Shown here: one piece after another, positions 1-52,244 of the stretch
How the letters are laid out: each line of letters starts with the position of its first letter
Numbering within the stretch: the first letter of the stretch is position 1
From: a virus
Direction: 5' to 3' (one strand)
DNA: 52,244 bases
IMG/VR virus record: IMGVR_UViG_3300024992_000001
Program-made: the position numbers and the translations under genes
Notes under the pieces: generated by a model
What the model saw: only the letters and a program-made list of their open reading frames with translations
Databases searched by the model: none
Told to the model about the DNA's origin: nothing

Positions 1-127
1 AAGCTTAAAGAATTTTCCTGCTTATCGCCGTCAATCAGGAGCACGGAGCGCCGGCGAGCGGTCCGTAAGACGGCCAGGTTAGTTGCGAGTGTGGTCTTCC
101 CGCTACCCCCTTTGGTTGACCCTACAA
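1..127. repeat. Terminal duplication copy 1 (identical to 52118-52244); circular-closure overlap
   Basis: 127/127 identity read directly. It lies inside the parA-like ORF, which is complete only after the ends are joined. Confidence 0.95.
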
Positions 128-140
128 CCAGTATGGACAT
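1..140 (-). CDS. parA: ParA/Soj-family partition ATPase, N-terminal part (same gene as 51610-52244 across the circular junction)
   Basis: The reverse complement of 140..1 reads MSILVVGSTKGGSGKTTLATNLAVLRTARRRSVLLIDGDKQENSLS. It carries the deviant Walker A KGGSGKT and runs in frame into the 51610-52161 ORF. Confidence 0.85.
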   Translation of the reverse strand, partial: MSILVVGSTKGGSGKTTLATNLAVLRTARRRSVLLIDGDKQENSLS

Positions 141-184
141 TCGTTTTCTTTCTTTTCGTCACCTGTCATCAATATTATTCCAAC

Positions 185-208
185 ATTAAAACAATTCTAA
201 AATAGCAC
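185..208. repeat. 24-nt direct repeat copy A (ATTAAAACAATTCTAAAATAGCAC) in the parA/early divergent control region
   Basis: 20/24 identical to 285-308, exactly 100 bp away. It shares the core AAATAGCA with sites at 14654, 15172 and 21348. Confidence 0.6.
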
Positions 209-222
209 TCTATTAATGTCAA
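194..222 (-). promoter_or_regulatory. Putative sigma70-type promoter of the parA operon
   Basis: The minus strand reads TTGACA (222..217), a 17-nt spacer, then TAGAAT (199..194). The parA ATG is at 140. Confidence 0.6.
201..214. promoter_or_regulatory. Palindrome AATAG-N4-CTATT in the spacer of the parA promoter (candidate ParG/ParA operator)
   Basis: AATAGCACTCTATT lies between the -35 and -10 elements. Related palindromes occur at 14654-14667, 18600-18609 and 19361-19374. Confidence 0.45.
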
Positions 223-249
223 CGAAATTCAGGATTTTAGGCATTTCTA

Positions 250-278
250 TTGACATAGCGAAGCTAGTTTGCTACTAT
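250..278 (+). promoter_or_regulatory. Putative sigma70-type promoter of the leftmost early operon
   Basis: TTGACA (250-255), a 17-nt spacer, then TACTAT (273-278). It is divergent from the parA promoter. Confidence 0.6.
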
Positions 279-284
279 AGTAGT

Positions 285-308
285 ATTAAAACAATATTGA
301 AATAGCAT
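285..308. repeat. 24-nt direct repeat copy C (ATTAAAACAATATTGAAATAGCAT)
   Basis: 20/24 identical to 185-208. It contains the 16-mer ATATTGAAATAGCATT (294-309), which recurs exactly at 15172-15187. Confidence 0.6.
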
Positions 309-320
309 TGGTTTAACATT

Positions 321-548
321 GTGTCTGACGCGGAAGAGGAAGAAAAAAGAAGTAAACAGCGGAGTGAAGCCGGTCGTAAAGGCTATCTTGCGGCTCTGGC
401 TAAAAACCCCGATTTTCATTCTCTCGGCGGTAAGGCTTTTGTCGAACGCATAGATATGTTCTTTTGCTCCTGTCATGGGGTAGGTCTCGGAGCAGCCTAC
501 GCTCATAACAAGGTCAAAGGTAAGAAACATCGTTACAGGAAAAGTTAA
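321..548 (+). CDS. Hypothetical small basic protein (75 aa, GTG start)
   Basis: ORF track. It begins about 35 nt downstream of the predicted promoter. No clear SD, so this is a weak call. Confidence 0.4.
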   Translation: MSDAEEEEKRSKQRSEAGRKGYLAALAKNPDFHSLGGKAFVERIDMFFCSCHGVGLGAAYAHNKVKGKKHRYRKS

Positions 549-558
549 GGAGTTAACA

Positions 559-726
559 ATGATTACTCAAGCCCGTCCCCGTGTCCTTGGAAAGAAACGC
601 ACTATTGATGGTGTGACTTATGACTCTCGCGGTTATAACCTGGACTTCCGCACCAGCACCCGTTTTCGTCGTCACGATTTCAATAGCTGGAAGAAGGTAG
701 CTCATCGTTACTCAGGAAATAATTAA
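559..726 (+). CDS. Hypothetical small basic protein (55 aa, below the ORF-track cutoff)
   Basis: Read by eye. AAGGAG (547-552) sits 6 nt before ATG 559. The product reads MITQARPRVLGKKRTIDGV... The stop TAA (724-726) overlaps the next ATG (TAATG). Confidence 0.55.
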   Translation: MITQARPRVLGKKRTIDGVTYDSRGYNLDFRTSTRFRRHDFNSWKKVAHRYSGNN

Positions 727-1016
727 TGGCAATCAAGATAGTTAAACTAACCCAGGAGAGCGAGACCGCGCCAGCTAAATATAGCGGCACCGTACAAACC
801 AGCCCTACGCTTTTTTGCGACTTCTTTTTTTATTTCAAGCATTGCCGCTGGAATTTAGAGCTTTACACACCGGGTGGTGATTTAGATTTAGACGGTTATA
901 TAGGTGAGGGCGGCGAGCTCGACGATATGAATAAGACCGTCGCTACCAGCATTATCACCTATGCCCTGGCTACTCTCCTGGGCGATGCCGAAGTAGTCTG
1001 GAAGTTAAGGGAATGA
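726..1016 (+). CDS. Hypothetical protein (96 aa)
   Basis: ORF track. The start overlaps the upstream stop and the stop overlaps the next start (ATGA). Confidence 0.5.
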   Translation: MAIKIVKLTQESETAPAKYSGTVQTSPTLFCDFFFYFKHCRWNLELYTPGGDLDLDGYIGEGGELDDMNKTVATSIITYALATLLGDAEVVWKLRE

Positions 1017-1234
1017 AAACAACTTCATTGAGATTCAATATCAGAATAGGTAAAGACCGTTACGGACTGGACTATGACACAAATTATGGAATGAACAAAA
1101 GAACCGGCTGGTCTTTTACCTGGAACGGAAGTTATTTTACCGAGCTTGAAAAGAGCTTGATAAAAGCGGTCTGGGTTGGTTTCAAGAAAAGCCGGGCTGC
1201 GAAGAAGGACATGGAGAAATATGAGAGTAAGTAA
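1013..1234 (+). CDS. Hypothetical protein (73 aa)
   Basis: ORF track. ATGA coupling to the upstream ORF. Confidence 0.5.
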   Translation: MKTTSLRFNIRIGKDRYGLDYDTNYGMNKRTGWSFTWNGSYFTELEKSLIKAVWVGFKKSRAAKKDMEKYESK

Positions 1235-1439
1235 CGAACTGGACTATTACGAAACCCTGGAGCGCATTTCGAAATACGACAGCCCGGAAAAGCTGAAGAA
1301 AAACAGCGGTAAAGACTGGGGCCTGAATTATCACGAAGCGCTCGAAATGGCCTACGAAAACGTTATTGAAGAGGCTAAAGGGGCAATCAAGGGCCGCCGG
1401 CGTCCGAAAAAGGAAGGTCAAAATGCAGCAAAAATTTAA
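1220..1439 (+). CDS. Hypothetical protein (72 aa; internal ATG of ORF 1176-1439 chosen)
   Basis: ATG 1220 is preceded by GGAG (1212-1215). The product reads MRVSNELDYYETLERISKY... Confidence 0.5.
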
Positions 1440-1755
1440 GTGGCAAGTTGTTAACCCGGAGACCGGGGAAATTCTGGCCGGAGCTAACGACCGCGAGACC
1501 GCGAACTTCATAGCTACAAAGCTCGAAGGCAAAGTCGAAGAAGCGATTATTGCCAGCATTAACGGGGAACTCAGTTTCAGCAAAACTAATTTCTATTTTC
1601 TCAGCGATGAATCGGAAACCCTTCCCGAAGCCATAGCTTCAGCTTTAGGGGTTAAATTCCCTTCCGGTCGAAACACCGGGCAATCTATAGAACTTGGTTA
1701 TGTAAACATAACTATTAGAAATACCGTAGACGACCGCGAACTTAACGACCACTAG
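1423..1755 (+). CDS. Hypothetical protein (110 aa; internal ATG of ORF 1366-1755 chosen)
   Basis: ATG 1423 is preceded by AAGGAAGG. It overlaps the upstream stop by a few nt. Confidence 0.55.
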   Translation: MQQKFKWQVVNPETGEILAGANDRETANFIATKLEGKVEEAIIASINGELSFSKTNFYFLSDESETLPEAIASALGVKFPSGRNTGQSIELGYVNITIRNTVDDRELNDH

Positions 1756-1764
1756 GAGTTTTCT

Positions 1765-1953
1765 ATGAAGATTGAAACCAAGGCTTCTCTTAACACGGAA
1801 GACCTTACGAAGGTTATTAAGACCTATTTCGAGCAAGCTGGTTACCGGGTCTTATCCGGGTTAGACGACCAGCAAATTCTAAACTTCCAGGTCGAATTCA
1901 TAGTTGAACAGGCCGGTTCGACTCCAGCACCGGCAGAAAAAAAAAAATACTAA
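1765..1953 (+). CDS. Hypothetical protein (62 aa); may be extended by -1 slippage on an A11 tract to 2081
   Basis: ORF track, with AGGAG upstream. It ends just after the A11 run (1937-1947). The -1 frame stays open for 45 more codons. Confidence 0.55.
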   Translation: MKIETKASLNTEDLTKVIKTYFEQAGYRVLSGLDDQQILNFQVEFIVEQAGSTPAPAEKKKY

Positions 1954-2065
1954 GTCCGGCCAGACAAGAAGTGCTCCGCAAAGCCAGGGCTAAATATTCT
2001 GAGAAAAAGAGACTGGAGAAAGAAGCTCAGAAACAAGAGGTGGTTGCGCCGGCTCCTGACCCTTT

Positions 2066-2314
2066 TTGGGACAACCGGTAGGGCAAACACCTGAACAATT
2101 AGGTTACAAACAGCTCTCGGAAACCTGGGTAGTCAATAACAAACATAAAGGCAGGGGTTGCGAAATCTGTCACGAAACAAATCCTAAACGTGGCTTCTAC
2201 CCGATTTTCGAAGATGAGAAGGAAAAGACACATAAAATTTGTTGGGATTGTTACGACCTCTGGTGCGACGAAGAGCTTCAAAGAGAGCGGATAAATGGAA
2301 CAAAAAGAGCCTGA
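2066..2314 (+). CDS. Hypothetical Cys-rich (zinc-binding-like) protein (82 aa, TTG start)
   Basis: The translation contains CEICH...CWDCYDLWC. The start codon is uncertain. Confidence 0.45.
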   Translation: MGQPVGQTPEQLGYKQLSETWVVNNKHKGRGCEICHETNPKRGFYPIFEDEKEKTHKICWDCYDLWCDEELQRERINGTKRA

Positions 2315-2564
2315 ATTCAAAGTCGGCGATAAGGTCAAGCTGGTTAACCTTTTCTTTGACAACACTTCGTTATGTGAAGTAACGATGGTCGGCCAGTTTG
2401 ATAACGACCTGGCCGGCGGCCAGCCGGTCAACCAGGACCAGGAACCGGTCATCTTCGCTTACAACTTACGGCGGCTAGATACCAGCGCGGTCTTTCACGG
2501 TGTACCAGAGTTTTACGTGAAACCTTTTAGAACGAAAAGGAAATCTAAAAATGAAGCTGCTTGA
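2295..2564 (+). CDS. Hypothetical protein (89 aa)
   Basis: ORF track. Overlapping coupling on both sides. Confidence 0.55.
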   Translation: MEQKEPEFKVGDKVKLVNLFFDNTSLCEVTMVGQFDNDLAGGQPVNQDQEPVIFAYNLRRLDTSAVFHGVPEFYVKPFRTKRKSKNEAA

Positions 2565-2940
2565 TAAGGTCTACGATTTCCAGGGCTATTATGGCTCGGC
2601 GGCCTGGTGCTACATAAAGATTTACCGCTCCGATAACGGCTGGACTACCGTCATAGCAACCGAGCCGATAGATTCTACCGGCGGGTACGCGAACCGGGGT
2701 ATAAGCATTACCAACGCCGCCGAAAAACTGGCAACCGAGATTATCAAGAAATTCCCGATTATCGACCCCGGCAAGCTCTCCTGGATTGAGCATTACCCGG
2801 CTCGCGGCGGCTGGCTTAATAAAATGCCGGAACACTTCTCCCTGGTTCAATTCAAGTTTAATGGTCGTGAGTTCAGCAGTCCGACCTGGGTAAAGAAAGA
2901 AAAAATTGAAATCGAAGACTTAATCGGGGAGAAGTTGTAA
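2551..2940 (+). CDS. Hypothetical protein (129 aa)
   Basis: ORF track. The stop abuts the next ATG. Confidence 0.6.
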   Translation: MKLLDKVYDFQGYYGSAAWCYIKIYRSDNGWTTVIATEPIDSTGGYANRGISITNAAEKLATEIIKKFPIIDPGKLSWIEHYPARGGWLNKMPEHFSLVQFKFNGREFSSPTWVKKEKIEIEDLIGEKL

Positions 2941-3135
2941 ATGTTTGACCAGAAAGAGCACAGGTGCCCGGCCTGTGGACATAAGAAAAAATATAACGAG
3001 TTTTACCTTCGAAATTACAAGCCGAACGGTATCTGTAAAGAGTGCTATCGGTTACGTTACCAGCATAAGAAAAGACGACCTGGTTATGCGAGCGCGAGCT
3101 TCGCGGCCTTAAATAATTTAAGAACGGGGGTTTAA
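2941..3135 (+). CDS. Hypothetical zinc-ribbon protein (64 aa)
   Basis: CPACGH...CKEC pairs. The stop abuts the next start. Confidence 0.55.
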   Translation: MFDQKEHRCPACGHKKKYNEFYLRNYKPNGICKECYRLRYQHKKRRPGYASASFAALNNLRTGV

Positions 3136-3348
3136 GTGTTAGAGAAAGTAGCAATTATAAGATACGGGGAAAGAGAATTTTTAATTGAGCTTTTCTCCAA
3201 AAAAGGATATTTAACTGGGCGTTTCGATACCATTGAAGAAGCGCAAAATCAATTAAAAAGAAACGATTACACCTATCAATTTGAAGGTGTAAGTTTAGAA
3301 AAAGGTTATTTTGAAGTTTGGGGAGTATTAAATGCCAATTTACGGTAA
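3136..3348 (+). CDS. Hypothetical protein (70 aa, GTG start)
   Basis: ORF track. Contiguous with its neighbours. Confidence 0.5.
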   Translation: MLEKVAIIRYGEREFLIELFSKKGYLTGRFDTIEEAQNQLKRNDYTYQFEGVSLEKGYFEVWGVLNANLR

Positions 3349-3610
3349 TTACACTTTAGCTCTTTATTGTGAAAATTACGACGATATGGACCCGGAAAAT
3401 GTTTTTGACCCTAACGACAAAGAAAAAGTTTTCCATAGCTACAAAGAATTTCCGCATGAATTTATCAGCCGGGAAGAAGGAAGCAGAGCTAGAAATTCAG
3501 CAAGAGCGGCAGGTTGGAAATTAGATGTAGATAAAGGATTAGCTTACTGCCCTAAATGTGTTAGAAGGTATAAAGATGCCATTAAGCCCAAAACAGCTTC
3601 AAATTCTTGA
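3332..3610 (+). CDS. Hypothetical protein (92 aa)
   Basis: ORF track. C-terminal CPKC motif. Confidence 0.5.
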   Translation: MPIYGNYTLALYCENYDDMDPENVFDPNDKEKVFHSYKEFPHEFISREEGSRARNSARAAGWKLDVDKGLAYCPKCVRRYKDAIKPKTASNS

Positions 3611-5072
3611 AAAAATGCGCTCAGCCCAGAAGGTAATTATCCAGTCGAAGGAAGAAGAGTTACCGCCGGACCCTGAGACGGTGCCGCCTGTTAAAAGCAA
3701 GAAGCCTTCCTGGAGTCACCAGGAGACTGCTTACAGACTGGCCTATCACCGGAACAGCTTCGCCTTCTTCATGGAAATGGGTACCGGTAAATCAAAAGTA
3801 GCGGTGGACCTGATTGTTAATAAGGGTTTCAAGCTCTCGGTTATTTTTACGGTCAAGTCGGCGGTAGATTCGGTCTGGCCGGGAGAATTCGAAAAATACG
3901 CTGCCGAGCCGGTCCAGGTGTTACACCTTAAATTCAATAAGACTGCCGTCGAAAAGGTCAAAATTGCAAAGAAATTCCTTGAAGAAGCCAAGTCCACAGG
4001 GGGCGCCGCCGTGCTGGTCATGAATTACGAACTCGGTATCCAGCCGGCTATGAAGAGTTTTCTTATGGGCCTGCCGATTGACGCGGTATTCTGCGACGAG
4101 AGCCAGAAGATACAGGCGCCCGGCGGCAAGGCCAGCCAATTCCTTTATCACCTGGGGAAGCGCGTCCATTACCGGTACCTGCTCACCGGTACGCCCTTCC
4201 CCAGCTCGCCGCTCTCGATTTACGGCCAGTACCGCTTCATGGAACCGAACATCTTCGGCACCAGCTTCAACGCTTTTAAGTACCAGTACGCCGACTTCGA
4301 CGAATTCGGGGTAACCGAATACAAGAATTTCGACGACCTGAATAAGAAGATTTACAGCCGGGCTTACCGGGTTAAGAGCGCCGATGTGCTGGACCTGCCG
4401 CCGCTCCAGACTATCGAACGGGCCTTCGAGCTGTCAGACAAGGCCCAGGCCGCCTATATGAGTATGGCCCGGACCTTCCTGGCGAAGCTCGACAAAGGCG
4501 AAATCCGAACCTCGAACGTGCTCAGTCGGGGCCTTCGCTTCCAGCAGCTTACGTCCGGCTGGCTACCTGTGGAGACCGAGCAGGGGCGGGAGCTGGAGCG
4601 GGTCGATTTTGGCAAAGAAGAAATCCTGACCGAACTCCTGGAAGGGGTCGAAGACGAAGAACCTTTCGTCATTTTCTGCCGCTTCACTCACGACCTGGAT
4701 ATTGTCCATAAAGTCAGCCTTAAACTGGGCCGCAAGTCCCTGGAGCTATCGGGCCGGGAAAACCAACTGGACCAGTGGAAGGCCGGGGCCGCGCCGGTGC
4801 TGGCGGTCCAGATTCAGGCCGGCGGGGCCGGTATAGACCTCACCAGGGCGCATTACGTGTGCTATTACTCTATCGGCTATATCCAGCCGGCTACGTATGA
4901 ACAGAGCCTTTTTAGGGCCTACCGGCCCGGCCAGCGGCAATCGGTGACCATCTATCACATCGTGGCTAAAAATACGATTGACCGCAAAATCATGTACAAC
5001 CTGGCTCACAAGCTCCAGATTAACGAAGAAGTCCTGACTTATCATTTAAGGGAAGTTGTAACGGGCAAATAA
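3576..5072 (+). CDS. SNF2-family (SF2) DNA helicase/translocase
   Basis: Motifs in the translation are FMEMGTGKSKV (I), VFCDESQKIQ (II, DExQ), LLTGTP (III), QIQAGGAGIDLT (V) and QSLFRAYRPGQ (VI). The start was set at ATG 3576. Confidence 0.85.
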   Translation: MPLSPKQLQILEKMRSAQKVIIQSKEEELPPDPETVPPVKSKKPSWSHQETAYRLAYHRNSFAFFMEMGTGKSKVAVDLIVNKGFKLSVIFTVKSAVDSVWPGEFEKYAAEPVQVLHLKFNKTAVEKVKIAKKFLEEAKSTGGAAVLVMNYELGIQPAMKSFLMGLPIDAVFCDESQKIQAPGGKASQFLYHLGKRVHYRYLLTGTPFPSSPLSIYGQYRFMEPNIFGTSFNAFKYQYADFDEFGVTEYKNFDDLNKKIYSRAYRVKSADVLDLPPLQTIERAFELSDKAQAAYMSMARTFLAKLDKGEIRTSNVLSRGLRFQQLTSGWLPVETEQGRELERVDFGKEEILTELLEGVEDEEPFVIFCRFTHDLDIVHKVSLKLGRKSLELSGRENQLDQWKAGAAPVLAVQIQAGGAGIDLTRAHYVCYYSIGYIQPATYEQSLFRAYRPGQRQSVTIYHIVAKNTIDRKIMYNLAHKLQINEEVLTYHLREVVTGK

Positions 5073-5109
5073 CCTTTTTAAGGCTTTGCCCTTTATCAAA
5101 TGGTGTGCA

Positions 5110-5145
5110 TTAACACTTGACAGGGTGTTAATCAATTGCTAATAT
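5110..5145 (+). promoter_or_regulatory. Operator-over-promoter site 1: TTAACAC-N8-GTGTTAA palindrome spanning the -35 element
   Basis: TTAACACTTGACAGGGTGTTAA (5110-5131) has perfect 7-bp inverted half-sites. TTGACA (5117-5122), a 17-nt spacer, then TAATAT (5140-5145). Confidence 0.7.
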
Positions 5146-5153
5146 ACATCATT

Positions 5154-5531
5154 ATGACGATGTTAGAGTTTCTTCGATTGCGAAAATACAAGATTGCTGC
5201 TAGACTAAATTTCCAGTCTACAGCATCGGCCAATAACCAGATAGCGAACTTCGCTCTTGCGTCTTTCGAATATCGAAAGCTCTACTTCGAGACCAACGGC
5301 GTTTACCCGCCGGACGATGAAAACGATGTTCAGCACACCGAATATTACAACCGGGTGAAATATAACCGGGGAAGGAAAACAGACCTCAAAGCGGGTGAAA
5401 AAGATAGCAAGGCGAAAACTCCGGTAAAGGGTAGGAAAGCAGTTGAGTATGCGCGGAGCCGGGGCCAGGAGAACCTTATCGAAGATTCCGAACTTGACGC
5501 CCTTGCTAACGAAATTGCCAGTCTGCTTTAG
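5154..5531 (+). CDS. Hypothetical protein, possible HTH at the N-terminus (125 aa); apparently leaderless
   Basis: ATG 5154 lies 8 nt after the -10 hexamer. The product reads MTMLEFLRLRKYKIAARLNFQS... with a basic middle region. Confidence 0.5.
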   Translation: MTMLEFLRLRKYKIAARLNFQSTASANNQIANFALASFEYRKLYFETNGVYPPDDENDVQHTEYYNRVKYNRGRKTDLKAGEKDSKAKTPVKGRKAVEYARSRGQENLIEDSELDALANEIASLL

Positions 5532-5671
5532 AAAGGATGGTGAACACCGATGATTAAATGACTGAGTTAGTAAAAGAGAAAAAAACTTAAAAATGAAATG
5601 AATTGAGTGAGTATAAACAGTTTCCAGGAGCCCGGTAATACCCATCGGGCCCCTGGAGAAAGTAAGAAGAG

Positions 5672-6061
5672 ATGGAAGTCTTAAAACAATTATTAGCAGC
5701 CCGGAAGGCCCTTGACGAAGCTAAAGCCGCCGAGAGTGAAGCACAAAAAAACTGGAGAGCCGCACAGGAAAGAGCCCTTGAATATTTCGCCGATAACGGG
5801 CTGGAGCGCGCCCGGCTCGACGGCATGACCATCTATCACACTTCCCGCGCCTGGGTAAAAGTCGACCTGGACCAGGAAGGCGTCAAAGAAGTCCTGGACC
5901 GTAACGGCCTGGGCTACCTGGTCAAAGAAACCGTAAACACTAATTCTCTTTCAAGCTGGTATAGCGAGCAAAGGGAGTTAGGCACCGAACTATCCCCCGA
6001 ATTACTCGAAGTCCTGACTATCTCCGAAACGCCGGAAGTGCGAGTCAGGAAAGCAAGTTAA
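5672..6061 (+). CDS. Hypothetical coiled-coil protein (129 aa), possibly a recombination-module accessory protein
   Basis: The N-terminus is a helical heptad-like stretch (LLAARKALDEAKAAESEAQKNWRAAQE). It sits directly upstream of the SSB-like ORF. Confidence 0.5.
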   Translation: MEVLKQLLAARKALDEAKAAESEAQKNWRAAQERALEYFADNGLERARLDGMTIYHTSRAWVKVDLDQEGVKEVLDRNGLGYLVKETVNTNSLSSWYSEQRELGTELSPELLEVLTISETPEVRVRKAS

Positions 6062-6099
6062 CACCGATTCACCGAATCAAAAATACAAGGAGTTTTACT

Positions 6100-6993
6100 A
6101 TGCCTACCAAAACTACCGACCTGGCCGTCGCTACGGCTCCCGAATATGTTGCCCTTTCTCTCGACACCAGCGAACTCACCGAAAGCTTGGCCGAGTCGCT
6201 CGGCTCGGAAGGCTTCGGGCCAAACGATTTTGACACCTTGACCGTCCCGAACGCTACCGCCGCGCCCGTGTGGAACCTGCCGGACAGTGACGAATCCCCG
6301 AAACAATTAAAAGGGATTATCATCTTTCACCAGCCGGTTCAAACCCTCTGGCTCAAACCCCTGAACGAAGGCAACTCTAACATGCCGCCGGATTGTGTTG
6401 GCCGGAAGGACCAGCGGACCGGCGAGCTGGTCGGTTCCCAAAACCGTCAATGGGTCTATGAGAACTTCAAAAATAGCCCCTATGTCCAGCGCCCCGAAGG
6501 GCTGGTTAATGAATTTCCTTCTCCCGTGTCTTCCATGCAAAAACAACTCTGCGAGACCTGCCCGTTCTCCCAGTGGAAAACTGCTCAAAAAGGCGGGGGC
6601 CAGTTCTGTACGGCGAAGCGCGATATTTACATGCTCCTGCCTGACCGGCCCTTCCCGGTCCTGGTCAAAGTGCCGCCGACCAGTCTCATTTCGGCCCGTA
6701 AGTATTTCTTGAGCCTATCTAAAAGCTTGCTCGGCCCTTCCAACGTCGAAACAATCCTTACACTCCAGAAGGAAAACGCAACTCCGCCTTACTACAAAAT
6801 TGTTTTCACGAAGGGCCCACAGGTGGACCGCGAAAACGCCGCACGGGCAAAAGCCTACGGCGCGGCTATCAAACCCTTTATCGAAAAAGCGGCGGTAACC
6901 GCTACTCAAACCGCCGCGAAGAAGTCCGGTCCGGCGGTAAGCACCTTTGACGACTTCGACGACGAAGACGAAGAAATGGACTTGGAAGATTAA
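6100..6993 (+). CDS. Putative ssDNA-binding/recombination-associated protein with an acidic C-terminal tail (297 aa)
   Basis: AAGGAG RBS. The C-terminus reads FDDFDDEDEEMDLED. A Cys cluster is present (PPDC...CETC...FC). The functional assignment is tentative. Confidence 0.45.
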   Translation: MPTKTTDLAVATAPEYVALSLDTSELTESLAESLGSEGFGPNDFDTLTVPNATAAPVWNLPDSDESPKQLKGIIIFHQPVQTLWLKPLNEGNSNMPPDCVGRKDQRTGELVGSQNRQWVYENFKNSPYVQRPEGLVNEFPSPVSSMQKQLCETCPFSQWKTAQKGGGQFCTAKRDIYMLLPDRPFPVLVKVPPTSLISARKYFLSLSKSLLGPSNVETILTLQKENATPPYYKIVFTKGPQVDRENAARAKAYGAAIKPFIEKAAVTATQTAAKKSGPAVSTFDDFDDEDEEMDLED

Positions 6994-7026
6994 CCCGCCA
7001 TAAGGTCCGTTCTCCTTACTCCTACG

Positions 7027-7056
7027 AAAAGGGCCTGCTCCACCAGGCCCTTTTTA
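7027..7056 (+). terminator. Intrinsic terminator
   Basis: AAAA-GGGCCTG-ctccac-CAGGCCC-TTTTT. Confidence 0.75.
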
Positions 7057-7070
7057 AATCAAAGGCTTTT

Positions 7071-8888
7071 ATGGAAAAAATCGAACCGGCCAGCCCGGCT
7101 ACAACCTGGTTACATTCGCTTTTTGGAACTAAAAAAAATGACGAATTTTTACTTATTTTCACGTTACCGGGGGAAACTTCGAACTGGTTCAGTAGCCTGG
7201 ACAAAGCAGCGGCTTATGCCGAATCGGCTAAAGACTACAATGTCTATTTCGGAACGGCGCTCAGCCCGGACCCCCGCGAGCTCCTAAAAAAGTACCAGGC
7301 CGAAGAACCGGACAAATATAAAAACAAGTCTATCAACGGTATCCGGTGTAAGGCCGAAGAAACACTCGGCATAGCCGGCCTGTGGGTAGACCTGGACATT
7401 AAAGGCCCCGGCCATAAAAAAACCAACCTGCCCAGGACCGAAGAAGAAGCCCTGGAGATAATCGCCGAACTTCACTTCGAGCCGTCACACCTGGTCTTTT
7501 CCGGCGGCGGCCTGCAAGCCTGGTGGACTTTCCCCGAACTATGGCGCTTCTCCGGGCCGGAAGACCGGCAGCGAGCCGCTCTGCTGGTGGAGCGCTGGCA
7601 GACTTATGTAAAGAAAATTGCGAAAGAGCAGGGCCTGAAGAAAATCGGCCAGCCCTTCGAAGTAGACAGCACTCACGACCTGGCCCGCGTCTTCCGGGTA
7701 CCCGGCACCTTTAACCGCAAAGACCCCAAAAATATTAAGCCGGTCCTTCTGGTCCAGACCGACGAAGCAATTCAAAAATACGAACCGGGAAAAATTGAAA
7801 AATTCCTGGACCAGGAAAAAATCTTCCTGGCTCCCCGCCCGGCCAGGACCAGCGAACCGGACAAAGCCGGGAAGATAAAAAACTTTTCCGGGCCGCTCGC
7901 GCTCCATAAAGACGCGTCACCGGAATTTAACGCCTTCCAGGCCCTGCTCGAAGACGAAGACGACAAGCGCTTCCGGCAAAGCTGGGAACACAAGCGCCGG
8001 GACTTTACCGACCAGTCAACGTCCGGCTACGACCTTTCCCTGGCAACGCTGGCCTTCGGGGCTGACTGGACCCCCCAGGAAGTCACTAACCTGGTTATAG
8101 CCCACAGGCGCAAGTGGAACGAAGACCTGAAGCTGGACCGGCCCGATTACTACCAACGAACAATTACCAGGGCCCAGGAAGCTTTCGCCGCCGGCAACAC
8201 AACTCCCGAAATGCTGGCCGACCAGACCAGGGACGCCCGGTCCGGCCAGAAGGAACCCATTTCAGCGGAAAAAAGAAAGGAGATTCTAGATGACCTTAGC
8301 GCAACCTTCGGGGTCGAAGTCAACGGCTGGTACAAACTGGCTGGAAGCCCTGAGACTTACATTATCGAAATTGATAGACTCCGCGTTGTCATTGGCACAG
8401 CGGATAGTGTCCTTAATCCAAAAGCTTTTGCCAGAGCAGTTTATTCGGCCTTCGACTTCGCTTTACCGACCTTTAAGCCCAAAACCTGGCAGGGAGTCGT
8501 CAACAAACTTGGCAAGATTAAAACTGACCTGGTACCGGATGAAACCGAAACAGAAGAAGGGTTACTCAGCTATTGGTTACGAAAATACCTGGCCGAGAAA
8601 CCGATACTTGAAAACGCGGTAGAAGGTATAGGCGAAGGGCAGCCCTGGTATCACAAAGACGGCAGGGTCTGTTTTCAAATCCAGGAATTCAGGAAATATC
8701 TCCAGGTCTACCGCGTAAACGAATTTAAGACTTTTACCAAAATTCTTAACAACATCGGGGCCGAATACGACTCTAGCAAAATCGCAATCGGCCCGGACCA
8801 GTACATTGGCCGCGCTAAATGGATTTTACCCTGGGCCTTCTCTAACAAGCAGCCCCAGGCCGAACAGGAGCAAGAAGATGAACAGTAA
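7071..8888 (+). CDS. Archaeo-eukaryotic-type primase-polymerase (prim-pol) with a C-terminal helical/primase-C-like region (605 aa)
   Basis: GLWVDLDIKG (DxD), SGGGLQAWW and FRVPGTFNRK motifs are present. The size and position fit a replication module. Confidence 0.75.
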   Translation: MEKIEPASPATTWLHSLFGTKKNDEFLLIFTLPGETSNWFSSLDKAAAYAESAKDYNVYFGTALSPDPRELLKKYQAEEPDKYKNKSINGIRCKAEETLGIAGLWVDLDIKGPGHKKTNLPRTEEEALEIIAELHFEPSHLVFSGGGLQAWWTFPELWRFSGPEDRQRAALLVERWQTYVKKIAKEQGLKKIGQPFEVDSTHDLARVFRVPGTFNRKDPKNIKPVLLVQTDEAIQKYEPGKIEKFLDQEKIFLAPRPARTSEPDKAGKIKNFSGPLALHKDASPEFNAFQALLEDEDDKRFRQSWEHKRRDFTDQSTSGYDLSLATLAFGADWTPQEVTNLVIAHRRKWNEDLKLDRPDYYQRTITRAQEAFAAGNTTPEMLADQTRDARSGQKEPISAEKRKEILDDLSATFGVEVNGWYKLAGSPETYIIEIDRLRVVIGTADSVLNPKAFARAVYSAFDFALPTFKPKTWQGVVNKLGKIKTDLVPDETETEEGLLSYWLRKYLAEKPILENAVEGIGEGQPWYHKDGRVCFQIQEFRKYLQVYRVNEFKTFTKILNNIGAEYDSSKIAIGPDQYIGRAKWILPWAFSNKQPQAEQEQEDEQ

Positions 8889-9357
8889 AGAAAAAGCCGG
8901 GTATGACCTGGGCGTTCAGCTTTTCCAGGCCGCTACGCTGTTAGCTCTCCGGTCCGGTGTAAGCAAGTTTTTTCTCGAAGGTGAGCTTAAAGATATTGAA
9001 GCCAGGTACCAGCGAGAAAGTTTGAATACTCTTCGCCTGGAGAAACACTGTACCTGCCCGGAAGGTCACCCGGAAATTATTCAATCTGATTGCCCGATTC
9101 ACTGGGAAACCTACCGGCGAAATAACTGTATTTGCATGGGGGGAAGGACTAAAGACTGCCTCTTTCATGGTGGCAATAACTGTCTTTGCCTGGTAACGAA
9201 CGGTATCCGACAGCCTAACGGAGCTAACAACTGCCCGGAACACCAGTACAAAACTATCACTGTTAACTATTGGTTTGAGAAATCTGTAAGAGCCTTTATA
9301 GACAAACTCAATAAGGAAAACCCCTACCCGGAAGACATTATCGGAAATATAGGTTAA
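8878..9357 (+). CDS. Hypothetical Cys/His-rich protein (159 aa; internal ATG chosen)
   Basis: ATG 8878 overlaps the prim-pol stop. Multiple C/H clusters are present (CTCPEGHPE..CPIH..CICMGG..CLFHGG..CLC..CPEH). Confidence 0.5.
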   Translation: MNSKEKAGYDLGVQLFQAATLLALRSGVSKFFLEGELKDIEARYQRESLNTLRLEKHCTCPEGHPEIIQSDCPIHWETYRRNNCICMGGRTKDCLFHGGNNCLCLVTNGIRQPNGANNCPEHQYKTITVNYWFEKSVRAFIDKLNKENPYPEDIIGNIG

Positions 9358-9359
9358 AC

Positions 9360-9593
9360 ATGAGTAACTTTAAGAAGAGGCTTCAAATTCAAGAACCGGA
9401 AATTGAAGAGTGTAAATGTTACTTTACCCAGGGCCCTTTTTTAATCCTTAACCTGGAATGTCAACATCACCAGGATAAACTTGCTGAAATCTTCAAACTT
9501 CCTGCCGGTGTTGAAAAACAAGATAAGTTGAATGATTTTTACCAGGAAATCCAGCTTACCCAGGAGTTGAGAGAAAGCGGGTTACTTGAATGA
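9360..9593 (+). CDS. Hypothetical protein (77 aa)
   Basis: ORF track. ATGA coupling to the helicase gene. Confidence 0.5.
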   Translation: MSNFKKRLQIQEPEIEECKCYFTQGPFLILNLECQHHQDKLAEIFKLPAGVEKQDKLNDFYQEIQLTQELRESGLLE

Positions 9594-11272
9594 AAGAGTT
9601 TGTTATAGCCGGACCGCCCGGCACCGGGAAAACTTCGGAGATAAAAAAGATTGTCCAGGCCATGCTCGCCGGCGGGAAGGTTAAGAATTACGAAATCGGC
9701 CTGACCAGCTTCACGAAGGCCGGGGCCGTCGAACTGACCGGCGGTAACCCGGTGCCGGGCTCCTGTATCGGTACGCTTCACTCTTTCGCCTTCCGGGGCC
9801 TGGGCCTGGAAAAAGACCAGGTAGCGGAAAGTCACCTGGAAATCTGGAACTCCGAAAATCCCCAGTACCGGCTCAACGACGGTTTTAAAACAGCCAACCC
9901 GGACGACGCCGGCATGGTCGAAAACCCGGCGGCAACCGAAGCCGACCAGATTTACAGCCAGTACAACATCTGCCGGGCCCGGCTTATAAAGCACGATCTC
10001 CAGCCGCCCCAGGTACAACGCTTCGCGGCCAGGTGGGAAGCCTGGAAGAAAGAACATAGCTTCTTTGACTTCGCCGACATGATTGACCTGGCTTTCGAAA
10101 GCGTTCAAGAAATGCCGGTGCATTACTCCGAAGGCTCGAAGAAATGGACCGGGCCCAAAGTCCTCTTCGGTGACGAATTCCAGGATTTTACCCGCGCTGA
10201 GCGCCGGTTATTCGACAAATGGGCCCGCCCTGTGGAAATGGCGCTCAAAGTCGGAGACGCCGATCAGACCCTTTATTATTTCAAAGGGGCTGACCCGGAC
10301 GGCATGTACCGGCCCGAACTGCCGGACATGCAAAAACGTTCCCTTAAACAATCACACCGGGTACCGGTAGCAGTCCACAGGGCAGCCGTAGCCCTGATAA
10401 ACCGGATTAAACACCGCGAACAAATTGATTACCTACCGACCGGCGTCGAAGGTTCGGTAGGACAACTGGAGTGCGATTTCAATCACCCGGAGAGATTAAT
10501 TAAGCGGGTAGAAAAAGACCTGGCCGAAGGGATGACCGTCGGTATAATGGCCCCCTGCTCTTACCAGTTAAAAAGTATCCTGGCCGTCCTTCGTAAAGAA
10601 GGAATCCCCTTCTGTAATACTTACCGTCTTACTCGCGGAGACTGGAACCCGGTAAAGACCGGCGGCAAGAGCACCAGCTCCGCCGAACGATTGGCCGCCT
10701 TCCTGAACCCCTGGTACACCGGAGACAGCTTTAAGAAATGGGCCAGCCTGCTCGACAGCAAAGAAGCCCTGGAGCACGGCCAGAAAACTGTAATCGAACA
10801 CCTGGAAGGGGTCGACCTGCTGAGCGTTGAAACGGTCCTGAAAATGATTAAACCACAGGCGCTCGCCGAACTTATGACGCTTTCACTCGAAGACCTGCCC
10901 GGCCTGGCCGTCACTCCGCAAGAATTTTTAAAAGACCTGGTCCAGCCGGACATTCAAGTCTTCCATAGAATGATGACGAAAGCCGCGGCTACCGCTATGG
11001 AATTCCCGGTAAAAATAGCCGCGAAGCAGGGCGCGAAGGCCCTGGCCGGGCCCTATAAGCTCCAGGTCGGCACGATTCATTCGTTCAAAGGCGGTCAATT
11101 CGATTCGACTTATATCATACCGGACCTGAGCGCGAAGGGCGCCCAGGAAGCCCAGAGCAGCCGAGCCAGTCGAGACGCCGTTATTCGAATGTTTTATGTA
11201 GCGCTTACCCGCGCTCGCTTAAAAGCAACTATCCTGGCCCCTGGCTCTCCCTGGGGATATAAGGTGCTGTAA
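9590..11272 (+). CDS. SF1 (UvrD/PcrA/RecD-like) DNA helicase (560 aa)
   Basis: The translation contains AGPPGTGKTS (Walker A), LFGDEFQDFT (motif II), SHRVP, GTIHSFKGGQFD and FYVALTRAR. Confidence 0.85.
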   Translation: MKEFVIAGPPGTGKTSEIKKIVQAMLAGGKVKNYEIGLTSFTKAGAVELTGGNPVPGSCIGTLHSFAFRGLGLEKDQVAESHLEIWNSENPQYRLNDGFKTANPDDAGMVENPAATEADQIYSQYNICRARLIKHDLQPPQVQRFAARWEAWKKEHSFFDFADMIDLAFESVQEMPVHYSEGSKKWTGPKVLFGDEFQDFTRAERRLFDKWARPVEMALKVGDADQTLYYFKGADPDGMYRPELPDMQKRSLKQSHRVPVAVHRAAVALINRIKHREQIDYLPTGVEGSVGQLECDFNHPERLIKRVEKDLAEGMTVGIMAPCSYQLKSILAVLRKEGIPFCNTYRLTRGDWNPVKTGGKSTSSAERLAAFLNPWYTGDSFKKWASLLDSKEALEHGQKTVIEHLEGVDLLSVETVLKMIKPQALAELMTLSLEDLPGLAVTPQEFLKDLVQPDIQVFHRMMTKAAATAMEFPVKIAAKQGAKALAGPYKLQVGTIHSFKGGQFDSTYIIPDLSAKGAQEAQSSRASRDAVIRMFYVALTRARLKATILAPGSPWGYKVL

Positions 11273-11511
11273 TGCCTGAAATAAATATTGGAGACATTAT
11301 CGAATTTTTTTCACCGGATGATAAAGCCTGGTTAACCGGTAAAGTATTGTATATCGAAGAAAAGCATAACCCAGGAGCCCGTAAAGCTTCAGAAGCCTGG
11401 GTAAAAACCGCTTACCTGGAAACTCCTGGGCTCTGGGAAAAGAAAATTTATGGTATTCGGCTGGACAAATTAAAAGAGCTTATAAATTACGGCCACGTGA
11501 TTCAATATTGA
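11272..11511 (+). CDS. Hypothetical protein (79 aa)
   Basis: TAATG coupling to the helicase gene. Confidence 0.55.
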   Translation: MPEINIGDIIEFFSPDDKAWLTGKVLYIEEKHNPGARKASEAWVKTAYLETPGLWEKKIYGIRLDKLKELINYGHVIQY

Positions 11512-11518
11512 GGCTGAA

Positions 11519-11785
11519 ATGAAGCAACTATTTTATTCAAGAAAGCAGTTTTCCCTGGGTAAAAACGTTATATCTATTCAAAATTCAGGAGCGTTCCGGT
11601 ATAACGAACTTTTTCTAGGTATCTCCTGGCGGGTTAATAAATGGTTTAATAATGATAAAAAGAGGAAACAAGAGAATAAACCTTATTCTTACGACCTTCA
11701 AATATGGATTTACCTTTTACCAGGGTTAAGCTTTTTAACGACAATTACCATTTACCCTAACAGCTTAAAGGTGATGCATGAGTAG
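11519..11785 (+). CDS. Doubtful hypothetical ORF in a visibly AT-rich stretch (88 aa)
   Basis: ORF track only. Its composition differs from the flanks and the protein is low-complexity. Confidence 0.3.
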   Translation: MKQLFYSRKQFSLGKNVISIQNSGAFRYNELFLGISWRVNKWFNNDKKRKQENKPYSYDLQIWIYLLPGLSFLTTITIYPNSLKVMHE

Positions 11786-12143
11786 GATTACGACCGAAGA
11801 AGGTCTGGAGAACGCCTTTATAAAACTCTTAAAAGGTTGGCAGGCCCAGGGTAAACCGGTCTTTCAATTCAAGGGTAACCCTACTTTTGATAAGGGGATA
11901 GTTGACCGCCTGGTCTGTTACTACGGTATTTTCGTTGCTATCGAGTTAAAGAAGCCTGGCCGGATAACTCACCCGGACGGCACCAGGAAGAAAACCTTTC
12001 GGCCCAGCTCGCCGACCGAGGCACTTCAGGCCCTTTTTATAGATGAAGTAAGACGGGGTAAGGGCTACGGTGATTTCTTCGATAATCTCGAAGAAATTGT
12101 TAAATTCTTCGAAATGATTCACGAAAAAGAGTGTCTTAACTAA
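11778..12143 (+). CDS. VRR-NUC / PD-(D/E)xK-type nuclease (121 aa)
   Basis: GIVDRLV...GIFVAIELKKPG...ALQALFIDEV matches the D...ExK...Q core pattern of VRR-NUC domains. This family is a common partner of phage SNF2 helicases. Confidence 0.65.
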   Translation: MSRITTEEGLENAFIKLLKGWQAQGKPVFQFKGNPTFDKGIVDRLVCYYGIFVAIELKKPGRITHPDGTRKKTFRPSSPTEALQALFIDEVRRGKGYGDFFDNLEEIVKFFEMIHEKECLN

Positions 12144-12157
12144 ATCCTTTTAGGAAA

Positions 12158-12193
12158 TTAACAATTGACAGTGTATTAACCCTTAGTTATTAT
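12158..12193 (+). promoter_or_regulatory. Operator-over-promoter site 2
   Basis: TTAACAATTGACAGTGTATTAA (12158-12179). TTGACA (12165-12170), a 17-nt spacer, then TATTAT (12188-12193). Confidence 0.65.
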
Positions 12194-12205
12194 AAAGGTG
12201 ATTGT

Positions 12206-12481
12206 ATGCAGGATAATAACCAGCAGCCCGGCCCGGACCATTACTCCGTCGAACATAGCTACGGGGTAATGAATATTCTAAGTTGTGCTTTTTTAATTCA
12301 AGAAGATGGGAACAATATTGCAGTCGCTTACGTAAATAAGGCCGGACAAACAATTTTTCTGGCCGAGCCGAACTGGCCCGGAAGCATGCAGGTTGTACAA
12401 GAGATATTCTCCAAATTTCTACAAGAGTTGAAAAGGCTCCAGGAAGAGAGTCCAGGGGCGCGAAACCCCGGCCTGAACTGA
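12206..12481 (+). CDS. Hypothetical protein (91 aa)
   Basis: First ORF after promoter site 2. AAGGTGA RBS. Confidence 0.55.
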   Translation: MQDNNQQPGPDHYSVEHSYGVMNILSCAFLIQEDGNNIAVAYVNKAGQTIFLAEPNWPGSMQVVQEIFSKFLQELKRLQEESPGARNPGLN

Positions 12482-12493
12482 AAGGTTAAACAG

Positions 12494-12811
12494 ATGACAG
12501 CAGCGATATTAATGGAAAATGAACAGTCTACCGAGCCTAAAACCTTTATCGAATGGCTTCAACAAAAAAAAGAGCAGTTTGAACTGGATTACGATTCCGA
12601 ACTGGCCGAACGCCTGGGCCTTTATGAAGAGACCGTTAACCGGCTTTTCTCAGGTAAACAAAACCCCTCTGCTTCTAACGTTCAAACCATCATCGAAAAA
12701 TTAAAATTAAGAGAAGGCAGCGCTGAATATAATCTTCTTCTCAAACTTGCTCACGAAGCCCGGTATAAATCCGAGCGGGCCTGGAGACGCCCTAACCGAA
12801 AATCAAATTAG
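12494..12811 (+). CDS. XRE/Cro-CI-like helix-turn-helix regulator (105 aa)
   Basis: SELAERLGLYEETVNRLFSGKQNPSASNVQTIIEKL fits the HTH_XRE pattern. It is a candidate binder of the dispersed operators. Confidence 0.55.
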   Translation: MTAAILMENEQSTEPKTFIEWLQQKKEQFELDYDSELAERLGLYEETVNRLFSGKQNPSASNVQTIIEKLKLREGSAEYNLLLKLAHEARYKSERAWRRPNRKSN

Positions 12812-12835
12812 CCTTTTCTGGCTACTACTAAAATA

Positions 12836-12865
12836 TTGACTCGCCCTTAGTTTAAATGTAAAAAT
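12836..12865 (+). promoter_or_regulatory. Putative operator-free promoter of the membrane-protein moron
   Basis: TTGACT (12836-12841), a 17-18 nt spacer, then TGTAAAAAT (extended -10-like). No TTAACAC/GTATTAA half-sites. Confidence 0.45.
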
Positions 12866-12921
12866 AATAGGTAGTCTTTTCAAAAACGCTTCGGCAAGAG
12901 TAAAAAGGATTACCTATTTTT

Positions 12922-13650
12922 ATGTCAACTTCACAGAATCCACAGGCAGGACCAGACCGCCCCGCTGGTCAACCGCAACCGCCTCAACAACAATTTTACC
13001 CCCAGCAGACCCAACAGTACCCGCCTCAATATCAACAACCCCAGTATCAACAACCTTACTATCCCCCGCCGGCAGCTCCGGCGCCCAGGAAAAAAGGTTT
13101 TCCCTGGTGGGGCTGGTTACTGGTGGTCATTGTTGCCCTGGTCGTTATAAGCGCCGTCGCAACCAGCGCGAACAAAGGCACCGCAACCGCAACTGCTACG
13201 GCAGCGCCGGCGGCGGCTCAGCCGACCGCTGCCGCTCCTACTGCCGGCCAGGCCGCAACGGTCGGTAAAATCGGCCAGACCATGACCCTTAAAGGCTACC
13301 AGATAACCGTTAACGGTATCGAGAAGAAAGACAACTTCGGCACCAGCGATTTTACCAAGGCTAAAGACGGCAATACCTTTATCGCGGTCGACCTGACCGT
13401 TGCCAGTACCCAGGACAAAGGAGTTAACCCGAACGGGCTTTCCGCAACCCTTAAAGACGGTAACGGCTATAAATATTCCATTAAGCCGACCGGTTACAAA
13501 GAACCGCTCTTCCCCGGCCAGAACGACCTTCCCGCCGGCGATAAAGTCCGGGGCTGGGTTACTTACGAAGTACCTAAAAATGCTACCGGCCTGGTCCTGG
13601 AGTATACCCCGCTCCTGGATAGCGGCCTGGTCCGAATAGCACTGGATTAA
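12922..13650 (+). CDS. Membrane-anchored protein with a Pro/Gln-rich N-terminus and a DUF4352-like Ig-fold ectodomain (242 aa)
   Basis: PQQ-rich N-terminus, one TM (WWGWLLVVIVALVVISAV) and an Ala/Thr linker. The beta-rich C-domain reads FIAVDLTV...GDKVRGWVTYEVP. Confidence 0.65.
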   Translation: MSTSQNPQAGPDRPAGQPQPPQQQFYPQQTQQYPPQYQQPQYQQPYYPPPAAPAPRKKGFPWWGWLLVVIVALVVISAVATSANKGTATATATAAPAAAQPTAAAPTAGQAATVGKIGQTMTLKGYQITVNGIEKKDNFGTSDFTKAKDGNTFIAVDLTVASTQDKGVNPNGLSATLKDGNGYKYSIKPTGYKEPLFPGQNDLPAGDKVRGWVTYEVPKNATGLVLEYTPLLDSGLVRIALD

Positions 13651-13658
13651 CATAACTA

Positions 13659-13694
13659 AAAATAACCGGCTGGTTCTCAGCCGGTTATTTTTAT
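13659..13694 (+). terminator. Intrinsic terminator
   Basis: AAAATAACCGGCTG-gttct-CAGCCGGTTATTTTT. Long perfect stem plus a T-run. Confidence 0.8.
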
Positions 13695-13703
13695 GCCCAT
13701 TAA

Positions 13704-13739
13704 TTAACACTTGACAGGGTATTAATTTTAGAGTACCAT
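13704..13739 (+). promoter_or_regulatory. Operator-over-promoter site 3
   Basis: TTAACACTTGACAGGGTATTAA (13704-13725). TTGACA (13711-13716), a 17-nt spacer, then TACCAT. Confidence 0.6.
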
Positions 13740-13747
13740 ACTAGCAT

Positions 13748-13765
13748 TAAAGCAATATTGCTTTA
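13748..13765. promoter_or_regulatory. 18-bp perfect palindrome TAAAGCAATATTGCTTTA between tandem operator-promoters 3 and 4
   Basis: Read directly. The function is unknown. It could be a second regulator site. Confidence 0.4.
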
Positions 13766-13818
13766 GTGTTATAACAGCCCTGAAGTAAATGTAAATGTGT
13801 AAGTTGTTGCGCTTTACC

Positions 13819-13854
13819 TTAACACTTGACAGGGTATTAATCTATTGCTAGTAT
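13819..13854 (+). promoter_or_regulatory. Operator-over-promoter site 4
   Basis: TTAACACTTGACAGGGTATTAA (13819-13840), identical to site 3. TTGACA, a 17-nt spacer, then TAGTAT (13849-13854). Confidence 0.7.
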
Positions 13855-13909
13855 ACAACTATCAATTTACAATTGATTAAACTTTTTAATATTTGAGCAG
13901 GAGAAAAAG

Positions 13910-14032
13910 ATGCCTGGCCGTTGTGTTTATTGCAAAGGTAAGGGAACTGAGTTTCATCGTGACCTGGGCTGGCTCTGTGCCTTCTGCGCGAAAAGGAAAA
14001 AGTTTATTTTAAGAAAGTGGGTCTCCAGATGA
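13910..14032 (+). CDS. Hypothetical zinc-ribbon mini-protein (40 aa, below the ORF-track cutoff)
   Basis: Read by eye. GGAG RBS. The product is MPGRCVYCKGKGTEFHRDLGWLCAFCAKRKKFILRKWVSR. The stop overlaps the next ATG. Confidence 0.5.
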   Translation: MPGRCVYCKGKGTEFHRDLGWLCAFCAKRKKFILRKWVSR

Positions 14033-14136
14033 ATTTTAACATTTTCGAAGTCCTTAACCTGGTCGTTGCTTTCGTCGTCGTTCTCGGCCCCCTGGTTATC
14101 CTGCATGCCTATTTTGGCAAGAAACGGAACGGTTAA
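14029..14136 (+). CDS. Hypothetical single-TM peptide (35 aa, below the ORF-track cutoff)
   Basis: Read by eye. The product is MNFNIFEVLNLVVAFVVVLGPLVILHAYFGKKRNG. It is ATGA-coupled to the previous ORF, and the next ATG follows 1 nt after its stop. Confidence 0.4.
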   Translation: MNFNIFEVLNLVVAFVVVLGPLVILHAYFGKKRNG

Positions 14137-14137
14137 C

Positions 14138-14653
14138 ATGAATCAGGACATAAAGTTCGAGGTTGTGCCCAAAGAGTTCGAGATTGCCAAATTACCCGTG
14201 CAATCGCTCCAGAAGACGCTGCTCGAAGCCCTGGCCTACCAGGCCGGGCAGAAGTACAAAAAAAACCCGGTAAAATCGAGCATCTATCTGGATTTCTACG
14301 CCGACCGGCAGGAGATAACTGTCGGCTGCTTCGAGCCGGCGAAGTTCTGGACCGTACCGGTACATTTCTCAAAGGCCGATGACTACCAGGTTCTTTTGAG
14401 CCGGACCGCCGCCGGCGCGCTGGTCCGGCTCCTGGCAAAACTCACTCTGCACGGCCTGTGGATTTCTGTACGCAAGGCTACCTGGCAAATTAACTTCTAC
14501 AGCACCCAGGAACGCCAGCTAAGCGTCGTTTCGATTAAGGCTGGTTCAAATGCTTTCCGTAAAGCATACAGGGCCTTAGAACGGCCCCTGACCAGTCCTC
14601 TTCTTCTTTCCGACACCGAGTTAAGTAAAATTAAAGAAGAAGTATTTGCTTAA
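14138..14653 (+). CDS. Hypothetical protein (171 aa; internal ATG of ORF 14066-14653 chosen)
   Basis: ATG 14138 fits the tight packing. No motif recognised. Confidence 0.55.
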   Translation: MNQDIKFEVVPKEFEIAKLPVQSLQKTLLEALAYQAGQKYKKNPVKSSIYLDFYADRQEITVGCFEPAKFWTVPVHFSKADDYQVLLSRTAAGALVRLLAKLTLHGLWISVRKATWQINFYSTQERQLSVVSIKAGSNAFRKAYRALERPLTSPLLLSDTELSKIKEEVFA

Positions 14654-14667
14654 AATAGCACACTATT
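14654..14667. promoter_or_regulatory. Palindrome AATAG-N4-CTATT (AATAGCACACTATT), second copy of the parA-promoter motif
   Basis: It lies immediately after the stop codon at 14651-14653. TAAAATAGCAC is shared with 198-208. Confidence 0.4.
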
Positions 14668-14705
14668 ATTTACTTCTTTAAGCTCAGAATAGTACATTTA
14701 TTCTA

Positions 14706-14740
14706 AAAACTATTGACAGGGTATTAATTTAGTAGATAAT
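14706..14740 (+). promoter_or_regulatory. Operator-over-promoter site 5 (left half-site degenerate)
   Basis: AAAACTATTGACAGGGTATTAA. TTGACA (14713-14718), a 16-nt spacer, then GATAAT (14735-14740). Confidence 0.5.
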
Positions 14741-14787
14741 AAGTTCTAAATAACACGCAATTCTGTTTTATCCTTTTGCGAACGGAA

Positions 14788-14823
14788 TTAACACTTGCAC
14801 AAGTATCAATCTATTAACAATAT
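14788..14823 (+). promoter_or_regulatory. Operator-over-promoter site 6 (variant)
   Basis: TTAACACTTGCACAAGTATCAA (14788-14809). The -35 is TTGCAC and the -10 region is A/T-rich (CAATATAT). Confidence 0.5.
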
Positions 14824-14875
14824 ATGATGATAAAATATAATAGATTGAGAATTGATAAGGAAGGAGTAACGATTT

Positions 14876-15166
14876 ATGGCAACTAATTTAGCAGCCCCCG
14901 CTCCAGCAGTAAAAGTTAAATACAGCCTTTTCGTCAGTTTCGGTAACCGGTCCGGTTTCGGTACCGGCGCGGTGGACCTGCCCGAAGCCCGCAAGAAAAT
15001 TCTCCAGGCGGCCAAAGATTTCGCTCACCATGACAATCTGGATTTCGAGCTGACCGAAGTCTGCGAAAACTGCGAAGGCCGGGGCTATAAGAAGACCGGA
15101 AAAGGCGGGATTGTTATCGTCAACTGCGTAAAGTGCAACGGCACCGGCGGCACCAGAATCCTTTAA
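14876..15166 (+). CDS. Small protein with a DnaJ-type CxxCxGxG zinc-finger pair (96 aa)
   Basis: CENCEGRG and CVKCNGTG repeats. Strong RBS (AAGGAAGGAG). Confidence 0.6.
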   Translation: MATNLAAPAPAVKVKYSLFVSFGNRSGFGTGAVDLPEARKKILQAAKDFAHHDNLDFELTEVCENCEGRGYKKTGKGGIVIVNCVKCNGTGGTRIL

Positions 15167-15171
15167 TTGAG

Positions 15172-15215
15172 ATATTGAAATAGCATTACTCTAGTATTAC
15201 TTAAATGCTATTTCA
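15172..15215. promoter_or_regulatory. 12-bp inverted repeat TGAAATAGCATT-N16-AATGCTATTTCA; the left arm is part of a 16-mer identical to 294-309
   Basis: Read directly. No T-run follows, so a protein-binding site is more likely than a terminator. Confidence 0.45.
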
Positions 15216-15234
15216 GAGCTAGAAAGATACTGTT

Positions 15235-15597
15235 ATGACTGCAAAACAACCGCAAACAAGCACTTTTCGGCCTGGCAAGGTCAAAGTCCTGGACATGAAA
15301 GAACAGGAGAAAGAAGTAGACGGCTGGCTCCTGGGGGATACCGGACTCGGCTATCACCTGGTCCATCATGATAATCCAAACGTGCCGGACGGCTTCTTTC
15401 CTACTCATCTTAATTCCGGTTGTATGTTAGGCGGTTTCATGCTCGGTCTGCCGGTCCGTAAATGCCGGGCCTTCCTGCTGGAGATAAAGGACATGGCGCC
15501 CTGGTCGGAAGTAACGACCAGGGAAGAAATCAACGCTCGGCTGGTCCAGCCCGGAATTCTTAAAGAAGTCAACCGCATAGCAAGGAAGTACGAATAA
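15235..15597 (+). CDS. Hypothetical protein (120 aa)
   Basis: ORF track. Weak similarity by eye to the next ORF. Confidence 0.55.
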   Translation: MTAKQPQTSTFRPGKVKVLDMKEQEKEVDGWLLGDTGLGYHLVHHDNPNVPDGFFPTHLNSGCMLGGFMLGLPVRKCRAFLLEIKDMAPWSEVTTREEINARLVQPGILKEVNRIARKYE

Positions 15598-15977
15598 TGT
15601 TCAAGTCTTTGAAACTGACCATGCCGACGAACGGCGGCAAAGAGAAAGAGTTCGAAGGCCAGGAGCTGGTCCAGGCCGACCGGACCGGCAAACTGGCTAA
15701 AACCGCCCTGGGCTTTATCACTATACCTGGCCTGGTAGACGAACAGACCGGCAGGGAGTTAACAAAACCGCACTTCCGGCCTTTGCACGTGCCAAGTAAG
15801 CTCGGCATAGGCGGGGAATTCAAAAATAAAACCAAAGTCAAACAGTTTCTTATTGACATAAGTAAATTGACCGACTGGACCGACATAGACCCGAAAACTT
15901 TTTACCAGCGTAAAACCGAAGACGGGCGCTCAATCGGCGAAGCCGTCAAAGCCGTCCGTGAAGCTACAGGAGAATAA
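15597..15977 (+). CDS. Hypothetical protein (126 aa)
   Basis: TAATG coupling. Confidence 0.55.
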   Translation: MFKSLKLTMPTNGGKEKEFEGQELVQADRTGKLAKTALGFITIPGLVDEQTGRELTKPHFRPLHVPSKLGIGGEFKNKTKVKQFLIDISKLTDWTDIDPKTFYQRKTEDGRSIGEAVKAVREATGE

Positions 15978-15982
15978 CCGCC

Positions 15983-16615
15983 ATGCCTAAACAACTATTC
16001 CAGGACTACATGGCCCTTAACAAAAACCGGAAAGGTGATTTCATTATCACAAAGTACGGTCACGCGGTATGGCCCCTGGACCCGAACCCAGAAGAGATTG
16101 ACATAAAAGATATTGCCTATGCCCTGGCCTTCCAGAACCGCTACGCCGGGCATGCCGGTCTTTACTCAGTTGCCCAGCACAGCCTGGCTATTAGCCGCCT
16201 TACCCGCCCGGAAAACGCGCTATGGGGTTTACTTCACGATGCCGAAGAAGCTTACTTGCCTGATATTCCAAGCCCGGTAAAACGCTTCATTTCCGAATAT
16301 AAAACGGCTGGAAAGAAATTACACGCCGTTATCTGCCAGAAATTCGGCATGGCGGTCGAAGAGCCGGCAGAGATCCTCGAACTGGACCAGCGCATAGTCG
16401 TTAACGAAATGACCGAGCTCATGCCTGAATTCCCCTTCGAATTCGAGTTCAAGGATAAAGCTCTCTCGATAGACTTTGCCGCCGCCGCTTACCTCAACTA
16501 CAACCCTTACCGGGTCTGGAAAATCTTCCTGGACCGCTTCCAATGGTTAACCACAGGTGAAGGCAAAGACCCGGCTAACAAGTACCCTAACCCGTTTTAC
16601 CCAGAAGGAGAATAA
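15983..16615 (+). CDS. HD-domain phosphohydrolase (YfbR/5'-nucleotidase-like) (210 aa)
   Basis: RYAGHAGLYSVAQHS...WGLLHDAEEAYLPD gives the H..H..HD..D metal-ligand pattern. Confidence 0.7.
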   Translation: MPKQLFQDYMALNKNRKGDFIITKYGHAVWPLDPNPEEIDIKDIAYALAFQNRYAGHAGLYSVAQHSLAISRLTRPENALWGLLHDAEEAYLPDIPSPVKRFISEYKTAGKKLHAVICQKFGMAVEEPAEILELDQRIVVNEMTELMPEFPFEFEFKDKALSIDFAAAAYLNYNPYRVWKIFLDRFQWLTTGEGKDPANKYPNPFYPEGE

Positions 16616-16620
16616 CCGCC

Positions 16621-17022
16621 ATGAAGCAACTTAATAGCGCTAACATTATCGCTTTTCACGAACTATGGGGAGCTCGCTGCCTTGTTTACGGTATTACCCA
16701 GGAGATTGAAGCTATCCGACCAACCGCCGAAACCCAGGGCCCGGAAGCGGTGAAGGAAAACTGCCTGGAACTGGCAAAAGTCCTGGATTTCGCCGCCGAT
16801 TGGCTCCGCACAATAGTTGATGAACCTGTTCGGGATGAAGCTAAAGACCAGGAAACCGCAAACATTCCTTTTGGTAAAGGGATTGTTGTTTATTACGACA
16901 CAGACCTGGTTGAACGCCGCAACGACACACTTCTTGACCGGATAACCAGTCTCATTTTACTGGAACTCCGGGGCACTAGCGCTTACCCAATAAACAAAAA
17001 CTCTATTTCCTCAAAGGAGTAG
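16621..17022 (+). CDS. Hypothetical protein (133 aa)
   Basis: ORF track. GGAG RBS. Confidence 0.55.
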   Translation: MKQLNSANIIAFHELWGARCLVYGITQEIEAIRPTAETQGPEAVKENCLELAKVLDFAADWLRTIVDEPVRDEAKDQETANIPFGKGIVVYYDTDLVERRNDTLLDRITSLILLELRGTSAYPINKNSISSKE

Positions 17023-17026
17023 CACT

Positions 17027-17944
17027 ATGGACGCATACCGCCCGATTGATTTCAAGTTTATTCGCGGCCAGGAACACGCTAAACGCGCTATCGAAGTAGC
17101 CCTGGCCGGTAAGCACTCCCTTATGCTCTGGGGCCAGCCGAGCATCGGTAAAACCACAATGGGGCTGGCCGCCTACGACATGTTCACTAACGACCTGGGC
17201 CAGCTTAACTTCGAGCTGGCCGAAGACCTGGCCGACGACGCGGTCGTGAAGACCGCTAAGACCGAAATTGATTCGCTCAACCCGAACGCTCACCAGGTCA
17301 TGGTCACTTCGAAGCCCTGCCCGTGTGGATATTTCGGTGATAGTCACCGGGTCTGTAATTGCTCCCCCGATGACTTCCAGCACTTCTTTTCCCCGGCAGC
17401 GCGTGACCTGGTCAAGGCGGCCCTGATACACGTTGAGCTCCCGATGCTAGATTACGAGAAACTTTCCAGTAACCGCCTGGGAGAGACCTCGAAGGCTATC
17501 GCGGCCCGGATACGCCGGGCCTGGGCTGCCCAGGGGCACCGGTACGGCTTCCGGTACTCGCTGGAGTATTTAACCAATAAGGGAATAGACCAGGACAGCC
17601 CTAAAGGCGTTAATCTGCTCGCGGTGCCGAAAATCTTCAACCAGGCCCTGACCATTGAGCAGGTGACGACCGGCACCGAATTTACCCTTGATTCGCCTGC
17701 TACCGCAATATTAAAAGCGGCCTGCCGGCAGCTTGCTTTCACCCCCAGGGCTTATTTCGATATTTTGAAACTGGGCCGGACTATCGCCGACCTGGGAGAA
17801 TCGAAGCGAATCCAGGCGTCACACCTGGCCGAAGCAATCCAGTACCGCCGGCGGGAAGTCGAAGACCTGGAAAACCAGGCGAAGCGTGACCGAGACCTGG
17901 ACCGGGTTATGGAAGAGCAAAAAGAGAAAGTAGCAGGAAAGTAG
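17027..17944 (+). CDS. Minimised ComM/YifB (Mg-chelatase-like AAA+) homologue lacking most of the ATPase core (305 aa)
   Basis: It retains FIRGQEHAKRAIEVALAG, Walker A GQPSIGKTT, the zinc ribbon CPCGYFGDSHRVCNCSP and the C-terminal RAYFDILKLGRTIADLGES...HLAEAIQYRR. Only about 65 aa separate the Walker A from the zinc ribbon. Confidence 0.65.
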   Translation: MDAYRPIDFKFIRGQEHAKRAIEVALAGKHSLMLWGQPSIGKTTMGLAAYDMFTNDLGQLNFELAEDLADDAVVKTAKTEIDSLNPNAHQVMVTSKPCPCGYFGDSHRVCNCSPDDFQHFFSPAARDLVKAALIHVELPMLDYEKLSSNRLGETSKAIAARIRRAWAAQGHRYGFRYSLEYLTNKGIDQDSPKGVNLLAVPKIFNQALTIEQVTTGTEFTLDSPATAILKAACRQLAFTPRAYFDILKLGRTIADLGESKRIQASHLAEAIQYRRREVEDLENQAKRDRDLDRVMEEQKEKVAGK

Positions 17945-17945
17945 T

Positions 17946-18248
17946 ATGACCGAGCAATTACAGGGTAAAACCGAATGGGAAATCACCGAGACCGGGGAGA
18001 ATGACGACCCGCATTACTTTCTCGAACTCCAGGTCAGTTTCCTTAATCTGATGATTACCCCGATGGGCCCGAACGCTTTCGAGGTAGACATAACCCAGTT
18101 GAGCGACGGCGAAGTTATCAGAACTACGGGCCTGGAAGGCTACCCGAAAACGCTTGAAGCCGCGAAAGCAAAAGCCTTCGAACTGGCCGAAGATGTTTTG
18201 AAAAACGAGCTCCAGGTTTTAAGTCTTTTGAAAGCAGGTCAAAAATGA
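17946..18248 (+). CDS. Hypothetical protein (100 aa)
   Basis: ORF track. ATGA coupling downstream. Confidence 0.55.
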   Translation: MTEQLQGKTEWEITETGENDDPHYFLELQVSFLNLMITPMGPNAFEVDITQLSDGEVIRTTGLEGYPKTLEAAKAKAFELAEDVLKNELQVLSLLKAGQK

Positions 18249-18556
18249 GCGGCAGCACTTTTGAGTACGTGGTCTTTATTTATGACGGTGTTACCAAAAA
18301 TATCACCGTCCCTTTTAAGCCGGTTAACTTGCAGGTGCCGCCGATTAAAAACGGCGATATTTTCAACTATCTGGGCAGCATCGGTTTTCACCTGCACACC
18401 TACACCAGCGTCAATACGGAGATTGTTTACATCTTCGAGCGGGAAACGGTTAAGACCGGCACCGTTAAGGCCGACTTCGACCTGGCCGAGCTAACTTCTT
18501 CCCCCGGTGCCCCCGGCGCGGCCAGGATTATCGGTAAGCCGCCGGTCAAAGGTTAA
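18245..18556 (+). CDS. Hypothetical protein (103 aa)
   Basis: ORF track. Confidence 0.55.
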   Translation: MSGSTFEYVVFIYDGVTKNITVPFKPVNLQVPPIKNGDIFNYLGSIGFHLHTYTSVNTEIVYIFERETVKTGTVKADFDLAELTSSPGAPGAARIIGKPPVKG

Positions 18557-18694
18557 ACAACCGTTCGGACACCTTATTTACTTACTTCATCGTTTCAATA
18601 TAGATCTATTTCAACATTACTTTGCCCCTTTTCTAGTGTTTGTCATCGGTACGGCTGGCCGGCTTAGCCAGCCTTAAACAAGGAGAAACCTTCT

Positions 18695-18913
18695 ATGTTC
18701 ACCAGGATAATCAAAACTTTAACGGCGCTGTTAACCCTGCTGGTGCTGGTGTTTATCGCCGACTACTACCTGGACCGCCTTAAACAGACCGAGCGGGCTC
18801 TCCAGACCGCCCAGGGTGATATATGGGCTTATGGCGGCTCGGTCCGGCGGCACGAAACAGAAATAAAGCAGCTCTATGACTGGCACAAAGAGCTCGAAGA
18901 AAAGGGACTATGA
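18695..18913 (+). CDS. Hypothetical single-TM protein (72 aa)
   Basis: AAGGAG RBS. TM segment LTALLTLLVLVFIADYY followed by a helical tail. Confidence 0.55.
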   Translation: MFTRIIKTLTALLTLLVLVFIADYYLDRLKQTERALQTAQGDIWAYGGSVRRHETEIKQLYDWHKELEEKGL

Positions 18914-19350
18914 GAAATTATATTTCCAATACCCGGCTCCGAGAACGCGTCAACAAGTTCCTGGGGCCGGACCATCTAACCCGCTTCGCTAAACGCATCT
19001 CCCTGAAAGAAATTTACCTGGCCGGGCCTATCGACCAGGACCAGGTAATTGTCTGCAAACGCTGCCAGGTTGCCAGCCAGGACTGCGAAAAGCCGAATAT
19101 CCACAGGCTGAAGTATCGGCAGAAATTATCCGGGTGGGAAACGTACCGGGTCGGCATGACTGTTATCGGCCAGAGTCACAAAATAGGGGTAATAAAGTTT
19201 ATCGGCAGGTATGACTTTCAACATGCGACTTATCCCTGTGTAATCAAGTACCGGCAATCCGGCACCAATTCGCCTATAAGAAATATAGCAACTTTAAAAG
19301 TTGTTGAGCCGGTAAAAGGCAACACTAAAGAAGCATCAAAAAAGGGCTAA
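18910..19350 (+). CDS. Hypothetical CxxC protein, paralogue of 20772-21077 (146 aa)
   Basis: The CKRC...C motif and GVIKFIGRYDFQHATYPCVIKY align by eye with GQLRFIGLYDPERSDWPCIVRY. Confidence 0.55.
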   Translation: MRNYISNTRLRERVNKFLGPDHLTRFAKRISLKEIYLAGPIDQDQVIVCKRCQVASQDCEKPNIHRLKYRQKLSGWETYRVGMTVIGQSHKIGVIKFIGRYDFQHATYPCVIKYRQSGTNSPIRNIATLKVVEPVKGNTKEASKKG

Positions 19351-19419
19351 AGTAATACTGTAATAGCTCTATTAAGACATTATTACAACACTCATTGAAC
19401 ATTAAATAAGGGTCCAACA

Positions 19420-19725
19420 ATGCGAAAAAAAGATATTAACGCGCCGGTAGTCCTGGGCCGAGGAGAAATCCAGGTTATTAACATGGTGGCTATCCGGTGC
19501 TTCGGTTGCGGCCAGGCGGCCCAGCTTATCGGCTCTTATCATGGCTGCTCGCATGCGAAAGTAGCACGTCAGCAGGGCTATCAAACCGACGATCGGGGCC
19601 GCTGGTATTGCCCGGTATGCAAGGTTAACCTGGTCGAACCGGTCGAGCCGCCGGCGGGGCCTAAAGTCCGGGTCGTCAGGACCAGGCGAACAAAAAAGGA
19701 GATACGGTCTAAATGCCCGAACTGA
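19420..19725 (+). CDS. Hypothetical zinc-ribbon protein (101 aa)
   Basis: CFGC...CPVC pairs. Basic C-terminus. Confidence 0.55.
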   Translation: MRKKDINAPVVLGRGEIQVINMVAIRCFGCGQAAQLIGSYHGCSHAKVARQQGYQTDDRGRWYCPVCKVNLVEPVEPPAGPKVRVVRTRRTKKEIRSKCPN

Positions 19726-19988
19726 TGACCGACTGGTATTTTAACGCTGAACTTAATTGTTACCAGGTTGGCATTTTTCATGTATGCTCGATAAATGTTT
19801 ATAAGCGGCCCGGCGGTAAATGGGCCGTCAATGTAATTTTTGAAAATAGCCTGGAACACTTAGATGCTTACGACACCAGCGAAGAAGCTAAAAAAGCCGC
19901 TCTTGACCGAGCTTTGCAAATTGTCAATACTGCCATGACGCAAATTTTAAGCTTGAAATGGAAGAAACTCAATGAACAACCAGATTAA
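19713..19988 (+). CDS. Hypothetical protein (91 aa)
   Basis: ORF track. Overlapping coupling. Confidence 0.55.
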   Translation: MPELMTDWYFNAELNCYQVGIFHVCSINVYKRPGGKWAVNVIFENSLEHLDAYDTSEEAKKAALDRALQIVNTAMTQILSLKWKKLNEQPD

Positions 19989-20301
19989 AATTGCCTTCCA
20001 GCTGCCGAGCGGCCAGGGAAGGATAACGCATTTTAACGCCCTAGAATTCGATACACCCCAGGGCGCTAAATATTTAGCCCGGCTGGTAGCGCATTATTTT
20101 GAAGACGAATTAGCCCATTTTCTACTCGAAGAATTAATGAAAAAGAACGGCCAACCGGTACCGGACCGGTGCCGGAATTGCGGAACAATGCTTTACCCTG
20201 AATATTCAACCGCTGAACAACCGGTTGGACTTTGTAAGACCTGCGCGACGGCAAAAACTAAAACGCTGAATCCACAGGAGCCGGCGAATGACCGAAGCTG
20301 A
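19972..20301 (+). CDS. Hypothetical zinc-ribbon protein (109 aa)
   Basis: CRNC...CKTC pairs. Confidence 0.55.
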   Translation: MNNQIKIAFQLPSGQGRITHFNALEFDTPQGAKYLARLVAHYFEDELAHFLLEELMKKNGQPVPDRCRNCGTMLYPEYSTAEQPVGLCKTCATAKTKTLNPQEPANDRS

Positions 20302-20701
20302 ACAACTCTGCAAAGAATTCGGCGGCATGACCGACGACCAGGCTATAGCCGAATTGAACCGGCGCGGTATCGAAGTAAGAGCCGAAGCCCTGCCCTTTGC
20401 CAATGAAAAAATCTGGAAACGGAAGGTCATATATCTTTGCGAAGCACCGATAATTCATTTCCCCCGAAAAAGTATACCGGTACCGGTGCCAGTTACAATA
20501 ACCTTTACAGACGACCCTAGAAAAGATTTTGACAAATTTGCAGGGATAAAACTTAATTATCAATCTTATAAACAGGTCCACATGGGCTATTCTCACTGGG
20601 TTGACGACTGGGTAAAAGGCGAGCCGGGGAACGGCTATTTTGTGTATTACCGCTGGTATTACTGGGTTAAAGACGGCCCGGAGCAGCCATACTTTGGCTA
20701 A
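20288..20701 (+). CDS. Hypothetical protein (137 aa)
   Basis: ORF track. Trp/Tyr-rich C-terminus. Confidence 0.55.
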   Translation: MTEAEQLCKEFGGMTDDQAIAELNRRGIEVRAEALPFANEKIWKRKVIYLCEAPIIHFPRKSIPVPVPVTITFTDDPRKDFDKFAGIKLNYQSYKQVHMGYSHWVDDWVKGEPGNGYFVYYRWYYWVKDGPEQPYFG

Positions 20702-20771
20702 AATAGACCTGGCCTGTGATAGCGTCCGGGCCGCTACCGGCGCCCTGGTGACCGAGTACATCCATGCCTGC

Positions 20772-21077
20772 ATGAAATGCCGCCGCCCGGTGCCGCTCTG
20801 CCGGCACGACGCGCTCCACCAGCTCGCCGGCTATCACGTCTTCCTGGCCCTATTTAATCGGGTTACCCATTACCACACGGGCCGGACCGGGCAATTGCGC
20901 TTTATCGGGCTCTACGACCCGGAGCGCTCGGACTGGCCCTGCATCGTGCGGTATCCGGTAAAGAGCGGCGGTACCCACGACCGGGCCAGCGCGAGCCTGT
21001 TATCATTCCGACCGGCTGGCCGCCGGAAGCCCCGGCCCGATAAAACAATCAGGAAATCAATTCAGAAAAGACGTTGA
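20772..21077 (+). CDS. Hypothetical CxxC protein, GC-rich paralogue of 18910-19350 (start uncertain; ORF open from 20640)
   Basis: CMKCRRPVPLC plus LRFIGLYDPERSDWPCIVRY. The segment is visibly more GC-rich than its neighbours. Confidence 0.5.
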   Translation: MKCRRPVPLCRHDALHQLAGYHVFLALFNRVTHYHTGRTGQLRFIGLYDPERSDWPCIVRYPVKSGGTHDRASASLLSFRPAGRRKPRPDKTIRKSIQKRR

Positions 21078-21166
21078 CAAAGTGTGGTATAGTGGAAGTG
21101 GACAGTGTGTTCCTCCTTTTAGGCTGACTTGGTTCGATACGTTGCTAAGTGGGTTGCGGTAGAAGT

Positions 21167-21226
21167 TGCCCCCGGCTATAAATTTTCTCAGACTCCATCT
21201 CCTGGGAAAATCGGTAGCCGGGGGCA
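21167..21226. other. Two-tier GC-rich hairpin at the end of the early arm
   Basis: The outer stem is GCCCCCGGCTA (21168-21178) with TAGCCGGGGGC (21215-21225). The inner stem is TTTTCTCAG with CCTGGGAAAA. No T-run follows. Confidence 0.6.
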
Positions 21227-21249
21227 GCGTCGTTTATCGGGATAATAGG

Positions 21250-21585
21250 GAAAATAATCAAAATAATCAGAGTTTTAAAAAAAATGTTATTACCCGTGTT
21301 TCGGTATTGCAAAGGGATAAATTCGGGTAACTAAATACAAATAATCAGAAAAATAGCAAAAATAACACTTTTTTTTCGCATTTTTGAATCGGGCCGAAAG
21401 GCTCTTTTTTTATGCCCTGGAAGGGTCTTTGGAGTGTATATAGGGGATAAAATAATGATATAAAAAAGTTACTTATTTTTGTTATTATTGTGATTATTTG
21501 TATTTAGTTACCTCGATTTAGGTTATTGTAAAGGGAAAACTCAGTAATAAGTGTTTTTATAAAATCGTGATTATTTTGATTATGA
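21250..21585. repeat. About 335-bp AT-rich dyad-symmetric element (nested inverted repeats centred near 21419)
   Basis: Perfect 22-bp IR: GGTAACTAAATACAAATAATCA (21326-21347) with 21491-21512. Perfect 16-bp IR: ATAATCAAAATAATCA (21254-21269) with 21568-21583. Both share the same centre. The motif ATAATCA/TGATTAT occurs 3+3 times. Confidence 0.85.
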
Positions 21586-21699
21586 CAGAAAGTCAGCTTT
21601 CGGAAAAATTAAATTATTTTTTATATTTTTATTACTACTCAGTAGTGACAAAATGGGTTTTGGGCTTAACTTTTGGCCGGGAAAAATTCGAAATTCTTC

Positions 21700-21990
21700 G
21701 GTTTTTGGCCGTTCGTGTGCCGTTCACATGCGTTCGCGCTCATTCATGTACGTTGCGCCCAGGCTGCGAGCCCGCCCGTGTGTGCCGCCGCGAGCTTGTA
21801 TACCTGTATGTAGTATATGCGCGGGTAGTATACTGGTAATTGAGCGGGTATACTGGGGCTTTACAGGTCCGTTACCAGGGCTTAGAATAGGACCAGGCCG
21901 GTCCGATATATGGCTCGGTGCCGGGAGTTGGCAGCTCCAGGCCCGGCGGTCCGGCCCTAATAATATTAGCCTGGAGCCGTGTTTAGCCTA
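21700..21990. other. GC-rich repeat/hairpin cluster upstream of terS (candidate packaging site or structured RNA)
   Basis: GTATAC(C/T)(T)G occurs at 21798, 21828 and 21848, and GCGGGTA occurs twice. CGTTC repeats lie at 21710-21765. A 9-bp IR is GCTCCAGGC (21934-21942) with GCCTGGAGC (21969-21977). Confidence 0.4.
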
Positions 21991-22145
21991 ATCGGGGTTA
22001 TTCGATGGTATATTTACTGCCGGATAATGTGAATACACTGTGATAGAGTATAGGTGTTTAGGTTATTGTTATAGGCTAAACTCTATTTGCAGTTATAGAA
22101 TAATAAAGATAATTGCGATTATCTTGACTAACTATTGGGCCTAAT

Positions 22146-22736
22146 ATGCAGGTAGTAGAGAACGCTGGTGCTAAGCCCTGGGATATTCTTCCTGATGAAG
22201 ATATGGCCTGGTTTAAGCGCTTTGAGAAATATAGACTGATGCAGCCTGAAGACAGAAGTCTAAAGGTTTTGTTTATGCTGGAGCGCGAACGGCGTAAGCG
22301 CCTGGGTACCCTGGACCAGCTTCCAGCGTACCGTACCTTCGTGCAGGTAGCTAAGAAACATGACTGGCCTGGTCGTGCTAGAGAGTTTGATAAGGCTGAG
22401 ATTGAGAAGGACAGGGCAGGTGCTGAGCTACTACGTAGTGAGGAGTCACGTTCAGCAGAAGAAGAAAGAGCTTTACAAAGACAACATCGCCGCCAGCTTA
22501 TGAACATTTTATTTAATAAGGTGCTGGCCGCCATCAATACGGAAAGTTTTGATTTAACGAAAGCCAAGCCGGGGGAGCTACTTCAGTTCATGCGAGTCTA
22601 TCTTAAAGAGAATCGTGAGGAATATGATAATGCTCCAGCAAGGTACCGCCGGTTCCAGTTTGATACGCTAACCGACCAGGAGCTTTATGACCTTATCCAA
22701 GAACAACTCGCCCTTAATCCTGGCCGCACTAGATGA
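22146..22736 (+). CDS. terS: Putative terminase small subunit (196 aa)
   Basis: Position immediately upstream of, and overlapping, terL. Charged helical protein. No specific motif recognised. Confidence 0.5.
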   Translation: MQVVENAGAKPWDILPDEDMAWFKRFEKYRLMQPEDRSLKVLFMLERERRKRLGTLDQLPAYRTFVQVAKKHDWPGRAREFDKAEIEKDRAGAELLRSEESRSAEEERALQRQHRRQLMNILFNKVLAAINTESFDLTKAKPGELLQFMRVYLKENREEYDNAPARYRRFQFDTLTDQELYDLIQEQLALNPGRTR

Positions 22737-24336
22737 GCTCCGGCAAAGGGGCCGACCTGTGACGGGCCTGGCTCTGGCTAGTGGGGAATCACTTATAAAA
22801 TCTGACCCTGATGTGATTTCCTGGCTAGAACAAAATTTCTACATACCTGAAGCGAACAACGGCCCGATACGCCTGGCCCCCTACATCAAGGCCGCGTTGC
22901 GCGAGGCTCTACGCCGCGACGAAAACGGCGACTTCGTTTACTCGACCATCATCTGGTCGGACATAAAAAAGAGCGGTAAGTCCTCGATAGCCGCCGGCGT
23001 AGCCCTCTGGTTCGCTTATATGCTGGAGTGGGGCTCTATCAAGGTTATCGCTAACGACCTGGAGCAGGCCGACTCTCGCGTTGCTTACTATATGCGCCGG
23101 GCTATCGCGCTCAACCCCAAAATGCGCGAAGAAATAAAACAGCGCAACTATCTTATCCAGCTCCCGAACATGACCCTTATCAAAGCTATCCCGATTGACC
23201 CGGAAGGCGAAGCCGGCGGCAACGACGACATGATTATCTTCTCGGAGCTCTGGGGGGCGGTCGGAGCGAAAGCCGAGCGCATGTGGACTGAAGCCACGCT
23301 GCCGCCTAACAAGCACGGGCGTTCTTTTCGCTGGGTCGAAACTTACGCCGGGTTTTCGGGGGAGTCGGTCCTGCTCGAAAATCTTTACAACCAGGTTGTC
23401 AGGCCGGAGTATCAGATAACCTTGTCCGAAGAATACGACCGCGATAAAGACCGCATGGTAGATTTCCCTGGTCTGGAAGTTTACGCGAATCCGGTTACGC
23501 GAATGTTCTGCCTGTGGAACACGAAACCCAGGCTGCCCTGGCAGACCCCTTCTTATTACGCTACCGAAAAGGCGGTCATTCAAAACGAATCCGAGTACGG
23601 GCGGATTCACGAAAACAAGTGGTCGGCTTCGACAAAGAAGTTTGTCGATTCGAATCTATGGCGTGCCTGTGCTCTCAGTCCAAAAGAATTCAAGGAGCTT
23701 CTTGATAAGCACGTGCTGGAGCCGGATGACCCGATGGTAGCGGGAATTGACGCGGCGGTGACCAGGGATAACTTTGCGGTCTCGCTGGTTAGCCGGGTAG
23801 ACGATACCGCCTATGTGCGAATGACCAGGCTCTGGGTACCGCCGCCGGGTAAGCGCGAAATAAATTTCGCCGGGCCGGAGTATTTCTTGCGCTGGCTGGT
23901 GACGCCTGCCGACGAATTTGTCCAGGATGATAACGACCAGCCGTTACCGAATCCTGAGACCGGCGAGCTGGAACGGGGCCTGGACCTGAATATTATTTCT
24001 TTCAGCTATGACCCTTATCAGCTTGTGGACATGAGCCAGCGATTGAGAAGGGCCGGGGTCGGAAATTTCGAGCCGTTCAATCAAAACACCTTGCGGGCGG
24101 AAGCGGATAGTCTTTTTCAAACCTTGATTTACCGGCGGGGCGTCCGGCACCTGAACGACCCGGACCTTAACCGGCACATGGAAAACGCTAATTCCCAGGT
24201 GACCTATATCGGGAATTCCGATACCGGCCAACCTTCGAAAATCCGGCTGGTCAAGAAGACAACAACCGATAAAATCGATTTGGCCGTCGCAACCAGCATG
24301 GCGGTGTACCGAATCATAAAACAATATAATGTTTAA
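22687..24336 (+). CDS. terL: Terminase large subunit (549 aa)
   Basis: ATPase-like KKSGKSS and MIIFSELW motifs. The RNaseH-like nuclease half carries AGIDAAVTRD, SYDPYQ and KIDLAVATS. Confidence 0.85.
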   Translation: MTLSKNNSPLILAALDELRQRGRPVTGLALASGESLIKSDPDVISWLEQNFYIPEANNGPIRLAPYIKAALREALRRDENGDFVYSTIIWSDIKKSGKSSIAAGVALWFAYMLEWGSIKVIANDLEQADSRVAYYMRRAIALNPKMREEIKQRNYLIQLPNMTLIKAIPIDPEGEAGGNDDMIIFSELWGAVGAKAERMWTEATLPPNKHGRSFRWVETYAGFSGESVLLENLYNQVVRPEYQITLSEEYDRDKDRMVDFPGLEVYANPVTRMFCLWNTKPRLPWQTPSYYATEKAVIQNESEYGRIHENKWSASTKKFVDSNLWRACALSPKEFKELLDKHVLEPDDPMVAGIDAAVTRDNFAVSLVSRVDDTAYVRMTRLWVPPPGKREINFAGPEYFLRWLVTPADEFVQDDNDQPLPNPETGELERGLDLNIISFSYDPYQLVDMSQRLRRAGVGNFEPFNQNTLRAEADSLFQTLIYRRGVRHLNDPDLNRHMENANSQVTYIGNSDTGQPSKIRLVKKTTTDKIDLAVATSMAVYRIIKQYNV

Positions 24337-24351
24337 TCCATGAGCTAAAAC

Positions 24352-24383
24352 AAAAGGCCCGGTATTTAGCCGGGCCTTTTTTA
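24352..24383 (+). terminator. Intrinsic terminator after terL
   Basis: AAAA-GGCCCGG-tatttag-CCGGGCC-TTTTTT. Confidence 0.8.
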
Positions 24384-24444
24384 TTTACCAGGGATAGCGT
24401 TCCTGGGTAAATAACTCATTCGGGTAAAAAGATTATAGCACAAG

Positions 24445-24480
24445 AAAAAACTCCTAGACTGTCAGCTAAGAGTTTTTTTG
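24445..24480 (+). terminator. Second terminator-like hairpin
   Basis: AAAAAACTCCTAG-actgtcag-CTAAGAGTTTTTTT (one mismatch). Confidence 0.6.
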
Positions 24481-24626
24481 GTTGTTGGATTTTTTCGGAA
24501 CCTGCAATTCTATAACCCCATATTAGCACGAAAGAAATATATTTACAATATACTCTAGCGGTTTTTAGATTTATGTTGTATATTGTGAATTGACAAGCCA
24601 TTAATAAACTTAAAGAAACTTAAAGA

Positions 24627-26036
24627 ATGACGGTCGAAATCTATCGAAATAGCGTAACAGCAGCAGACCAGCCGGACTCCCCTTTATTCGGGCCGAACGG
24701 TTTTAACAGCCTGTTCCAGTTTACCTTACCCGCACCGGAGCCCGGCTCGATTTACAACGCCTTGCCGGAGCTGCCGGTCTACGGTTTGAGGGAAAGGGAT
24801 TATGTGCTTTCCCGGACTGTGCTTTATGAAGGGAACTGGGCCGGGGCTATTTCGATTGCAATTACAAAAATGGCGAGCCTGGGTTTTAACGTTAAAGCAC
24901 CGACCGACCTGGCCGCTCGCAAGTACCAGGAATTATTTCACGCTTCGAATGTCGGCCAGGGTTGGGTCCACTTTCTTTCGCAACATCTACGTGATTTTCT
25001 TAATACCGATAACGGCGCTTTTATCGAAGTGGTCCGGGCGACGCCGGCGGTCGGCTCTAAGATTATCGGCCTGGTCCACCTGGATTCGAAACGCTGCTAC
25101 CGGACCGGTGACCCGGAAATTCCAGTGCTTTACCGGGACCGCAAAGACCGGTATCACCAGCTCCGCGCTCACCAGGTCATTACCTTTGTTGACATGCCAA
25201 CGCCGGAAGAAACCTTTAACGGTATCGGGCTCTGCGCGGCCAGCCGAGCTTACAAAGCGATTCGGAAAATGGCTTTCGTCGACCAGTATCTGGAAGAGAA
25301 GGTCTCCGGGTTTAAAGCAAACTCTATTCACTTCCTGACCGGTATCAACGATAAGCAGTTGAAAAAAGCGCTCGACGGACAGGAAGCCGAGCAGCGTAAA
25401 TCCGGCGCGGTCGTTTATCGCGGGGCCGCTTTCGTACCGATGATTGACAAAGAGGGTATCTCGCATGTTGAAGTTGAATTGGCCGGGCTACCGGACGGTT
25501 TCGATTACGAAGTAGAGCTTTCCAAAACTCACCTTAAATATGCGAACGCTATCGGCCTGGACATTCAAGACCTGGAGCCGCTTTCCGGGCAGGCCCTGGG
25601 TACCGGCGCTCAATCAATGGTTCTCAACAACAAGGCAAAAGGGAAGGGCCTGGCCGCCTGGCTTCAGCAGTTTACTCACCTGATAAATTTCTTTCTTTTG
25701 CCGAACAACGCTTCTTTCTTCTTCGCTGAGAAATCCCTTGATGACGAATTGAAGACAGCCCAGGTCACCCAGGCCAGGGCCGCCGCCGTGCTTACGATGG
25801 TCCAGGCCGGGGTACTGGACCCGGCAACCGGCCAGCCTTTGCAATATATGGTTGACCTGGGAGAACTCCCCCAGTCCTACCTGCCTGTGGATACCACGCC
25901 GCAAACTACTCTCAGCGATACGGACAAAATTATAGATGCTCCCGGTATGGTTGATTTGAACATGGGTACTCAGCCGGACAATACACTGGATACCAGTTTG
26001 CCGCCGGACCAGTCTCAGCCGACAGGAGCAGTTTAA
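24627..26036 (+). CDS. Putative portal protein (469 aa)
   Basis: First large ORF after terL. The size and the acidic/Pro-rich C-terminus fit a portal. No SD. AAACTTAAAGA occurs twice directly upstream. Confidence 0.6.
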   Translation: MTVEIYRNSVTAADQPDSPLFGPNGFNSLFQFTLPAPEPGSIYNALPELPVYGLRERDYVLSRTVLYEGNWAGAISIAITKMASLGFNVKAPTDLAARKYQELFHASNVGQGWVHFLSQHLRDFLNTDNGAFIEVVRATPAVGSKIIGLVHLDSKRCYRTGDPEIPVLYRDRKDRYHQLRAHQVITFVDMPTPEETFNGIGLCAASRAYKAIRKMAFVDQYLEEKVSGFKANSIHFLTGINDKQLKKALDGQEAEQRKSGAVVYRGAAFVPMIDKEGISHVEVELAGLPDGFDYEVELSKTHLKYANAIGLDIQDLEPLSGQALGTGAQSMVLNNKAKGKGLAAWLQQFTHLINFFLLPNNASFFFAEKSLDDELKTAQVTQARAAAVLTMVQAGVLDPATGQPLQYMVDLGELPQSYLPVDTTPQTTLSDTDKIIDAPGMVDLNMGTQPDNTLDTSLPPDQSQPTGAV

Positions 26037-26488
26037 TGAGCGCAAAAATCGGTTTGAAATATATTGGTCCGAAAAAGATTTTTCCTACCGCGATAGAAAT
26101 TGAAAACGCGATAGAAAAAAAATTAACCCTGACAGCGGCTGATGCTCAAATAGATTTTATAAAGCTGGTCTCCAACTGGAAAGACAAGGTTGTTTTTACA
26201 ATCAAAACTCTTCCTATGGAACGGCAGGTCGGCACCAGTAACCGGATTTTTAAATTTGTCAGCCAGGGTACCCCGGTCCGGTACGCTTACATGTCCACTG
26301 ATTTTATGGCTAAAACAAAGCCTGGCAGTTTAACTTCGGGCTCCGGGGCCGGTCGAAAATGGGGTGTGAACGTCAATAATCCCCGGCCCGGTATCAAAGC
26401 CAGGGACTTTGACAAGCAGATTGCAGAAAAGTACCAGAAAAAATTCGGTCCGGCTATTCAGAAAGAACTAAGCAGGTTGTTTAAGTAA
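26036..26488 (+). CDS. Hypothetical virion-module protein (150 aa)
   Basis: TAATGA coupling to the portal gene. Confidence 0.55.
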   Translation: MSAKIGLKYIGPKKIFPTAIEIENAIEKKLTLTAADAQIDFIKLVSNWKDKVVFTIKTLPMERQVGTSNRIFKFVSQGTPVRYAYMSTDFMAKTKPGSLTSGSGAGRKWGVNVNNPRPGIKARDFDKQIAEKYQKKFGPAIQKELSRLFK

Positions 26489-26526
26489 CATCTGAGCCAT
26501 GCTCAGATAGAAAGAGGTTTTTCGAC

Positions 26527-27069
26527 ATGACTCAGATGAAGCGAATTTATCAGGCAACCCAGTCGGATTATGCCAGCACTAACTTTACCCAGTCGGACGG
26601 AGCGCTCAGCACCTGGCCGACCGGTCAGACTGCGGTTACTTCCGGCTCTCCTACTACGGCTTCCAACCAGGCCAGCCTGCCGACTACCGCAAAGTTCGGT
26701 CTCAATCACAATTCTTCGGACGTGTTTGTCCGGGCAAAAGCTGTCAGCAAGGCTGGGGAAGCGGTCTATGTTCGGGGCGATGCGAACGGCTATTACTACG
26801 CCGCTAACGAATCGACCGGCACGACCCTGAACTATTTCCAGATTTCCGGCTCTGTTAAGACGGTACTGGCCGGTCCTTTCACCGGTAACGCCGCGAACGA
26901 CATTCTGGGCCTGGAAGCGCTGGGCACAAAACTGACCCTGCTCCGTAACGGTCGAATTCTGGCCCAGGTTGACGCCCTAAACGGTGTTACCAGCAAGGAG
27001 CATGGTATTCGTAATCCGAGCGGTTCGACCGTGCTCATGGACGACCTGATTATCTTCCCGGCTTTCTAA
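26527..27069 (+). CDS. Hypothetical beta-rich protein, possibly a ConA/LamG-like jelly roll (180 aa)
   Basis: Ser/Thr/Gly-rich. By eye its architecture is similar to the first ~195 aa of 28852-29640 (…YY…, …G..L…, terminal DD-hydrophobic). Confidence 0.45.
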   Translation: MTQMKRIYQATQSDYASTNFTQSDGALSTWPTGQTAVTSGSPTTASNQASLPTTAKFGLNHNSSDVFVRAKAVSKAGEAVYVRGDANGYYYAANESTGTTLNYFQISGSVKTVLAGPFTGNAANDILGLEALGTKLTLLRNGRILAQVDALNGVTSKEHGIRNPSGSTVLMDDLIIFPAF

Positions 27070-27090
27070 TCAAAACAAGGTATCTAGTTT

Positions 27091-27516
27091 ATGGCTGAAC
27101 AAATCTTAGAGCTAACTCCCCAGGAGCTGGAGCAGGCCCAGGGGTTAAACCTTACTCAGGAAGAGTTGAACGCTCAAATGCAGCTCTTCATGAAACGGTT
27201 TCCTATGGTGCCGCTCTCTGAATTTCGAAAGGTGATAACCGGTATTCTCCAGGATACCGCCGCCGCCGAGTTACAGAGCCGGGTTGTTCAGCCTACCGAC
27301 CCCCAGGTTTACCAGGACACGATTTCGCTTTTTCTCCGGCAGCTTACTTTGCTCTGGGCCGCTTACAAACCGAGCCTTGATATAGATAAGGCTGCTCCGG
27401 TCCTGGCCCAGGCTCTGCAAAACCGGGGCCGAGCTCGGCCAGGTGAAAGTATTCGAGATGCGGCCAAATTTGTTTATGCCAGAATCCAGCGCGGGGAGCT
27501 CGATAAATTTTTATGA
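27091..27516 (+). CDS. Hypothetical helical protein (141 aa)
   Basis: ORF track. ATGA coupling downstream. Confidence 0.55.
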   Translation: MAEQILELTPQELEQAQGLNLTQEELNAQMQLFMKRFPMVPLSEFRKVITGILQDTAAAELQSRVVQPTDPQVYQDTISLFLRQLTLLWAAYKPSLDIDKAAPVLAQALQNRGRARPGESIRDAAKFVYARIQRGELDKFL

Positions 27517-27701
27517 GTCAACTTCTGGAAAAAGAAAAAGTTGAAGAGTTGGCCGAGCCTTTTCGGTGTTTATGTTGCCGGGTTATTCTCGGCTTTACTA
27601 ACGGTAAGCTACTAAAGATAGCCGGGGTGTTTATTAATAAATCTACTCCCCTGGCCTGTGCAAATTGCAAAACGGTGCGAATTTGGAGAGTTGTTAGTTA
27701 A
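27513..27701 (+). CDS. Hypothetical zinc-ribbon protein (62 aa)
   Basis: CLCC...CANC pairs. Confidence 0.5.
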   Translation: MSQLLEKEKVEELAEPFRCLCCRVILGFTNGKLLKIAGVFINKSTPLACANCKTVRIWRVVS

Positions 27702-27718
27702 TTCCAGGAGAAAAATAA

Positions 27719-28366
27719 ATGGCCGGTAGCAAAGGCGATGCTTACGAAAATACAGTTCTCGATACTGCTCTGGGTAATGGCAGCCCGGCCAGTCTGTACT
27801 GGGCCCTGGTCCAGGAATTCACCGGGGATGGGACGTTTACGGAAGCGAGCGGCGGGAGCTATGCCCGTGTGGCTCAGACAAACAACTCGACAAATTTCCC
27901 GGCTGCTTCCGGCGGCTCTAAATCAAATGGTACGACTGTAACTTTTGTTCAGGCTACGGCTGATATTGCCGCCGACCCGAACCGGATTCATGGCTGGGCT
28001 TTAATGGACGCTTCTAGCGGCGGTAATGCCAGGTACTGGGGGGAGTTTGTTGGAACAGCAAAAGTCTTTGTTGTAAAAGCTTCAACTGACATTTTTACTT
28101 CTATTGGTCATGGGTATACCAATGGTACAAAAGTTAGGGTTTGGAGCGCCGGGCCAGCTCTGCCTTCTGGTATTGCTCAGTTCACTACCTATTACATCAT
28201 TAACGCCACTACCGATACTTTCCAGTTTTCGGCTACTTCCGGTGGTTCCGCTGTGGACGTTACGGCTGATGGCGGTGGTTTGATTGCAACCGACCTGGCC
28301 CAGGAATACCGGCTCGGTAATACTTTTGTAATCGGTGCTGGTTCTGTCACTATCTCGGAAGATTAA
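27719..28366 (+). CDS. Putative virion fibre/decoration protein (215 aa)
   Basis: AGGAG RBS. Gly/Ser/Thr/Ala-rich. Its N-terminus (YENTVLDTALGNG...SGGSYARV) recalls a widespread phage structural family. The assignment is tentative. Confidence 0.4.
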   Translation: MAGSKGDAYENTVLDTALGNGSPASLYWALVQEFTGDGTFTEASGGSYARVAQTNNSTNFPAASGGSKSNGTTVTFVQATADIAADPNRIHGWALMDASSGGNARYWGEFVGTAKVFVVKASTDIFTSIGHGYTNGTKVRVWSAGPALPSGIAQFTTYYIINATTDTFQFSATSGGSAVDVTADGGGLIATDLAQEYRLGNTFVIGAGSVTISED

Positions 28367-28852
28367 ATGCCTAACGTCTGGTTAATAGCAAAAAATAAGC
28401 GGTTGCCTTCGGCGCGGCGCCCTACCGTGTATTGCCCGGTCTACGACTATATTGATTTGATAAGAGCGGACGGTGGGGCTTGTGCGGAAAGTGAGGTGCT
28501 GGGCGGTTATTTCCTGGTTAAGGTCAGGGCTTCGGTCAGCACGCTACAAACGATAGCGGCTGACCCGCTAATCATCTATGTCCCGCTTTCCAAATTGGAT
28601 GACCCGGTGTCCAGTTTGACGGCCAACCAGCGAACTGTTCTACGAAATGTGCTTTTGTCTATGGGGTATTCGACGGCAGAGTTACTTGCCGCTTTACCTA
28701 ATATTGCTCAGGCTACGCTAGGGCAGGTTTTAAGGTTTGCAAACAATCGCCGTCAGGATACCACCTATGACGAAGCCACTGACACGGTTAATTATAACGG
28801 GCCGGTTCAGGCTTGCGTTCCGGTTGATTTGATTGATGCTCTGGTGCAGTAA
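28367..28852 (+). CDS. Hypothetical protein (161 aa)
   Basis: Abuts the upstream stop. TAATG coupling downstream. Confidence 0.55.
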   Translation: MPNVWLIAKNKRLPSARRPTVYCPVYDYIDLIRADGGACAESEVLGGYFLVKVRASVSTLQTIAADPLIIYVPLSKLDDPVSSLTANQRTVLRNVLLSMGYSTAELLAALPNIAQATLGQVLRFANNRRQDTTYDEATDTVNYNGPVQACVPVDLIDALVQ

Positions 28853-29640
28853 TGGCTTTTCCTACTACAAGCATACTGGACAATTTTAACCGGGCTAATG
28901 GCAACAATGTTTATTCGAACGGTCCCTGGGGAGCTACACCTATCTGGTCCGGGGACACTTCCCTGGTTATCAGTTCCAACGCCGCTAAAGCTAACGGTAG
29001 TTGGGGCGATGTCTATACCAATACTTCCACCTATACCGATTCGGAAGCCTACGCCACCATTTCGTCTACCGGTGGGACGGATGGTTATTTGGAAATAATG
29101 GTGCGCGGTTCCGGGGGTAACTCAGGTAATCCTAGTTATTATAGCCTTGGTTGGAGTCAACACGATAACCATGACGATACCTGGCGAGTCTATCGTTCAG
29201 CCGGTGGTGCTTACACTCAATTAGGCGCTCAGTTTACCCAGGCGCCTGCTGTTGGTCACAGGTTCGGTATAAGTGCCATTGGGTCTTCCGTTATCGGTTA
29301 TTACGATACCGGCAGTGGGTTCGTTGCAAAAGTTACAACTTCGGACACAACGCATACCAGCGGCAGGTTAGGGTTTGAGATTTACAATTCTAGTGGGATT
29401 GATGATTTCGGCGGCGGCACGCCCGGCTCTGGAGTAACTGCCGATATGACCAGGCCGGTTAGAGTGACAACTGCGCCGTTCCCGTTTTTCCATATCCAAT
29501 ATTTTAAAAGGTTCCTTAAAGGAGTAAAAAATGTCTGGAGTAAAATGGGCTGCTACAATCTCCGAAGTAGCTCTTTCGGCGGCTACAGCCAAAACAGTTT
29601 TACAGGTAGTAGCGGCAACAAACCAGCGATTGCTCGTTAA
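28852..29640 (+). CDS. Hypothetical ConA/LamG-like beta-rich protein (262 aa); the last ~65 codons are doubtful and the 3' end overlaps the next gene by 110 nt
   Basis: DNFNRANG...GYLEIMVRG...GRLGFEIYNSSGIDDFGGG. The tail after GGG is low-quality sequence that runs through the next gene's RBS. Confidence 0.5.
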   Translation: MAFPTTSILDNFNRANGNNVYSNGPWGATPIWSGDTSLVISSNAAKANGSWGDVYTNTSTYTDSEAYATISSTGGTDGYLEIMVRGSGGNSGNPSYYSLGWSQHDNHDDTWRVYRSAGGAYTQLGAQFTQAPAVGHRFGISAIGSSVIGYYDTGSGFVAKVTTSDTTHTSGRLGFEIYNSSGIDDFGGGTPGSGVTADMTRPVRVTTAPFPFFHIQYFKRFLKGVKNVWSKMGCYNLRSSSFGGYSQNSFTGSSGNKPAIAR

Positions 29641-29980
29641 CCGTTTTGGAGTTTTTTTCGACGGCATTTCTACCACTGCCGAGCCGGTCCAGGTGCGTAT
29701 ACTCAGGCAAACTACCGCCGGTACTTCAAGCGCAAATACTCCTGTAAAACGGGTTAACTCCGATTCTGAAACTCTCCAGGTTACAGCTCGCGATACTTTT
29801 ACAGTGGAACCTACCAACAGCGATGTTTACGATGTTTTTGAAGTCCACCCTCAACAGGGTATTGATGTGATACTTCCGTTCGGCCAGGAAATAGTTGTTA
29901 AGGGCGGTGACCGGTTAGGAATAGAGTGTACTGCCCCGGCAGCGGTGAATTGCAGGGCTAAATTCTGGGGTGAAGAATAA
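29531..29980 (+). CDS. Hypothetical beta-rich virion protein (149 aa)
   Basis: Strong RBS (AAAGGAG, 7 nt, ATG). Confidence 0.6.
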   Translation: MSGVKWAATISEVALSAATAKTVLQVVAATNQRLLVNRFGVFFDGISTTAEPVQVRILRQTTAGTSSANTPVKRVNSDSETLQVTARDTFTVEPTNSDVYDVFEVHPQQGIDVILPFGQEIVVKGGDRLGIECTAPAAVNCRAKFWGEE

Positions 29981-29989
29981 AGGTAAAAA

Positions 29990-31369
29990 ATGCCTTTTGG
30001 ACAGGTTAGAGTAAGACAGCCTTTTTTACCGCTTCCCCCGAAAGATGAAGCGGTAAATGTCGTTGCGACTAACAGTGCCGCTTCCGGTGCCGCTTCTACT
30101 CAATCTGCTGTTCAGGTTACCCGCTCTTTAACATCTTCATCTTTTGCTCGCGGGGTTGCAGCCGCTACTCTAAATATTTTAATAAATTTAAGCAGCGCGA
30201 GTAACGGCCAGGCTAAAACCAGCTCCAGCGCCCAGGTTACGAAATCAGTTACTTCGGCCGCGAAGGGCCAGACCGCCACAGGTGCGAGCGCCCAGGTAAC
30301 CAGATCGGTTTCCTCAACTTCCAGGGGTCAAGCGAAAAACAGCAGTACCGGCCCGGTTGTTACACAATCGGTCAGCTCGGCCAGCCGGGGCCGCGCCCAG
30401 TCAACCGGCCAGGTCCAGGTAAGCGGTGTTTATCCAGCGTCAAAGACTGACGGCAGGGCCCGGATTTCGAGCAGTATTACCCGGACGGTATTATTTACTT
30501 CGACCGCGTCTGGCCGGGCCGTTACTACTGTTAGCGCAACTGTAATTAAATCGGTTGCTGGCTCGGCAGCGGCCAGGTCTAGCGTTACCAGTAGTTTTAC
30601 TGTAACAAAGGTTGTTTCCGGCCAGGCCCTGGGCCGCTCTCAAACCCAGGTTAGTCTGTCCGTCCTGGTCCAGCTCTCCCCCAGTGTAAGCCGGGGCCGA
30701 GCCAGTACAACAACAGTTATCAGTACCGGTAACGAAGTAATAGCGACGCCCAGCGAGAGTCGGGGCCGCGCCCGTGTGGTTTCCAGTTTTACCGTAACAA
30801 AATCAGTTTCTGGTCAGGTCCAGGGCCGGGCTATTACCAGTCAATCTCAGGTCGTTGTTACTAAAACAATGGCGGTCAGTACCAGTAAAGGGCGGGCCCA
30901 GGTCCAGGCAAGTACCCAGGTCAGTAAGATTTTTGTTACCAGGGCCGCCGGCAGGTCTTTTGTTTTATCTAATCTCTTTGTAGAGCACTCGCTCCAGGTT
31001 ATTTCGAAGGGCCGAGCTCGCACGACTGGCCTGGTTCAGGTAACCAGGTTGCTTACCAGTGGTATCCAGGCCAGAGCTTCTCTAACTTCCGCCGTTACTA
31101 TTCAGAAGTTTTTAAGTAGCCTTGCGGCTGGTAGAGCGCGTACCGTATCTATTTTTGATATTGTTGGGCCGCACAATGATGAGAAGCCAGTTTTAACTAT
31201 TCTCGAAGGGGTTTTCCCAGTTGCAACCGTAAAAACTCAGTCGCTCCCTGTGGCTTTTATAATCAATAAAGAGCTGGTTGTTGCGAAGGTTTCAGAAGGT
31301 TTATTACCGGAAATGGAAGTTACTGAGCTTGTTTTGCCGGTAGCAAAATTGAAAGAAGGGGCTTCTTAA
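29990..31369 (+). CDS. Tandem-repeat Ser/Thr/Val-rich protein (459 aa, about 17 repeats of ~21 aa)
   Basis: The recurring unit is s.qVTkSVss.s+GrA.t. G(R/Q)A turns appear at ARGVA, NGQAK, KGQTA, RGQAK, RGRAQ, DGRAR, SGRAV and onward to AGRAR. Confidence 0.7.
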   Translation: MPFGQVRVRQPFLPLPPKDEAVNVVATNSAASGAASTQSAVQVTRSLTSSSFARGVAAATLNILINLSSASNGQAKTSSSAQVTKSVTSAAKGQTATGASAQVTRSVSSTSRGQAKNSSTGPVVTQSVSSASRGRAQSTGQVQVSGVYPASKTDGRARISSSITRTVLFTSTASGRAVTTVSATVIKSVAGSAAARSSVTSSFTVTKVVSGQALGRSQTQVSLSVLVQLSPSVSRGRASTTTVISTGNEVIATPSESRGRARVVSSFTVTKSVSGQVQGRAITSQSQVVVTKTMAVSTSKGRAQVQASTQVSKIFVTRAAGRSFVLSNLFVEHSLQVISKGRARTTGLVQVTRLLTSGIQARASLTSAVTIQKFLSSLAAGRARTVSIFDIVGPHNDEKPVLTILEGVFPVATVKTQSLPVAFIINKELVVAKVSEGLLPEMEVTELVLPVAKLKEGAS

Positions 31370-31749
31370 TGACAGCTTCTGTTAAATATAAAGATTTTGA
31401 GAAAGACTGGTTTACCCATTCTTCTCTTGAATTGCCTTTTAACCTTACTTTAGGTGGGGCTCCTTTGACAAGCTCACAGCTTCAAGAAATCTGGTTTACT
31501 GCGAAGCTTAGTGATGAAGATGACGACCCAGGAATTTTTCAGGTTACAAAGACCGATGGCGATATTATTGTTATTGATGACCCGAACGGAGAGTACCTGG
31601 TAGTGGTTCCGGCAGCTTTAACTTCCGGTATAACTGCCCCGACAACTCTTTATTGCGATATTAAGACCAAAGAAGTTTTAAGGGGTCGTGTGATTGTAGG
31701 CGCTCGCGGAATAATCAATATGTACCCGACTCCTACGCAAGCAGTTTAG
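31369..31749 (+). CDS. Hypothetical Ig-like/fibre-module protein (126 aa)
   Basis: TAATG coupling. The pattern ...IFQVTKTDGDIIVIDDPNGEYLVVVP...LYCDIK... is seen in small phage fibre-associated proteins. Tentative. Confidence 0.5.
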   Translation: MTASVKYKDFEKDWFTHSSLELPFNLTLGGAPLTSSQLQEIWFTAKLSDEDDDPGIFQVTKTDGDIIVIDDPNGEYLVVVPAALTSGITAPTTLYCDIKTKEVLRGRVIVGARGIINMYPTPTQAV

Positions 31750-31768
31750 AGGTATATTCACACTATTA

Positions 31769-31797
31769 TTGACAAGTTCTGATATACTGAGAATATA
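31769..31797 (+). promoter_or_regulatory. Promoter-like sequence upstream of the head operon
   Basis: TTGACA (31769-31774), a 16-17 nt spacer, then GAATAT/AATATA. The -10 match is only moderate. Confidence 0.35.
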
Positions 31798-31860
31798 CAA
31801 GCCTTAATATTTTAAAGCCCTGGTCCTATTTGAAGAAACCAGGTAACGGTGAACCTTGCA

Positions 31861-31895
31861 GCTCACAGAGTTTTCTCTGTGAGCTTTTTGTTTTT
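31861..31895 (+). terminator. Strong intrinsic terminator 11 nt upstream of the protease/scaffold start codon
   Basis: GCTCACAGAG-tttt-CTCTGTGAGC-TTTTTGTTTTT. It is preceded by the hairpin CCTGGT-N13-ACCAGG (31819-31843). Confidence 0.8.
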
Positions 31896-31906
31896 AGAAA
31901 GAATTT

Positions 31907-34144
31907 ATGGCCGAAATTGTTGAAGCCGACCAACTCGATACCGACGAAAATCTAGAAACAGGTCAGGACCAGGAAAATACCCCGGTTCATACCGGCGTAA
32001 TGGTTGCTTTTTACCTGGAGCCCGAAGAAGCCGCAAAGCTGGCTCTGCCGGAAGGCTCGTTAGGTGCCGGTGACCAGGCCAGCGCTCCCGAAGACCTGCA
32101 TATCACGCTGGCCTATTTCGGCGATATTAATAATCACCCTCAACAAACCAAGTTAACCATGCTCTATAACCTCAAATGGTTTGCTGAGTGCTTTCGGCCT
32201 GTTAGCGGCAAGGTCTCCGGTTATGCCCTCTTCGATAGCCCGGAAGGCGAACCTAAACCTTTTGTTGCTCTTTTCGATAGTCCTGGGCTCGAATCTTTTA
32301 GAAACACCCTCAAAATGAACATGCAGTCGGAAGGAATTTACCCGGCTGCCAATCACGGTTTTACCCCTCACATCACCCTGGCTTATCTGGCCGACGGTAC
32401 CAAATTACCGGACGCGCAAATACCGGCGCTGGACCTGGATTTTGAGTCTATCAGTCTCTGCTGGGGTGAAGAGCGTTACGACTTCCCCCTGGGTACTTAC
32501 CTCAATGATGCTCAGTTCGAGCAGTATACCGTCAAAGCTTCTCAGGCTAATTATGGCGCGAAGGCCGGTCAGGCGATTGTCGGCAAGCTCACCAGGGGCG
32601 CTGACGGTAAATTTTCCAGCGGCGGGCAGTCTACTCCTGCCGGTTCCATGTCCGGCCCAAAGGGTAAAACTCCCCGGAAGACTGCTGCTACCGACGCGGC
32701 GAAAGCACAGGCTAAAGCTGACCTGGCAGCGGCCAAAGAGCAGGATAAGCAGGACGCCGCTAACGAAGCCGCTCAGAAAGCCCTGGAGAATACCGGGAAT
32801 ACCCTGGACAAATTGGGGGTAGATTCCGATATTGCCGAAGCTCTGACGGTCGGAGATTCTATCGGCGATATTTCCGGGGTTAACGAAGCTACTAAAAATA
32901 AATTGCGCGATGCTGGTATCGGCCAGGATTATCCTGACGGTACTTTTGACCTGACCCCCAATGGCCGCCGGCTGGTTAAGGCCGCTATGAAGGGTGATGT
33001 TAAAGCCGCGAAGCGGGCACTCGCAACCGGCAAACAGGTTGCCGATAAAAAAGCTGCCGTGGCGGCCAGAAAGAAAAAGAAAACTAAAAAAGAATTCGGT
33101 GAAACCCCGGTCCTGGCTACCACTTTCAAATCTTTTGTTGACGACAAAGGTCAGCGGCGCTGGCTCACCATGTCCTCTTCCGGTTTCCAGGATAAGGACA
33201 AACAATTTGTTACCACCAGGGCCCTTACCCAGGACGTAGCGCGAAGCTACAAAGAACACCCTGACAAGAATTTCGGGCCGCTCCGCTGGTGGCACGTCCC
33301 CGGTGTGGACATAGGCACCTGTGATTTCCGGGGCATGTCCGGTTCTATTTTGATTGAATCCGGCACCTTTAAGACCAAAGAAATAGCGGAAGCTATTACT
33401 TCTTACGCCGCTAAAAATCCCCTGGGCGTAAGTATCGGGTTTGAAAATTTCGTTTTTGAGCCGGACGAAACCGGCGCTTTTAACTACATCACGACCAAAG
33501 AAAGAAGCTTGCTGCCTGAAGTGAGAGCTTCTAATTGGCTTGCTCGGTTTTTTAATTTTACAAAAAAGGAAAAAGACATGTTACCGGAAAAAATCCAGGA
33601 ACTTTATAAGGCGATGGGGGGCAGCCCTGAAGCGCTCGCTCAGGTCAACGAAATCGTAAGCCTGGCTGCTCAAACCGAAAAGGCTGCTCTCGACGCCGGT
33701 CTTACTGTCAAAGAAATTCAGCAGCCTGGTGCTGCTGAAGAAGAGCAGTATATCGGGGATATGACACATAAGGAATTTCAGGACCAGGTCGGCCAGGCTG
33801 TCAAAGCTCAGATTGCTCCTTTTGCCGCTGTAATGGGCAACCTGACCGAGGCCCTCAAAGGTGTTTCGACCACGAAAGAGGCTCAGAAAACTCTGACCGA
33901 AACCATTGAAAAACAGGCTCAGACCATCAAGGAAATGCAAGGGAAGCTCGGTGAGCTTTCGGCTGAAACCCCCAGGGCCTTTAACCAGTATCGCGCTTCT
34001 CAGCAGGATACGACCGTCGATACCACGAAAACTGAAGAGACGGTTAAAAGCCAGGCCCCCGCGCCGGATTCTTATGACGCCTTCTTGAATGGAATGTTCA
34101 ATTTTGGACCTCAAACCGGGCAACCGGCTCAACCTGTTAAATAG
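31907..34144 (+). CDS. Fusion protein: N-terminal 2H phosphoesterase (LigT/CPDase-like), Lys/Ala-rich linker, HK97-type prohead protease-like domain and coiled-coil scaffold-like C-terminus (745 aa)
   Basis: Two HxTx motifs, LHITLAYF (His codon 32099-32101) and PHITLAYL (His codon 32369-32371). The protease-like region reads WWHVPGVDIGTCDF...GVSIGF...ERSLLPEVRASN. The C-terminus is helical (QKTLTETIEKQAQTIKEMQGKLGEL). It sits directly upstream of the capsid gene. Confidence 0.7.
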   Translation: MAEIVEADQLDTDENLETGQDQENTPVHTGVMVAFYLEPEEAAKLALPEGSLGAGDQASAPEDLHITLAYFGDINNHPQQTKLTMLYNLKWFAECFRPVSGKVSGYALFDSPEGEPKPFVALFDSPGLESFRNTLKMNMQSEGIYPAANHGFTPHITLAYLADGTKLPDAQIPALDLDFESISLCWGEERYDFPLGTYLNDAQFEQYTVKASQANYGAKAGQAIVGKLTRGADGKFSSGGQSTPAGSMSGPKGKTPRKTAATDAAKAQAKADLAAAKEQDKQDAANEAAQKALENTGNTLDKLGVDSDIAEALTVGDSIGDISGVNEATKNKLRDAGIGQDYPDGTFDLTPNGRRLVKAAMKGDVKAAKRALATGKQVADKKAAVAARKKKKTKKEFGETPVLATTFKSFVDDKGQRRWLTMSSSGFQDKDKQFVTTRALTQDVARSYKEHPDKNFGPLRWWHVPGVDIGTCDFRGMSGSILIESGTFKTKEIAEAITSYAAKNPLGVSIGFENFVFEPDETGAFNYITTKERSLLPEVRASNWLARFFNFTKKEKDMLPEKIQELYKAMGGSPEALAQVNEIVSLAAQTEKAALDAGLTVKEIQQPGAAEEEQYIGDMTHKEFQDQVGQAVKAQIAPFAAVMGNLTEALKGVSTTKEAQKTLTETIEKQAQTIKEMQGKLGELSAETPRAFNQYRASQQDTTVDTTKTEETVKSQAPAPDSYDAFLNGMFNFGPQTGQPAQPVK

Positions 34145-34189
34145 CAGGCTTTGTTTTAGTTTTTTACCTTCCTGAAAGGAAATTCAGAA

Positions 34190-35659
34190 ATGCCTACAGC
34201 AGAAATTGATTACGACAAGCTTGCTGCCAGAGTGGTACAAAATCTCATAAAAGGTCAGTCCGAAAAGGCAGTCAGCTCTACCCCGAACTATACCTACGGC
34301 TATAGCGCCGGTGGTCTTTTTGCTACTCCCGGTCTTCGAAGCCCTGTCTTCTCGGCGCTCATGCTGCCGGTCTTCGGTCTTCAATCCCGGTTACCTGCTA
34401 AAGCGGCCAGCGAAACCAACCCGCTCTTCGGGATTATCTCCGGGGTTGGAGCGGCTACCGGGTCTAACCCGGTCGGCGTTTGTGACGACCCGAAGACTGC
34501 CGGGCTCACGACCATCTGTACCCGTTCGGCGGTCTTTGGCCGGTTGAGCCTGCAAACTCCGGTTATCGACATTGACAAAATCGGTAAGAAGGTTAACCAG
34601 GCGGTTAATTCCGACCTGACCATCCTGAACAACCCGACCTCTTCGCCTAACAGCTTCATGCCGACCGCTCCGGCTGGCATGGGGGCGGTCCAGAACGCTG
34701 TTAAATCTGAAATCGGCAAAATCCTTTTTGAATTCGGTGTTGCCTGGAGCCGGGAATTTGGCAAGCTTCTTTACACCGGTAACCCCTCGAACAACACTTC
34801 CGGCGGCGGTTACAAGGAATTTTGGGGTCTTGACGGCCAGATTAACACCGGGCTTTCGGACGCGGTAACCGGTTCGCCCTGCGCGGCTGTGGACTCCATG
34901 ATTGTCGATTTCCAGTCGGCTAACATCTCCACGAACCAGACTGCCTCGGCCAACATTATCAAATACGTTGTCGGGGTTATGCGGAACCTCAAGTACATCG
35001 CTCGCCGGACCGGCCTGGAGCCTGTTAAATGGGTGCTTGCCGGGCCGGACCAGTTGTTCTATGAGTTGACCGCAAGCTGGCCCTGCAACTACCTGACCAA
35101 CCAGTGTCAGACAGCGGTCGGCACGACCCAGAGCCCGAACGTCTCGATTCAGGTTACCGGGGCCGACGCGGTGAAAATGCGCGATGACATGCGGAGCGGA
35201 AATTTCCTCTGGGTTGACGGCCAGCAGGTCGAATTTGTGATTGACGAGGCGATTGCTATCAGCACTTCCGATAACATCGCTTACACTTCCAGCCTTTACT
35301 TCGTTCCCCTGACCGTCCTGGGCGGTACCGAAGTGACTTACTTCGAGTATTTCGATTACAGCATGAACGGCGGCAGCCTGGAAGCGGCCAAAGTGCTGGC
35401 TCCTGACGGTATGTACTCGGTTTCGGACGGCGGTCGTTTCCTCTGGCACAAGAAGCCGCCGACCAATTTCTGCGTGCAAATGTTGGCGAAGACCGAGCCC
35501 CGCCTTCTCTGCCTTACTCCTTTCTTGGCAGCTCGGATTATCAATATTCAGTACACGCCGGTATTCATTACTCGATCGGCCTGGCCGGGTGACCCGAACT
35601 ATGTTGCGGGCGGTGTTACCAGCGCGGTTACCGACTGGCTCAACTTCGTTACTCCGTAA
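34190..35659 (+). CDS. Putative major capsid protein (489 aa)
   Basis: It immediately follows the protease/scaffold gene and is followed by a 13-bp-stem hairpin. No motif-level proof. Confidence 0.6.
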   Translation: MPTAEIDYDKLAARVVQNLIKGQSEKAVSSTPNYTYGYSAGGLFATPGLRSPVFSALMLPVFGLQSRLPAKAASETNPLFGIISGVGAATGSNPVGVCDDPKTAGLTTICTRSAVFGRLSLQTPVIDIDKIGKKVNQAVNSDLTILNNPTSSPNSFMPTAPAGMGAVQNAVKSEIGKILFEFGVAWSREFGKLLYTGNPSNNTSGGGYKEFWGLDGQINTGLSDAVTGSPCAAVDSMIVDFQSANISTNQTASANIIKYVVGVMRNLKYIARRTGLEPVKWVLAGPDQLFYELTASWPCNYLTNQCQTAVGTTQSPNVSIQVTGADAVKMRDDMRSGNFLWVDGQQVEFVIDEAIAISTSDNIAYTSSLYFVPLTVLGGTEVTYFEYFDYSMNGGSLEAAKVLAPDGMYSVSDGGRFLWHKKPPTNFCVQMLAKTEPRLLCLTPFLAARIINIQYTPVFITRSAWPGDPNYVAGGVTSAVTDWLNFVTP

Positions 35660-35673
35660 TCTTTCGTTCCGGT

Positions 35674-35703
35674 TGAGCAGCAGGAGAATTCTCCTGCTGC
35701 TCA
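35674..35703 (+). terminator. 30-bp perfect palindrome after the capsid gene (hairpin; terminator or mRNA stabiliser, no T-run)
   Basis: TGAGCAGCAGGAG-AATT-CTCCTGCTGCTCA. Confidence 0.5.
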
Positions 35704-35749
35704 AAGTTAGATGACAGTTAATTTTTATTGATTAAGAAAGGCTAAATCA

Positions 35750-36265
35750 ATGGCCTGTAGCAGTTGCGGGGGTAGTCCCCTGTTGCAGATGGGAGATGCT
35801 TTAACTATGGCACGTCAAGCAGATGACCCGGTGACTCCCGGTACGACCCGTTTCGAATATGTTGGCCCTTTCGCCGGCGGTGTTTCTTACACGAACCCGC
35901 AAACTGGCCGGACCTATGTCGGCGGCAATAACAGCCGGGATAAATTCATTGATGTCTACAAAGAAGACGTCGACTATATCCAGGCTCGCGGCGTGTTCAA
36001 GCTCATTGAAATCCCGGCTTCGGAAACCATGACCGTTGCTGAAAAAGAAGCTTTGACGCCGCGTGACCCCAAAGCCAACACGACCCTGGAAGACCTGGAC
36101 TTGCCGCCGGACCCTGATGCCGAACCGGCCCAGGAGCAAGCTGCTGTCGAACCGGTAGCCGAACAACCGGCCCAGGAAGAAGCGGTCGTGGACCCAGAAC
36201 CGGTCCAGGACCAGGCAGCCCAGGAGCAACCGGTCCAGGAGAAGACTTCCAAGTCTAAAAAATAA
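35750..36265 (+). CDS. Hypothetical protein with an acidic Pro/Glu/Gln-rich repeat tail (171 aa)
   Basis: N-terminal CSSCGG. The C-terminus reads EPAQEQAAVEPVAEQPAQEEAVVDPEPVQDQAAQEQPVQE. Confidence 0.55.
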   Translation: MACSSCGGSPLLQMGDALTMARQADDPVTPGTTRFEYVGPFAGGVSYTNPQTGRTYVGGNNSRDKFIDVYKEDVDYIQARGVFKLIEIPASETMTVAEKEALTPRDPKANTTLEDLDLPPDPDAEPAQEQAAVEPVAEQPAQEEAVVDPEPVQDQAAQEQPVQEKTSKSKK

Positions 36266-36567
36266 TGCCTGACCTTCTCCTTCTGTTTCTCCTCGTTTCG
36301 GGTATCTATAGCCTGGCCTGTATGGTCGCTAAAGAAGAAGGCCCCTTCAGCATTTTTGTAAAGCTAAGGGGCCTTGACCCGGAGCAAAAGACTTGGCCGG
36401 GCCGCCTGGTCACCTGTCCTTTTTGTTTATCGGTCTGGTTCGCAATCCCCGCCGCGCTCCTGTGGTACCTGAGAGTTTTTGAAAGCCGGGAAGCGGTAGC
36501 AGTCCTTTTAATTTTCAGTATCAGCGGAGTAATTCTCGCGCTGTTGAGACTTTTCGGGCAAAGATGA
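36265..36567 (+). CDS. Small integral membrane protein (DUF1360-like) inside the structural module (100 aa)
   Basis: About three hydrophobic segments, with CPFCLSVWFA. TAATG/ATGA coupling on both sides. Confidence 0.55.
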   Translation: MPDLLLLFLLVSGIYSLACMVAKEEGPFSIFVKLRGLDPEQKTWPGRLVTCPFCLSVWFAIPAALLWYLRVFESREAVAVLLIFSISGVILALLRLFGQR

Positions 36568-37745
36568 ATTTGTTAGCACTCGACGATTTTAGAAAAATAA
36601 TAGGGCATGACCCCTATCATTTCTGGCAGCTTTCCAGTGAAAAGTGGCCGTCTACTTCGTCATGCGACAGTATTTTGAGAAAATATCGCTGGCAAAATGC
36701 CCAGGCTATAGGGCGCTTTGAAATCGAGCAGGCTATTAACCAGGCTGAAACCGACCTGGTTAATTACCTGGGTTTTTACCCTGGGCCGCTCTACCAGACC
36801 GTTAAATTACCGCTCGGTTGCCCGGTCCACCGGCTTAATTATTTTAATCTCTATTCTTACCAGCGCCGGTATTCCAATGAATTAAAGCTGGGTATCGGTA
36901 AGCTTGTTTCCGTTTGCACCGTTACTCGGCAACTCCTGGGTAACTATAAGGTTCAGTACAGCGATAAAAACGGCGATAGCCTGAACGATTACTTCAAGAT
37001 TGATTTTTCCGATTCTACTTCGGACCCGGCTGACCTGGAAGCTTATTTTACGGGCGCTGACCAGCTTCCCCTTGACGATAGCGACGCCGATTACCAGGTC
37101 CGACCGGTCCGGTTTTACCGGCTCAACCCTACCACTATTCGGCTCGAAGGTTTTAACTGGCTCCTGGTCAAACCGGCTTTTTACGAAAACACTATCTATC
37201 CCGGTTTTGACCCTAGTATTTCAGGCACCAATACTTCCGGGGCGCTGGAAGTCAGCGATAACCTGAACTTTGTATCCACGCTCGATATTTATAAAAAAGT
37301 TTACTCGAATACAAACAAGGTTACTCTGACTGTTACCGATTTTTCCGGTAACTCTACTGTCAGCACCTTTAATGTCGCAATTCATGACCCTGACTTGGGC
37401 CTTATCCAGGTTAACCAGGCTTGCTTTGACGCGGCCCCGGTCTGTTATTGCTCGGTTTCTTCGGCCTTTTATACGGTTAATTTTATTTCGGGTGACGACC
37501 TCAATAAGTGGAAAGCCACAATAGCCCGGCTGGCTCTGGCCGATATTGCCGCGCCGCTCTGCCCGTGTGAAAGCCTGGAAGTAGAACACTGGCAGAATGA
37601 CCGGGCGGTTACCGGTAACGGCCAGGGCGGGTTTTCCAGGATTGATAACGACGACCTTAAAAACCCGTTCGGTACCAGGGAAGGCCAGATAGCGGCCTGG
37701 CACCAGGTAAAAAATCAAAGAATTCTAGGTGGTTTAGGCAATTAG
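36564..37745 (+). CDS. Hypothetical structural protein (393 aa)
   Basis: ORF track. It lies between the capsid and tail-tube genes. Confidence 0.55.
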   Translation: MNLLALDDFRKIIGHDPYHFWQLSSEKWPSTSSCDSILRKYRWQNAQAIGRFEIEQAINQAETDLVNYLGFYPGPLYQTVKLPLGCPVHRLNYFNLYSYQRRYSNELKLGIGKLVSVCTVTRQLLGNYKVQYSDKNGDSLNDYFKIDFSDSTSDPADLEAYFTGADQLPLDDSDADYQVRPVRFYRLNPTTIRLEGFNWLLVKPAFYENTIYPGFDPSISGTNTSGALEVSDNLNFVSTLDIYKKVYSNTNKVTLTVTDFSGNSTVSTFNVAIHDPDLGLIQVNQACFDAAPVCYCSVSSAFYTVNFISGDDLNKWKATIARLALADIAAPLCPCESLEVEHWQNDRAVTGNGQGGFSRIDNDDLKNPFGTREGQIAAWHQVKNQRILGGLGN

Positions 37746-37768
37746 TTACTTCGAAGGAAGGTTAAAAA

Positions 37769-39343
37769 ATGGGAATTGGTACTGCTGAACAGCACAACAC
37801 ACAACAGCATCTAAGAGCCTTTTACCAGCCTGGCGGCCCTGGTCCTGAACAGGCTCGGCTTTTCGGCGGCTCTGATATGAGCTACATTCAGATTGAAGGC
37901 GCCGGAATTGAACTCCTGGGGGACGTTAACGCCTCTTTTATGAACGACCCGCGCCGGGTCGGCCAGTATACGCCTACGGCCATTATGACGACCGCGCCGA
38001 GCCTGCCGACCGCTACCGTTACTTTCTCCGAAAGAAAAGGCGGTATCCCCCGGCAGCTCATGGGTTTTGGCTGCAAAGCCAATTTCTATGAACTGGTCGG
38101 CACCTGCAAAGACCCCGGTGACTTCCTGCGCGGCTGGTCCGAGTACGTGATGATTTACAGCCAGGGCACCGTCAAAAAGGTTGACCTGGGTGATCGGACC
38201 AGTTTCGAAGGTAACGACCGGCTGGAAGGCTCGCTGGACATTACCTGGGGGCGGAACCCGTACCCTGTGGGTGTTTTGAATTTCGGCCCGGCGGGTATCG
38301 GCACCGTAACCGCTATCAAGGTTGAAGATATTTGCTACGGTTCTCAAATTCAGTGTGACGCGAACTGCGGTATCTCGAACGACGGCAGCCGGTTCATTTA
38401 CGCGGCGGTTGACGGCGCTGCCGCCGCGAAGCCGATTGTGGTCTATTCGACCGATTACGGCGCAAACTGGACCCAGTATATCTTGACCCTGGGCGCGAAC
38501 GCCGAAATCCCTTCGGCTATTGACGTTGTTGGTTCTTACCTGGTCGTTGTGACGAAGACCGCCGGCGGTGCGAACCAGGGCGGCTATTATTACACCGATA
38601 TTAACAACAATACCGGTGTTCCGAACTCGGCCAACTGGGCCAAAGTTACGACCGGCTTTATCAACCTGGCAAGCCGGGCCCCGAACGATATTTATGTAGC
38701 CAATACTAATGAAGTCTATTTTGCGGCTGACGGCGGCTACATTTACAAGAGCACCGATATTACCCAGGGCGTTGTTGTAAACAACGCCGGGGCAACCGTC
38801 ACCACGAACCTGCTCAGAATTCGCGGCCTGGACAATACCATTATCGCAACCGGCTCCACTTCGGCGGTAATCGTCACTTATAACTCCGGTAAAGTCTGGG
38901 GTGTTCCGACTACCAGCCCCACGACCGGCCCGGTCGGCGTTCAGGCGGTAGCGCTGCAAAATCCTTCTTTCTGGTGGGTAGGTACCGACGACGGTCGGCT
39001 TTTCTATACTGTAAACCGGGGTGAGACCTGGGTCCAGAAGCGTTTTTCTGGAGACGGCGCGGGCCAGGTCCGGGACATTGTCTGGGCTACTCCCGAAGTC
39101 GGTTATTTCTCGCACTCAACGACAGCTCCGGCTGCTCGCATTTTCTCGACTTATGACGGCGGCTTTAGCTGGACCAATATTGCACCACGCATTAATGCTT
39201 TCGGCACTATGGCGAACGCGTACCGCCTGAATGTGCCTGTTTACGCAACTGACCCGATAGCGGCTAATAACCTGGCCGTTGCCGGAGTCGCTGCGAACGG
39301 GACTGACGGCATGGTCTATATGGGCTCGGCTGGCCTAATTTAA
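37769..39343 (+). CDS. Putative major tail (tube) protein with a C-terminal BNR/Asp-box beta-propeller (524 aa)
   Basis: It sits directly upstream of the chaperone pair and the tape measure. Asp-box-like repeats are YSTDYGANWTQ, VTYNSGKVWGV, YTVNRGETWVQ and FSTYDGGFSWTN. Confidence 0.5.
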   Translation: MGIGTAEQHNTQQHLRAFYQPGGPGPEQARLFGGSDMSYIQIEGAGIELLGDVNASFMNDPRRVGQYTPTAIMTTAPSLPTATVTFSERKGGIPRQLMGFGCKANFYELVGTCKDPGDFLRGWSEYVMIYSQGTVKKVDLGDRTSFEGNDRLEGSLDITWGRNPYPVGVLNFGPAGIGTVTAIKVEDICYGSQIQCDANCGISNDGSRFIYAAVDGAAAAKPIVVYSTDYGANWTQYILTLGANAEIPSAIDVVGSYLVVVTKTAGGANQGGYYYTDINNNTGVPNSANWAKVTTGFINLASRAPNDIYVANTNEVYFAADGGYIYKSTDITQGVVVNNAGATVTTNLLRIRGLDNTIIATGSTSAVIVTYNSGKVWGVPTTSPTTGPVGVQAVALQNPSFWWVGTDDGRLFYTVNRGETWVQKRFSGDGAGQVRDIVWATPEVGYFSHSTTAPAARIFSTYDGGFSWTNIAPRINAFGTMANAYRLNVPVYATDPIAANNLAVAGVAANGTDGMVYMGSAGLI

Positions 39344-39404
39344 TAGCTTGATACGCCTGACCTGGCAGCTAAGCTGCCAGGTCTACTTGCTTAGGAGATG
39401 ACAG

Positions 39405-39956
39405 ATGACACAGGAAACCCCTTCTGCCAATAAACCGCTTATTGGCAATCTTTTTATTCGCAACGGTAAATCCTATTTCCGCTTTGCCAAAGGTGTTGAA
39501 GTTCGGATTAAACCGGTCAGCCCGGCTTTAGTCCAGGAAGTCCAACGCGCAAACCCCCGGCCAGCTCCCCCGCTCCGTCAGATTGCCGTCGGTGACGGCA
39601 CTTTCATGGAAGAAGAAAACGAATCCGACCCGGATTACCGGGAAAAATTCAAAGCCTGGTCAATGAAATCCGAAGACGATTTCGCGGACCTGCTTTTAGA
39701 ACTCGGCGTTGAACTGGTCACGCCCATAGACCAGCAGGCTGTGGACGCTATCAAAATTTTTATGTTGAAGCGGTTCGCGGTTGACCTTACTCAAAAAGGT
39801 GACGGCTCTGACCGGTATATCTATGTCCGGTATGTTCTCCCTGAAAGCGAAGCCGAGTTGCAAGCTCTTACTCAGGCTCTTATGGGTCGGAGTAAGCCGG
39901 ACGAAGGAGCGATAGCGCAAGCTATCGAGAATTTTTCAGGCAACATTCAAGGGTAA
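39405..39956 (+). CDS. Putative tail assembly chaperone (G-like, 183 aa)
   Basis: Position immediately upstream of the tape measure. AGGAG RBS. Confidence 0.55.
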   Translation: MTQETPSANKPLIGNLFIRNGKSYFRFAKGVEVRIKPVSPALVQEVQRANPRPAPPLRQIAVGDGTFMEEENESDPDYREKFKAWSMKSEDDFADLLLELGVELVTPIDQQAVDAIKIFMLKRFAVDLTQKGDGSDRYIYVRYVLPESEAELQALTQALMGRSKPDEGAIAQAIENFSGNIQG

Positions 39957-39972
39957 GGACATATTCAAGTAT

Positions 39973-40173
39973 GTGCTCCCCCGGTCCGGTTTCAGGTTTA
40001 ATCCACAGCTCGATTATGACCTGGCCGCGCATTGGTGGGGGTACAAACTTGAAGAGTTCTGGGAGCTCTTACCTGATGAACAGGCGTACAGGGTAGCCGT
40101 TTACCGGATAGAGCGACAAATGGAAGCCGTTCTGGCCTGGCAAAAGGCTAAAAGAAGGAAACCCGGAAGTTAA
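39973..40173 (+). CDS. Putative T-like chaperone extension (66 aa if GTG-initiated; may instead be reached by a +1 shift from 39405-39956)
   Basis: No RBS. Its frame is open back to 39916 and overlaps the end of the G-like ORF, which contains a U5 tract (39932-39936). Confidence 0.45.
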   Translation: MLPRSGFRFNPQLDYDLAAHWWGYKLEEFWELLPDEQAYRVAVYRIERQMEAVLAWQKAKRRKPGS

Positions 40174-43100
40174 ATGGAAGATGTTGGCGTAAGGTTTATA
40201 GCCCAGGGGTTTGACGACTTCCAGGGCACCATGACCGCCGCAACCAAGTCCGTTGAAAAATTCGGAGAGGCTGCCGGCGGCTTTTCCTTGCAGTTCGACA
40301 TTTTCTCTTCCGGGATTAAAGAAGCTACTTCGGCGGTCAAGGGCATGGCTCCAGGTCTGGATACCTGGAGCAAGGCTATGAAAGACGCCCAGACTCAGAC
40401 CGTTAATTTCACTTCCACTTCAAAAAATGTAACCGAATTCAAATCAACCTTTTCCGCTACTACCAGGGAAATTTCTTCCAGTACCGATTCTGCAAAGACC
40501 TCAATTATAAATTTCGGCGGGGCTATCAAGGGTATAGCCGGCGCTGTAGGTGGTTTCGCCGGGGGCGCGGTTGTTTCGACTATCTCAGGGATTGCCGGGG
40601 CTGCCGGTAAAGCTGCTTCGGGCCTGGCCGATATGGGCAAGGCGGCCCTGGGTACCGCCGCGAGCGGCCTTAAAACGGTTGGCAGCCTGGCTCTTGATGC
40701 TGCCGGCGCCCTTGCCAGTCTCGGTTTAAAAGCTGCCGAAGCTGGAGTTAATGCTGCTAAAGGGTTTACCGTTGACAGCGTCAAAGTTTATACCGATTTT
40801 TCTCAGAAAATTTCCGGGATTGCAGCGGTAGCCGGGGCTACTTCCGAAGAGCTCCAGCAGATGAGCGACAAGGCCCTGGAGTTAGGGGCTAAATTCCCGG
40901 TCTCGGCCAGCCAGGCCGCCGACGCTATGGCTAATCTTGCCAGCGCCGGTTTTAAGGCTAAAGACACCATCGCGGCAGCTGATTCTGTCGTTCTGCTCGC
41001 TACCGCCGGCCAGCTCGACATGGCGAAGTCGGCTGACATTCTTTCGTCAGCGATGAACGGCTTCAACCTGGTTACCAATGATACTGCTACCAACGTCAAA
41101 AACGCTGCTCACGTAACCGACCTTATGGCCGCTACCGCTAACGCGAGCGCGGTCAGTATCCAGGACATCGGCGCAACAATGAAATATGTTGCCCCGGTAG
41201 CCCAGGCCGCCGGCTTCAGTATCGAGGATATGTCCAAGGCAATCGGCCTTATGGGTAACGCCGGTATCAAGGGTAGCTCGGCTGGTACGGCGCTTCGCTC
41301 GATTATTACCCGCCTGGCCGCTCCGACCGCTGAGAGTGCGGCGGCTATGGAAACGCTCGGCCTTAAAATGACCGACGCGAGCGGTAAGGCCCGGCCTTTC
41401 CAGGATATTTTATTAGAACTACGTAGCAAGTTCGGTAAGCTCTCCCAGGTCCAGCAGGTAGACCTTGCCAAAAAGCTCGGCGGTCAGGAAGCTATGGCCG
41501 GGCTGTTGGCTATGGTAAATGCCAGCCCGGAAGCCTTCGACAACATGTCCAAGTCCATAGACGAAGCCGGTGGGGCCGCTTCCGATATGGCCGCCGTAAT
41601 GTCGGATAACCTTAACGGCAAGCTCCAGAACATGCAGGGCTCAATTGAAACCCTGCAAATTAAATTCGGGAAGGCCCTGGCCCCGGCTATCGGAGCAGTC
41701 TACGACGAAATTTCTGACCTGGCTAACAAACTGGGCCCCTTCGCCGACCAGTTAGCCCCTAAAGTCTCCCTGGCTGTGGATAAAGTAAAAACCACAGTTG
41801 ACGGCCTTTCCAAGGGCTGGGGTATTTTTAAGGGGGCTTTTAGCTCTGGTTTTACGGTACCGCCGGGCTGGGATGGCCTGGTAGGGACAATGGGGCGGCT
41901 AGGGACTGCCCTGGCCCCGTTAAAAGGGGCTGTAAGCGATTTAATAACCGCTATCCTACCCGAACCAGCTATCAAGTTTTCGGATAGTATCGGCGGGGTA
42001 GCTCAGGCTGCCCAGGACGCTCACCCGGTCATTGATGGTATAGCAACCATTGTAAATACCGTCCTGGTGCCAGGCATCGAGAAGGCGGCCCAGGTCGTCG
42101 ATACCATGCAACTGGCCTTCTCCAAGGTCCAGGGGGCTATCGGCCCGGCCATGCCTACCCTGACCGACCTGGCCGGCAAAGCGCTCGCCATTTACCAGGC
42201 GGTCAGCCCCTTAAATATCGCCCTTGATGTGTTTACCGGGATTGTTACCGGCGGGTTACCAGGCGGGATAGATGCTCTCGGCCAGCACGTAGTAGACCTG
42301 GGCAAGGTCTTTGGAGTGGACCTGTCCGACCCGGTCAACACCGTAACCGGGTTTATCAAAACCGATTTAATCCCCGGAATCGGTACCATCGCTCAAACCA
42401 TAATGGATACTGCCCCGAAGGTTATCAAATTCGGGCAGGATTTCCTGGACCAGGTTTTACCGCCGATTCAATCCTTTATCGGCTGGCTTGATACAAACGT
42501 CAGCCCTGTGGTCAATTCGGCTTTTGACACTTTCCAGACCGTTGTTTTACCTGCCCTGGGCCGGTTCGGGGATTTTATAAAAGAAACCGTTTTACCCAGG
42601 GTTGGAGACCTGGTTAATTTTATCGGGGAAAAAGTAAAACCCATTTTTGAAAAGGGTTTCGAGGTTCTCTCCACAACCGTAATCCCTACCATAGGTAACC
42701 TGGTCAGCGTTATAACCGATAACGTAATCCCTACCCTTATGAGCTGGTGGTCCATTATCGGGACCGTCCTGGAACCCATAATTTCCTTCCTGGCTGACGT
42801 AATAACGACCGTCGTTTTACCGGCTATTCAAAAAATCTGGGGCTTCATAAACGACCCGCTTATCCCGATTTTCAAGAACCTGGCTAACATAGCCAATACC
42901 GTTGTTTTACCGGCAGTCCAGGGCATAGCTAACTTCTTTAACGAAGGGTTGCACGGGGCCATTGATAAGATTATTTCTATCTGGAATGACCTGATAGACC
43001 GTTTTGGAAACGGTGCCGATGCCATAGGTAAGCTTTTTTCGGGTGACATTCCGGGAGCTTTCGACGCTTTCTCGAAGGCAGCAGAAGGTACTAAAAATAA

Positions 43101-44448
43101 AATTAATGTCACCTGGGATGATACTACCAAGTCTTCGTCCGACCTGGCAAAAAATATTGAGAACGATACCGCTTCGGCCAGCAGCTCCTGGGGTACTGCT
43201 GCTACCGATATAGGCACTTCTTCTTCCAATATTCAGACCGCTGCCGGGAATGTCTCTACTGCTACTTCCGGCATGGCTACGAATGTTCAGGGGGATTTTA
43301 ACAAGGTCGGCACGACCGTTAAAAACCAGAACTATACCGCTGATGCTACCGCCGCCGGTAAAACCATTTCCCAGGGCCTTATGGCCGGTATCAGCGCTAT
43401 GGCGGCGGCGGTAGCGAGCGCGGCTTCTAACGTGGCTCAGGGGGCTATTAATTCGGCCAAACGGACACTTTCTAGCGCTTCCCCTTCTAAGGTTTTCATC
43501 GGTATCGGCGAAGATGTTTCGCTCGGTTTTGCTATAGGTATTACCAACCAGGGGGATTTACCCTCTACCGCCATAGGCCAGGTAATCGACGGCGTGCTGG
43601 AGACTGTGGAGATACATCAAACTCAATTTGAAAAGAGTCTGGATTATGTTCCGTATACCTTCGAACAACTGGCACCTTCCATAACCAGTTTTAAGCCAAA
43701 AATCACCGGCGCTATAACCGATCTTACCGGCACAATGGGCCAGATAATCGAGGACAACACTAAGCCTATCGAGGACCAGTTACACAATATTTCCTTCCAG
43801 GTCGACCAGACCGGGCAAGATATAGCCGATAAATCTACAGGACCTGGGAGCCCCGCCGACGCTATGTCCGGTGTTTTAGATGCGGTTGGCAAGGTCATTG
43901 ACAGCTATACAACCATCCTGGTCCAGAAACTTACCGACCTGCTCAACCGGGTTAACCAGATTCTAGCGGCTATAACTTCGGCGGTAAACCAGGCGAACGG
44001 TACCCAGTTTCATAATTACGGCGATGACCCGGTCAGCTCGCACGGCCCCTGGGTTGTTACCAACTCCGGCAACGGCAATAACAGCTCTGCCGCTTCAAAT
44101 GGCCTTATCCCTGCCTTTGCGAGCGGTATCCAGGGTTTCAGGGGCGGCATGGCTTTTATCGCCGATAGGGGCCCGGAGATGGTTAATTTGCCGAGCGGCC
44201 AGAGTTATTTAGCAGCTATGCCGACCGTTGCTTCCTTACCTGCCGGCACCGATATTCTCTCGGCCCCGGCAACCAGGGGCATGCTCCAGGGTAAATACTC
44301 GAATTACAGCCCGGCGGCAACCGGCGGTCAGATTTATAACTCTACTACCAGCTATACCGACGCCCGGCAGTACAACCTGAGTATGCAATCAATGCGAAGT
44401 ACCGAAAATATTGCTATTGATTTCAGAATTTTAGAGACCCTTAGTTAG
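40174..44448 (+). CDS. Tail tape measure protein (1424 aa)
   Basis: Very long Ala/Gly-rich helical protein. Its core resembles TP901-type tape measures (SASQAADAMANLASAGF...ILSSAMNGF...GSSAGTALRSIITRLA). Confidence 0.85.
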   Translation: MEDVGVRFIAQGFDDFQGTMTAATKSVEKFGEAAGGFSLQFDIFSSGIKEATSAVKGMAPGLDTWSKAMKDAQTQTVNFTSTSKNVTEFKSTFSATTREISSSTDSAKTSIINFGGAIKGIAGAVGGFAGGAVVSTISGIAGAAGKAASGLADMGKAALGTAASGLKTVGSLALDAAGALASLGLKAAEAGVNAAKGFTVDSVKVYTDFSQKISGIAAVAGATSEELQQMSDKALELGAKFPVSASQAADAMANLASAGFKAKDTIAAADSVVLLATAGQLDMAKSADILSSAMNGFNLVTNDTATNVKNAAHVTDLMAATANASAVSIQDIGATMKYVAPVAQAAGFSIEDMSKAIGLMGNAGIKGSSAGTALRSIITRLAAPTAESAAAMETLGLKMTDASGKARPFQDILLELRSKFGKLSQVQQVDLAKKLGGQEAMAGLLAMVNASPEAFDNMSKSIDEAGGAASDMAAVMSDNLNGKLQNMQGSIETLQIKFGKALAPAIGAVYDEISDLANKLGPFADQLAPKVSLAVDKVKTTVDGLSKGWGIFKGAFSSGFTVPPGWDGLVGTMGRLGTALAPLKGAVSDLITAILPEPAIKFSDSIGGVAQAAQDAHPVIDGIATIVNTVLVPGIEKAAQVVDTMQLAFSKVQGAIGPAMPTLTDLAGKALAIYQAVSPLNIALDVFTGIVTGGLPGGIDALGQHVVDLGKVFGVDLSDPVNTVTGFIKTDLIPGIGTIAQTIMDTAPKVIKFGQDFLDQVLPPIQSFIGWLDTNVSPVVNSAFDTFQTVVLPALGRFGDFIKETVLPRVGDLVNFIGEKVKPIFEKGFEVLSTTVIPTIGNLVSVITDNVIPTLMSWWSIIGTVLEPIISFLADVITTVVLPAIQKIWGFINDPLIPIFKNLANIANTVVLPAVQGIANFFNEGLHGAIDKIISIWNDLIDRFGNGADAIGKLFSGDIPGAFDAFSKAAEGTKNKINVTWDDTTKSSSDLAKNIENDTASASSSWGTAATDIGTSSSNIQTAAGNVSTATSGMATNVQGDFNKVGTTVKNQNYTADATAAGKTISQGLMAGISAMAAAVASAASNVAQGAINSAKRTLSSASPSKVFIGIGEDVSLGFAIGITNQGDLPSTAIGQVIDGVLETVEIHQTQFEKSLDYVPYTFEQLAPSITSFKPKITGAITDLTGTMGQIIEDNTKPIEDQLHNISFQVDQTGQDIADKSTGPGSPADAMSGVLDAVGKVIDSYTTILVQKLTDLLNRVNQILAAITSAVNQANGTQFHNYGDDPVSSHGPWVVTNSGNGNNSSAASNGLIPAFASGIQGFRGGMAFIADRGPEMVNLPSGQSYLAAMPTVASLPAGTDILSAPATRGMLQGKYSNYSPAATGGQIYNSTTSYTDARQYNLSMQSMRSTENIAIDFRILETLS

Positions 44449-44456
44449 GAAAAACA

Positions 44457-46409
44457 ATGCCAGGTTACCAGCACTCGCAAATACCGGATAATAATTTTAC
44501 TTATGCCCTGGCTCCCCTTTTAGGGAAAGGCTTTTTTTCCATTGTTAATAATACCTCTGGCAGCGTTGTTAATTTGAATTTACCCGGTCTTCAGGTGCTG
44601 GCTTATGCCGGCACAGGATTACCGCCTATTCAAAATACTATAATTCCTTACGGTTTATTACCTGGTGGATTTTTACAAAGGACTACCCCGCAATCCAGGC
44701 CGATAATTTTATCCTTTGCTGCCCAGGCCAATACTCATTTCAATTTACAGAAATTAAAACAGTCTTTAATAAACCTGGTTGCCCCTTCCAATTCTTTGCA
44801 GACTGCAAAAGATTTGAGTTTGCGCTTCCAGGCTGTGGACTATAACGGGAATAAAATCGGTGACCCTCTGGACTGCCCGGTTATTTATACCGGCGGCCTG
44901 GAAGGTAATACGACCGACCTTTATTCGGAAAAGTTTGCGCTCAATTTTTTAGAGTTGGCTCCGCCTTCCATAACCGAACTTACTTCCAATACCGTTAATA
45001 CTAATTTTTTCTCTACGGCTGCTAACTCCCTGGGCTATCAATATAAGACCGGGCCGACCGGCACCTGGAATGTCGCAAACGTCGGTAACGGGCCTATAGG
45101 AGCGCTCTTGTATGACCAGTCAGGTGATTTATGGTACGGGAATTCAAACACTCAGGCTAAAGTAGCTAACCGGTCTGGCACAGTTAACCAGGCTATTTCT
45201 TACAGCCCGATACCTGCTGCTTCTCAGGTAAGTACTATAATCCAGGCCCCGAACCAGGATATTTATATAGGCGGTAATTTCGATACTCCACAGTCTTACG
45301 TCATGAAATATTCCGGCGGTACTTTTCAGAGCGCCGGGCCTACCACTCCCCCGAACGGCGCTGTCAGTTCCATGGTTATGGACAATTACGGCAACATTTA
45401 TATCGCTTCGCTTTCAAGCGGATTCTCATCGCCTTCCGGCCATTTTGCCAAAATGACAGGGACTACCTGGTCTTCAGTAGGTACCGGCACGACCGGCTCG
45501 GTCCGGTGCATGGTAAAAGGCCCGGACGGTTTTATTTACCTGGCCGGGACTTTCTCCAGTTTCGGCGGTGTAAGCGCTAATAATATTGTTAAATACGACC
45601 CGGTTTCTTTTAATTTTACTGCGCTGGGTTCCGGTATAACCGGTGGCGGCGGTGCTATCTGGTCAATCGGCTTTTTGCCGGACGGCAGGTTAATTGCTGC
45701 CGGTGATTTTACAACTGCTGGCGGTCAGACTGCTAAAAATATAGCAATCTGGAACGGTACGAGCTGGTCGGCCCTGGGCCCCGGCCTTAACGGTATAGTT
45801 CGGACTCTGACCATAGACCCGGTAAACGGCGACGTTTATGTTTTCGGGCTTTTTACTCAGACCGGGGATAACACTTACCCGATTTCCCCTACCGCCGTTA
45901 AATGGAACGGTAGTATTTATACCCCTTTCGATATTTCCAGTAGCGGCGGTTCTACCGGGTTTTCGCAATCGGCTTTTCGAGTTTCCGATAAAGAACTGGC
46001 CCTGGCAGTCAACGCTTCCCTTACCCTGAATTATTCCGGGGTTACCACGATTAATTACACCGGAACGGCTGACTGCTTTCCCTTGATTAAATTTACCGGG
46101 TTTTGCCAACCGGTTTTTATCGCTAACAGCACAACTAAAAAAGTTCTTTATTTTAATAATTATTATTGCCAGCCTGGCGAAATAGCTTACCTGCAAGCCG
46201 GCGGCCCGAACGGAGTTTCTTTTACCTCGAATTTTCCGCAAGCCAATTCCAACATATTAAATAAGCTCCTGGGCGGCAGCGATATGTCAGCTTTTAGCCT
46301 GGTGCCTGGAGTCAATAATATCGTTGTTTTTGTACTAAGTTTTATTTCCCCTGGGAAAATCGAGCTTATTTACAAAAATACTCACTGGGGATTTGAGGCC
46401 GGCGCATGA
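44457..46409 (+). CDS. Distal tail protein (Dit-like) with an inserted beta-propeller-like repeat domain (650 aa)
   Basis: First ORF after the tape measure. Four or more repeats of the type G.F...GG.....I..W.G..W..LG.G.NG are present (e.g. AAGDFTTAGGQTAKNIAIWNGTSWSALGPGLNG). Confidence 0.55.
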   Translation: MPGYQHSQIPDNNFTYALAPLLGKGFFSIVNNTSGSVVNLNLPGLQVLAYAGTGLPPIQNTIIPYGLLPGGFLQRTTPQSRPIILSFAAQANTHFNLQKLKQSLINLVAPSNSLQTAKDLSLRFQAVDYNGNKIGDPLDCPVIYTGGLEGNTTDLYSEKFALNFLELAPPSITELTSNTVNTNFFSTAANSLGYQYKTGPTGTWNVANVGNGPIGALLYDQSGDLWYGNSNTQAKVANRSGTVNQAISYSPIPAASQVSTIIQAPNQDIYIGGNFDTPQSYVMKYSGGTFQSAGPTTPPNGAVSSMVMDNYGNIYIASLSSGFSSPSGHFAKMTGTTWSSVGTGTTGSVRCMVKGPDGFIYLAGTFSSFGGVSANNIVKYDPVSFNFTALGSGITGGGGAIWSIGFLPDGRLIAAGDFTTAGGQTAKNIAIWNGTSWSALGPGLNGIVRTLTIDPVNGDVYVFGLFTQTGDNTYPISPTAVKWNGSIYTPFDISSSGGSTGFSQSAFRVSDKELALAVNASLTLNYSGVTTINYTGTADCFPLIKFTGFCQPVFIANSTTKKVLYFNNYYCQPGEIAYLQAGGPNGVSFTSNFPQANSNILNKLLGGSDMSAFSLVPGVNNIVVFVLSFISPGKIELIYKNTHWGFEAGA

Positions 46410-47548
46410 TAACAACTAGCGGCAGCAACTACGATGTTTATTTAAACAGCCCGGTCGGCCAGCGCCTGAAGGTTATACCGGATTTTGTAAAACTTAATTA
46501 CTCTTACGCTGAAAAAAAATTAGGTAACCTGGTCATAGTGGTACCTATAAAATATTTGCCTTTTGTAAGCGAGTATTGTCAGATTGAGATATGGCGTAAA
46601 GCAGCAGGGCAAACCATAGCAAAGCTCGAACTCGAAGCCCTGTGGATTATCCTTTATTACCGGCCCTATGTTTCTGACCGGGGAGAGTTATTATTAGAGA
46701 TTGCTGCTGTAGACGGTAAACTGGCTCTCTTAAACCGGATTGTCGCTTATTTTTCAGGGACTTCTCAGGCTTCTAAGAGCGGTTTTGCTGGAAACATCAT
46801 TAAATCTATCGCTTCCGAAAATATTGCTTCCACAGCCAATGACTATACCGGGACGGCCAACACCGGGCTTTACCCACGCGGTATTCCCAGTAATTATTTT
46901 TCAATCCAGCCTAATCTAAATGACGGCGCGAGCGTCGATATGAGTTTTGCCTGGCAGAATTGTCTCGAAGCCATGCAGGATATAGCCGATGCTTCGGAAA
47001 CTGCCGGCACCTACCTTGGATTCGATACAGTTTACGACGGTGCCGGTAAGCTGGAACTTCGAACTTACTCTAAACAGCGGGGAACTGACCGTACCCTCAA
47101 TAGTATGAATCCGGTAATCCTGGACCCGAGTTTTGGGAATTTTGGTTCTGCTCAATTTGAATTTGACTATAACAACGAAATTAATTTTGTTTATTGCGGC
47201 GGCCAGGATACAGGCACAAGCCGGAAAGTTGCTACTTCGGCAAACGTAGCCAGGTGGACCCTGGGTCCGTTCTCCCGGCGTGAGACTTTTGAAGACGCTC
47301 GGCAAAGTGACACACTGGCTCAGGTCCAGGACAGTGCTGACGCGGCCCTGCGAGCGGGCAAGGGCAATATTGTTTTCTCCGGCCAGTTAATTGAAACTCC
47401 CTTTAATCGCTACGGAATTGATTACAACTTCGGTGATATTTTACCCTGCCAGTTTTTAGGTAAATTGAATAATTGTCGTTTGAATCAGTTAGCGGTTAAC
47501 GTCGAAGGCAAAGAGGAAATCCAGGTACAGCTAACAGGTATTCTATGA
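46406..47548 (+). CDS. Tail-associated (Tal-like) baseplate protein (380 aa)
   Basis: ATGA coupling. Second ORF after the tape measure. Confidence 0.5.
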   Translation: MITTSGSNYDVYLNSPVGQRLKVIPDFVKLNYSYAEKKLGNLVIVVPIKYLPFVSEYCQIEIWRKAAGQTIAKLELEALWIILYYRPYVSDRGELLLEIAAVDGKLALLNRIVAYFSGTSQASKSGFAGNIIKSIASENIASTANDYTGTANTGLYPRGIPSNYFSIQPNLNDGASVDMSFAWQNCLEAMQDIADASETAGTYLGFDTVYDGAGKLELRTYSKQRGTDRTLNSMNPVILDPSFGNFGSAQFEFDYNNEINFVYCGGQDTGTSRKVATSANVARWTLGPFSRRETFEDARQSDTLAQVQDSADAALRAGKGNIVFSGQLIETPFNRYGIDYNFGDILPCQFLGKLNNCRLNQLAVNVEGKEEIQVQLTGIL

Positions 47549-48210
47549 CAGCCGATTTTAACCCGCATATAAAAAGATTAAATAAAAAAACGGCCAGCCT
47601 GGAAAACGACATTAAAAAGTTAAAAACTTTAGATGTTTTTCAGGATATTGACGTTGTAAAAAAGGTCGCTACCCTGCCGGCGGCCAGCTCTGATTTAAAC
47701 GGTTACAGGTTTTTCCAGGATTCAGACAAACTCGAATATTACTGCGATGGTACCAAGTGGCTTTCAACCCAACTTTTTGAAGTTGAAATTAAGCAAACAG
47801 GCACCTATGCGCAACCTTTTACTTTTACAAGTAATGCTTCATTCGGCCAGGGGTCTGTCCATGGGTCTCTATTGGGGGCGATTCCTAGCAGTTCATTTGT
47901 TTTTGTTGGTATGGAGATTACTTGCTCTACTGCGGCAACTTATGACGCTACTCACTACTGGCAACCTAACGTATTCATAACTAACTCAGCCGGGGCTACT
48001 ACTGAAATATTCGGTGTGATTTTGCGTGACGCAACACACAATACAGCCGGTCAGATATATCATTTCGGCGCACCAGGAGTTAATACCGTTTACAACACCA
48101 GCACGGCGGCTTTGGTGGGATTGGTCTACCGCAACAATGTCTCGCCCTCAATTAGTGCCGGGACATTAACAGTTTACAAACAATCTGTTTTCATACGGAT
48201 TGTTGGTTAA
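47545..48210 (+). CDS. Putative receptor-binding/tail tip protein (221 aa)
   Basis: ATGA coupling. It is the last tail-module ORF, with a beta-rich C-terminal half. Confidence 0.4.
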   Translation: MTADFNPHIKRLNKKTASLENDIKKLKTLDVFQDIDVVKKVATLPAASSDLNGYRFFQDSDKLEYYCDGTKWLSTQLFEVEIKQTGTYAQPFTFTSNASFGQGSVHGSLLGAIPSSSFVFVGMEITCSTAATYDATHYWQPNVFITNSAGATTEIFGVILRDATHNTAGQIYHFGAPGVNTVYNTSTAALVGLVYRNNVSPSISAGTLTVYKQSVFIRIVG

Positions 48211-48264
48211 ATGACCAGGACTTTTACTCTCAGGAAAGTTGTTTAATCAACAAGGTCAAGGCAA

Positions 48265-48621
48265 ATGAACTTATTATTTACTCATTACGATATTTTTACG
48301 GACCTGTTAACGCCTGATAAAAACGCGATTCTTTCTTTTATTTACGGACTGGTGAGCGGCTGGCTCGGTACCTTTATTCGCAATTCGCTCATTCCCAGTT
48401 CGAAACCGGGAGTAAAAAAAGAAAGTCTTACTCATTACTTCGGTTGGTCTTCTTTTGGAGCCCTGGTAGCACTCTCTATAAATTCGCAACCCATAGTTTC
48501 TATAATTATCGGTTTCGGCGCTCCCAGTTTTTTTAAGGGTATGCAGGATATGACTCCCGGCCTGGTCGAGTTTATTAAAGCTAAGCTGCCCCAGGGCAAT
48601 ACGAACACGAAAAAGGATTAG
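48265..48621 (+). CDS. Membrane protein, holin candidate 1 (118 aa)
   Basis: About three hydrophobic segments and a charged C-terminus (NTNTKKD). Confidence 0.5.
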   Translation: MNLLFTHYDIFTDLLTPDKNAILSFIYGLVSGWLGTFIRNSLIPSSKPGVKKESLTHYFGWSSFGALVALSINSQPIVSIIIGFGAPSFFKGMQDMTPGLVEFIKAKLPQGNTNTKKD

Positions 48622-48625
48622 CAGT

Positions 48626-49015
48626 ATGGAATGGTTGAACAACTTAATCGACTGGGCCAATAGAGTCGACTTAGCCTGGCTAATCAAAGCTGAGTATATC
48701 CTTATGAACTTTTTTATCATCGGCCTGGTGACGATGATTTTCCAGAAGCCCCGCTGGATTCGATACCGGATAGTTTTAACTATCTGCATCGTTTTAATAG
48801 CTTTTTTCATGCGCTTTGCTTTCGTCAACGCTGCGAGCAGTTTCCAGGGCGGCTACGGTCCGGCCCTGGCCGGCTTCTTCAGTAACGATGTTATCCGGTC
48901 CCTCTTTCACATGGTCCTCTTATATTTCCTGGTTTACCGGTTCGTAAAAGTAAGCTGCCTTTCGAGCCAGCGAGCGATACGAGAAAAATATCTCAAGATT
49001 GCAAAGGAGAGTTGA
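48626..49015 (+). CDS. Membrane protein, holin/antiholin candidate 2 (129 aa)
   Basis: About four hydrophobic segments. Confidence 0.5.
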   Translation: MEWLNNLIDWANRVDLAWLIKAEYILMNFFIIGLVTMIFQKPRWIRYRIVLTICIVLIAFFMRFAFVNAASSFQGGYGPALAGFFSNDVIRSLFHMVLLYFLVYRFVKVSCLSSQRAIREKYLKIAKES

Positions 49016-49016
49016 T

Positions 49017-49376
49017 ATGTACGATTTTCATGTCCTTTACCAGCAAATTAACCAGCCGACACTTTCGTCGGCGGTTGACGTTGCCCTGGTCATTCTTTCC
49101 GGTTTTATATCCGCTTTTATCCTGCCGCCGCTGGTAGGCTTCCTGACGGCTAAAACGGCCCCAGGTTGGGTAAAAAGCCTTATAGCGTCCGTCCTGGCCC
49201 TTGTGGAAGCCCTGGTAGCCGTCTGGTTGGCCGGAGAGCTCAACTGGACCAATTACGCCGCTACAGCTCTTACTGTGCTCCTGGCCGCCGGCGCGAGTTA
49301 TAAGACGGTTACCGGTGAAATTTCGAAGAAAGCCCAGGAGACCGGGCTTCAAATCGGGGCTAACACTACAAGCTAG
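49017..49376 (+). CDS. Membrane protein, holin candidate 3 (119 aa; ATG chosen over TTG 48999)
   Basis: AAGGAG RBS before ATG 49017. Three hydrophobic segments. Confidence 0.5.
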   Translation: MYDFHVLYQQINQPTLSSAVDVALVILSGFISAFILPPLVGFLTAKTAPGWVKSLIASVLALVEALVAVWLAGELNWTNYAATALTVLLAAGASYKTVTGEISKKAQETGLQIGANTTS

Positions 49377-49385
49377 GAGATTAAA

Positions 49386-50312
49386 ATGATTCACTTTTTT
49401 ATAGCCTTCCTGGCGCTCCTGACGGCTCTGCCAGTCTTTGACCCGGGCAAAGACCCTGCTACGTCTCAAAGGCTGCTCAGCAGGGCCGGACGGGGCCGTA
49501 AGCGCTACGGGGTGACTTACCAGGCAGGTATTATCGTCATCCATATCCAGGAAGGTCTCAACGACTTACCGAGCTATTTCGCCGGTATCCTGGCCGACAG
49601 CACCTTCTGGGTTACCCGCGTCGGTGAAAAGGTTCGCATGATGTTCGACACGGACGAAGTGTGGACTAACGGTGATTTTACCGAGCCTATTAACCATACT
49701 AACCGGGTTATCCAGGCCATATTTAATTTACTGGCCCCCAGGGGCATAAACTCTAATGTTGTCTCTTTAACGATTGAAAACCAGGGTTTCGCCGGCCAGG
49801 AAATTACCGATGTTCAATACCAGGCCCTGGCCGAAGTCTGCGCTTACTGGTGTACGAAATTCGGCTGGCCGGCTGACAGGGAACATATCGTAGGTCATTA
49901 TGAAATCGGCGAGCACAAAGGCTGCCCTGGTAAAGCCGTATCGCTGGAAAGGTTGGTAAAAATGACTCAGCAGCTTATGAATACTCCACAGCCGACGAAT
50001 ATCGAGGACCCGTTCGGTGACCCGAACACCTGGCATTGTACGGTGACCGATAAATGGGTCGTAAACGAACATGGTTTCCTGGACCAGTGGCGGCGAATGG
50101 GCGGCCTGCCGGTTATCGGTTACCCGCTTACCGGGCTCCGGGTCCAGGCCGGCACTATCCCGGACCCTAAAAACCCGGAGACGGCTATCCTGGAGCAGTA
50201 TTTCGAGCGAGCCCGGTTCGAGTATCACCGGGACAAAGGGGTCTTTATGCTCGGCCTGGTCGGCTCCGAGGCCCTGGCGGCCAACATCGCCGCCGGCAAA
50301 GCGACCCCCTAA
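49386..50312 (+). CDS. Endolysin: N-acetylmuramoyl-L-alanine amidase (Amidase_2/PGRP type) with an N-terminal signal-anchor and a C-terminal wall-binding-like domain (308 aa)
   Basis: IIVIHIQEG, SLTIENQG and HIVGHYEIGEHKGCPG supply the zinc ligands. The N-terminus reads MIHFFIAFLALLTALPVF. Confidence 0.8.
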   Translation: MIHFFIAFLALLTALPVFDPGKDPATSQRLLSRAGRGRKRYGVTYQAGIIVIHIQEGLNDLPSYFAGILADSTFWVTRVGEKVRMMFDTDEVWTNGDFTEPINHTNRVIQAIFNLLAPRGINSNVVSLTIENQGFAGQEITDVQYQALAEVCAYWCTKFGWPADREHIVGHYEIGEHKGCPGKAVSLERLVKMTQQLMNTPQPTNIEDPFGDPNTWHCTVTDKWVVNEHGFLDQWRRMGGLPVIGYPLTGLRVQAGTIPDPKNPETAILEQYFERARFEYHRDKGVFMLGLVGSEALAANIAAGKATP

Positions 50313-50336
50313 ACAACATCTTCTGTCATCTAAACA

Positions 50337-50372
50337 GGCCATGCTCCGGGCGGTTGCATGGCCCTTATTTTA
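50337..50372. terminator. Bidirectional terminator between the convergent lysis and rep genes
   Basis: GGCCATGC-N11-GCATGGCC followed by CTTATTTTATT. Confidence 0.6.
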
Positions 50373-50942
50373 TTAATCTTCTCCCCATTTATCGTTTCTT
50401 TTAGCCCAGTCTACAGCCCCGGCATTTTTATTTTTATTTTGCCTGGAGGTATTAACCTTTTTATTTTGTTTTTCTTTTGTATCTGTATATTTTGCAGTAG
50501 GGGTATCTGCAAAATTTGCGGTACCCCCATCTGCAAAATTTGCAGTAGGGGTGTGGATAAGTGGATAACCCTTGATGTTAAGCTCATAGATGCTGGTATC
50601 TTTTGCACCGTTCGCCTTATTCATCAAATGTTTGAAGATGAAACCCCGCTGGACCAGGCTCTTTAGAGCTGTCGCTAAACTCCGCTCGCTGACTCCAGCT
50701 CCCCGGTCCACCTGGGAGCCGTCGAACCGCTTGATACCTTCCATGAACTGGCTATAGCTGATTGCGTCGGCGGCTTTCCGGTCACCGTACTGCGTGGTAT
50801 AGCCGTAAGTGTGCCGGAAAATATAGAGCATTACTTTTAACTCGCTCTCGGATAAATCCTGCATTAAAAAATCCAGGAACTTATTCGGAATTCCGGTAAA
50901 AGTCGGCTCTCCAAAACCTTCAAACTCGGTTGAAGTAGTCAT
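50373..50942 (-). CDS. rep: Replication initiator with a lambda-O/DnaD-like winged-helix N-terminus (189 aa)
   Basis: IPNKFLDFLMQDLSESELKVMLYIFRHTYGY...SYSQFMEGI...GVSERSLATALKSLVQRGFI. Iterons and DnaA boxes lie inside its 3' third. Confidence 0.7.
   Translation of the reverse strand: MTTSTEFEGFGEPTFTGIPNKFLDFLMQDLSESELKVMLYIFRHTYGYTTQYGDRKAADAISYSQFMEGIKRFDGSQVDRGAGVSERSLATALKSLVQRGFIFKHLMNKANGAKDTSIYELNIKGYPLIHTPTANFADGGTANFADTPTAKYTDTKEKQNKKVNTSRQNKNKNAGAVDWAKRNDKWGED
50481..50552. repeat. Three tandem 24-bp iterons inside rep
   Basis: The units are ATCTGTATATTTTGCAGTAGGGGT, ATCTGCAAAATTTGCGGTACCCCC and ATCTGCAAAATTTGCAGTAGGGGT. Each contains the palindrome CTGCAAA-A-TTTGCAG or a variant. 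Confidence 0.7.
50552..50568. promoter_or_regulatory. Two tandem DnaA-box-like 9-mers
   Basis: TGTGGATAA (50552-50560) is the reverse complement of the consensus TTATCCACA. AGTGGATAA (50560-50568) is the reverse complement of TTATCCACT. Confidence 0.5.
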
Positions 50943-50948
50943 TTTGGC

Positions 50949-50984
50949 TATTTACTTTCTTTTTCACACCTGCTAAGATGTGAA
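50949..50984 (-). promoter_or_regulatory. Putative rep promoter with an inverted repeat over the -35 element; near-leaderless
   Basis: The minus strand reads TTAGCA (50976..50971), a 16-nt spacer, TAAATA (50954..50949), then 6 nt and the ATG. The IR TTCACA/TGTGAA (50963-50984) brackets the -35. Confidence 0.4.
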
Positions 50985-51045
50985 GGACACGAAAAAGGAG
51001 CTTTTTTAAAAGCCATTTCGGTCAAATATTTGGAAAAGAATTTTC

Positions 51046-51068
51046 AGCCCCTAGTGCAAATAGGGGCT
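51046..51068. terminator. Hairpin between the par operon and rep (possible terminator)
   Basis: AGCCCCTA-gtgcaaa-TAGGGGCT. The T-rich tail is clearer on the + strand than on the - strand. Confidence 0.4.
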
Positions 51069-51129
51069 TTTATTATGTCTAGAACATGTTATCAACTAAT
51101 GGGGAAGAGTCAAGAGGATTAATTTTGGA

Positions 51130-51333
51130 TTAGCCGATACGGACAAACATATTAGGATACTTTTCTGTTACATCTTCAACTTTAACCGGCAATTCCCCCT
51201 TATCAGCCTTTTCCTGTAAATCTTTCCTTAGCTCTTCAAAAACTTCGTCCGATAAATACTCATTCATATTTACTTCGTTACTGATTTGAAAAACCCAGTC
51301 TTTAGAGTAAATTTTAGCAATTTTCTTTTTCAT
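51130..51333 (-). CDS. Hypothetical acidic protein, third gene of the par operon (67 aa; internal ATG chosen)
   Basis: ATG 51333 overlaps the upstream stop (TAATG). The product reads MKKKIAKIYSKDWVF... Confidence 0.5.
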   Translation of the reverse strand: MKKKIAKIYSKDWVFQISNEVNMNEYLSDEVFEELRKDLQEKADKGELPVKVEDVTEKYPNMFVRIG

Positions 51334-51605
51334 TACTCTCCAGCTCCCCGCCGCGCTAACTTTTCCCGGCAAGCATTGTTAATCCAGGTATTGACGCTCA
51401 CATCGTCTTCTTCAGCGGCTTTTTTGATTTCTTCCAGGAGCGCCGGTCGAAAGTAAGTCGAATAAGGCTTTTTATTTTTTCTGCTCTCGGTTTCCACAGG
51501 TGGGGCGACTTCGGCTTCCAGCTCGCCCAGGAAGCGGTCAGCGGCGGCGGCCTGGTCGGTATTCCCTTTTACCGGCAGTTTCGTGACTTTGGTAGTGAGC
51601 GCCAT
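51333..51605 (-). CDS. parG: Ribbon-helix-helix (ParG/CopG-like) centromere-binding/partition adaptor candidate (90 aa)
   Basis: The C-terminal KKPYSTYFRPALLEEIKKAAEEDDVSVNTWINNACREKL fits a strand-helix-helix fold. It lies directly downstream of parA. Confidence 0.6.
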   Translation of the reverse strand: MALTTKVTKLPVKGNTDQAAAADRFLGELEAEVAPPVETESRKNKKPYSTYFRPALLEEIKKAAEEDDVSVNTWINNACREKLARRGAGE

Positions 51606-51609
51606 TTAA

Positions 51610-52244
51610 TTAATCCTCTTCTTTGTAAATTTCTTTTTCGAGCGCCGTTATTTCTTCGATAGCCTTCGGGTCTCGTGGTTGGTATTCGGTGACGGCCCGG
51701 CCCGTAGCCGACGAGTTCGAGAATGACTTGCGCCGGCCAATGCTGCCCAGGACCTCGATTCCTTCAATCCCCTTCAAAAACTCCAGGGCCTCTTCGTTAT
51801 CGCGGCCAGCCGGGTCGGCCATGTTCAAGATTGTACAGACCCTTATTTCGTGTGGATTCCCGGCCCTTGCATCTTCGATAATTTCGAGAGTTTGCTGGAA
51901 GGCCAGTATATCGTAAGTGCGCGGCTGGACCGGCACCAGGACGGTCTCGGCAATCAACAGGGCGGCCCGTAGAGACAGGTTGTCCTGGCCGCCTACGTCA
52001 ATGATGGTATCGTCGTATTTAGCCGCTAAATCGGCCCCCTGGGCGCTCAGGAGCCGGTTTCTAAGGCTTACCGCCGCGAAGCCGATATTGCCTAGGTTGT
52101 CGTCCCTTAACTGGGTAAAGCTTAAAGAATTTTCCTGCTTATCGCCGTCAATCAGGAGCACGGAGCGCCGGCGAGCGGTCCGTAAGACGGCCAGGTTAGT
52201 TGCGAGTGTGGTCTTCCCGCTACCCCCTTTGGTTGACCCTACAA
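51610..52244 (-). CDS. parA: ParA/Soj-family partition ATPase, main body (N-terminus continues at 140..128 after circular joining; about 215 aa in total)
   Basis: LLIDGDKQ (Walker A' region), TIIDVGGQD (Walker B-like) and VLVPVQP, with the small size typical of type Ib ParA proteins. Confidence 0.85.
   Translation of the reverse strand, partial: VGSTKGGSGKTTLATNLAVLRTARRRSVLLIDGDKQENSLSFTQLRDDNLGNIGFAAVSLRNRLLSAQGADLAAKYDDTIIDVGGQDNLSLRAALLIAETVLVPVQPRTYDILAFQQTLEIIEDARAGNPHEIRVCTILNMADPAGRDNEEALEFLKGIEGIEVLGSIGRRKSFSNSSATGRAVTEYQPRDPKAIEEITALEKEIYKEED
52118..52244. repeat. Terminal duplication copy 2 (identical to 1-127)
   Basis: Read directly. Confidence 0.95.

Follow-up and report, generated by a model that had tools for sequence, protein, structure and literature searches.

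The controller (C) proteins of restriction-modification systems act on one operon only, through a pair of adjacent sites, and first activate and then repress it. In phage phiC31 a ~17-bp inverted repeat, reportedly described by Ingham and co-workers in 1994, is said to lie in many intergenic regions of the early arm, beside highly similar early promoters; these promoters reportedly depart from the sigma-70 consensus, and their repeats are not known to be centred on a -35 element. The C1 regulon of P1, a phage whose prophage is a plasmid, comprises 22 operators, which are asymmetric 17-mers with the consensus ATTGCTCTAATAAATTT (PMC8546580). The Cluster A mycobacteriophages (L5, Bxb1) carry many repressor sites genome-wide in one orientation, and some of these phages have parABS in the place of an integrase (PMC6550527). 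Such sites, the stoperators, are asymmetric 13-bp elements bound by a monomer, located mostly off promoters, where they block elongation (PMC6550527, PMC9283540).

The window analyzed here is the whole 52,244-nucleotide sequence of the phage IMGVR_UViG_3300024992_000001, in whose early arm six copies of a promoter-associated element span 9.7 kb. The 22-mer TTAACACTTGACAGGGTRTTAA occurs without mismatches at 5110, 13704 and 13819 and with two mismatches at 12158, and these four matches at up to three mismatches compare with a chance expectation of 0 (no match in 100 dinucleotide shuffles). Two partial copies are found in addition: the 15-nt core TTGACAGGGTATTAA recurs without a mismatch at 14713, within the site at 14706, whose left arm is absent, and a pattern of the arms only recovers the variant TTAACACTTGCACAAGTATCAA at 14788. 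The first-pass annotation had listed six sites at these positions, all on the + strand, each with a -10-like hexamer 16-17 nt downstream and with tandem spacings of 115 bp (13704-13819) and 82 bp (14706-14788), and all of this was confirmed, the copy at 14706 preserving the right 15 nt. The six copies are intergenic and upstream of + strand genes, and two of them follow terminators. Isolated half-sites are not enriched genome-wide (18 seen versus 14.5 +/- 3.5 expected, 9 of the 18 within the six sites), and coding regions contain neither extra motif copies nor a half-site excess. A match at 29846, with three mismatches and inside a coding sequence, was taken as chance. The relevant features are the following.

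250-278, + strand: first early promoter, TTGACA-17-TACTAT with a TG extension, without the 22-bp site
5063-5091, + strand: hairpin resembling a terminator, with TTTAT behind it, downstream of the SNF2 gene (-12.7 kcal/mol, z -2.2)
5109-5132, + strand: site 1, putative operator ATTAACAC-TTGACAGG-GTGTTAAT, arms 8/8; -35 at 5117-5122, -10 TAATAT (17 nt) at 5140-5145 with a TG extension
12157-12180, + strand: site 2, TTAACAA...GTATTAAC, two mismatches, the most degenerate full copy; -35 at 12165-12170, -10 TATTAT (17 nt) at 12188-12193
12494-12811, + strand: 105-aa protein of the XRE family (HTH_3), the repressor proposed for the six sites
12922-13650, + strand: DUF4352 protein resembling superinfection-exclusion (Sie) proteins
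13657-13693, unstranded: bidirectional terminator (16-bp stem) separating the XRE/Sie cassette from site 3
13703-13726, + strand: site 3, exact 22-mer, directly after the preceding terminator; -35 at 13711-13716, -10 TACCAT (17 nt) at 13734-13739
13818-13841, + strand: site 4, exact 22-mer, 115 bp from site 3; -35 at 13826-13831, -10 TAGTAT (17 nt) at 13849-13854 with a TG extension
14705-14728, + strand: site 5, right arm and -35 exact, left arm absent (2/7); -35 at 14713-14718, -10 GATAAT (16 nt) at 14735-14740
14787-14810, + strand: site 6, arms TTAACAC...GTATCAA, core changed to TTGCACAA; promoter TTGCAC-17-CAATAT, -10 at 14818-14823
51333 to 139, across the circular junction: type Ib-like ParA and a 90-aa Arc-like RHH protein

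Site 1 heads the replication module, which extends to 12143 and includes orf125 (5154-5531), DUF7307, a primase-polymerase and a UvrD-like helicase, and the hairpin at 5063-5091 is predicted to insulate it against upstream transcription. Site 2 heads orf91, the XRE gene and probably also the Sie-like gene, for which a possible promoter of its own without a site (TTGACT at 12836), as proposed earlier, was also found. Site 3 is the upstream partner in a tandem pair, no ORF being present between sites 3 and 4, and site 4 heads the small ORFs 13910-14032 and 14066-14653. Site 6, whose promoter is overlapped by a second one (TTAACA-16-TATAAT at 14814-14841), heads the genes from 14876 on. A small RNA between the tandem promoters was dropped as a candidate, its structure not being significant (z -1.6 to -1.8), and so was a minus-strand promoter via ATTAAT in the spacer, for which no matching -35 was seen by eye. 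The earlier proposal that one repressor could shut off at least four early units agrees with the four transcription units headed by the six sites, but the promoter at 250-278, called strong, lacks the site, and hence a single repressor would not control all early transcription. This promoter is flanked by 32-nt repeats of another motif and adjoins the module at the circular junction.

The sites had been described as a 7-N8-7 inverted repeat over the -35 element. The dyad over the -35 is indeed there, but the symmetric block is 24 bp long and of the form 8-N8-8 (ATTAACAC-N8-GTRTTAAT), and the 7-nt arms are fully complementary at site 1 only, with 6/7 pairs for sites 3 and 4, 5/7 for sites 2 and 6 and 2/7 for site 5. 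In all six copies the dyad axis lies inside the -35 hexamer (TTGA/CA). The conserved span runs from -8 to +15 counted from the -35 start, symmetrically about +3.5, and conservation ends at both edges of the block with the exception of a weaker similarity among sites 1, 4 and 6 that reaches the -10. These three sites make up a 39-nt family, D2, alike through the -10 and +1, so that some common ancestry of whole promoter cassettes is likely. Complementarity about +3.5 amounts to 40/72 over the six sites (p 1.5e-5), a value that, like the symmetry p-values given below, assumes independent sites, whereas sites within one family are not independent. As a control, non-family TTGACA sites gave a mean of 2.5-2.9 complementary pairs out of 12, versus 4.6-6.7 in family sites. 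The -35 is consensus in five of the six sites; at site 6 (TTGCAC) the change of the core produces a weaker -35 and a more palindromic centre, with 8/11 pairs read directly from the sequence. The six elements are read as sigma-70-type promoters, of predicted activity, with a dyad element over the -35, and this element behaves as a binding site for a protein would, unlike a duplicated cassette.

The window phage is represented by ~45 assemblies, all of them 52-kb circles and none embedded in a larger contig. The fetched copies are 99.9-100% identical, and this near-identity makes within-lineage covariation of the sites uninformative. Pattern scans of metagenomes and genomes returned six loci, the only related one being a 98.75% identical fragment spanning sites 3-6 (L006); the other five, with no BLAST similarity to the window, were rejected as chance. 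Cultured phages gave no megablast match to positions 5000-15000 of the window, and in tblastn with the terminase and the primase they provided relatives at no more than ~30% identity. In IMG/VR neither the motif nor the primase found a match, and tRNA and Rfam scans were empty. The sole host hint is a Chloroflexi-labelled MAG. No integrase was detected among the ORFs scanned. The first-pass annotation had seen no obvious divergent repressor gene; the XRE gene is in fact co-directional with the early genes, but a divergent module encoding ParA, RHH and a RepO-like initiator is located at the circular junction (50373 to 139). Three 24-bp iterons accompany the initiator, and the genes of the module together with the free circles suggest a possible plasmid lysogeny.

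The conservation of the axis could be followed in three distant relatives, L001, L019 and L020, whose SNF2 proteins are 48-56% identical to that of the window phage. Each has its own family of 4-6 promoters, far above chance, in which the flanking and arm sequences differ and the dyad axis is the same as in the window. About the +3.5 axis, L001 gave a complementarity of 22/48 (p 0.006), L019 one of 23/60 (p 0.027) and L020 one of 30/60 (p 3e-4). Of the 32 axes compared, this one is the best in the window, L001 and L020 and shares second place in L019, where it is weakly supported and a second, stronger axis is found at -0.5 in three sites; the L001 arms are only 5-6/12 complementary. A family promoter precedes the orf125 orthologue in all four phages (L001 7381, L019 11440, L020 12013 and window site 1), and likewise the XRE orthologue or its operon (L001 15699, L019 18228, L020 19340 and window site 2), the latter promoter being the most deviant copy of its family in three of the four. 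The XRE orthologues of the three relatives, at 30-36% identity, differ in their recognition helices, and an XRE protein of this group is found in exactly the four phages with promoter families; five more distant relatives have neither the orthologue nor the promoter families. In L019 and L020 the first early promoter also belongs to the family, and no ParA/RHH module was detected within the ~20 kb read, a stretch that takes in the position corresponding to that of the module in the window, behind the endolysin gene and ahead of the first early gene. A distant relative, L009, shows the classical divergent repressor/cro layout.

The best candidate binder of the six sites is most likely the XRE protein, as judged from its predicted fold and its distribution. 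It matches Pfam HTH_3 (E 6.8e-6, 26.5 bits with a cut-off of 23) and the PHROG 'transcriptional repressor', and no other early + strand ORF of those scanned has a Pfam HTH. In the PDB it comes closest to the lambda cI N-terminal domain, DdrO, C.BclI and 434 Cro, the profile reaching the lambda cI domain with E 0.004. AF2 predicts a five-helix fold, for which Foldseek placed lambda cI (N-terminal domain), DdrO and 434 Cro highest, with probability >0.9 though with E of 0.1-1; P22 c2, C.BclI and C.AhdI were also among the structural matches. At 105 aa the protein is devoid of a C-terminal peptidase or RecA-cleavage domain, and its gene lies inside its own predicted regulon. Of the two candidates put forward in the first-pass annotation, this one is retained as the best (HTH_3, repressor PHROG, Cro/CI-type fold), while the ORF 5154-5531 has lost its standing: orf125 shows no DNA-binding signature and has no Pfam, PHROG or PDB match, and its AF2 model, of low confidence, is mostly one long helix.

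The sites might still be real operators of a different phage protein, namely orf125, orf121 (11778-12143) or one of the small early proteins, for instance orf321. Both orf125 and orf121 are conserved in the four phages with promoter families, orf125 is everywhere the first gene behind the promoter corresponding to site 1, and several small ORFs have no detectable domain. We consider this unlikely: no HTH, RHH or other DNA-binding signature appears in orf125, orf121 or orf321, orf125 belongs to the replication module, orf121 is weakly detected also in distant relatives without the promoter families, and both the right fold and the right phyletic pattern belong to the XRE protein.

It is quite unlikely, too, that the six elements are promoter cassettes and nothing else, that is, a strong early promoter copied or selected for its RNA polymerase contacts, with no regulator and an incidental repeat. 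The likeness of sites 1, 4 and 6 down to the -10 and +1 would follow directly from copying, five consensus -35 elements with near-consensus -10 hexamers need no activator, and site 5, with one arm only, is taken as a working, though predicted, promoter. Nevertheless, a 7-pair outer palindrome in one fixed register has a chance of ~6e-5 ((1/4)^7), the conserved sequence breaks off symmetrically on either side of the repeat, and site 6 has kept its arms while losing the -35 consensus. Mere duplication, which the first-pass annotation had named as the finding that would overturn its reading, is at odds with L001, L019 and L020, in which the arms change and the position of the axis relative to the -35 is constant. 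RNA polymerase contacts are not expected to vary between phages.

The conserved sequence might alternatively be the mark of a temporal class, such as middle genes, recognized by an activator or a sigma-appropriating factor with no repressor involved. The MotA boxes of T4 are likewise a phage-specific conserved sequence around the -35, and the absence of a site from the promoter at 250 means that the six promoters could form a later class. However, with consensus or near-consensus -35 and -10 elements at optimal spacing they should be active with no more than host polymerase, a dimer with its centre at ~-31.5 would block sigma region 4, and family scans of the ORFs covered gave no sigma-like or AsiA/MotA-like protein, so that this explanation is very improbable. 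Dispersed parS-like centromeres for the ParA/RHH cassette that double as promoter silencers, as the centromere sites of N15 SopB and pSM19035 omega do, would suit the type Ib-like ParA and Arc-like RHH encoded here and the heptad-like half-sites, but this idea is scarcely credible and was rejected on the evidence of L019 and L020, which have dyad-symmetric promoter families without a ParA/RHH module in the region read, the 22-bp site being moreover absent upstream of parA, whose promoter is overlapped instead by a different repeat, of the AAATAGCA family.

Repression by the XRE protein is the reading that we favour, and we consider it rather probable. The analysis establishes the sequences and their statistics, the constancy of the dyad axis, the synteny and the HTH fold; that the promoters are active, which protein binds them and that it represses them are inferred. 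The six early promoters, each with a 24-bp operator, would be served by host RNA polymerase of the sigma-70 type. A dimer of the XRE protein would contact the two arms, with the half-site consensus ATTAAYAC, and cover positions ~-43 to -20, excluding sigma region 4 from the -35 of all six promoters, its own included. Occlusion at all sites would bring down together four transcription units, those of the replication module and the XRE/Sie cassette as well as two early units further downstream. As the XRE gene would be transcribed from site 2, the most degenerate, the loop is predicted to be negatively autoregulated, and the promoter of the repressor would be expected to remain partly active when there is already enough repressor to close the better sites (1, 3 and 4). 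The loop may serve plasmid-prophage immunity, or else lytic early shut-off or buffering; with a repressor gene that is co-directional and within its own regulon, lytic shut-off or feedback fits equally well.

A tentative and doubtful extension concerns the origin of the phage. Its lineage would consist of one-directional, virulent-looking siphoviruses with all early promoters under one autoregulated XRE dimer acting on the -35. In the window phage the ParA-RHH-RepO module would have been inserted between the endolysin and early genes, and the first early promoter replaced by one under a different repeat. Module gain and promoter swap together could have made the immunity repressor of a phage-plasmid out of a regulator that had served lytic feedback. 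If true, the window would be a snapshot of a lytic backbone giving rise to a temperate phage-plasmid, perhaps in a Chloroflexi host.

Confirmation of the circuit would provide a compact, fully predicted regulon of six operators, one 105-aa repressor and four transcription units in a cosmopolitan, uncultured phage, and would be relevant to the question whether this phage is a phage-plasmid by virtue of its ParA/RepO module. Moreover, the four phages constitute a natural specificity series, with shared operator geometry, different arms and different recognition helices, and hence are useful for studies of repressor/operator co-divergence and as a source of orthogonal promoter/repressor parts.

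With lambda, 434, P22 and PBSX Xre, the system has in common the Cro/CI-type fold, dyad operators overlapping a core promoter element and predicted autoregulation; an HTH domain, a dyad operator fitting a dimer and the overlap of the operator with a predicted core promoter are all present. The layout is not that of a lambda-like switch, as clustered OL/OR regions and a divergent repressor/cro pair are missing, the operators are dispersed over the early arm, each centred on a -35, and the repressor is inside the regulon. The likeness to the P1 C1 regulon that had been proposed holds for logic and function, that is, for dispersed operators on several operons (six sites, four units) and for the presence of partition and replication genes. 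It does not extend to the components, since the window sites are symmetric 24-mers, the XRE protein is not a C1 homologue, and accessory immunity components of the Coi/Lxc/c4 type were not identified in the window phage. Stoperators differ in that the window sites are all promoter-associated, on the -35, and symmetric, which places them outside that class. The c repressor of phiC31 is reportedly unlike the XRE protein in size and family. The C proteins come close in being small XRE-fold dimers that bind palindromes overlapping the -35 and autoregulate their own operon, but the window phage has six dispersed promoters and no restriction-modification genes. The circuit is of a known kind, with no new regulatory principle, in a new phage lineage.

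The repeated sites of the early arm are real. The 22-mer TTAACACTTGACAGGGTRTTAA occurs without mismatches at 5110, 13704 and 13819 and with two mismatches at 12158, always on the + strand, and had no match in 100 dinucleotide-preserving shuffles. The asymmetric core TTGACAGGGTATTAA is exact at 14713 and corresponds to the site annotated at 14706 minus its left arm, and the variant TTAACACTTGCACAAGTATCAA at 14788 was recovered by an arms-only pattern. Motif matching and the raw sequence agree with the site list of the first-pass annotation and with its tandem spacings of 115 and 82 bp, and a promoter scan found the -35/-10 pairs with 16-17 nt spacing that it had claimed.

Predicted promoters at sites 1-6 (sites 1 to 5 from the promoter scan)
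Site 1, 5110, +: TTGACA-17-TAATAT, with TG extension
Site 2, 12158, +: TTGACA-17-TATTAT
Site 3, 13704, +: TTGACA-17-TACCAT
Site 4, 13819, +: TTGACA-17-TAGTAT, with TG extension
Site 5, 14706, +: TTGACA-16-GATAAT
Site 6, 14788, +: TTGCAC-17-CAATAT
14814-14841: second promoter overlapping site 6, TTAACA-16-TATAAT

Alignment of the six copies defines a conserved block of 24 bp, ATTAACAC-N8-GTRTTAAT, one base wider per side than the 22-mer. Conservation stops at the edges of the block, except for a weaker likeness of sites 1, 4 and 6 that reaches the -10, and half-sites show no enrichment in the rest of the genome.

The -10 of site 1 (5140-5156 region) ends 8 nt upstream of the ATG of orf125 (ORF 5154-5531), and the same gap precedes the orf125 orthologue of the related contig L001 (7404-7420); hence, the mRNA is predicted to be leaderless or to carry a leader of 1-2 nt. 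The predicted start at site 2 would leave orf91 without its good AGGTGA ribosome-binding site. The leader that follows site 4 contains a small palindrome, TCAATTTACAATTGA (13861-13880), whose RNA fold is not significant.

An exact direct repeat of 127 nt at the window ends (1-127 and 52118-52244) identifies the assembly as circular, with a length of 52,117 bp. The phage, JGI contig Ga0209960_1000861, was assembled in about 45 datasets, among which it was never embedded in a longer contig; 39 of the 45 collection blocks are a 52.1-52.4 kb circle with varying start points and the remainder are shorter contigs. Samples that contain the phage include JGI 3300024991 and ERZ28594528. The fetched copies share 99.9-100% identity, one copy falls in an NCBI MAG labelled Chloroflexi, and close relatives were found neither among cultured phages nor in IMG/VR. 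Nearly all genes are on the + strand, and the sole minus-strand block, of four genes, crosses the circular junction (50373-52244 plus 1-139).

Gene order and junction module
From 321, +: small early genes, SNF2 helicase, site 1
After site 1, +: orf125, DUF7307, primase-polymerase, UvrD-like helicase, then site 2
After site 2: orf91, XRE gene, DUF4352 superinfection-exclusion-like (Sie-like) protein, bidirectional terminator
After the bidirectional terminator: sites 3/4, two small ORFs, sites 5/6, more early genes to about 21 kb
Downstream of the early genes: terminase, portal, tail and endolysin genes
50373-50942, -: RepO-like initiator
50479-50550: three tandem 24-bp iterons inside the 3' end of the RepO-like gene, with an AT-rich stretch
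Junction module, -: 80-aa ORF
51333-51605, -: Arc-like RHH protein, 90 aa
Spanning the circular junction, -: ParA, 215 aa, small Walker type

The junction module points to a phage-plasmid. The scanned window ORFs include no integrase; one is present in L024, a distant relative. Just upstream of the terminase genes lie 576 bp of AT-rich non-coding DNA (21077-21653) containing several AATAATCA / TGATTATT repeats, a possible packaging site or late control region.

Three related contigs, L001, L019 and L020, were reached through primase and SNF2 helicase homologues (SNF2 identity to the window 56%, 55% and 48%, respectively), and replication-module synteny is common to all three. Each has its own sigma-70-like promoter family, far above chance, in which a consensus -35 is surrounded by conserved sequence particular to that phage: TTGACA-AGTTGATAAT in L001 (four copies), TTGACA-AGATGGGAATA in L019 (five copies, four with at most 3 mismatches from a 17-mer and the fifth, at 18228, spotted by inspection) and TTGACA-GATTAGCAAAT in L020 (six copies). 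A family promoter precedes the orf125 orthologue in all four phages, window included, and another precedes the XRE orthologue or its operon (4/4); L019 and L020 also have one directly downstream of the endolysin gene.

Two ORFs had been put forward as the source of the repressor. The product of ORF 12494-12811, the XRE protein, scores above the HTH_3 gathering score, is the sole Pfam helix-turn-helix among the scanned early + strand ORFs and matches PHROG repressor families. Its four-sequence profile has the lambda cI N-terminal domain as best PDB match, and its single-sequence AF2 model, of five helices (pLDDT 74.7), retrieved lambda cI, DdrO, Stl, C.BclI, 434 Cro, P22 c2 and SinR with Foldseek, at weak E-values and high probabilities. 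Orthologues with 30-36% identity occur in exactly the four phages with promoter families, and five more distant relatives (L009, L010, L012, L023 and L024) have neither orthologue nor such families. Domain, PHROG, fold and phyletic pattern support this protein as the predicted binder. The recognition helices of the four orthologues all differ (EETVNRL, PENISRI, ANNLSRI and SDYLSQV). In the window, L001 and L019, the family copy that deviates most is the one upstream of the XRE gene, and in L020 that copy ties for this rank, a pattern that would fit a repressor whose own promoter closes last. The other candidate, ORF 5154-5531, lacks a DNA-binding signature and is less likely; it is conserved from its first ATG at the N-terminus, gives a poor, mostly helical AF2 model and seems to belong to the replication module.

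Since the promoter elements match the consensus or nearly so and should be active unaided, repression is the economical reading. A dimer spanning roughly -43 to -20, with its centre near -31.5, would bar sigma region 4 from the -35, and sites 3 and 4, 115 bp or about 11 helical turns apart, could bind cooperatively. The sites head four units, consistent with the 'at least four' early transcription units previously placed under their control, which is predicted for:

Unit 1, 5154-12143: replication module
Unit 2: XRE/Sie cassette
Unit 3: 13910-14653
Unit 4: 14876 onward

As the XRE protein would be made from site 2, the proposed loop is one of negative feedback, which alone is monostable. Such a loop could keep a plasmid prophage quiet by holding a low steady state; it could just as well act during lytic growth, switching off early transcription or compensating it for dose. 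The loop could have a prophage role, in keeping with the ParA-RHH-RepO module, the assemblies as free circles and the Sie-like gene (12922-13650) that adjoins the XRE gene and has a possible site-free promoter; however, the XRE gene has no divergent switch, the layout of the relatives is virulent-looking and the strong first early promoter (250-278) is without the site.

That the RHH protein beside ParA binds sites 1-6 is unlikely, because the motif is absent upstream of parA, and L019 and L020 carry family promoters yet lack the ParA/RHH/RepO module in the ~20 kb examined of each, including the matching position. Upstream of parA, the window has a different repeat: the divergent parA promoter and the first early promoter are bracketed by two 32-nt direct repeats with AAATAGCA (185-216 and 285-316). 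Of the seven genomic occurrences of this 8-mer, six are intergenic (family locations 140-320, 14651-14662, 15176-15215, 21351 and 34139), and at 15176-15215 it makes up an inverted repeat whose arms are 12 bp long. These repeats look like a second, separate operator family, or may be the centromere for the RHH protein.

The dyad axis of the window was applied to the relatives, taking the first -35 base as 0 and the axis as +3.5, between TTGA and CA, and complementarity was scored between -12..-1 and +8..+19.

Complementary pairs about the +3.5 axis, and arms (p-values assume independent sites within a family and are therefore overstated)
Window: 40/72, p 1.5e-5; ATTAACAC / GTRTTAAT
L001: 22/48, p 0.006; roughly nTTAnnAA / TTGATAAT
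L019: 23/60, p 0.027; TTnCCA / TGGnAA
L020: 30/60, p 3e-4; ATTTG / CAAAT

Replication across families is a stronger argument than these p-values. Of 32 axes scanned, this one comes first in the window, L001 and L020 and joint second in L019, and family members average 4.6-6.7 complementary pairs per 12, against 2.5-2.9 for non-family TTGACA. The arms differ between phages while the axis is kept; thus, symmetry is retained as sequence changes, which is expected of sites for a dimeric, phage-specific DNA-binding protein but neither from RNA polymerase contacts nor from recent duplication. This comparative evidence gives the operator reading reasonably good support.

Three family promoters of L019 (3541-3560, 11430-11449 and 18218-18237) contain a second, stronger palindrome, ATCTTGTCAA/TTGACAAGAT, with its axis at the upstream -35 edge and a perfect 20-mer at 3551. 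The palindrome puts back-to-back TTGACA hexamers on the two strands, and both arms of its copy upstream of the XRE gene carry a symmetric C:G to A:T change.

This kind of circuit is already known, and the phage would add another example. The likeness to the P1 C1 regulon, drawn in the first-pass annotation, holds for the logic, as 22 dispersed operators control that plasmid prophage, but not for operator symmetry, the P1 operators being asymmetric 17-mers (PMC8546580), nor for the protein family, which differs. The stoperators of Cluster A mycobacteriophages are asymmetric 13-mers, bound by monomers and mostly away from promoters (PMC6550527, PMC9283540). Cro/CI-type repressors share protein fold and operator symmetry with the window system, but have a clustered, divergent switch that it lacks. 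A classical switch of this type is found in the more distant relative L009 (683-1300), where a minus-strand gene for a 143-aa CI-like HTH protein faces three clustered TTTCATTAAATTGATG repeats at 1133, 1209 and 1240. Among the systems compared, the layout nearest to that of the window is found in phiC31, with dispersed inverted repeats in its early arm.

Follow-up and report, generated by a model that had tools for sequence, protein, structure and literature searches.

A 330-bp mirror-symmetric AT-rich element upstream of the terminase genes of a Chloroflexota phage-plasmid-like genome: a candidate core of the packaging-initiation region

What does a long AT-rich dyad do between the early and late genes of a phage-plasmid? 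The question is raised by IMGVR_UViG_3300024992_000001, a complete circular phage-plasmid-like genome from Chloroflexota (circular assembly, overlap of 127 bp; the window analysed here is the whole stretch of 52,244 nucleotides), which encodes terS, terL and a portal protein, ParA, a lambda-O-like Rep at 50373-50942 and, at 51333-51605, a ParG-like protein of the RHH type. The dyad is located at the early/late junction, where the genome has its only large non-coding region, and the terS-terL-portal genes begin 560 bp downstream of the dyad. The original prediction offered four functions for it without ranking them, namely a lytic origin, a recombinase or telomere-resolvase target, a terminase/packaging signal and a centromere. 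On position and architecture the packaging option is the best fit, but it falls short of proof. We tentatively propose, as a possible rather than a probable reading, that the dyad is the core of a packaging-initiation region, a double-stranded DNA platform for TerS that is comparable in type to SPP1 pac or P1 pac.

Anatomy of the dyad

The gene-free region, first estimated at ~1.07 kb, spans 21078-22145 (1,068 bp), and its ORFs have no family matches, bearing out the claim that no coding annotation accounts for the element. Reading frames right of 21765 are not kept in the sole relative, contig L081, and a hidden gene in the dyad region was ruled out because the ORFs there are unconserved and non-coding in appearance. 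No tRNA gene was found. The + strand carries every gene on both sides (~2.5-21 kb and 22-50 kb). The element is as AT-rich as anticipated: it includes the lowest GC content of the genome (26% over 300 bp), and its composition is 26-31% GC, compared to ~50% for the genome.

The mirror symmetry of this 330-bp element is real and statistically robust. The left arm (21254-21386), which is A-rich on the + strand, was aligned with the reverse complement of the right arm (21450-21583), which is T-rich on the + strand and was delimited by repeat pairing and arm alignment, and the two arms are 77% complementary (106 matches in 138 columns of a gapped alignment). Both predicted perfect inverted repeats were read from the sequence, the 22-bp repeat GGTAACTAAATACAAATAATCA at 21326-21347 and 21491-21512 and the 16-bp repeat ATAATCAAAATAATCA at 21254-21269 and 21568-21583, and a repeat search extended them to 59 nt at 81% and to 40 nt at 83%, respectively. 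The centres of these repeats (21419 and 21418.5) agree with the common symmetry centre proposed near 21419, and the imperfect mirroring suggested between them was recovered as a gapless complementarity of 88/169 about 21419. No other centre in the 52-kb genome scores as high (average 42, sd 6), the best one more than 5 bp away reaching 69, and the value exceeds those of 500 dinucleotide-preserving shuffles of both arms, which average 51 and peak at 73. Perfect inverted matches in the shuffles never exceeded 13 nt, compared to 22 nt in the element, and the boundaries of the dyad are sharp. An assembly artefact was ruled out, since the arms differ from each other (77% identity, not 100%) and the element is in the interior of the circular contig.

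Each arm comprises two clusters of 9-bp AAAATAATC-type repeats. On the + strand, the outer-left cluster (21242-21269) reads ATAATAGGG AAAATAATC AAAATAATC A and contains the 16-bp perfect inverted repeat, and the inner-left cluster (21341-21367), recognized from the direct-repeat family and by reading the sequence, comprises ATAATCAGA AAAATAGCA AAAATAACA. On the - strand, the inner-right cluster (21473-21498; TRF period 9, 2.9 copies) mirrors the inner-left one, and the outer-right cluster (21568-21583) is the second copy of the 16-bp repeat. TRF also detected period 9 at 21251-21269, and the direct-repeat family is spaced by 9, 9 and 90, such that each cluster holds 2-3 units at 9 bp and the clusters are 90 bp apart. 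The heptamer ATAATCA occurs three times on either side, as originally counted (21254, 21263 and 21341 on the + strand; 21491, 21568 and 21577 on the - strand), and these are 6 of its 12 copies in the genome, the whole-genome expectation being 4.7. For AATAATCA, 5 of the 7 genome copies are within the element (1.6 expected).

The direct-orientation sub-motif noticed earlier is present as GGTATTGCAAAGGG at 21303 and GGTTATTGTAAAGGG at 21521, both on the + strand, with a third copy at 22061. It is part of a box of ~24 bp, termed the M box, of which a pattern scan found copies at 21298-21321 (GTTTCGGTATTGCAAAGGGATAAA) and 21517-21540 (TTTAGGTTATTGTAAAGGGAAAAC), and of which a third copy, at 22057-22080 (TTTAGGTTATTGTTATAGGCTAAA), is immediately 5' of the -35 of the promoter next to terS; bases 22057-22069 of this copy match 21517-21529 at 13 of 13 positions. 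Each arm carries one M box, in the same orientation in both and thus flipped relative to the arm symmetry, and in the arm alignment complementarity between the arms is lost locally at the M box. In the whole 52 kb the pattern has three copies, all on the + strand and all in the 21078-22145 intergenic region. This confinement of the M box, together with the presence of half of the ATAATCA copies in the element, is in keeping with a protein that has only one target locus.

The centre between the arms (21387-21449) is ~63 bp in size, not ~100 bp as first thought. It is non-symmetric, with no complementarity across it in the global arm alignment, and relatively GC-richer, and could be a cleaved or looped segment. 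The GAAA hairpin and T7 run predicted there do exist as a weak terminator-like hit in a terminator scan (GGGCC-GAAA-GGCTC then T7, 21391-21411, + strand). This hairpin occupies only ~20 of the 335 bp, in line with the view that the organization is too elaborate for a simple terminator.

A long hairpin formed by the arms might also act as a structured single-strand or RNA element, serving as a single-strand origin, an RNase III processing site or a retroregulation site, and the element does fold very stably, with -64 kcal/mol as ssDNA (shuffles -26 +/- 3.4, z = -11) and -114 (+ strand) and -85 kcal/mol (- strand) as RNA. However, such stability is automatic from an inverted repeat, the arm differences are mostly transversions and indels (4 of 23 mismatches are G-U-compatible), the ~15-nt inverted M box breaks the pairing, and the central terminator would halt transcription ahead of the second arm, making this role extremely unlikely. 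No Rfam match was obtained at gathering thresholds for the whole genome, nor at E <= 1 in 20900-22250. Moreover, the inner perfect repeats, separated by 143 bp, are too distant from each other for cruciform extrusion. This separation, the few wobble-compatible mismatches and the flipped M box together suggest that the symmetry acts on duplex DNA. A/T triplet phasing gave a 10-bp signal in the left arm only; intrinsic bending was therefore not established, and A-tract phasing was dropped as an argument for it.

Replication, partition and recombination

The lytic-origin option is disfavoured, because a far better origin is found elsewhere. A textbook origin signature lies inside the Rep_O-like gene (50424-50568), consisting of an AT block (50424-50478), three 24-bp iterons with the palindromic core CTGCAAAATTTGCAG (50479-50550) and two adjacent DnaA boxes (50552-50568). 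The dyad contains none of these Rep_O-type iterons, whose copies in the genome occur only at 50479-50550, and no DnaA box TTATCCACA with one mismatch or fewer was found in 21000-22200. In phage-plasmids such as P1, plasmid and lytic origins are separate, and the dyad might be a second, lytic-phase origin besides the plasmid-type origin in the Rep gene, with an AT-rich unwinding region flanked by symmetric initiator sites and served by the primase/polymerase-helicase module. The most AT-rich 300 bp of the genome would suffice as an unwinding element, the dyad contains short tandem repeats, the GC skew turns sharply positive from it with a cumulative minimum at ~19-21 kb, and SPP1 has a second origin in a late-gene intergenic region (PMC6316719). 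Nevertheless, we consider a second origin here improbable: the signature in the Rep_O-like gene is already complete, the primase and helicase genes are at least 12 kb from the dyad, and the cumulative skew curve is multi-phasic and non-diagnostic. The dyad resembles iteron origins (lambda ori in O; SPP1 oriL/oriR) in having an AT-rich segment with short repeats, but the lambda-type signature of this genome is the one in the Rep gene, and, different from SPP1 oriR, the dyad carries neither a copy of the initiator's iteron nor a DnaA box.

Arrayed repeats of 7-9 bp, both direct and inverted, are the binding sites of RHH centromere proteins (omega heptads, ParG boxes), and the genome encodes ParA together with a protein of 90 aa whose C-terminal domain is of the RHH (Arc-like) type. 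The dyad might thus serve in partition, as a centromere that the ParG-like protein binds and ParA moves, and possibly also silence the late operon in the plasmid state. It contains 9-bp repeat clusters such as a type Ib centromere array would need, RHH binding to them being putative; like TP228 parH/ParG and the pSM19035 omega heptads, it has units of 7-9 bp that are both direct and inverted, and some right-arm repeats, AATCACA, bear what we take to be a resemblance to the omega heptad WATCACW. However, type Ib centromeres adjoin the par operon and act as its operator, whereas the dyad is at least 21 kb from the par genes and its motif is absent from the par promoter region, the 400 bp upstream of parA having different repeats and no ATAATCA units. 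The dyad also differs from RHH centromeres in its 9-bp unit spacing and its small clusters, of only 2-3 units each, 90 bp apart. The centromere option is therefore disfavoured, with a very small chance of being correct. A similarly low probability is assigned to a combined model, in which the dyad is a two-fold symmetric nucleoprotein switch of the phage-plasmid: the RHH protein and/or TerS would occupy the 9-bp arrays and the central terminator would be looped out, such that in the plasmid state the late operon is silenced or insulated, and after induction the element nucleates packaging or a lytic origin. To our knowledge, a centromere/silencer and a pac site in one element have not been described for any phage.

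The option of a telomere-resolvase or recombinase target was rejected, as the central ~63 bp are non-palindromic and Pfam or PHROGs scans of ~75 ORFs, which take in all but a few small ones, detected neither a protelomerase nor an integrase or resolvase domain. An attP or res site was rejected for the same lack of a recombinase gene among the scanned ORFs. The telRL site of N15, the target of protelomerase, is likewise a dyad-symmetric non-coding site in a plasmid prophage, but sites of this type are necessarily palindromic through the centre, which is asymmetric here, and no protelomerase gene was found among the scanned ORFs.

The dyad might instead have no phage function at all and be a MITE-like palindromic insertion, selfish or mobile in a non-autonomous manner, whose terminal and sub-terminal repeats would be bound by a transposase. 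Such an origin would explain the perfect 16-bp terminal inverted repeats, the repeated sub-terminal motifs in each arm, the sharp boundaries and a GC content foreign to the genome. We see a slim chance of this. The flanks, GGGAAA and GACAGA, show no target-site duplication, the element is present as a single copy in the genome, and its 22-mer occurs neither in IMG/VR nor in 185,579 representative genomes. In addition, a conserved copy related to the flipped M box is found at the terS promoter, and this points to integration into phage function.

A possible packaging-initiation site or early/late boundary

With the origin, the main competitor, accounted for in the Rep gene, several features argue for the packaging reading. 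The dyad is upstream of terS-terL-portal in the only large non-coding region; as in pac and cos sites, its 3 + 3 ATAATCA copies in 9-bp clusters, together with the M boxes, flank a unique centre of ~63 bp, the clustering of short repeats on both sides of such a centre recalling SPP1 pac and P1 pac; the ~130-bp arms are of the same order as the ~100-bp segments proposed to wrap a TerS ring; and M box 3 abuts the -35 of the promoter near terS (22086-22113), which is conserved in L081. The proposed binding partner is the product of terS (22146-22736, + strand), which matches the terminase small subunit family phrog_6299 (E = 5.4e-7), with terL immediately 3'. Searches of PDB sequences with TerL and TerS gave no match, leaving homology uninformative on the packaging type.

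In SPP1 pac, TerS-bound pacL and pacR flank the cut site pacC (PMC6316719). This site and the terS promoters overlap, and TerS acts as an autorepressor (PMC6316719, PMC4737164); segments of ~100 bp have been proposed to wrap the TerS ring (PMC4737164). The dyad shares with SPP1 pac short-repeat regions for TerS, whose binding is here only predicted, around a central cut, an AT-rich and putatively bendable character, and location at the start of the terS operon (PMC6316719, PMC4737164). However, the SPP1 boxes are direct repeats without a long inverted repeat, and SPP1 pac overlaps the start of terS, whereas the dyad is 560 bp upstream and has no sequence similarity to it. P1 pac is 161 bp long, and its hexamer clusters HEX4 and HEX3 flank an IHF site and the cut (PMC10028697). 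The clusters of 6-7-bp motifs around a central cleavage or bending region are comparable (4 + 3 in P1 and 3 + 3 ATAATCA in the dyad; PMC10028697), as is the host element, a plasmid prophage. Different from the dyad, P1 pac lies inside pacA, its hexamers are methylation-regulated Dam sites and IHF/HU is required; the dyad is twice as long, non-coding and has extended homology between its arms. Lambda cos (cosQ-cosN-cosB) is immediately upstream of the small terminase gene and contains repeated TerS (Nu1) R sites and a bend, and the lambda nick site has partial two-fold symmetry. Repeats upstream of the small terminase gene and partial symmetry are thus common to lambda cos and the dyad, but in lambda the TerS sites are on one side only, and the symmetric cosN is ~22 bp compared to 330 bp for the dyad.

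On the packaging reading, each ~130-bp AT-rich arm, with its two 9-bp clusters, would be bound or wrapped by a TerS oligomer, and TerL would make its first cut in the ~63-bp centre bracketed by the arms, in a pac-type or cos-type manner, between which the evidence does not discriminate. The same-way M boxes and the asymmetric centre could break the symmetry and set the direction of packaging towards terS, and the third M box beside the terS promoter may provide TerS feedback on its own operon, a kind of control reported for SPP1. TerS binding, TerL cleavage and the polarity of packaging are what we infer from the anatomy and position of the dyad. If the dyad is a packaging site, it is unusually large and symmetric, with two TerS-sized arms bracketing the cut site, would be a natural test case for TerS rings selecting bendable DNA, and would have no described precedent among the phage-plasmids of Chloroflexota, a group in which we know of essentially no characterized mobile elements. 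A pac or cos site together with the separate origin in the Rep gene would offer cis-acting parts for vectors or transducing particles in hard-to-manipulate bacteria. A regulatory boundary or a selfish insertion would be of local interest only.

Such a boundary, between early and late transcription, is the main rival of the packaging reading, although we regard it as unlikely. Here the central hairpin and T7 would end + strand read-through from the early operon, the symmetric clusters would bind a phage regulator (a late activator, or a repressor/insulator) gating the terS operon, and the M boxes would be activator sites. The + strand terminator-like hairpin would be out of place in a pac or cos site and is more in keeping with a role in transcription; with genes on the + strand on both sides, a terminator is needed between the modules. 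In addition, M box 3 is at a class I/II activator position, just upstream of the -35 of the conserved promoter, and a very stable hairpin (21165-21228) is found just upstream of the dyad. However, the central hairpin is weak, with a 5-bp stem, and the fold of 21370-21445 is no stabler than shuffles (z = -0.3), while clear terminators elsewhere in the genome are far stronger (e.g. 16-bp perfect arms at 13657-13693). Phage promoters elsewhere are canonical TTGACA-N17-TAnnnT, and the sole promoter match touching the dyad is a weak sigma-70-type match at its right edge (ATGACA-16-AAAAAT, 21582-21609, 9/12), with none inside the arms. None of the other late-region promoters carries an M box in the 52-kb pattern scan, and ~30 bp would suffice for a terminator, compared to the 330 bp of the element.

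Relatives of the terminase locus

Searches for related loci were directed at the DNA and at the flanking proteins. A blastn search of 20600-22800 against phage and plasmid collections returned only a 62-bp chance match to Borrelia plasmids, and the exact 22-mer had no match in IMG/VR or GTDB genomes. The 22 matches from a heptamer-spacing scan of IMG/VR were all rejected as chance occurrences in AT-rich genomes, e.g. an NNQ-repeat coding region in L109. TerL has many relatives, none above ~49% identity, and among 80 metagenome loci neither a TerS homologue nor a comparable dyad was found; the AT-rich regions in the loci L034, L036 and L011 are divergent-promoter/operator regions, not analogous to the dyad. 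The lack of a similar dyad in distant TerL relatives counts against the packaging reading. No homologue was obtained with a chimeric query built from the three ORFs that precede the dyad, and searches with the TerS alignment or conserved non-coding blocks for further relatives gave nothing real.

TerS has one relative, P0121, which is 62% identical and is encoded on the 1.2-kb contig L081, the sole true relative. This contig ends at the equivalent of 21765, 180 bp right of the dyad, and, because no relative covers the dyad, we can only infer its function. Characterized pac and cos sites are usually inside or directly beside terS; the 560 bp between the dyad and the terS start codon, with the conserved promoter region in between, thus count against the packaging reading. 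Directly upstream of terS, the segment 21765-22145 has 73% nucleotide identity to L081, compared to 66% for terS, and contains repeats of its own, making it an equally good or better candidate TerS site. M box 3 is within the block best conserved in L081.

Anatomy of the intergenic dyad

The AT-rich, mirror-symmetric element at 21250-21585 lies in a 1,068-bp gap between the last early ORF and the small terminase gene terS, in agreement with the original prediction of a gene-free region of about 1.07 kb, and no family matches were found for the ORFs inside this gap. With 26% GC over 300 bp, the element is the AT-richest part of the genome. Reading of the sequence recovered both predicted perfect inverted repeats, one of 22 bp (21326-21347 / 21491-21512) and one of 16 bp (21254-21269 / 21568-21583), which centre at 21419 and 21418.5, respectively, and a repeat search lengthened the inverted repeats to 59 nt at 81% and 40 nt at 83%. 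The imperfect mirroring proposed between the perfect repeats was also found: gapped alignment of the left arm (21254-21386) with the reverse complement of the right arm (21450-21583) matched 106 of 138 columns, the rest being 23 mismatches and 9 gap columns. Across all possible centres in the genome, gapless complementarity averaged 42 (sd 6) and, beyond 5 bp from 21419, never exceeded 69, whereas at 21419 itself it peaked at 88/169. This value also exceeded all 500 dinucleotide-preserving arm shuffles (mean 51, maximum 73), the longest perfect match was 22 nt in the dyad versus 13 at most in the shuffles, and the single-stranded DNA fold of the element reached -64 kcal/mol, with shuffles at -26 ± 3.4. 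These data indicate that the dyad symmetry far exceeds chance. Only the size of the centre needed correction, its non-symmetric part measuring about 63 bp (21387-21449) instead of about 100 bp; it holds the expected GAAA-loop hairpin (GGGCC-GAAA-GGCTC) followed by T7.

Each arm contains an outer and an inner cluster of two to three tandem 9-bp units of the AAAATAATC type (TRF period 9; start-to-start spacings 9, 9 and 90), and the heptamer ATAATCA occurs three times on each side in mirror orientation, as originally described, accounting for half of all its copies in the genome. Between the two clusters lies a box of about 24 bp, the M box, which reads GTTTCGGTATTGCAAAGGGATAAA in the left arm (21298-21321) and TTTAGGTTATTGTAAAGGGAAAAC in the right arm (21517-21540). 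Consistent with a sub-motif noted as direct rather than inverted, the M box has the same orientation in both arms and so runs counter to the symmetry of the flanking sequence. Across the 52 kb, the motif GGT(T)ATTGYWAWRGG is matched perfectly at exactly three sites, each of them on the + strand and within the gap that holds the dyad. The third copy (22057-22080), initially regarded as partial, has 13/13 bases in common with the second; despite our estimate that about 0.5 13-mers shared between the element and the rest of the genome are expected, so that such a match is not rare, this M box is credible given where it lies, its strand and the fact that a relative conserves it.

G-U pairs are possible at only 4 of the 23 arm differences, transversions and indels predominating, and no sign of selection for arm pairing was seen. 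Cruciform extrusion in duplex DNA is implausible because 143 bp separate the inner perfect repeats. Together, the missing pairing signature and the implausible cruciform suggest that the dyad looks like a symmetric arrangement of putative protein sites on double-stranded DNA. An RNA element is unlikely (no Rfam match, no wobble signature between the arms), as is a MITE, the dyad being single-copy and without a target-site duplication. Nucleotide, exact 22-mer and heptamer-spacing searches detected no sequence relatives, the 22-mer having no match in 185,579 genomes or in IMG/VR. The dyad is real, unusual in size and symmetry, and an orphan.

Replicon context and alternative functions

An identical 127-bp direct repeat at both window ends (1-127 and 52118-52244) indicates that the contig is complete and circular, about 52.1 kb in length. 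The + strand carries an early block, encoding SNF2 and UvrD helicases, a primase/polymerase, an HTH regulator and a ComM-like ATPase, and a late block with terS (phrog_6299), terL and portal genes followed by tail genes and an amidase endolysin. In the structural-gene block, 31907-34144 encodes a 745-aa protein whose N-terminus carries a 2H phosphoesterase / LigT-like domain; a promoter and terminator of its own precede the gene. The maintenance block on the - strand (50373-52244 plus 1-141) encodes ParA, a ParG-like RHH protein, an 80-aa ORF and a lambda-O-like initiator (PF04492 at 32 bits; phrog_678 at E = 1e-12); the ParG-like protein (90 aa) has its Arc/RHH domain at the C-terminus. The parA gene spans the circle junction, its Walker A motif lying upstream of the GTG start given in the ORF list. 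Scans of about 75 ORFs revealed no integrase, resolvase or protelomerase domain, so the replicon looks like a phage-plasmid. It apparently originates from a Chloroflexota MAG, its TerL being 100% identical to a protein of 'Chloroflexi bacterium 54-19'.

In lambda, the origin lies within the initiator gene. The Rep_O-like gene here (50373-50942, - strand) contains a full lambda-type origin signature (50424-50568), comprising a T-tract AT-rich block (50424-50478), three 24-bp iterons in tandem that share the palindromic core CTGCAAAATTTGCAG (50479-50550) and, directly after them, a perfect (50552-50560) and a one-mismatch (50560-50568) DnaA box. Motif searches found neither Rep_O iterons nor DnaA boxes in the dyad. 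SPP1 illustrates that the initiator can also bind a second origin located in a late intergenic region (PMC6316719). An origin function, one of the options first offered for the dyad, is therefore a minority reading, confined to a hypothetical separate lytic origin.

Another option, a telomere-resolvase target, was rejected, as the centre is non-palindromic and no gene for such an enzyme was found among the ~75 ORFs scanned. The proposal of a centromere is disfavoured: the ~400 bp upstream of parA lack ATAATCA units and hold a different set of repeats, namely a 32-bp unit (at 185 and 285) and an inverted repeat of 17 bp, and a type Ib centromere normally serves also as the par operator.

The chief rival to a packaging site, an early/late transcription boundary with a regulator array, is in our view unlikely. 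The dyad does sit between the early and late genes, and its centre carries a terminator-like hairpin, which counts against the packaging model; this hairpin is far weaker than clear terminators of the genome such as 13657-13693. The only promoter match of the dyad is a weak one at its right edge (ATGACA-16-AAAAAT, 21582-21609, 9/12), and the promoters of the early region are canonical TTGACA-N17-TAnnnT. Early promoters at 12166, 13720, 13826 and 14712 have TTGACAGGGTATTAAT in common, followed by a -10 at 17 bp, and their conserved GGGTATTAAT spacer suggests a common operator.

Conserved DNA upstream of terS and the packaging-site reading

A single TerS homologue was found (P0121, 62% identity), encoded on the 1,231-bp JGI contig L081. 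Positions 1-396 of L081, upstream of its terS, align with 21765-22145 at 73% identity, whereas the terS coding sequence reaches 66% and the 5' end of terL 76%; reading frames right of 21765 are broken in this relative. These identity levels indicate constraint on the non-coding stretch from the dyad to terS. The aligned region holds two conserved promoters (TTTACA-17-TAGAAT, 21860-21888; TTTGCA-16-GATAAT, 22086-22113) and GTATAC-containing repeats, its conserved blocks include TACCTGTATGTAGTATATG, GGTATACTGGG repeats, GGTCCGATATATGGCT and ATTATCTTGACTAA, and the third M box falls within the best-conserved block. It may encode a leader RNA, contain sites for regulators or be where TerS actually binds. 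L081 stops 180 bp to the right of the position equivalent to the dyad, and additional searches yielded no further relatives.

By position and architecture, the closest working models for the dyad are packaging-initiation sites, in which TerS-bound repeats lie on both sides of the cut. The P1 pac site (161 bp) has HEX4 and HEX3 hexamer clusters either side of an IHF site and the cut (PMC10028697). In the SF6/SPP1 model, a ring of weak HTH domains picks about 100 bp of bendable AT-rich DNA (PMC4737164), and SPP1 pacL-pacC-pacR overlaps the terS promoters, permitting TerS autoregulation (PMC6316719). By analogy, we tentatively propose, as a possibility short of an even chance, that the dyad is a packaging-initiation site. 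TerS oligomers would assemble on the two ~130-bp arms and TerL would cut within the asymmetric centre, while the co-oriented M boxes could set polarity towards terS and the third, at the terS promoter, could couple packaging with terS expression. Of this scheme, the anatomy, the restriction of the motifs to the locus and the exclusion of rivals are established, and binding, cleavage and polarity are inferred. However, 560 bp separate the element from terS, A/T phasing is present in the left arm only, and the conserved 21765-22145 is an equally good candidate TerS target. Under this best reading the dyad would be a pac/cos-type site, and the evidence demands no new category. As a cis element it is well defined and testable, and the Chloroflexota phage-plasmid that carries it is of a rare kind.

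Among 80 metagenome loci carrying distant TerL relatives (at most ~49% identity to the window TerL), neither a TerS homologue nor a dyad of comparable strength was found, and any AT-rich regions upstream of their packaging genes are divergent promoter/operator regions. A divergent-promoter region rich in AT, bearing TGACAAATGTCA-type palindromes as well as inverted TTTGTTCTAA motifs, is common to two related metagenomic phages (L034, 1230-1420; L036, 2530-2720) and looks like an immunity/operator region.

Further features flank the dyad. To its left, 20640-21077 forms a 62% GC island amid ~48% GC, with a 145-codon Arg/Cys/His-rich ORF that lacks any homologue or family match found and is possibly not a gene, and 21165-21228 forms a very stable ~25-bp hairpin (RNA -50.9 kcal/mol, z = -5.5) that is not followed by a T run. 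Between the dyad and the conserved pre-terS region lie a 13-bp palindrome, ACTACTcAGTAGT (21634-21646), and, by eye, CGTTC-type units about 10 bp apart (21700-21760; cgttcgtgtgc cgttcacatg cgttcgcgctc).

Follow-up and report, generated by a model that had tools for sequence, protein, structure and literature searches.

A predicted 2H phosphoesterase fused to the prohead protease-scaffold protein of an environmental phage as candidate head-loaded cargo

We examined a 52,244-nt stretch of viral DNA (IMG/VR record IMGVR_UViG_3300024992_000001; hereafter the window), which holds the complete ~52.1-kb genome of an uncultivated siphovirus-like phage binned with a Chloroflexi MAG. Genes for the small terminase subunit (TerS), large terminase subunit (TerL) and portal occur in that order and are followed further along by a gene combining 2H phosphoesterase and protease domains, and then by a gene for a 489-aa protein. 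The 2H-protease gene is a genuine late gene encoding a four-part head-assembly protein, and the features of this region are as follows.

22687..24336, plus strand: terminase large subunit, as context (phrog_9 at 2e-34; TerL_nuclease)
24627..26036, plus strand: portal protein, as context (Phage_portal E=3.5e-6, below cut-off)
31860..31895, plus strand: terminator-like hairpin with an 11-bp stem (6 G-C pairs) and a T-run, ending 11 nt 5' of the start codon
31907..34144, plus strand: whole gene, 2H phosphoesterase - linker - prohead protease - scaffold-like tail (single uninterrupted ORF, 745 aa, 80.7 kDa)
31907..31990, plus strand: N-terminal leader (aa 1-28), acidic with a net charge of -9 and predicted to be disordered (pLDDT 53-55 over the first 20 residues)
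31991..32497, plus strand: predicted 2H phosphoesterase domain of LigT type (aa 29-197, 18.5 kDa, pI 4.5; Pfam, AF2, Foldseek)
32099..32110, plus strand: first predicted catalytic motif, H65-I-T67-L (H65 and T67 never vary across the 47-sequence alignment)
32369..32380, plus strand: second predicted catalytic motif, H155-I-T157-L (no variation at P154, H155 or T157 across the 47-sequence alignment)
32498..33121, plus strand: linker (aa 198-405) of Lys/Ala-rich stretches, a ~70-aa 'mid' module and a K-rich stretch (composition)
32567..32614, plus strand: conserved short motif GQAIVGKLTRGADGKF (pattern G-x-x-[IVLM]-x-G-x-[LIVM]-x-R-x(2-5)-G-[KRQ]-F)
33122..33550, plus strand: predicted prohead serine protease domain with the assemblin / HK97 gp4 / T4 gp21 fold (aa 406-548; AF2 and Foldseek)
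33293..33295, plus strand: His463, candidate catalytic histidine (invariant in 26 sequences)
33431..33433, plus strand: Ser509 in GVSIGF, candidate catalytic serine (invariant in 26 sequences)
33551..34141, plus strand: alpha-helical scaffold-like tail (aa 549-745, pI 4.8; AF2), with a conserved C-terminal R-A-S-Q...P-A-P-D region
33566..33580, plus strand: possible internal start, AAGGAA then ATG (Met558), which would yield a separate 188-aa scaffold protein
34190..35659, plus strand: probable major capsid protein, 489 aa (synteny only)

The ORF begins with ATG and runs for 745 aa, as the original prediction had described it. That an assembly or frameshift artefact merged two separate genes here is scarcely credible, since an independent ENA contig encodes the identical 745-aa protein, and JGI, ENA and Logan assemblies supply five homologues (about 28-43% identity) that align across about 94% of its length. 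Moreover, the 2H domain and the same protease domain lie within a single ORF in at least 24 metagenomic proteins, and the same fusion recurs in five related loci (two JGI contigs, three IMG/VR contigs). No support for an artefact was found, and the possible internal start at Met558 is the sole mild oddity. We conclude that the fusion is genuine.

The N-terminal domain had been assigned to the 2H phosphoesterase superfamily on the strength of two histidine motifs, and both were found where expected, at His65 (codon 32099-32101, LHITLAYF) and His155 (codon 32369-32371, PHITLAYL). The assignment was upheld by profile searches, in which aa 55-172 scored above the curated cut-offs of Pfam LigT_PEase (E=6.6e-9; 36.3 bits against 23.3) and 2_5_RNA_ligase2 (E=5.6e-8; 33.4 bits against 27). 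PHROG 'RNA ligase' families matched the 2H protein at E=5e-18, and the family profile matched PDB 5h7e at 2.8e-8. The two motifs of the protein are about 90 aa apart, as expected of the superfamily (H-x-T/S-x motifs spaced by about 80-90 residues), and H65, T67, H155 and T157 are invariant across a 47-sequence alignment whose overall identity is only ~30-40%. The structure prediction that had been proposed as a check also returned a LigT-type fold: the AF2 model of aa 1-210 has a pLDDT of 89 (93-98 for the domain itself, aa 29-197), and its top Foldseek matches in the PDB were Thermus TT0787 (1iuh, 3e-9, TM 0.69), the D. radiodurans CPDase (5h7e) and E. coli LigT, with E-values for the three of 3e-9 to 1e-7. 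The model has the bilobed alpha+beta 2H fold, with 56 PDB matches at E ≤ 1e-3, and among the matches listed all are 2H-fold proteins. Judged by its sequence, the catalytic tetrad of this predicted LigT-type 2H phosphoesterase is intact. The LigT / 2',3'-cyclic nucleotide phosphodiesterases (1iuh, 5h7e, 5ldm) are thus its best profile and structural matches and share its two H-x-T-x motifs. However, they are free-standing cellular enzymes with 16-22% identity to the domain, and their substrate preference is not transferable to it.

The protease region had been called on three motifs, all of which are present: WWHVPGVDIGTCDF (aa 461-474), GVSIGF (aa 507-512) and ERSLLPEVRASN (aa 532-543). The call was supported by the predicted fold and by invariant residues. 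W462, H463, D473, S509, R533, P537 and N543 are invariant in 26 relatives, while C472, E532 and S534 are invariant in an 11-sequence alignment only. In the AF2 model of aa 395-745, pLDDT is 78-95 at aa ~405-544. Herpesvirus assemblins and T4 gp21 account for nearly all of the best 50 Foldseek matches in the PDB and for every one of the first 38 (5jbl: TM 0.59, rmsd 3.9 over 154 columns), and most of the named proteins among 191 BFVD matches are prohead, head-maturation, HK97-family or XkdF proteases. The protease domain therefore has, as modelled, an assemblin fold (clan SH: S21, S77, S78), the same predicted fold as HK97 gp4, T4 gp21 and herpesvirus assemblin. At the sequence level, neither the window protein nor 20-26 relatives matched Peptidase_S78, S78_2, S77 or a PHROG protease family at E ≤ 1. 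This family comprises ~3,400 clusters at 50% identity in a representative library and is an annotation gap for environmental phages, outside both Pfam and PHROGs. H463 and S509 are the candidate catalytic pair, a proposal based on conservation and a low-probability alignment: hhalign placed S509 on HK97 gp4 Ser114 with a low alignment probability of 2%, and H463 would pair with HK97 gp4 His65 only after a manual shift (H-x7-G-x-x-D versus H-x6-G-x-x-D). The spacing from His to Ser is 46 residues here and 49 in HK97 gp4, and the serine lies in GVSIGF here and in GMSVGF there. The gene also occupies an HK97-like position between the portal gene and the capsid gene assigned by synteny. What sets the protein apart from HK97 gp4, T4 gp21 and assemblin is 400 aa of additional N-terminal sequence and a scaffold tail of 200 aa; a separate scaffold is absent from HK97.

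A coiled-coil, scaffold-like tail had been called at the C-terminus, and AF2 predicted long helices within aa ~560-745 (about aa 560-569, 574-596, 621-652 and 657-686). Tails of 190-420 aa are found in most relatives. In lambda C/Nu3 and P2 gpO, too, a helical scaffold region continues the protease reading frame just 5' of the capsid gene, and the counterpart of their nested scaffold would be the putative internal start at Met558. The sequence cAAAAAGGAAA-N6-ATG occurs at the same boundary in two related loci (L001 and L003), making three loci with the window, and the AAGGAA upstream of Met558 is similar to the downstream gene's ribosome-binding site. An internal start is thus possible, but a conserved K-K-E peptide could alone explain the site. 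Lambda C is a protease of another, ClpP/SppA-like family, and we know of no enzyme cargo in lambda C/Nu3 or P2 gpO.

The original prediction also placed the gene directly upstream of the capsid gene. The pairing is conserved: in 37 of 39 related loci the protease-scaffold gene is followed, after at most 300 nt, by the start of a homologue of the 489-aa protein, and this adjacency is why we regard the 489-aa ORF as the probable capsid protein. Its capsid identity is inferred, however, and no known capsid family was matched: Pfam, PHROG, PDB-sequence and phage-database searches returned no match, and hhalign found none to HK97 gp5. With at least 693 homologues and no known relatives, this presumed capsid family is a further annotation gap for environmental phages.

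Between the 2H and protease domains, the composition of aa 198-405 agrees with the Lys/Ala-rich linker that had been described. The 'mid' module within it (aa 301-372) is reusable, and the K-rich stretch (aa 373-405) has a pI of 10.3. Linker modules reappear in relatives, sometimes duplicated and in varying order, and some relatives have weak winged-helix-type Pfam matches (Mrr_N). A six-frame translation of the window has the pattern of the GQAIVGKLTRGADGKF motif at a single place, and 36 of 189 family proteins have it once, N-terminal of the protease wherever domains were mapped. Within the protease-scaffold family, 82 of 166 proteins consist of protease and scaffold only, and the 2H domain is present in 28 of the best 140 representatives.

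These distributions bear on whether the 2H domain might serve assembly only, as a non-catalytic module of the procapsid core that binds nucleotide or nucleic acid or adds bulk (for protease regulation or head sizing) and has no role in the next host. The domain is indeed located within a core assembly protein, and some 2H proteins (AKAP7/AKAP18) bind ligands, with weak AKAP7_NLS matches in 7 of 26 relatives. Even so, we consider such a role very unlikely. Both H-x-T motifs are invariant in the 47 sequences despite ~30-40% identity, which suggests that catalysis is under selection, and about half of the family lacks any N-terminal extension while most lack the 2H domain, so that the domain is not needed for assembly. 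This pattern of presence and absence marks the 2H domain as a dispensable addition to the head module, not as a component of assembly.

We then asked which other proteins carry this domain, a survey that the original prediction had suggested for protease, scaffold and MuF genes. Besides the 2H-protease proteins counted above, members of the same 2H clade are joined to Phage_portal, SPP1_portal, ADP-ribosyltransferase, XkdF protease and the N-terminus of Phage_capsid_4, and the clade occurs on a MuF protein (Streptomyces phage Geonosis gp11). Portal crowns, MuF proteins and N-terminal capsid delta domains face the capsid interior, and that these 2H partners share this orientation strengthens the idea of capsid loading. 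In one related phage (locus L031), the 2H domain is on the portal C-terminus and the protease gene has none. The portal-2H protein of this locus is 35% identical to the window portal (E=2e-72), and its 2H domain is 37% identical to the one described here. Such a shift of the domain between portal and protease inside one lineage is a clean natural experiment. Fusions to the XkdF-type protease (PF14550, Peptidase_S78_2), such as the metagenomic protein P0045, likewise have an N-terminal 2H domain and a C-terminal prohead-type serine protease; however, P0045 lacks a scaffold tail, and its protease belongs to a different family, catalogued in Pfam, with no detectable sequence similarity to the protease here (hhalign probability 0.1%).

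The architecture had at first not been recognised as described, a view that does not hold. Head-fused 2H domains already appear in Iyer et al. 2017 (PMC5512222) and Iyer et al. 2022 (PMC9503650), and the combination of 2H and XkdF-type protease is in databases as P0045. In phage polyvalent proteins, Iyer, Burroughs, Anand, de Souza and Aravind (2017, PMC5512222) describe 2H domains fused to MuF or portal, as well as assemblin-like peptidases at the C-termini, and they predict that head-fused 2H domains degrade defence nucleotides. The later paper regards head-fused 2H domains as probably packaged and injected, and reports Nudix domains fused to a capsid-processing serine peptidase (Iyer et al. 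2022, PMC9503650). By the definition of a polyvalent protein, a conflict-type enzymatic domain on a head-interior structural or assembly domain, the present ORF combines a 2H domain with a protease-scaffold. As in those proteins, a 2H domain of the same clade sits on a head-interior protein, has no link to RNA ligase and is predicted to be packaged and injected. In contrast to them, the anchor here is the protease-scaffold itself, with the 2H domain N-terminal and a scaffold tail, not the protease, at the C-terminus, and there are two functional domains only, not a large multi-effector protein. The 2H partners named in the main text of the two papers are MuF and portal, not protease. The concept of head-fused 2H domains as injected anti-defence cargo is thus already published, and the fusion here is its protease-scaffold variant.

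On sequence grounds, we propose that the four-part protein loads a 2H enzyme into the head, from which it would be ejected with the DNA to act on phosphodiester substrates in the next host, a mechanism on which our judgement is evenly balanced. The helical tail would co-assemble with the capsid protein of the next gene, perhaps together with the shorter scaffold started at Met558, and so bring both enzyme domains, protease and 2H, into the procapsid interior. The protease would then mature the head and cut the linker, leaving a folded 18-21-kDa 2H domain as an internal head protein that would exit along with the DNA when the next cell is infected. There it could hydrolyse 2',3'-cyclic, 2'-5' or cyclic-oligonucleotide phosphodiesters before any phage gene is expressed; host defence second messengers are the most plausible targets and RNA ends less plausible ones. 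Fresh precursor would also have activity in the cytoplasm at late stages of infection. A functional analogy is offered by the T4 internal proteins and Alt, which are targeted to the capsid, cut by gp21 and ejected with the DNA, and which likewise represent anti-defence or host-modifying cargo in a prohead core that is processed by a protease and delivered with the genome. In T4, however, the cargoes are separate gene products addressed to the capsid by a short N-terminal targeting peptide, whereas the cargo here is covalently part of the protease-scaffold protein. Against head cargo, the T4 internal proteins are basic and the 2H domain is acidic (pI 4.5), protease fragments usually exit the head in HK97-type systems, and a portal-fused 2H domain might remain attached instead of being injected.

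The substrate could alternatively be RNA. The enzyme would then repair the 2',3'-cyclic phosphate termini that host anticodon nucleases or toxin RNases produce, or attack host RNA as a Usb1-like RNase, and would leave signalling nucleotides alone. LigT / 2',3'-cyclic phosphodiesterases are the closest proteins in structure, Usb1 is also among the Foldseek matches of the domain, and a Usb1-like RNase role is one of the two options given for head-fused 2H domains by Iyer et al. 2017 (PMC5512222). Nevertheless, we judge an RNA substrate to be unlikely. Among window ORFs of at least 290 aa, none was recognisable as an RNA ligase, polynucleotide kinase or RtcB-like gene, in agreement with the statement of Iyer et al. 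2017 (PMC5512222) that such 2H domains were never seen associated with RNA ligases, and the few copies delivered by a virion would seem poorly suited to bulk RNA repair.

For signalling nucleotides as the target, which we favour, the natural comparison is Acb1, the anti-CBASS nuclease of phages T4 and FBB1 (PDB 7t26), which shares the 2H fold and destroys cyclic-oligonucleotide immune signals. The likeness, already drawn in the original prediction, stands at the level of fold, where 7t26 is the 47th structural match of the domain (Foldseek E=2.4e-4, TM 0.55), but not at the level of family, where the domain is LigT-like. Against the Acb1 family profile (PF23474) it scored 12.9 bits (E=0.094; cut-off 27 bits), and membership was rejected. 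Weak matches to this profile were obtained for 14 of 26 family members (best E=1.8e-5), with relatives scoring at most 23.9 bits. Acb1 is small and free-standing, and to our knowledge it is not known as virion-associated.

The fused protease itself could also be the reason for the 2H domain. Phage prohead proteases activate CBASS late in infection by cleaving a CD-NTase loop, and the 2H domain, made simultaneously and in equal amount as part of the same chain, would destroy the signal; an antidote would thus be fused to its trigger, and packaging would be incidental. T4 gp21 is sufficient for CBASS activation, and T4 needs Acb1 and Acb2 to mask it (Hobbs & Kranzusch 2026, PMC12991175). In addition, prohead proteases are sites of escape mutations, Acb1 has a 2H fold, the Acb1 profile finds the weak matches noted above and the gene is located in the late head module. 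We nonetheless regard this reading as unlikely. The same timing is achievable with a separate late gene, the domain falls below the Acb1 family cut-off, and the host has no known CBASS. Furthermore, the same 2H clade is found on portal, MuF and capsid proteins and has moved from protease to portal in L031, a distribution that an address in the capsid interior fits better than coupling to the protease does.

Both ideas can be joined in a broader proposal, which we advance tentatively and hold to be doubtful. Across the very large protease-scaffold family, the N-terminus would be a general modular cargo slot for head loading, occupied by the 2H domain, XRE-type HTH or 400-550-aa extensions. The 2H domain would be a defence-messenger phosphodiesterase that is both delivered with the DNA and present late, neutralising CBASS-type signalling provoked by the phage's own prohead protease, with trigger and antidote in one polypeptide. 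Given the 2026 report of the prohead protease as a CBASS trigger (PMC12991175), a natural fusion of a protease to an enzyme of the Acb1 fold readily suggests itself as a candidate countermeasure. Should the 2H domain indeed be loaded into the head through the protease-scaffold and ejected, it would provide the first concrete example of a virion-delivered, pre-made enzyme against immune signalling nucleotides. It would also give an experimental footing to a fusion class hitherto based on comparative genomics (Iyer et al. 2017, 2022).

Finally, the hairpin just 5' of the gene (31860..31895) is the top-ranked terminator-like site within positions 26000-37000 and has the longest stem there. Its position suggests that the gene either opens a new transcription unit or relies on read-through.

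The 745-aa reading frame that encodes the 2H-protease fusion is uninterrupted, and its two H-x-T-x motifs lie exactly where the original prediction had placed them (His65 at 32099-32101; His155 at 32369-32371).

Features of the 2H-protease gene and the gene downstream
31907-34144, plus strand: 2H-protease gene, 745 aa
32567-32614: linker motif G-x-x-I-x-G-N-L-x-R-G-x-x-G-K-F (aa 221-236), in 36 of 189 family proteins
33566-33580: AAGGAA followed by an in-frame ATG (Met558), at the boundary of protease and tail
34190-35659: probable major capsid protein, 489 aa, on positional grounds

In Pfam, residues 55-172 were matched by LigT_PEase (E=6.6e-9, 36.3 bits, cut-off 23.3) and by 2_5_RNA_ligase2 (E=5.6e-8, 33.4 bits, cut-off 27). 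PHROG families annotated ‘RNA ligase’ matched residues 28-197 at 5e-18, one of them through a profile of 891 positions that carries the 2H part at its C-terminal end. H65, T67, H155 and T157 are invariant in an alignment of 47 sequences. The original prediction had proposed a structural comparison with LigT and Acb1, and an AlphaFold2 model of residues 1-210 (mean pLDDT 89) found its best PDB matches in Thermus TT0787 (3e-9), the D. radiodurans 2′,3′-cyclic phosphodiesterase and E. coli LigT; rotavirus VP3 ranked 21st, a phosphodiesterase of Burkholderia phage BCSR5 33rd and Acb1 47th. Together, the profile scores, invariant residues and structural ranks confirm the 2H call and identify the domain as LigT-like. 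Membership in the Acb1 family (PF23474) was rejected, since the window ORF reached 12.9 bits against a Pfam cut-off of 27; the domain is LigT-like and lies outside that family. The BCSR5 entry (PDB 9q2y, a 2H-fold ‘phosphodiesterase from Burkholderia phage BCSR5’ released in November 2025) may represent earlier work of relevance to 2H enzymes of phages; our literature search found no paper describing it.

A LigT-like fold would also permit a role in RNA-end healing or as an RNase. We consider this improbable, as no RNA ligase or kinase was found among window ORFs of 290 aa or more, and we therefore rejected an RNA-repair module as the main reading.

The fusion itself is real. We found a 745-aa protein identical to that of the window on an independent ENA contig, and five homologues (~28-43% identity), drawn from assemblies of JGI, ENA and Logan, aligned over ~94% of its length. 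Of the first 49 matches, at least 24 combine the 2H and protease domains, and the fusion is present in 5 of 39 related loci. An assembly or frameshift artefact joining two genes, which the original prediction had named as grounds for refutation, was thus rejected and is excluded for practical purposes, the fusion recurring in independent assemblies.

We then counted domain orders among the metagenomic proteins that share the protease domain.

Architectures among 166 proteins with the protease domain
Protease(-tail) only: 82 of 166
2H - protease: 32 of 166
Linker modules - protease: 14 of 166
2H - linker - protease (window type): 11 of 166
Other orders, including linker - 2H - protease: remainder of the 166

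The original prediction had also proposed a survey of 2H fusions to protease/scaffold or MuF genes: a 2H domain was carried by 28 of the top 140 representatives, and the MuF combination was found in Streptomyces phage Geonosis. From these figures and the architecture counts, we regard the 2H domain as an optional add-on to a head-assembly protein. A purely structural role for the domain is unlikely, being countered both by this dispensability and by the invariance of its catalytic residues. The linker motif occurs with or without 2H, N-terminal of the protease wherever domains were mapped, and may mark a site of cleavage or docking; the linker also contains a reusable module of ~70 aa. In other loci, the N-terminal slot is occupied differently. 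The protease-scaffold gene of L020 (IMGVR_UViG_3300022562_001969, 4912-7266) has an XRE-type HTH in its N-terminal extension (HTH_31, E=7.5e-13), possibly a DNA-binding cargo in the same slot, and L017, L022, L025 and other IMG/VR loci have protease extensions of 400-550 aa without a Pfam match, which may be further cargo domains.

Residues 200-745 matched no Pfam or PHROG family when the window protein and 20-26 relatives were scanned singly. A family profile searched against PDB sequences matched with its 2H part alone, hhalign of the window protease region with a 2H-XkdF protein gave no match, and tblastn of the window ORF against phage records gave matches confined to the 2H domain. An AlphaFold2 model of residues 395-745 has a confident globular core (aa ~405-544, pLDDT 78-95) followed by long helices, consistent with the scaffold-like tail originally proposed. 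Its first 38 PDB structural matches are all herpesvirus assemblins or the T4 prohead protease gp21 (5jbl: TM 0.59, rmsd 3.9 Å over 154 columns). Among predicted viral structures there were 191 matches at E<=1e-3, a few of them protease-capsid fusions, and the named ones were mostly ‘prohead protease’, ‘head maturation protease (COG3740)’, ‘HK97 family prohead protease’ or XkdF-like. W462, H463, D473, S509, R533, P537 and N543 are invariant across 26 relatives and fall inside the three motifs on which the protease-like region had been proposed. By modelled fold and genomic position, that proposal holds: the core appears to be a prohead protease, of a clade uncatalogued in standard libraries. 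An hhalign alignment with HK97 gp4, at only 2% probability, places Ser509 (GVSIGF) on gp4 Ser114 (GMSVGF), and H463-x6-G-x-x-D corresponds to gp4 H65-x7-G-x-x-D after a one-residue shift of this alignment; H463 and S509 are thus candidate catalytic residues, with the gp4 alignment a motif guide and not proof.

The protease domain (33122-33550) defines a metagenomic family outside the coverage of Pfam and PHROGs, its profile matching 3,400 clusters (50% identity) at E<=1e-3 and 769 at E<=1e-30 in a representative library. Two scans of GTDB representative genomes found no relative of the domain. This uncatalogued family represents an annotation gap for environmental siphoviruses.

At the boundary of protease and tail, cAAAAAGGAAA-N6-ATG is found not only before Met558 but also in two related loci, L001 (11667-11681) and L003 (Met451 of the 7831-9921 gene), distant relatives with a shared protein identity of only ~40%. 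The conserved sequence suggests a nested, separately translated scaffold product starting at Met558, as in lambda C/Nu3.

Directly downstream lies the 489-aa ORF, which by position is probably the major capsid protein. It has at least 693 homologues, and in 37 of 39 JGI and IMG/VR loci a homologue starts less than 300 nt, usually less than 70 nt, after the protease-scaffold gene. The protein matched no Pfam or PHROG family, no PDB profile, nothing by tblastn in 50,697 phage records, and not HK97 gp5 by hhalign. Several of its cysteines are invariant (C98, C110, C231, C428), and NCBI lists an identical sequence as a ‘hypothetical protein’ from a Chloroflexi MAG.

We next consider where else the 2H domain sits. 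Metagenomic relatives are fused to Phage_portal, SPP1_portal, ADP-ribosyltransferase and XkdF protease (PF14550) domains, or are carried at the N-terminus of Phage_capsid_4 proteins. Among cultured phages, 2H lies inside a 1,187-aa MuF protein (Geonosis), between portal and ADP-ribosyltransferase toxin (Gordonia phage GMA6), or directly after portal and protease genes (Arthrobacter phage Laroye). Within the lineage of this phage, locus L031 (IMGVR_UViG_3300047673_000284) encodes a portal orthologue with a C-terminal 2H domain (694-2784); its portal is 35% identical to that of the window over 422 aa (E=2e-72), its 2H domain is 37% identical, and its protease gene lacks 2H, having instead an N-terminal extension of 490 aa in which no domain was recognised. 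The capsid interior is the side faced by all of these partners: MuF proteins, protease-scaffold proteins, the C-termini of portals and the N-termini of capsid proteins. Because the partners share this property, we favour cargo addressed to the head interior over a reading that depends on the protease; a functional interpretation of the fusion is plausible and gains strength from the comparison. The tail would co-assemble with the capsid protein and carry protease and 2H domain into the procapsid, where the protease would mature the head and sever the linker; the folded 2H domain would remain in the head, be ejected together with the DNA and hydrolyse nucleotide second messengers or related phosphodiesters. 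Judged from sequence comparison, we give this whole reading an even chance.

A rival explanation is a late-acting antidote, in which 2H is fused to the CBASS trigger itself and so made stoichiometrically with the protease. Prohead proteases cleave CD-NTases late in infection and thereby activate CBASS, and T4 requires Acb1 and Acb2 to mask this protease-triggered response (Hobbs & Kranzusch, 2026 preprint, PMC12991175). Under either reading, freshly synthesised precursor would be available at the appropriate stage of infection. However, the swap of 2H between portal and protease speaks against an antidote as the main selective reason, and we consider it unlikely, if slightly less so than the RNA-directed role.

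The original prediction did not recognise this architecture as described, which overstates its novelty, as the head-fused 2H concept has been published, as a prediction only. The text of Iyer et al. (2017, PMC5512222) describes, in polyvalent proteins of phages, 2H domains joined to MuF or portal domains and never linked to RNA ligases, proposes for them either an RNase function or the breakdown of nucleotides used by nucleotide-activated defence systems, and places assemblin-like peptidases at polyvalent protein C-termini. A later paper states outright that MuF- or portal-fused 2H domains are probably packaged in the head and injected against SMODS, cyclic-mononucleotide and CRISPR signalling, and reports a capsid-processing serine peptidase with fused Nudix domains (Iyer et al., 2022, PMC9503650). 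Whereas the 2H partner in the 2017 text is MuF or portal, here it is a protease-scaffold protein from a clade not yet catalogued, and this is new. Also new are the evidence, drawn from sequence comparison, that 2H swaps its partner within a single lineage, from portal to protease or the reverse, and the link of head-fused 2H to protease-triggered CBASS. Our literature search turned up no experimental study of a head-fused 2H domain.

The window begins and ends with the same 127 nt, a perfect direct repeat (1-127 and 52118-52244), which indicates a circular assembly and therefore a complete phage genome of ~52.1 kb (about 52,117 bp). It encodes an SNF2 helicase, primase-polymerase and UvrD helicase, together with TerS, TerL, portal, a 1,424-aa tape-measure protein, distal tail proteins and an amidase. 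Megablast of 28000-40000 against the 50,697 phage records gave no match, and thus no close DNA relative. A strong terminator-like hairpin (31860-31895; 11-bp stem and T-run) ends 11 nt before the 2H-protease start codon, and a TTGACA box lies upstream at about 31771; the head genes may be transcribed as a separate unit. A ~4-kb block of six or seven ORFs (27719-31749), located after the portal-proximal genes and before the protease gene, is missing in L001, the closest relative. One of these ORFs (29990-31369) encodes a 459-aa protein rich in Ser, Thr and Val, in which degenerate ‘...S.GRA...’ peptide repeats are numerous, although Tandem Repeats Finder detected no repeat at the DNA level. Two same-strand ORFs (28852-29640, 262 aa; 29531-29980, 149 aa) have a 110-nt overlap, which may reflect a programmed frameshift or a wrongly called start. 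A 524-aa BNR/beta-propeller-like protein (37769-39343) occupies the expected major-tail-protein position and is conserved at that position in L003, and a second propeller protein of 650 aa (44457-46409; DUF5122/Reg_prop/Kelch-like) follows the tape-measure gene. Lastly, both the window (17027-17944) and L001 (565-1428) encode an AAA+ ATPase resembling Mg-chelatase (ChlI).
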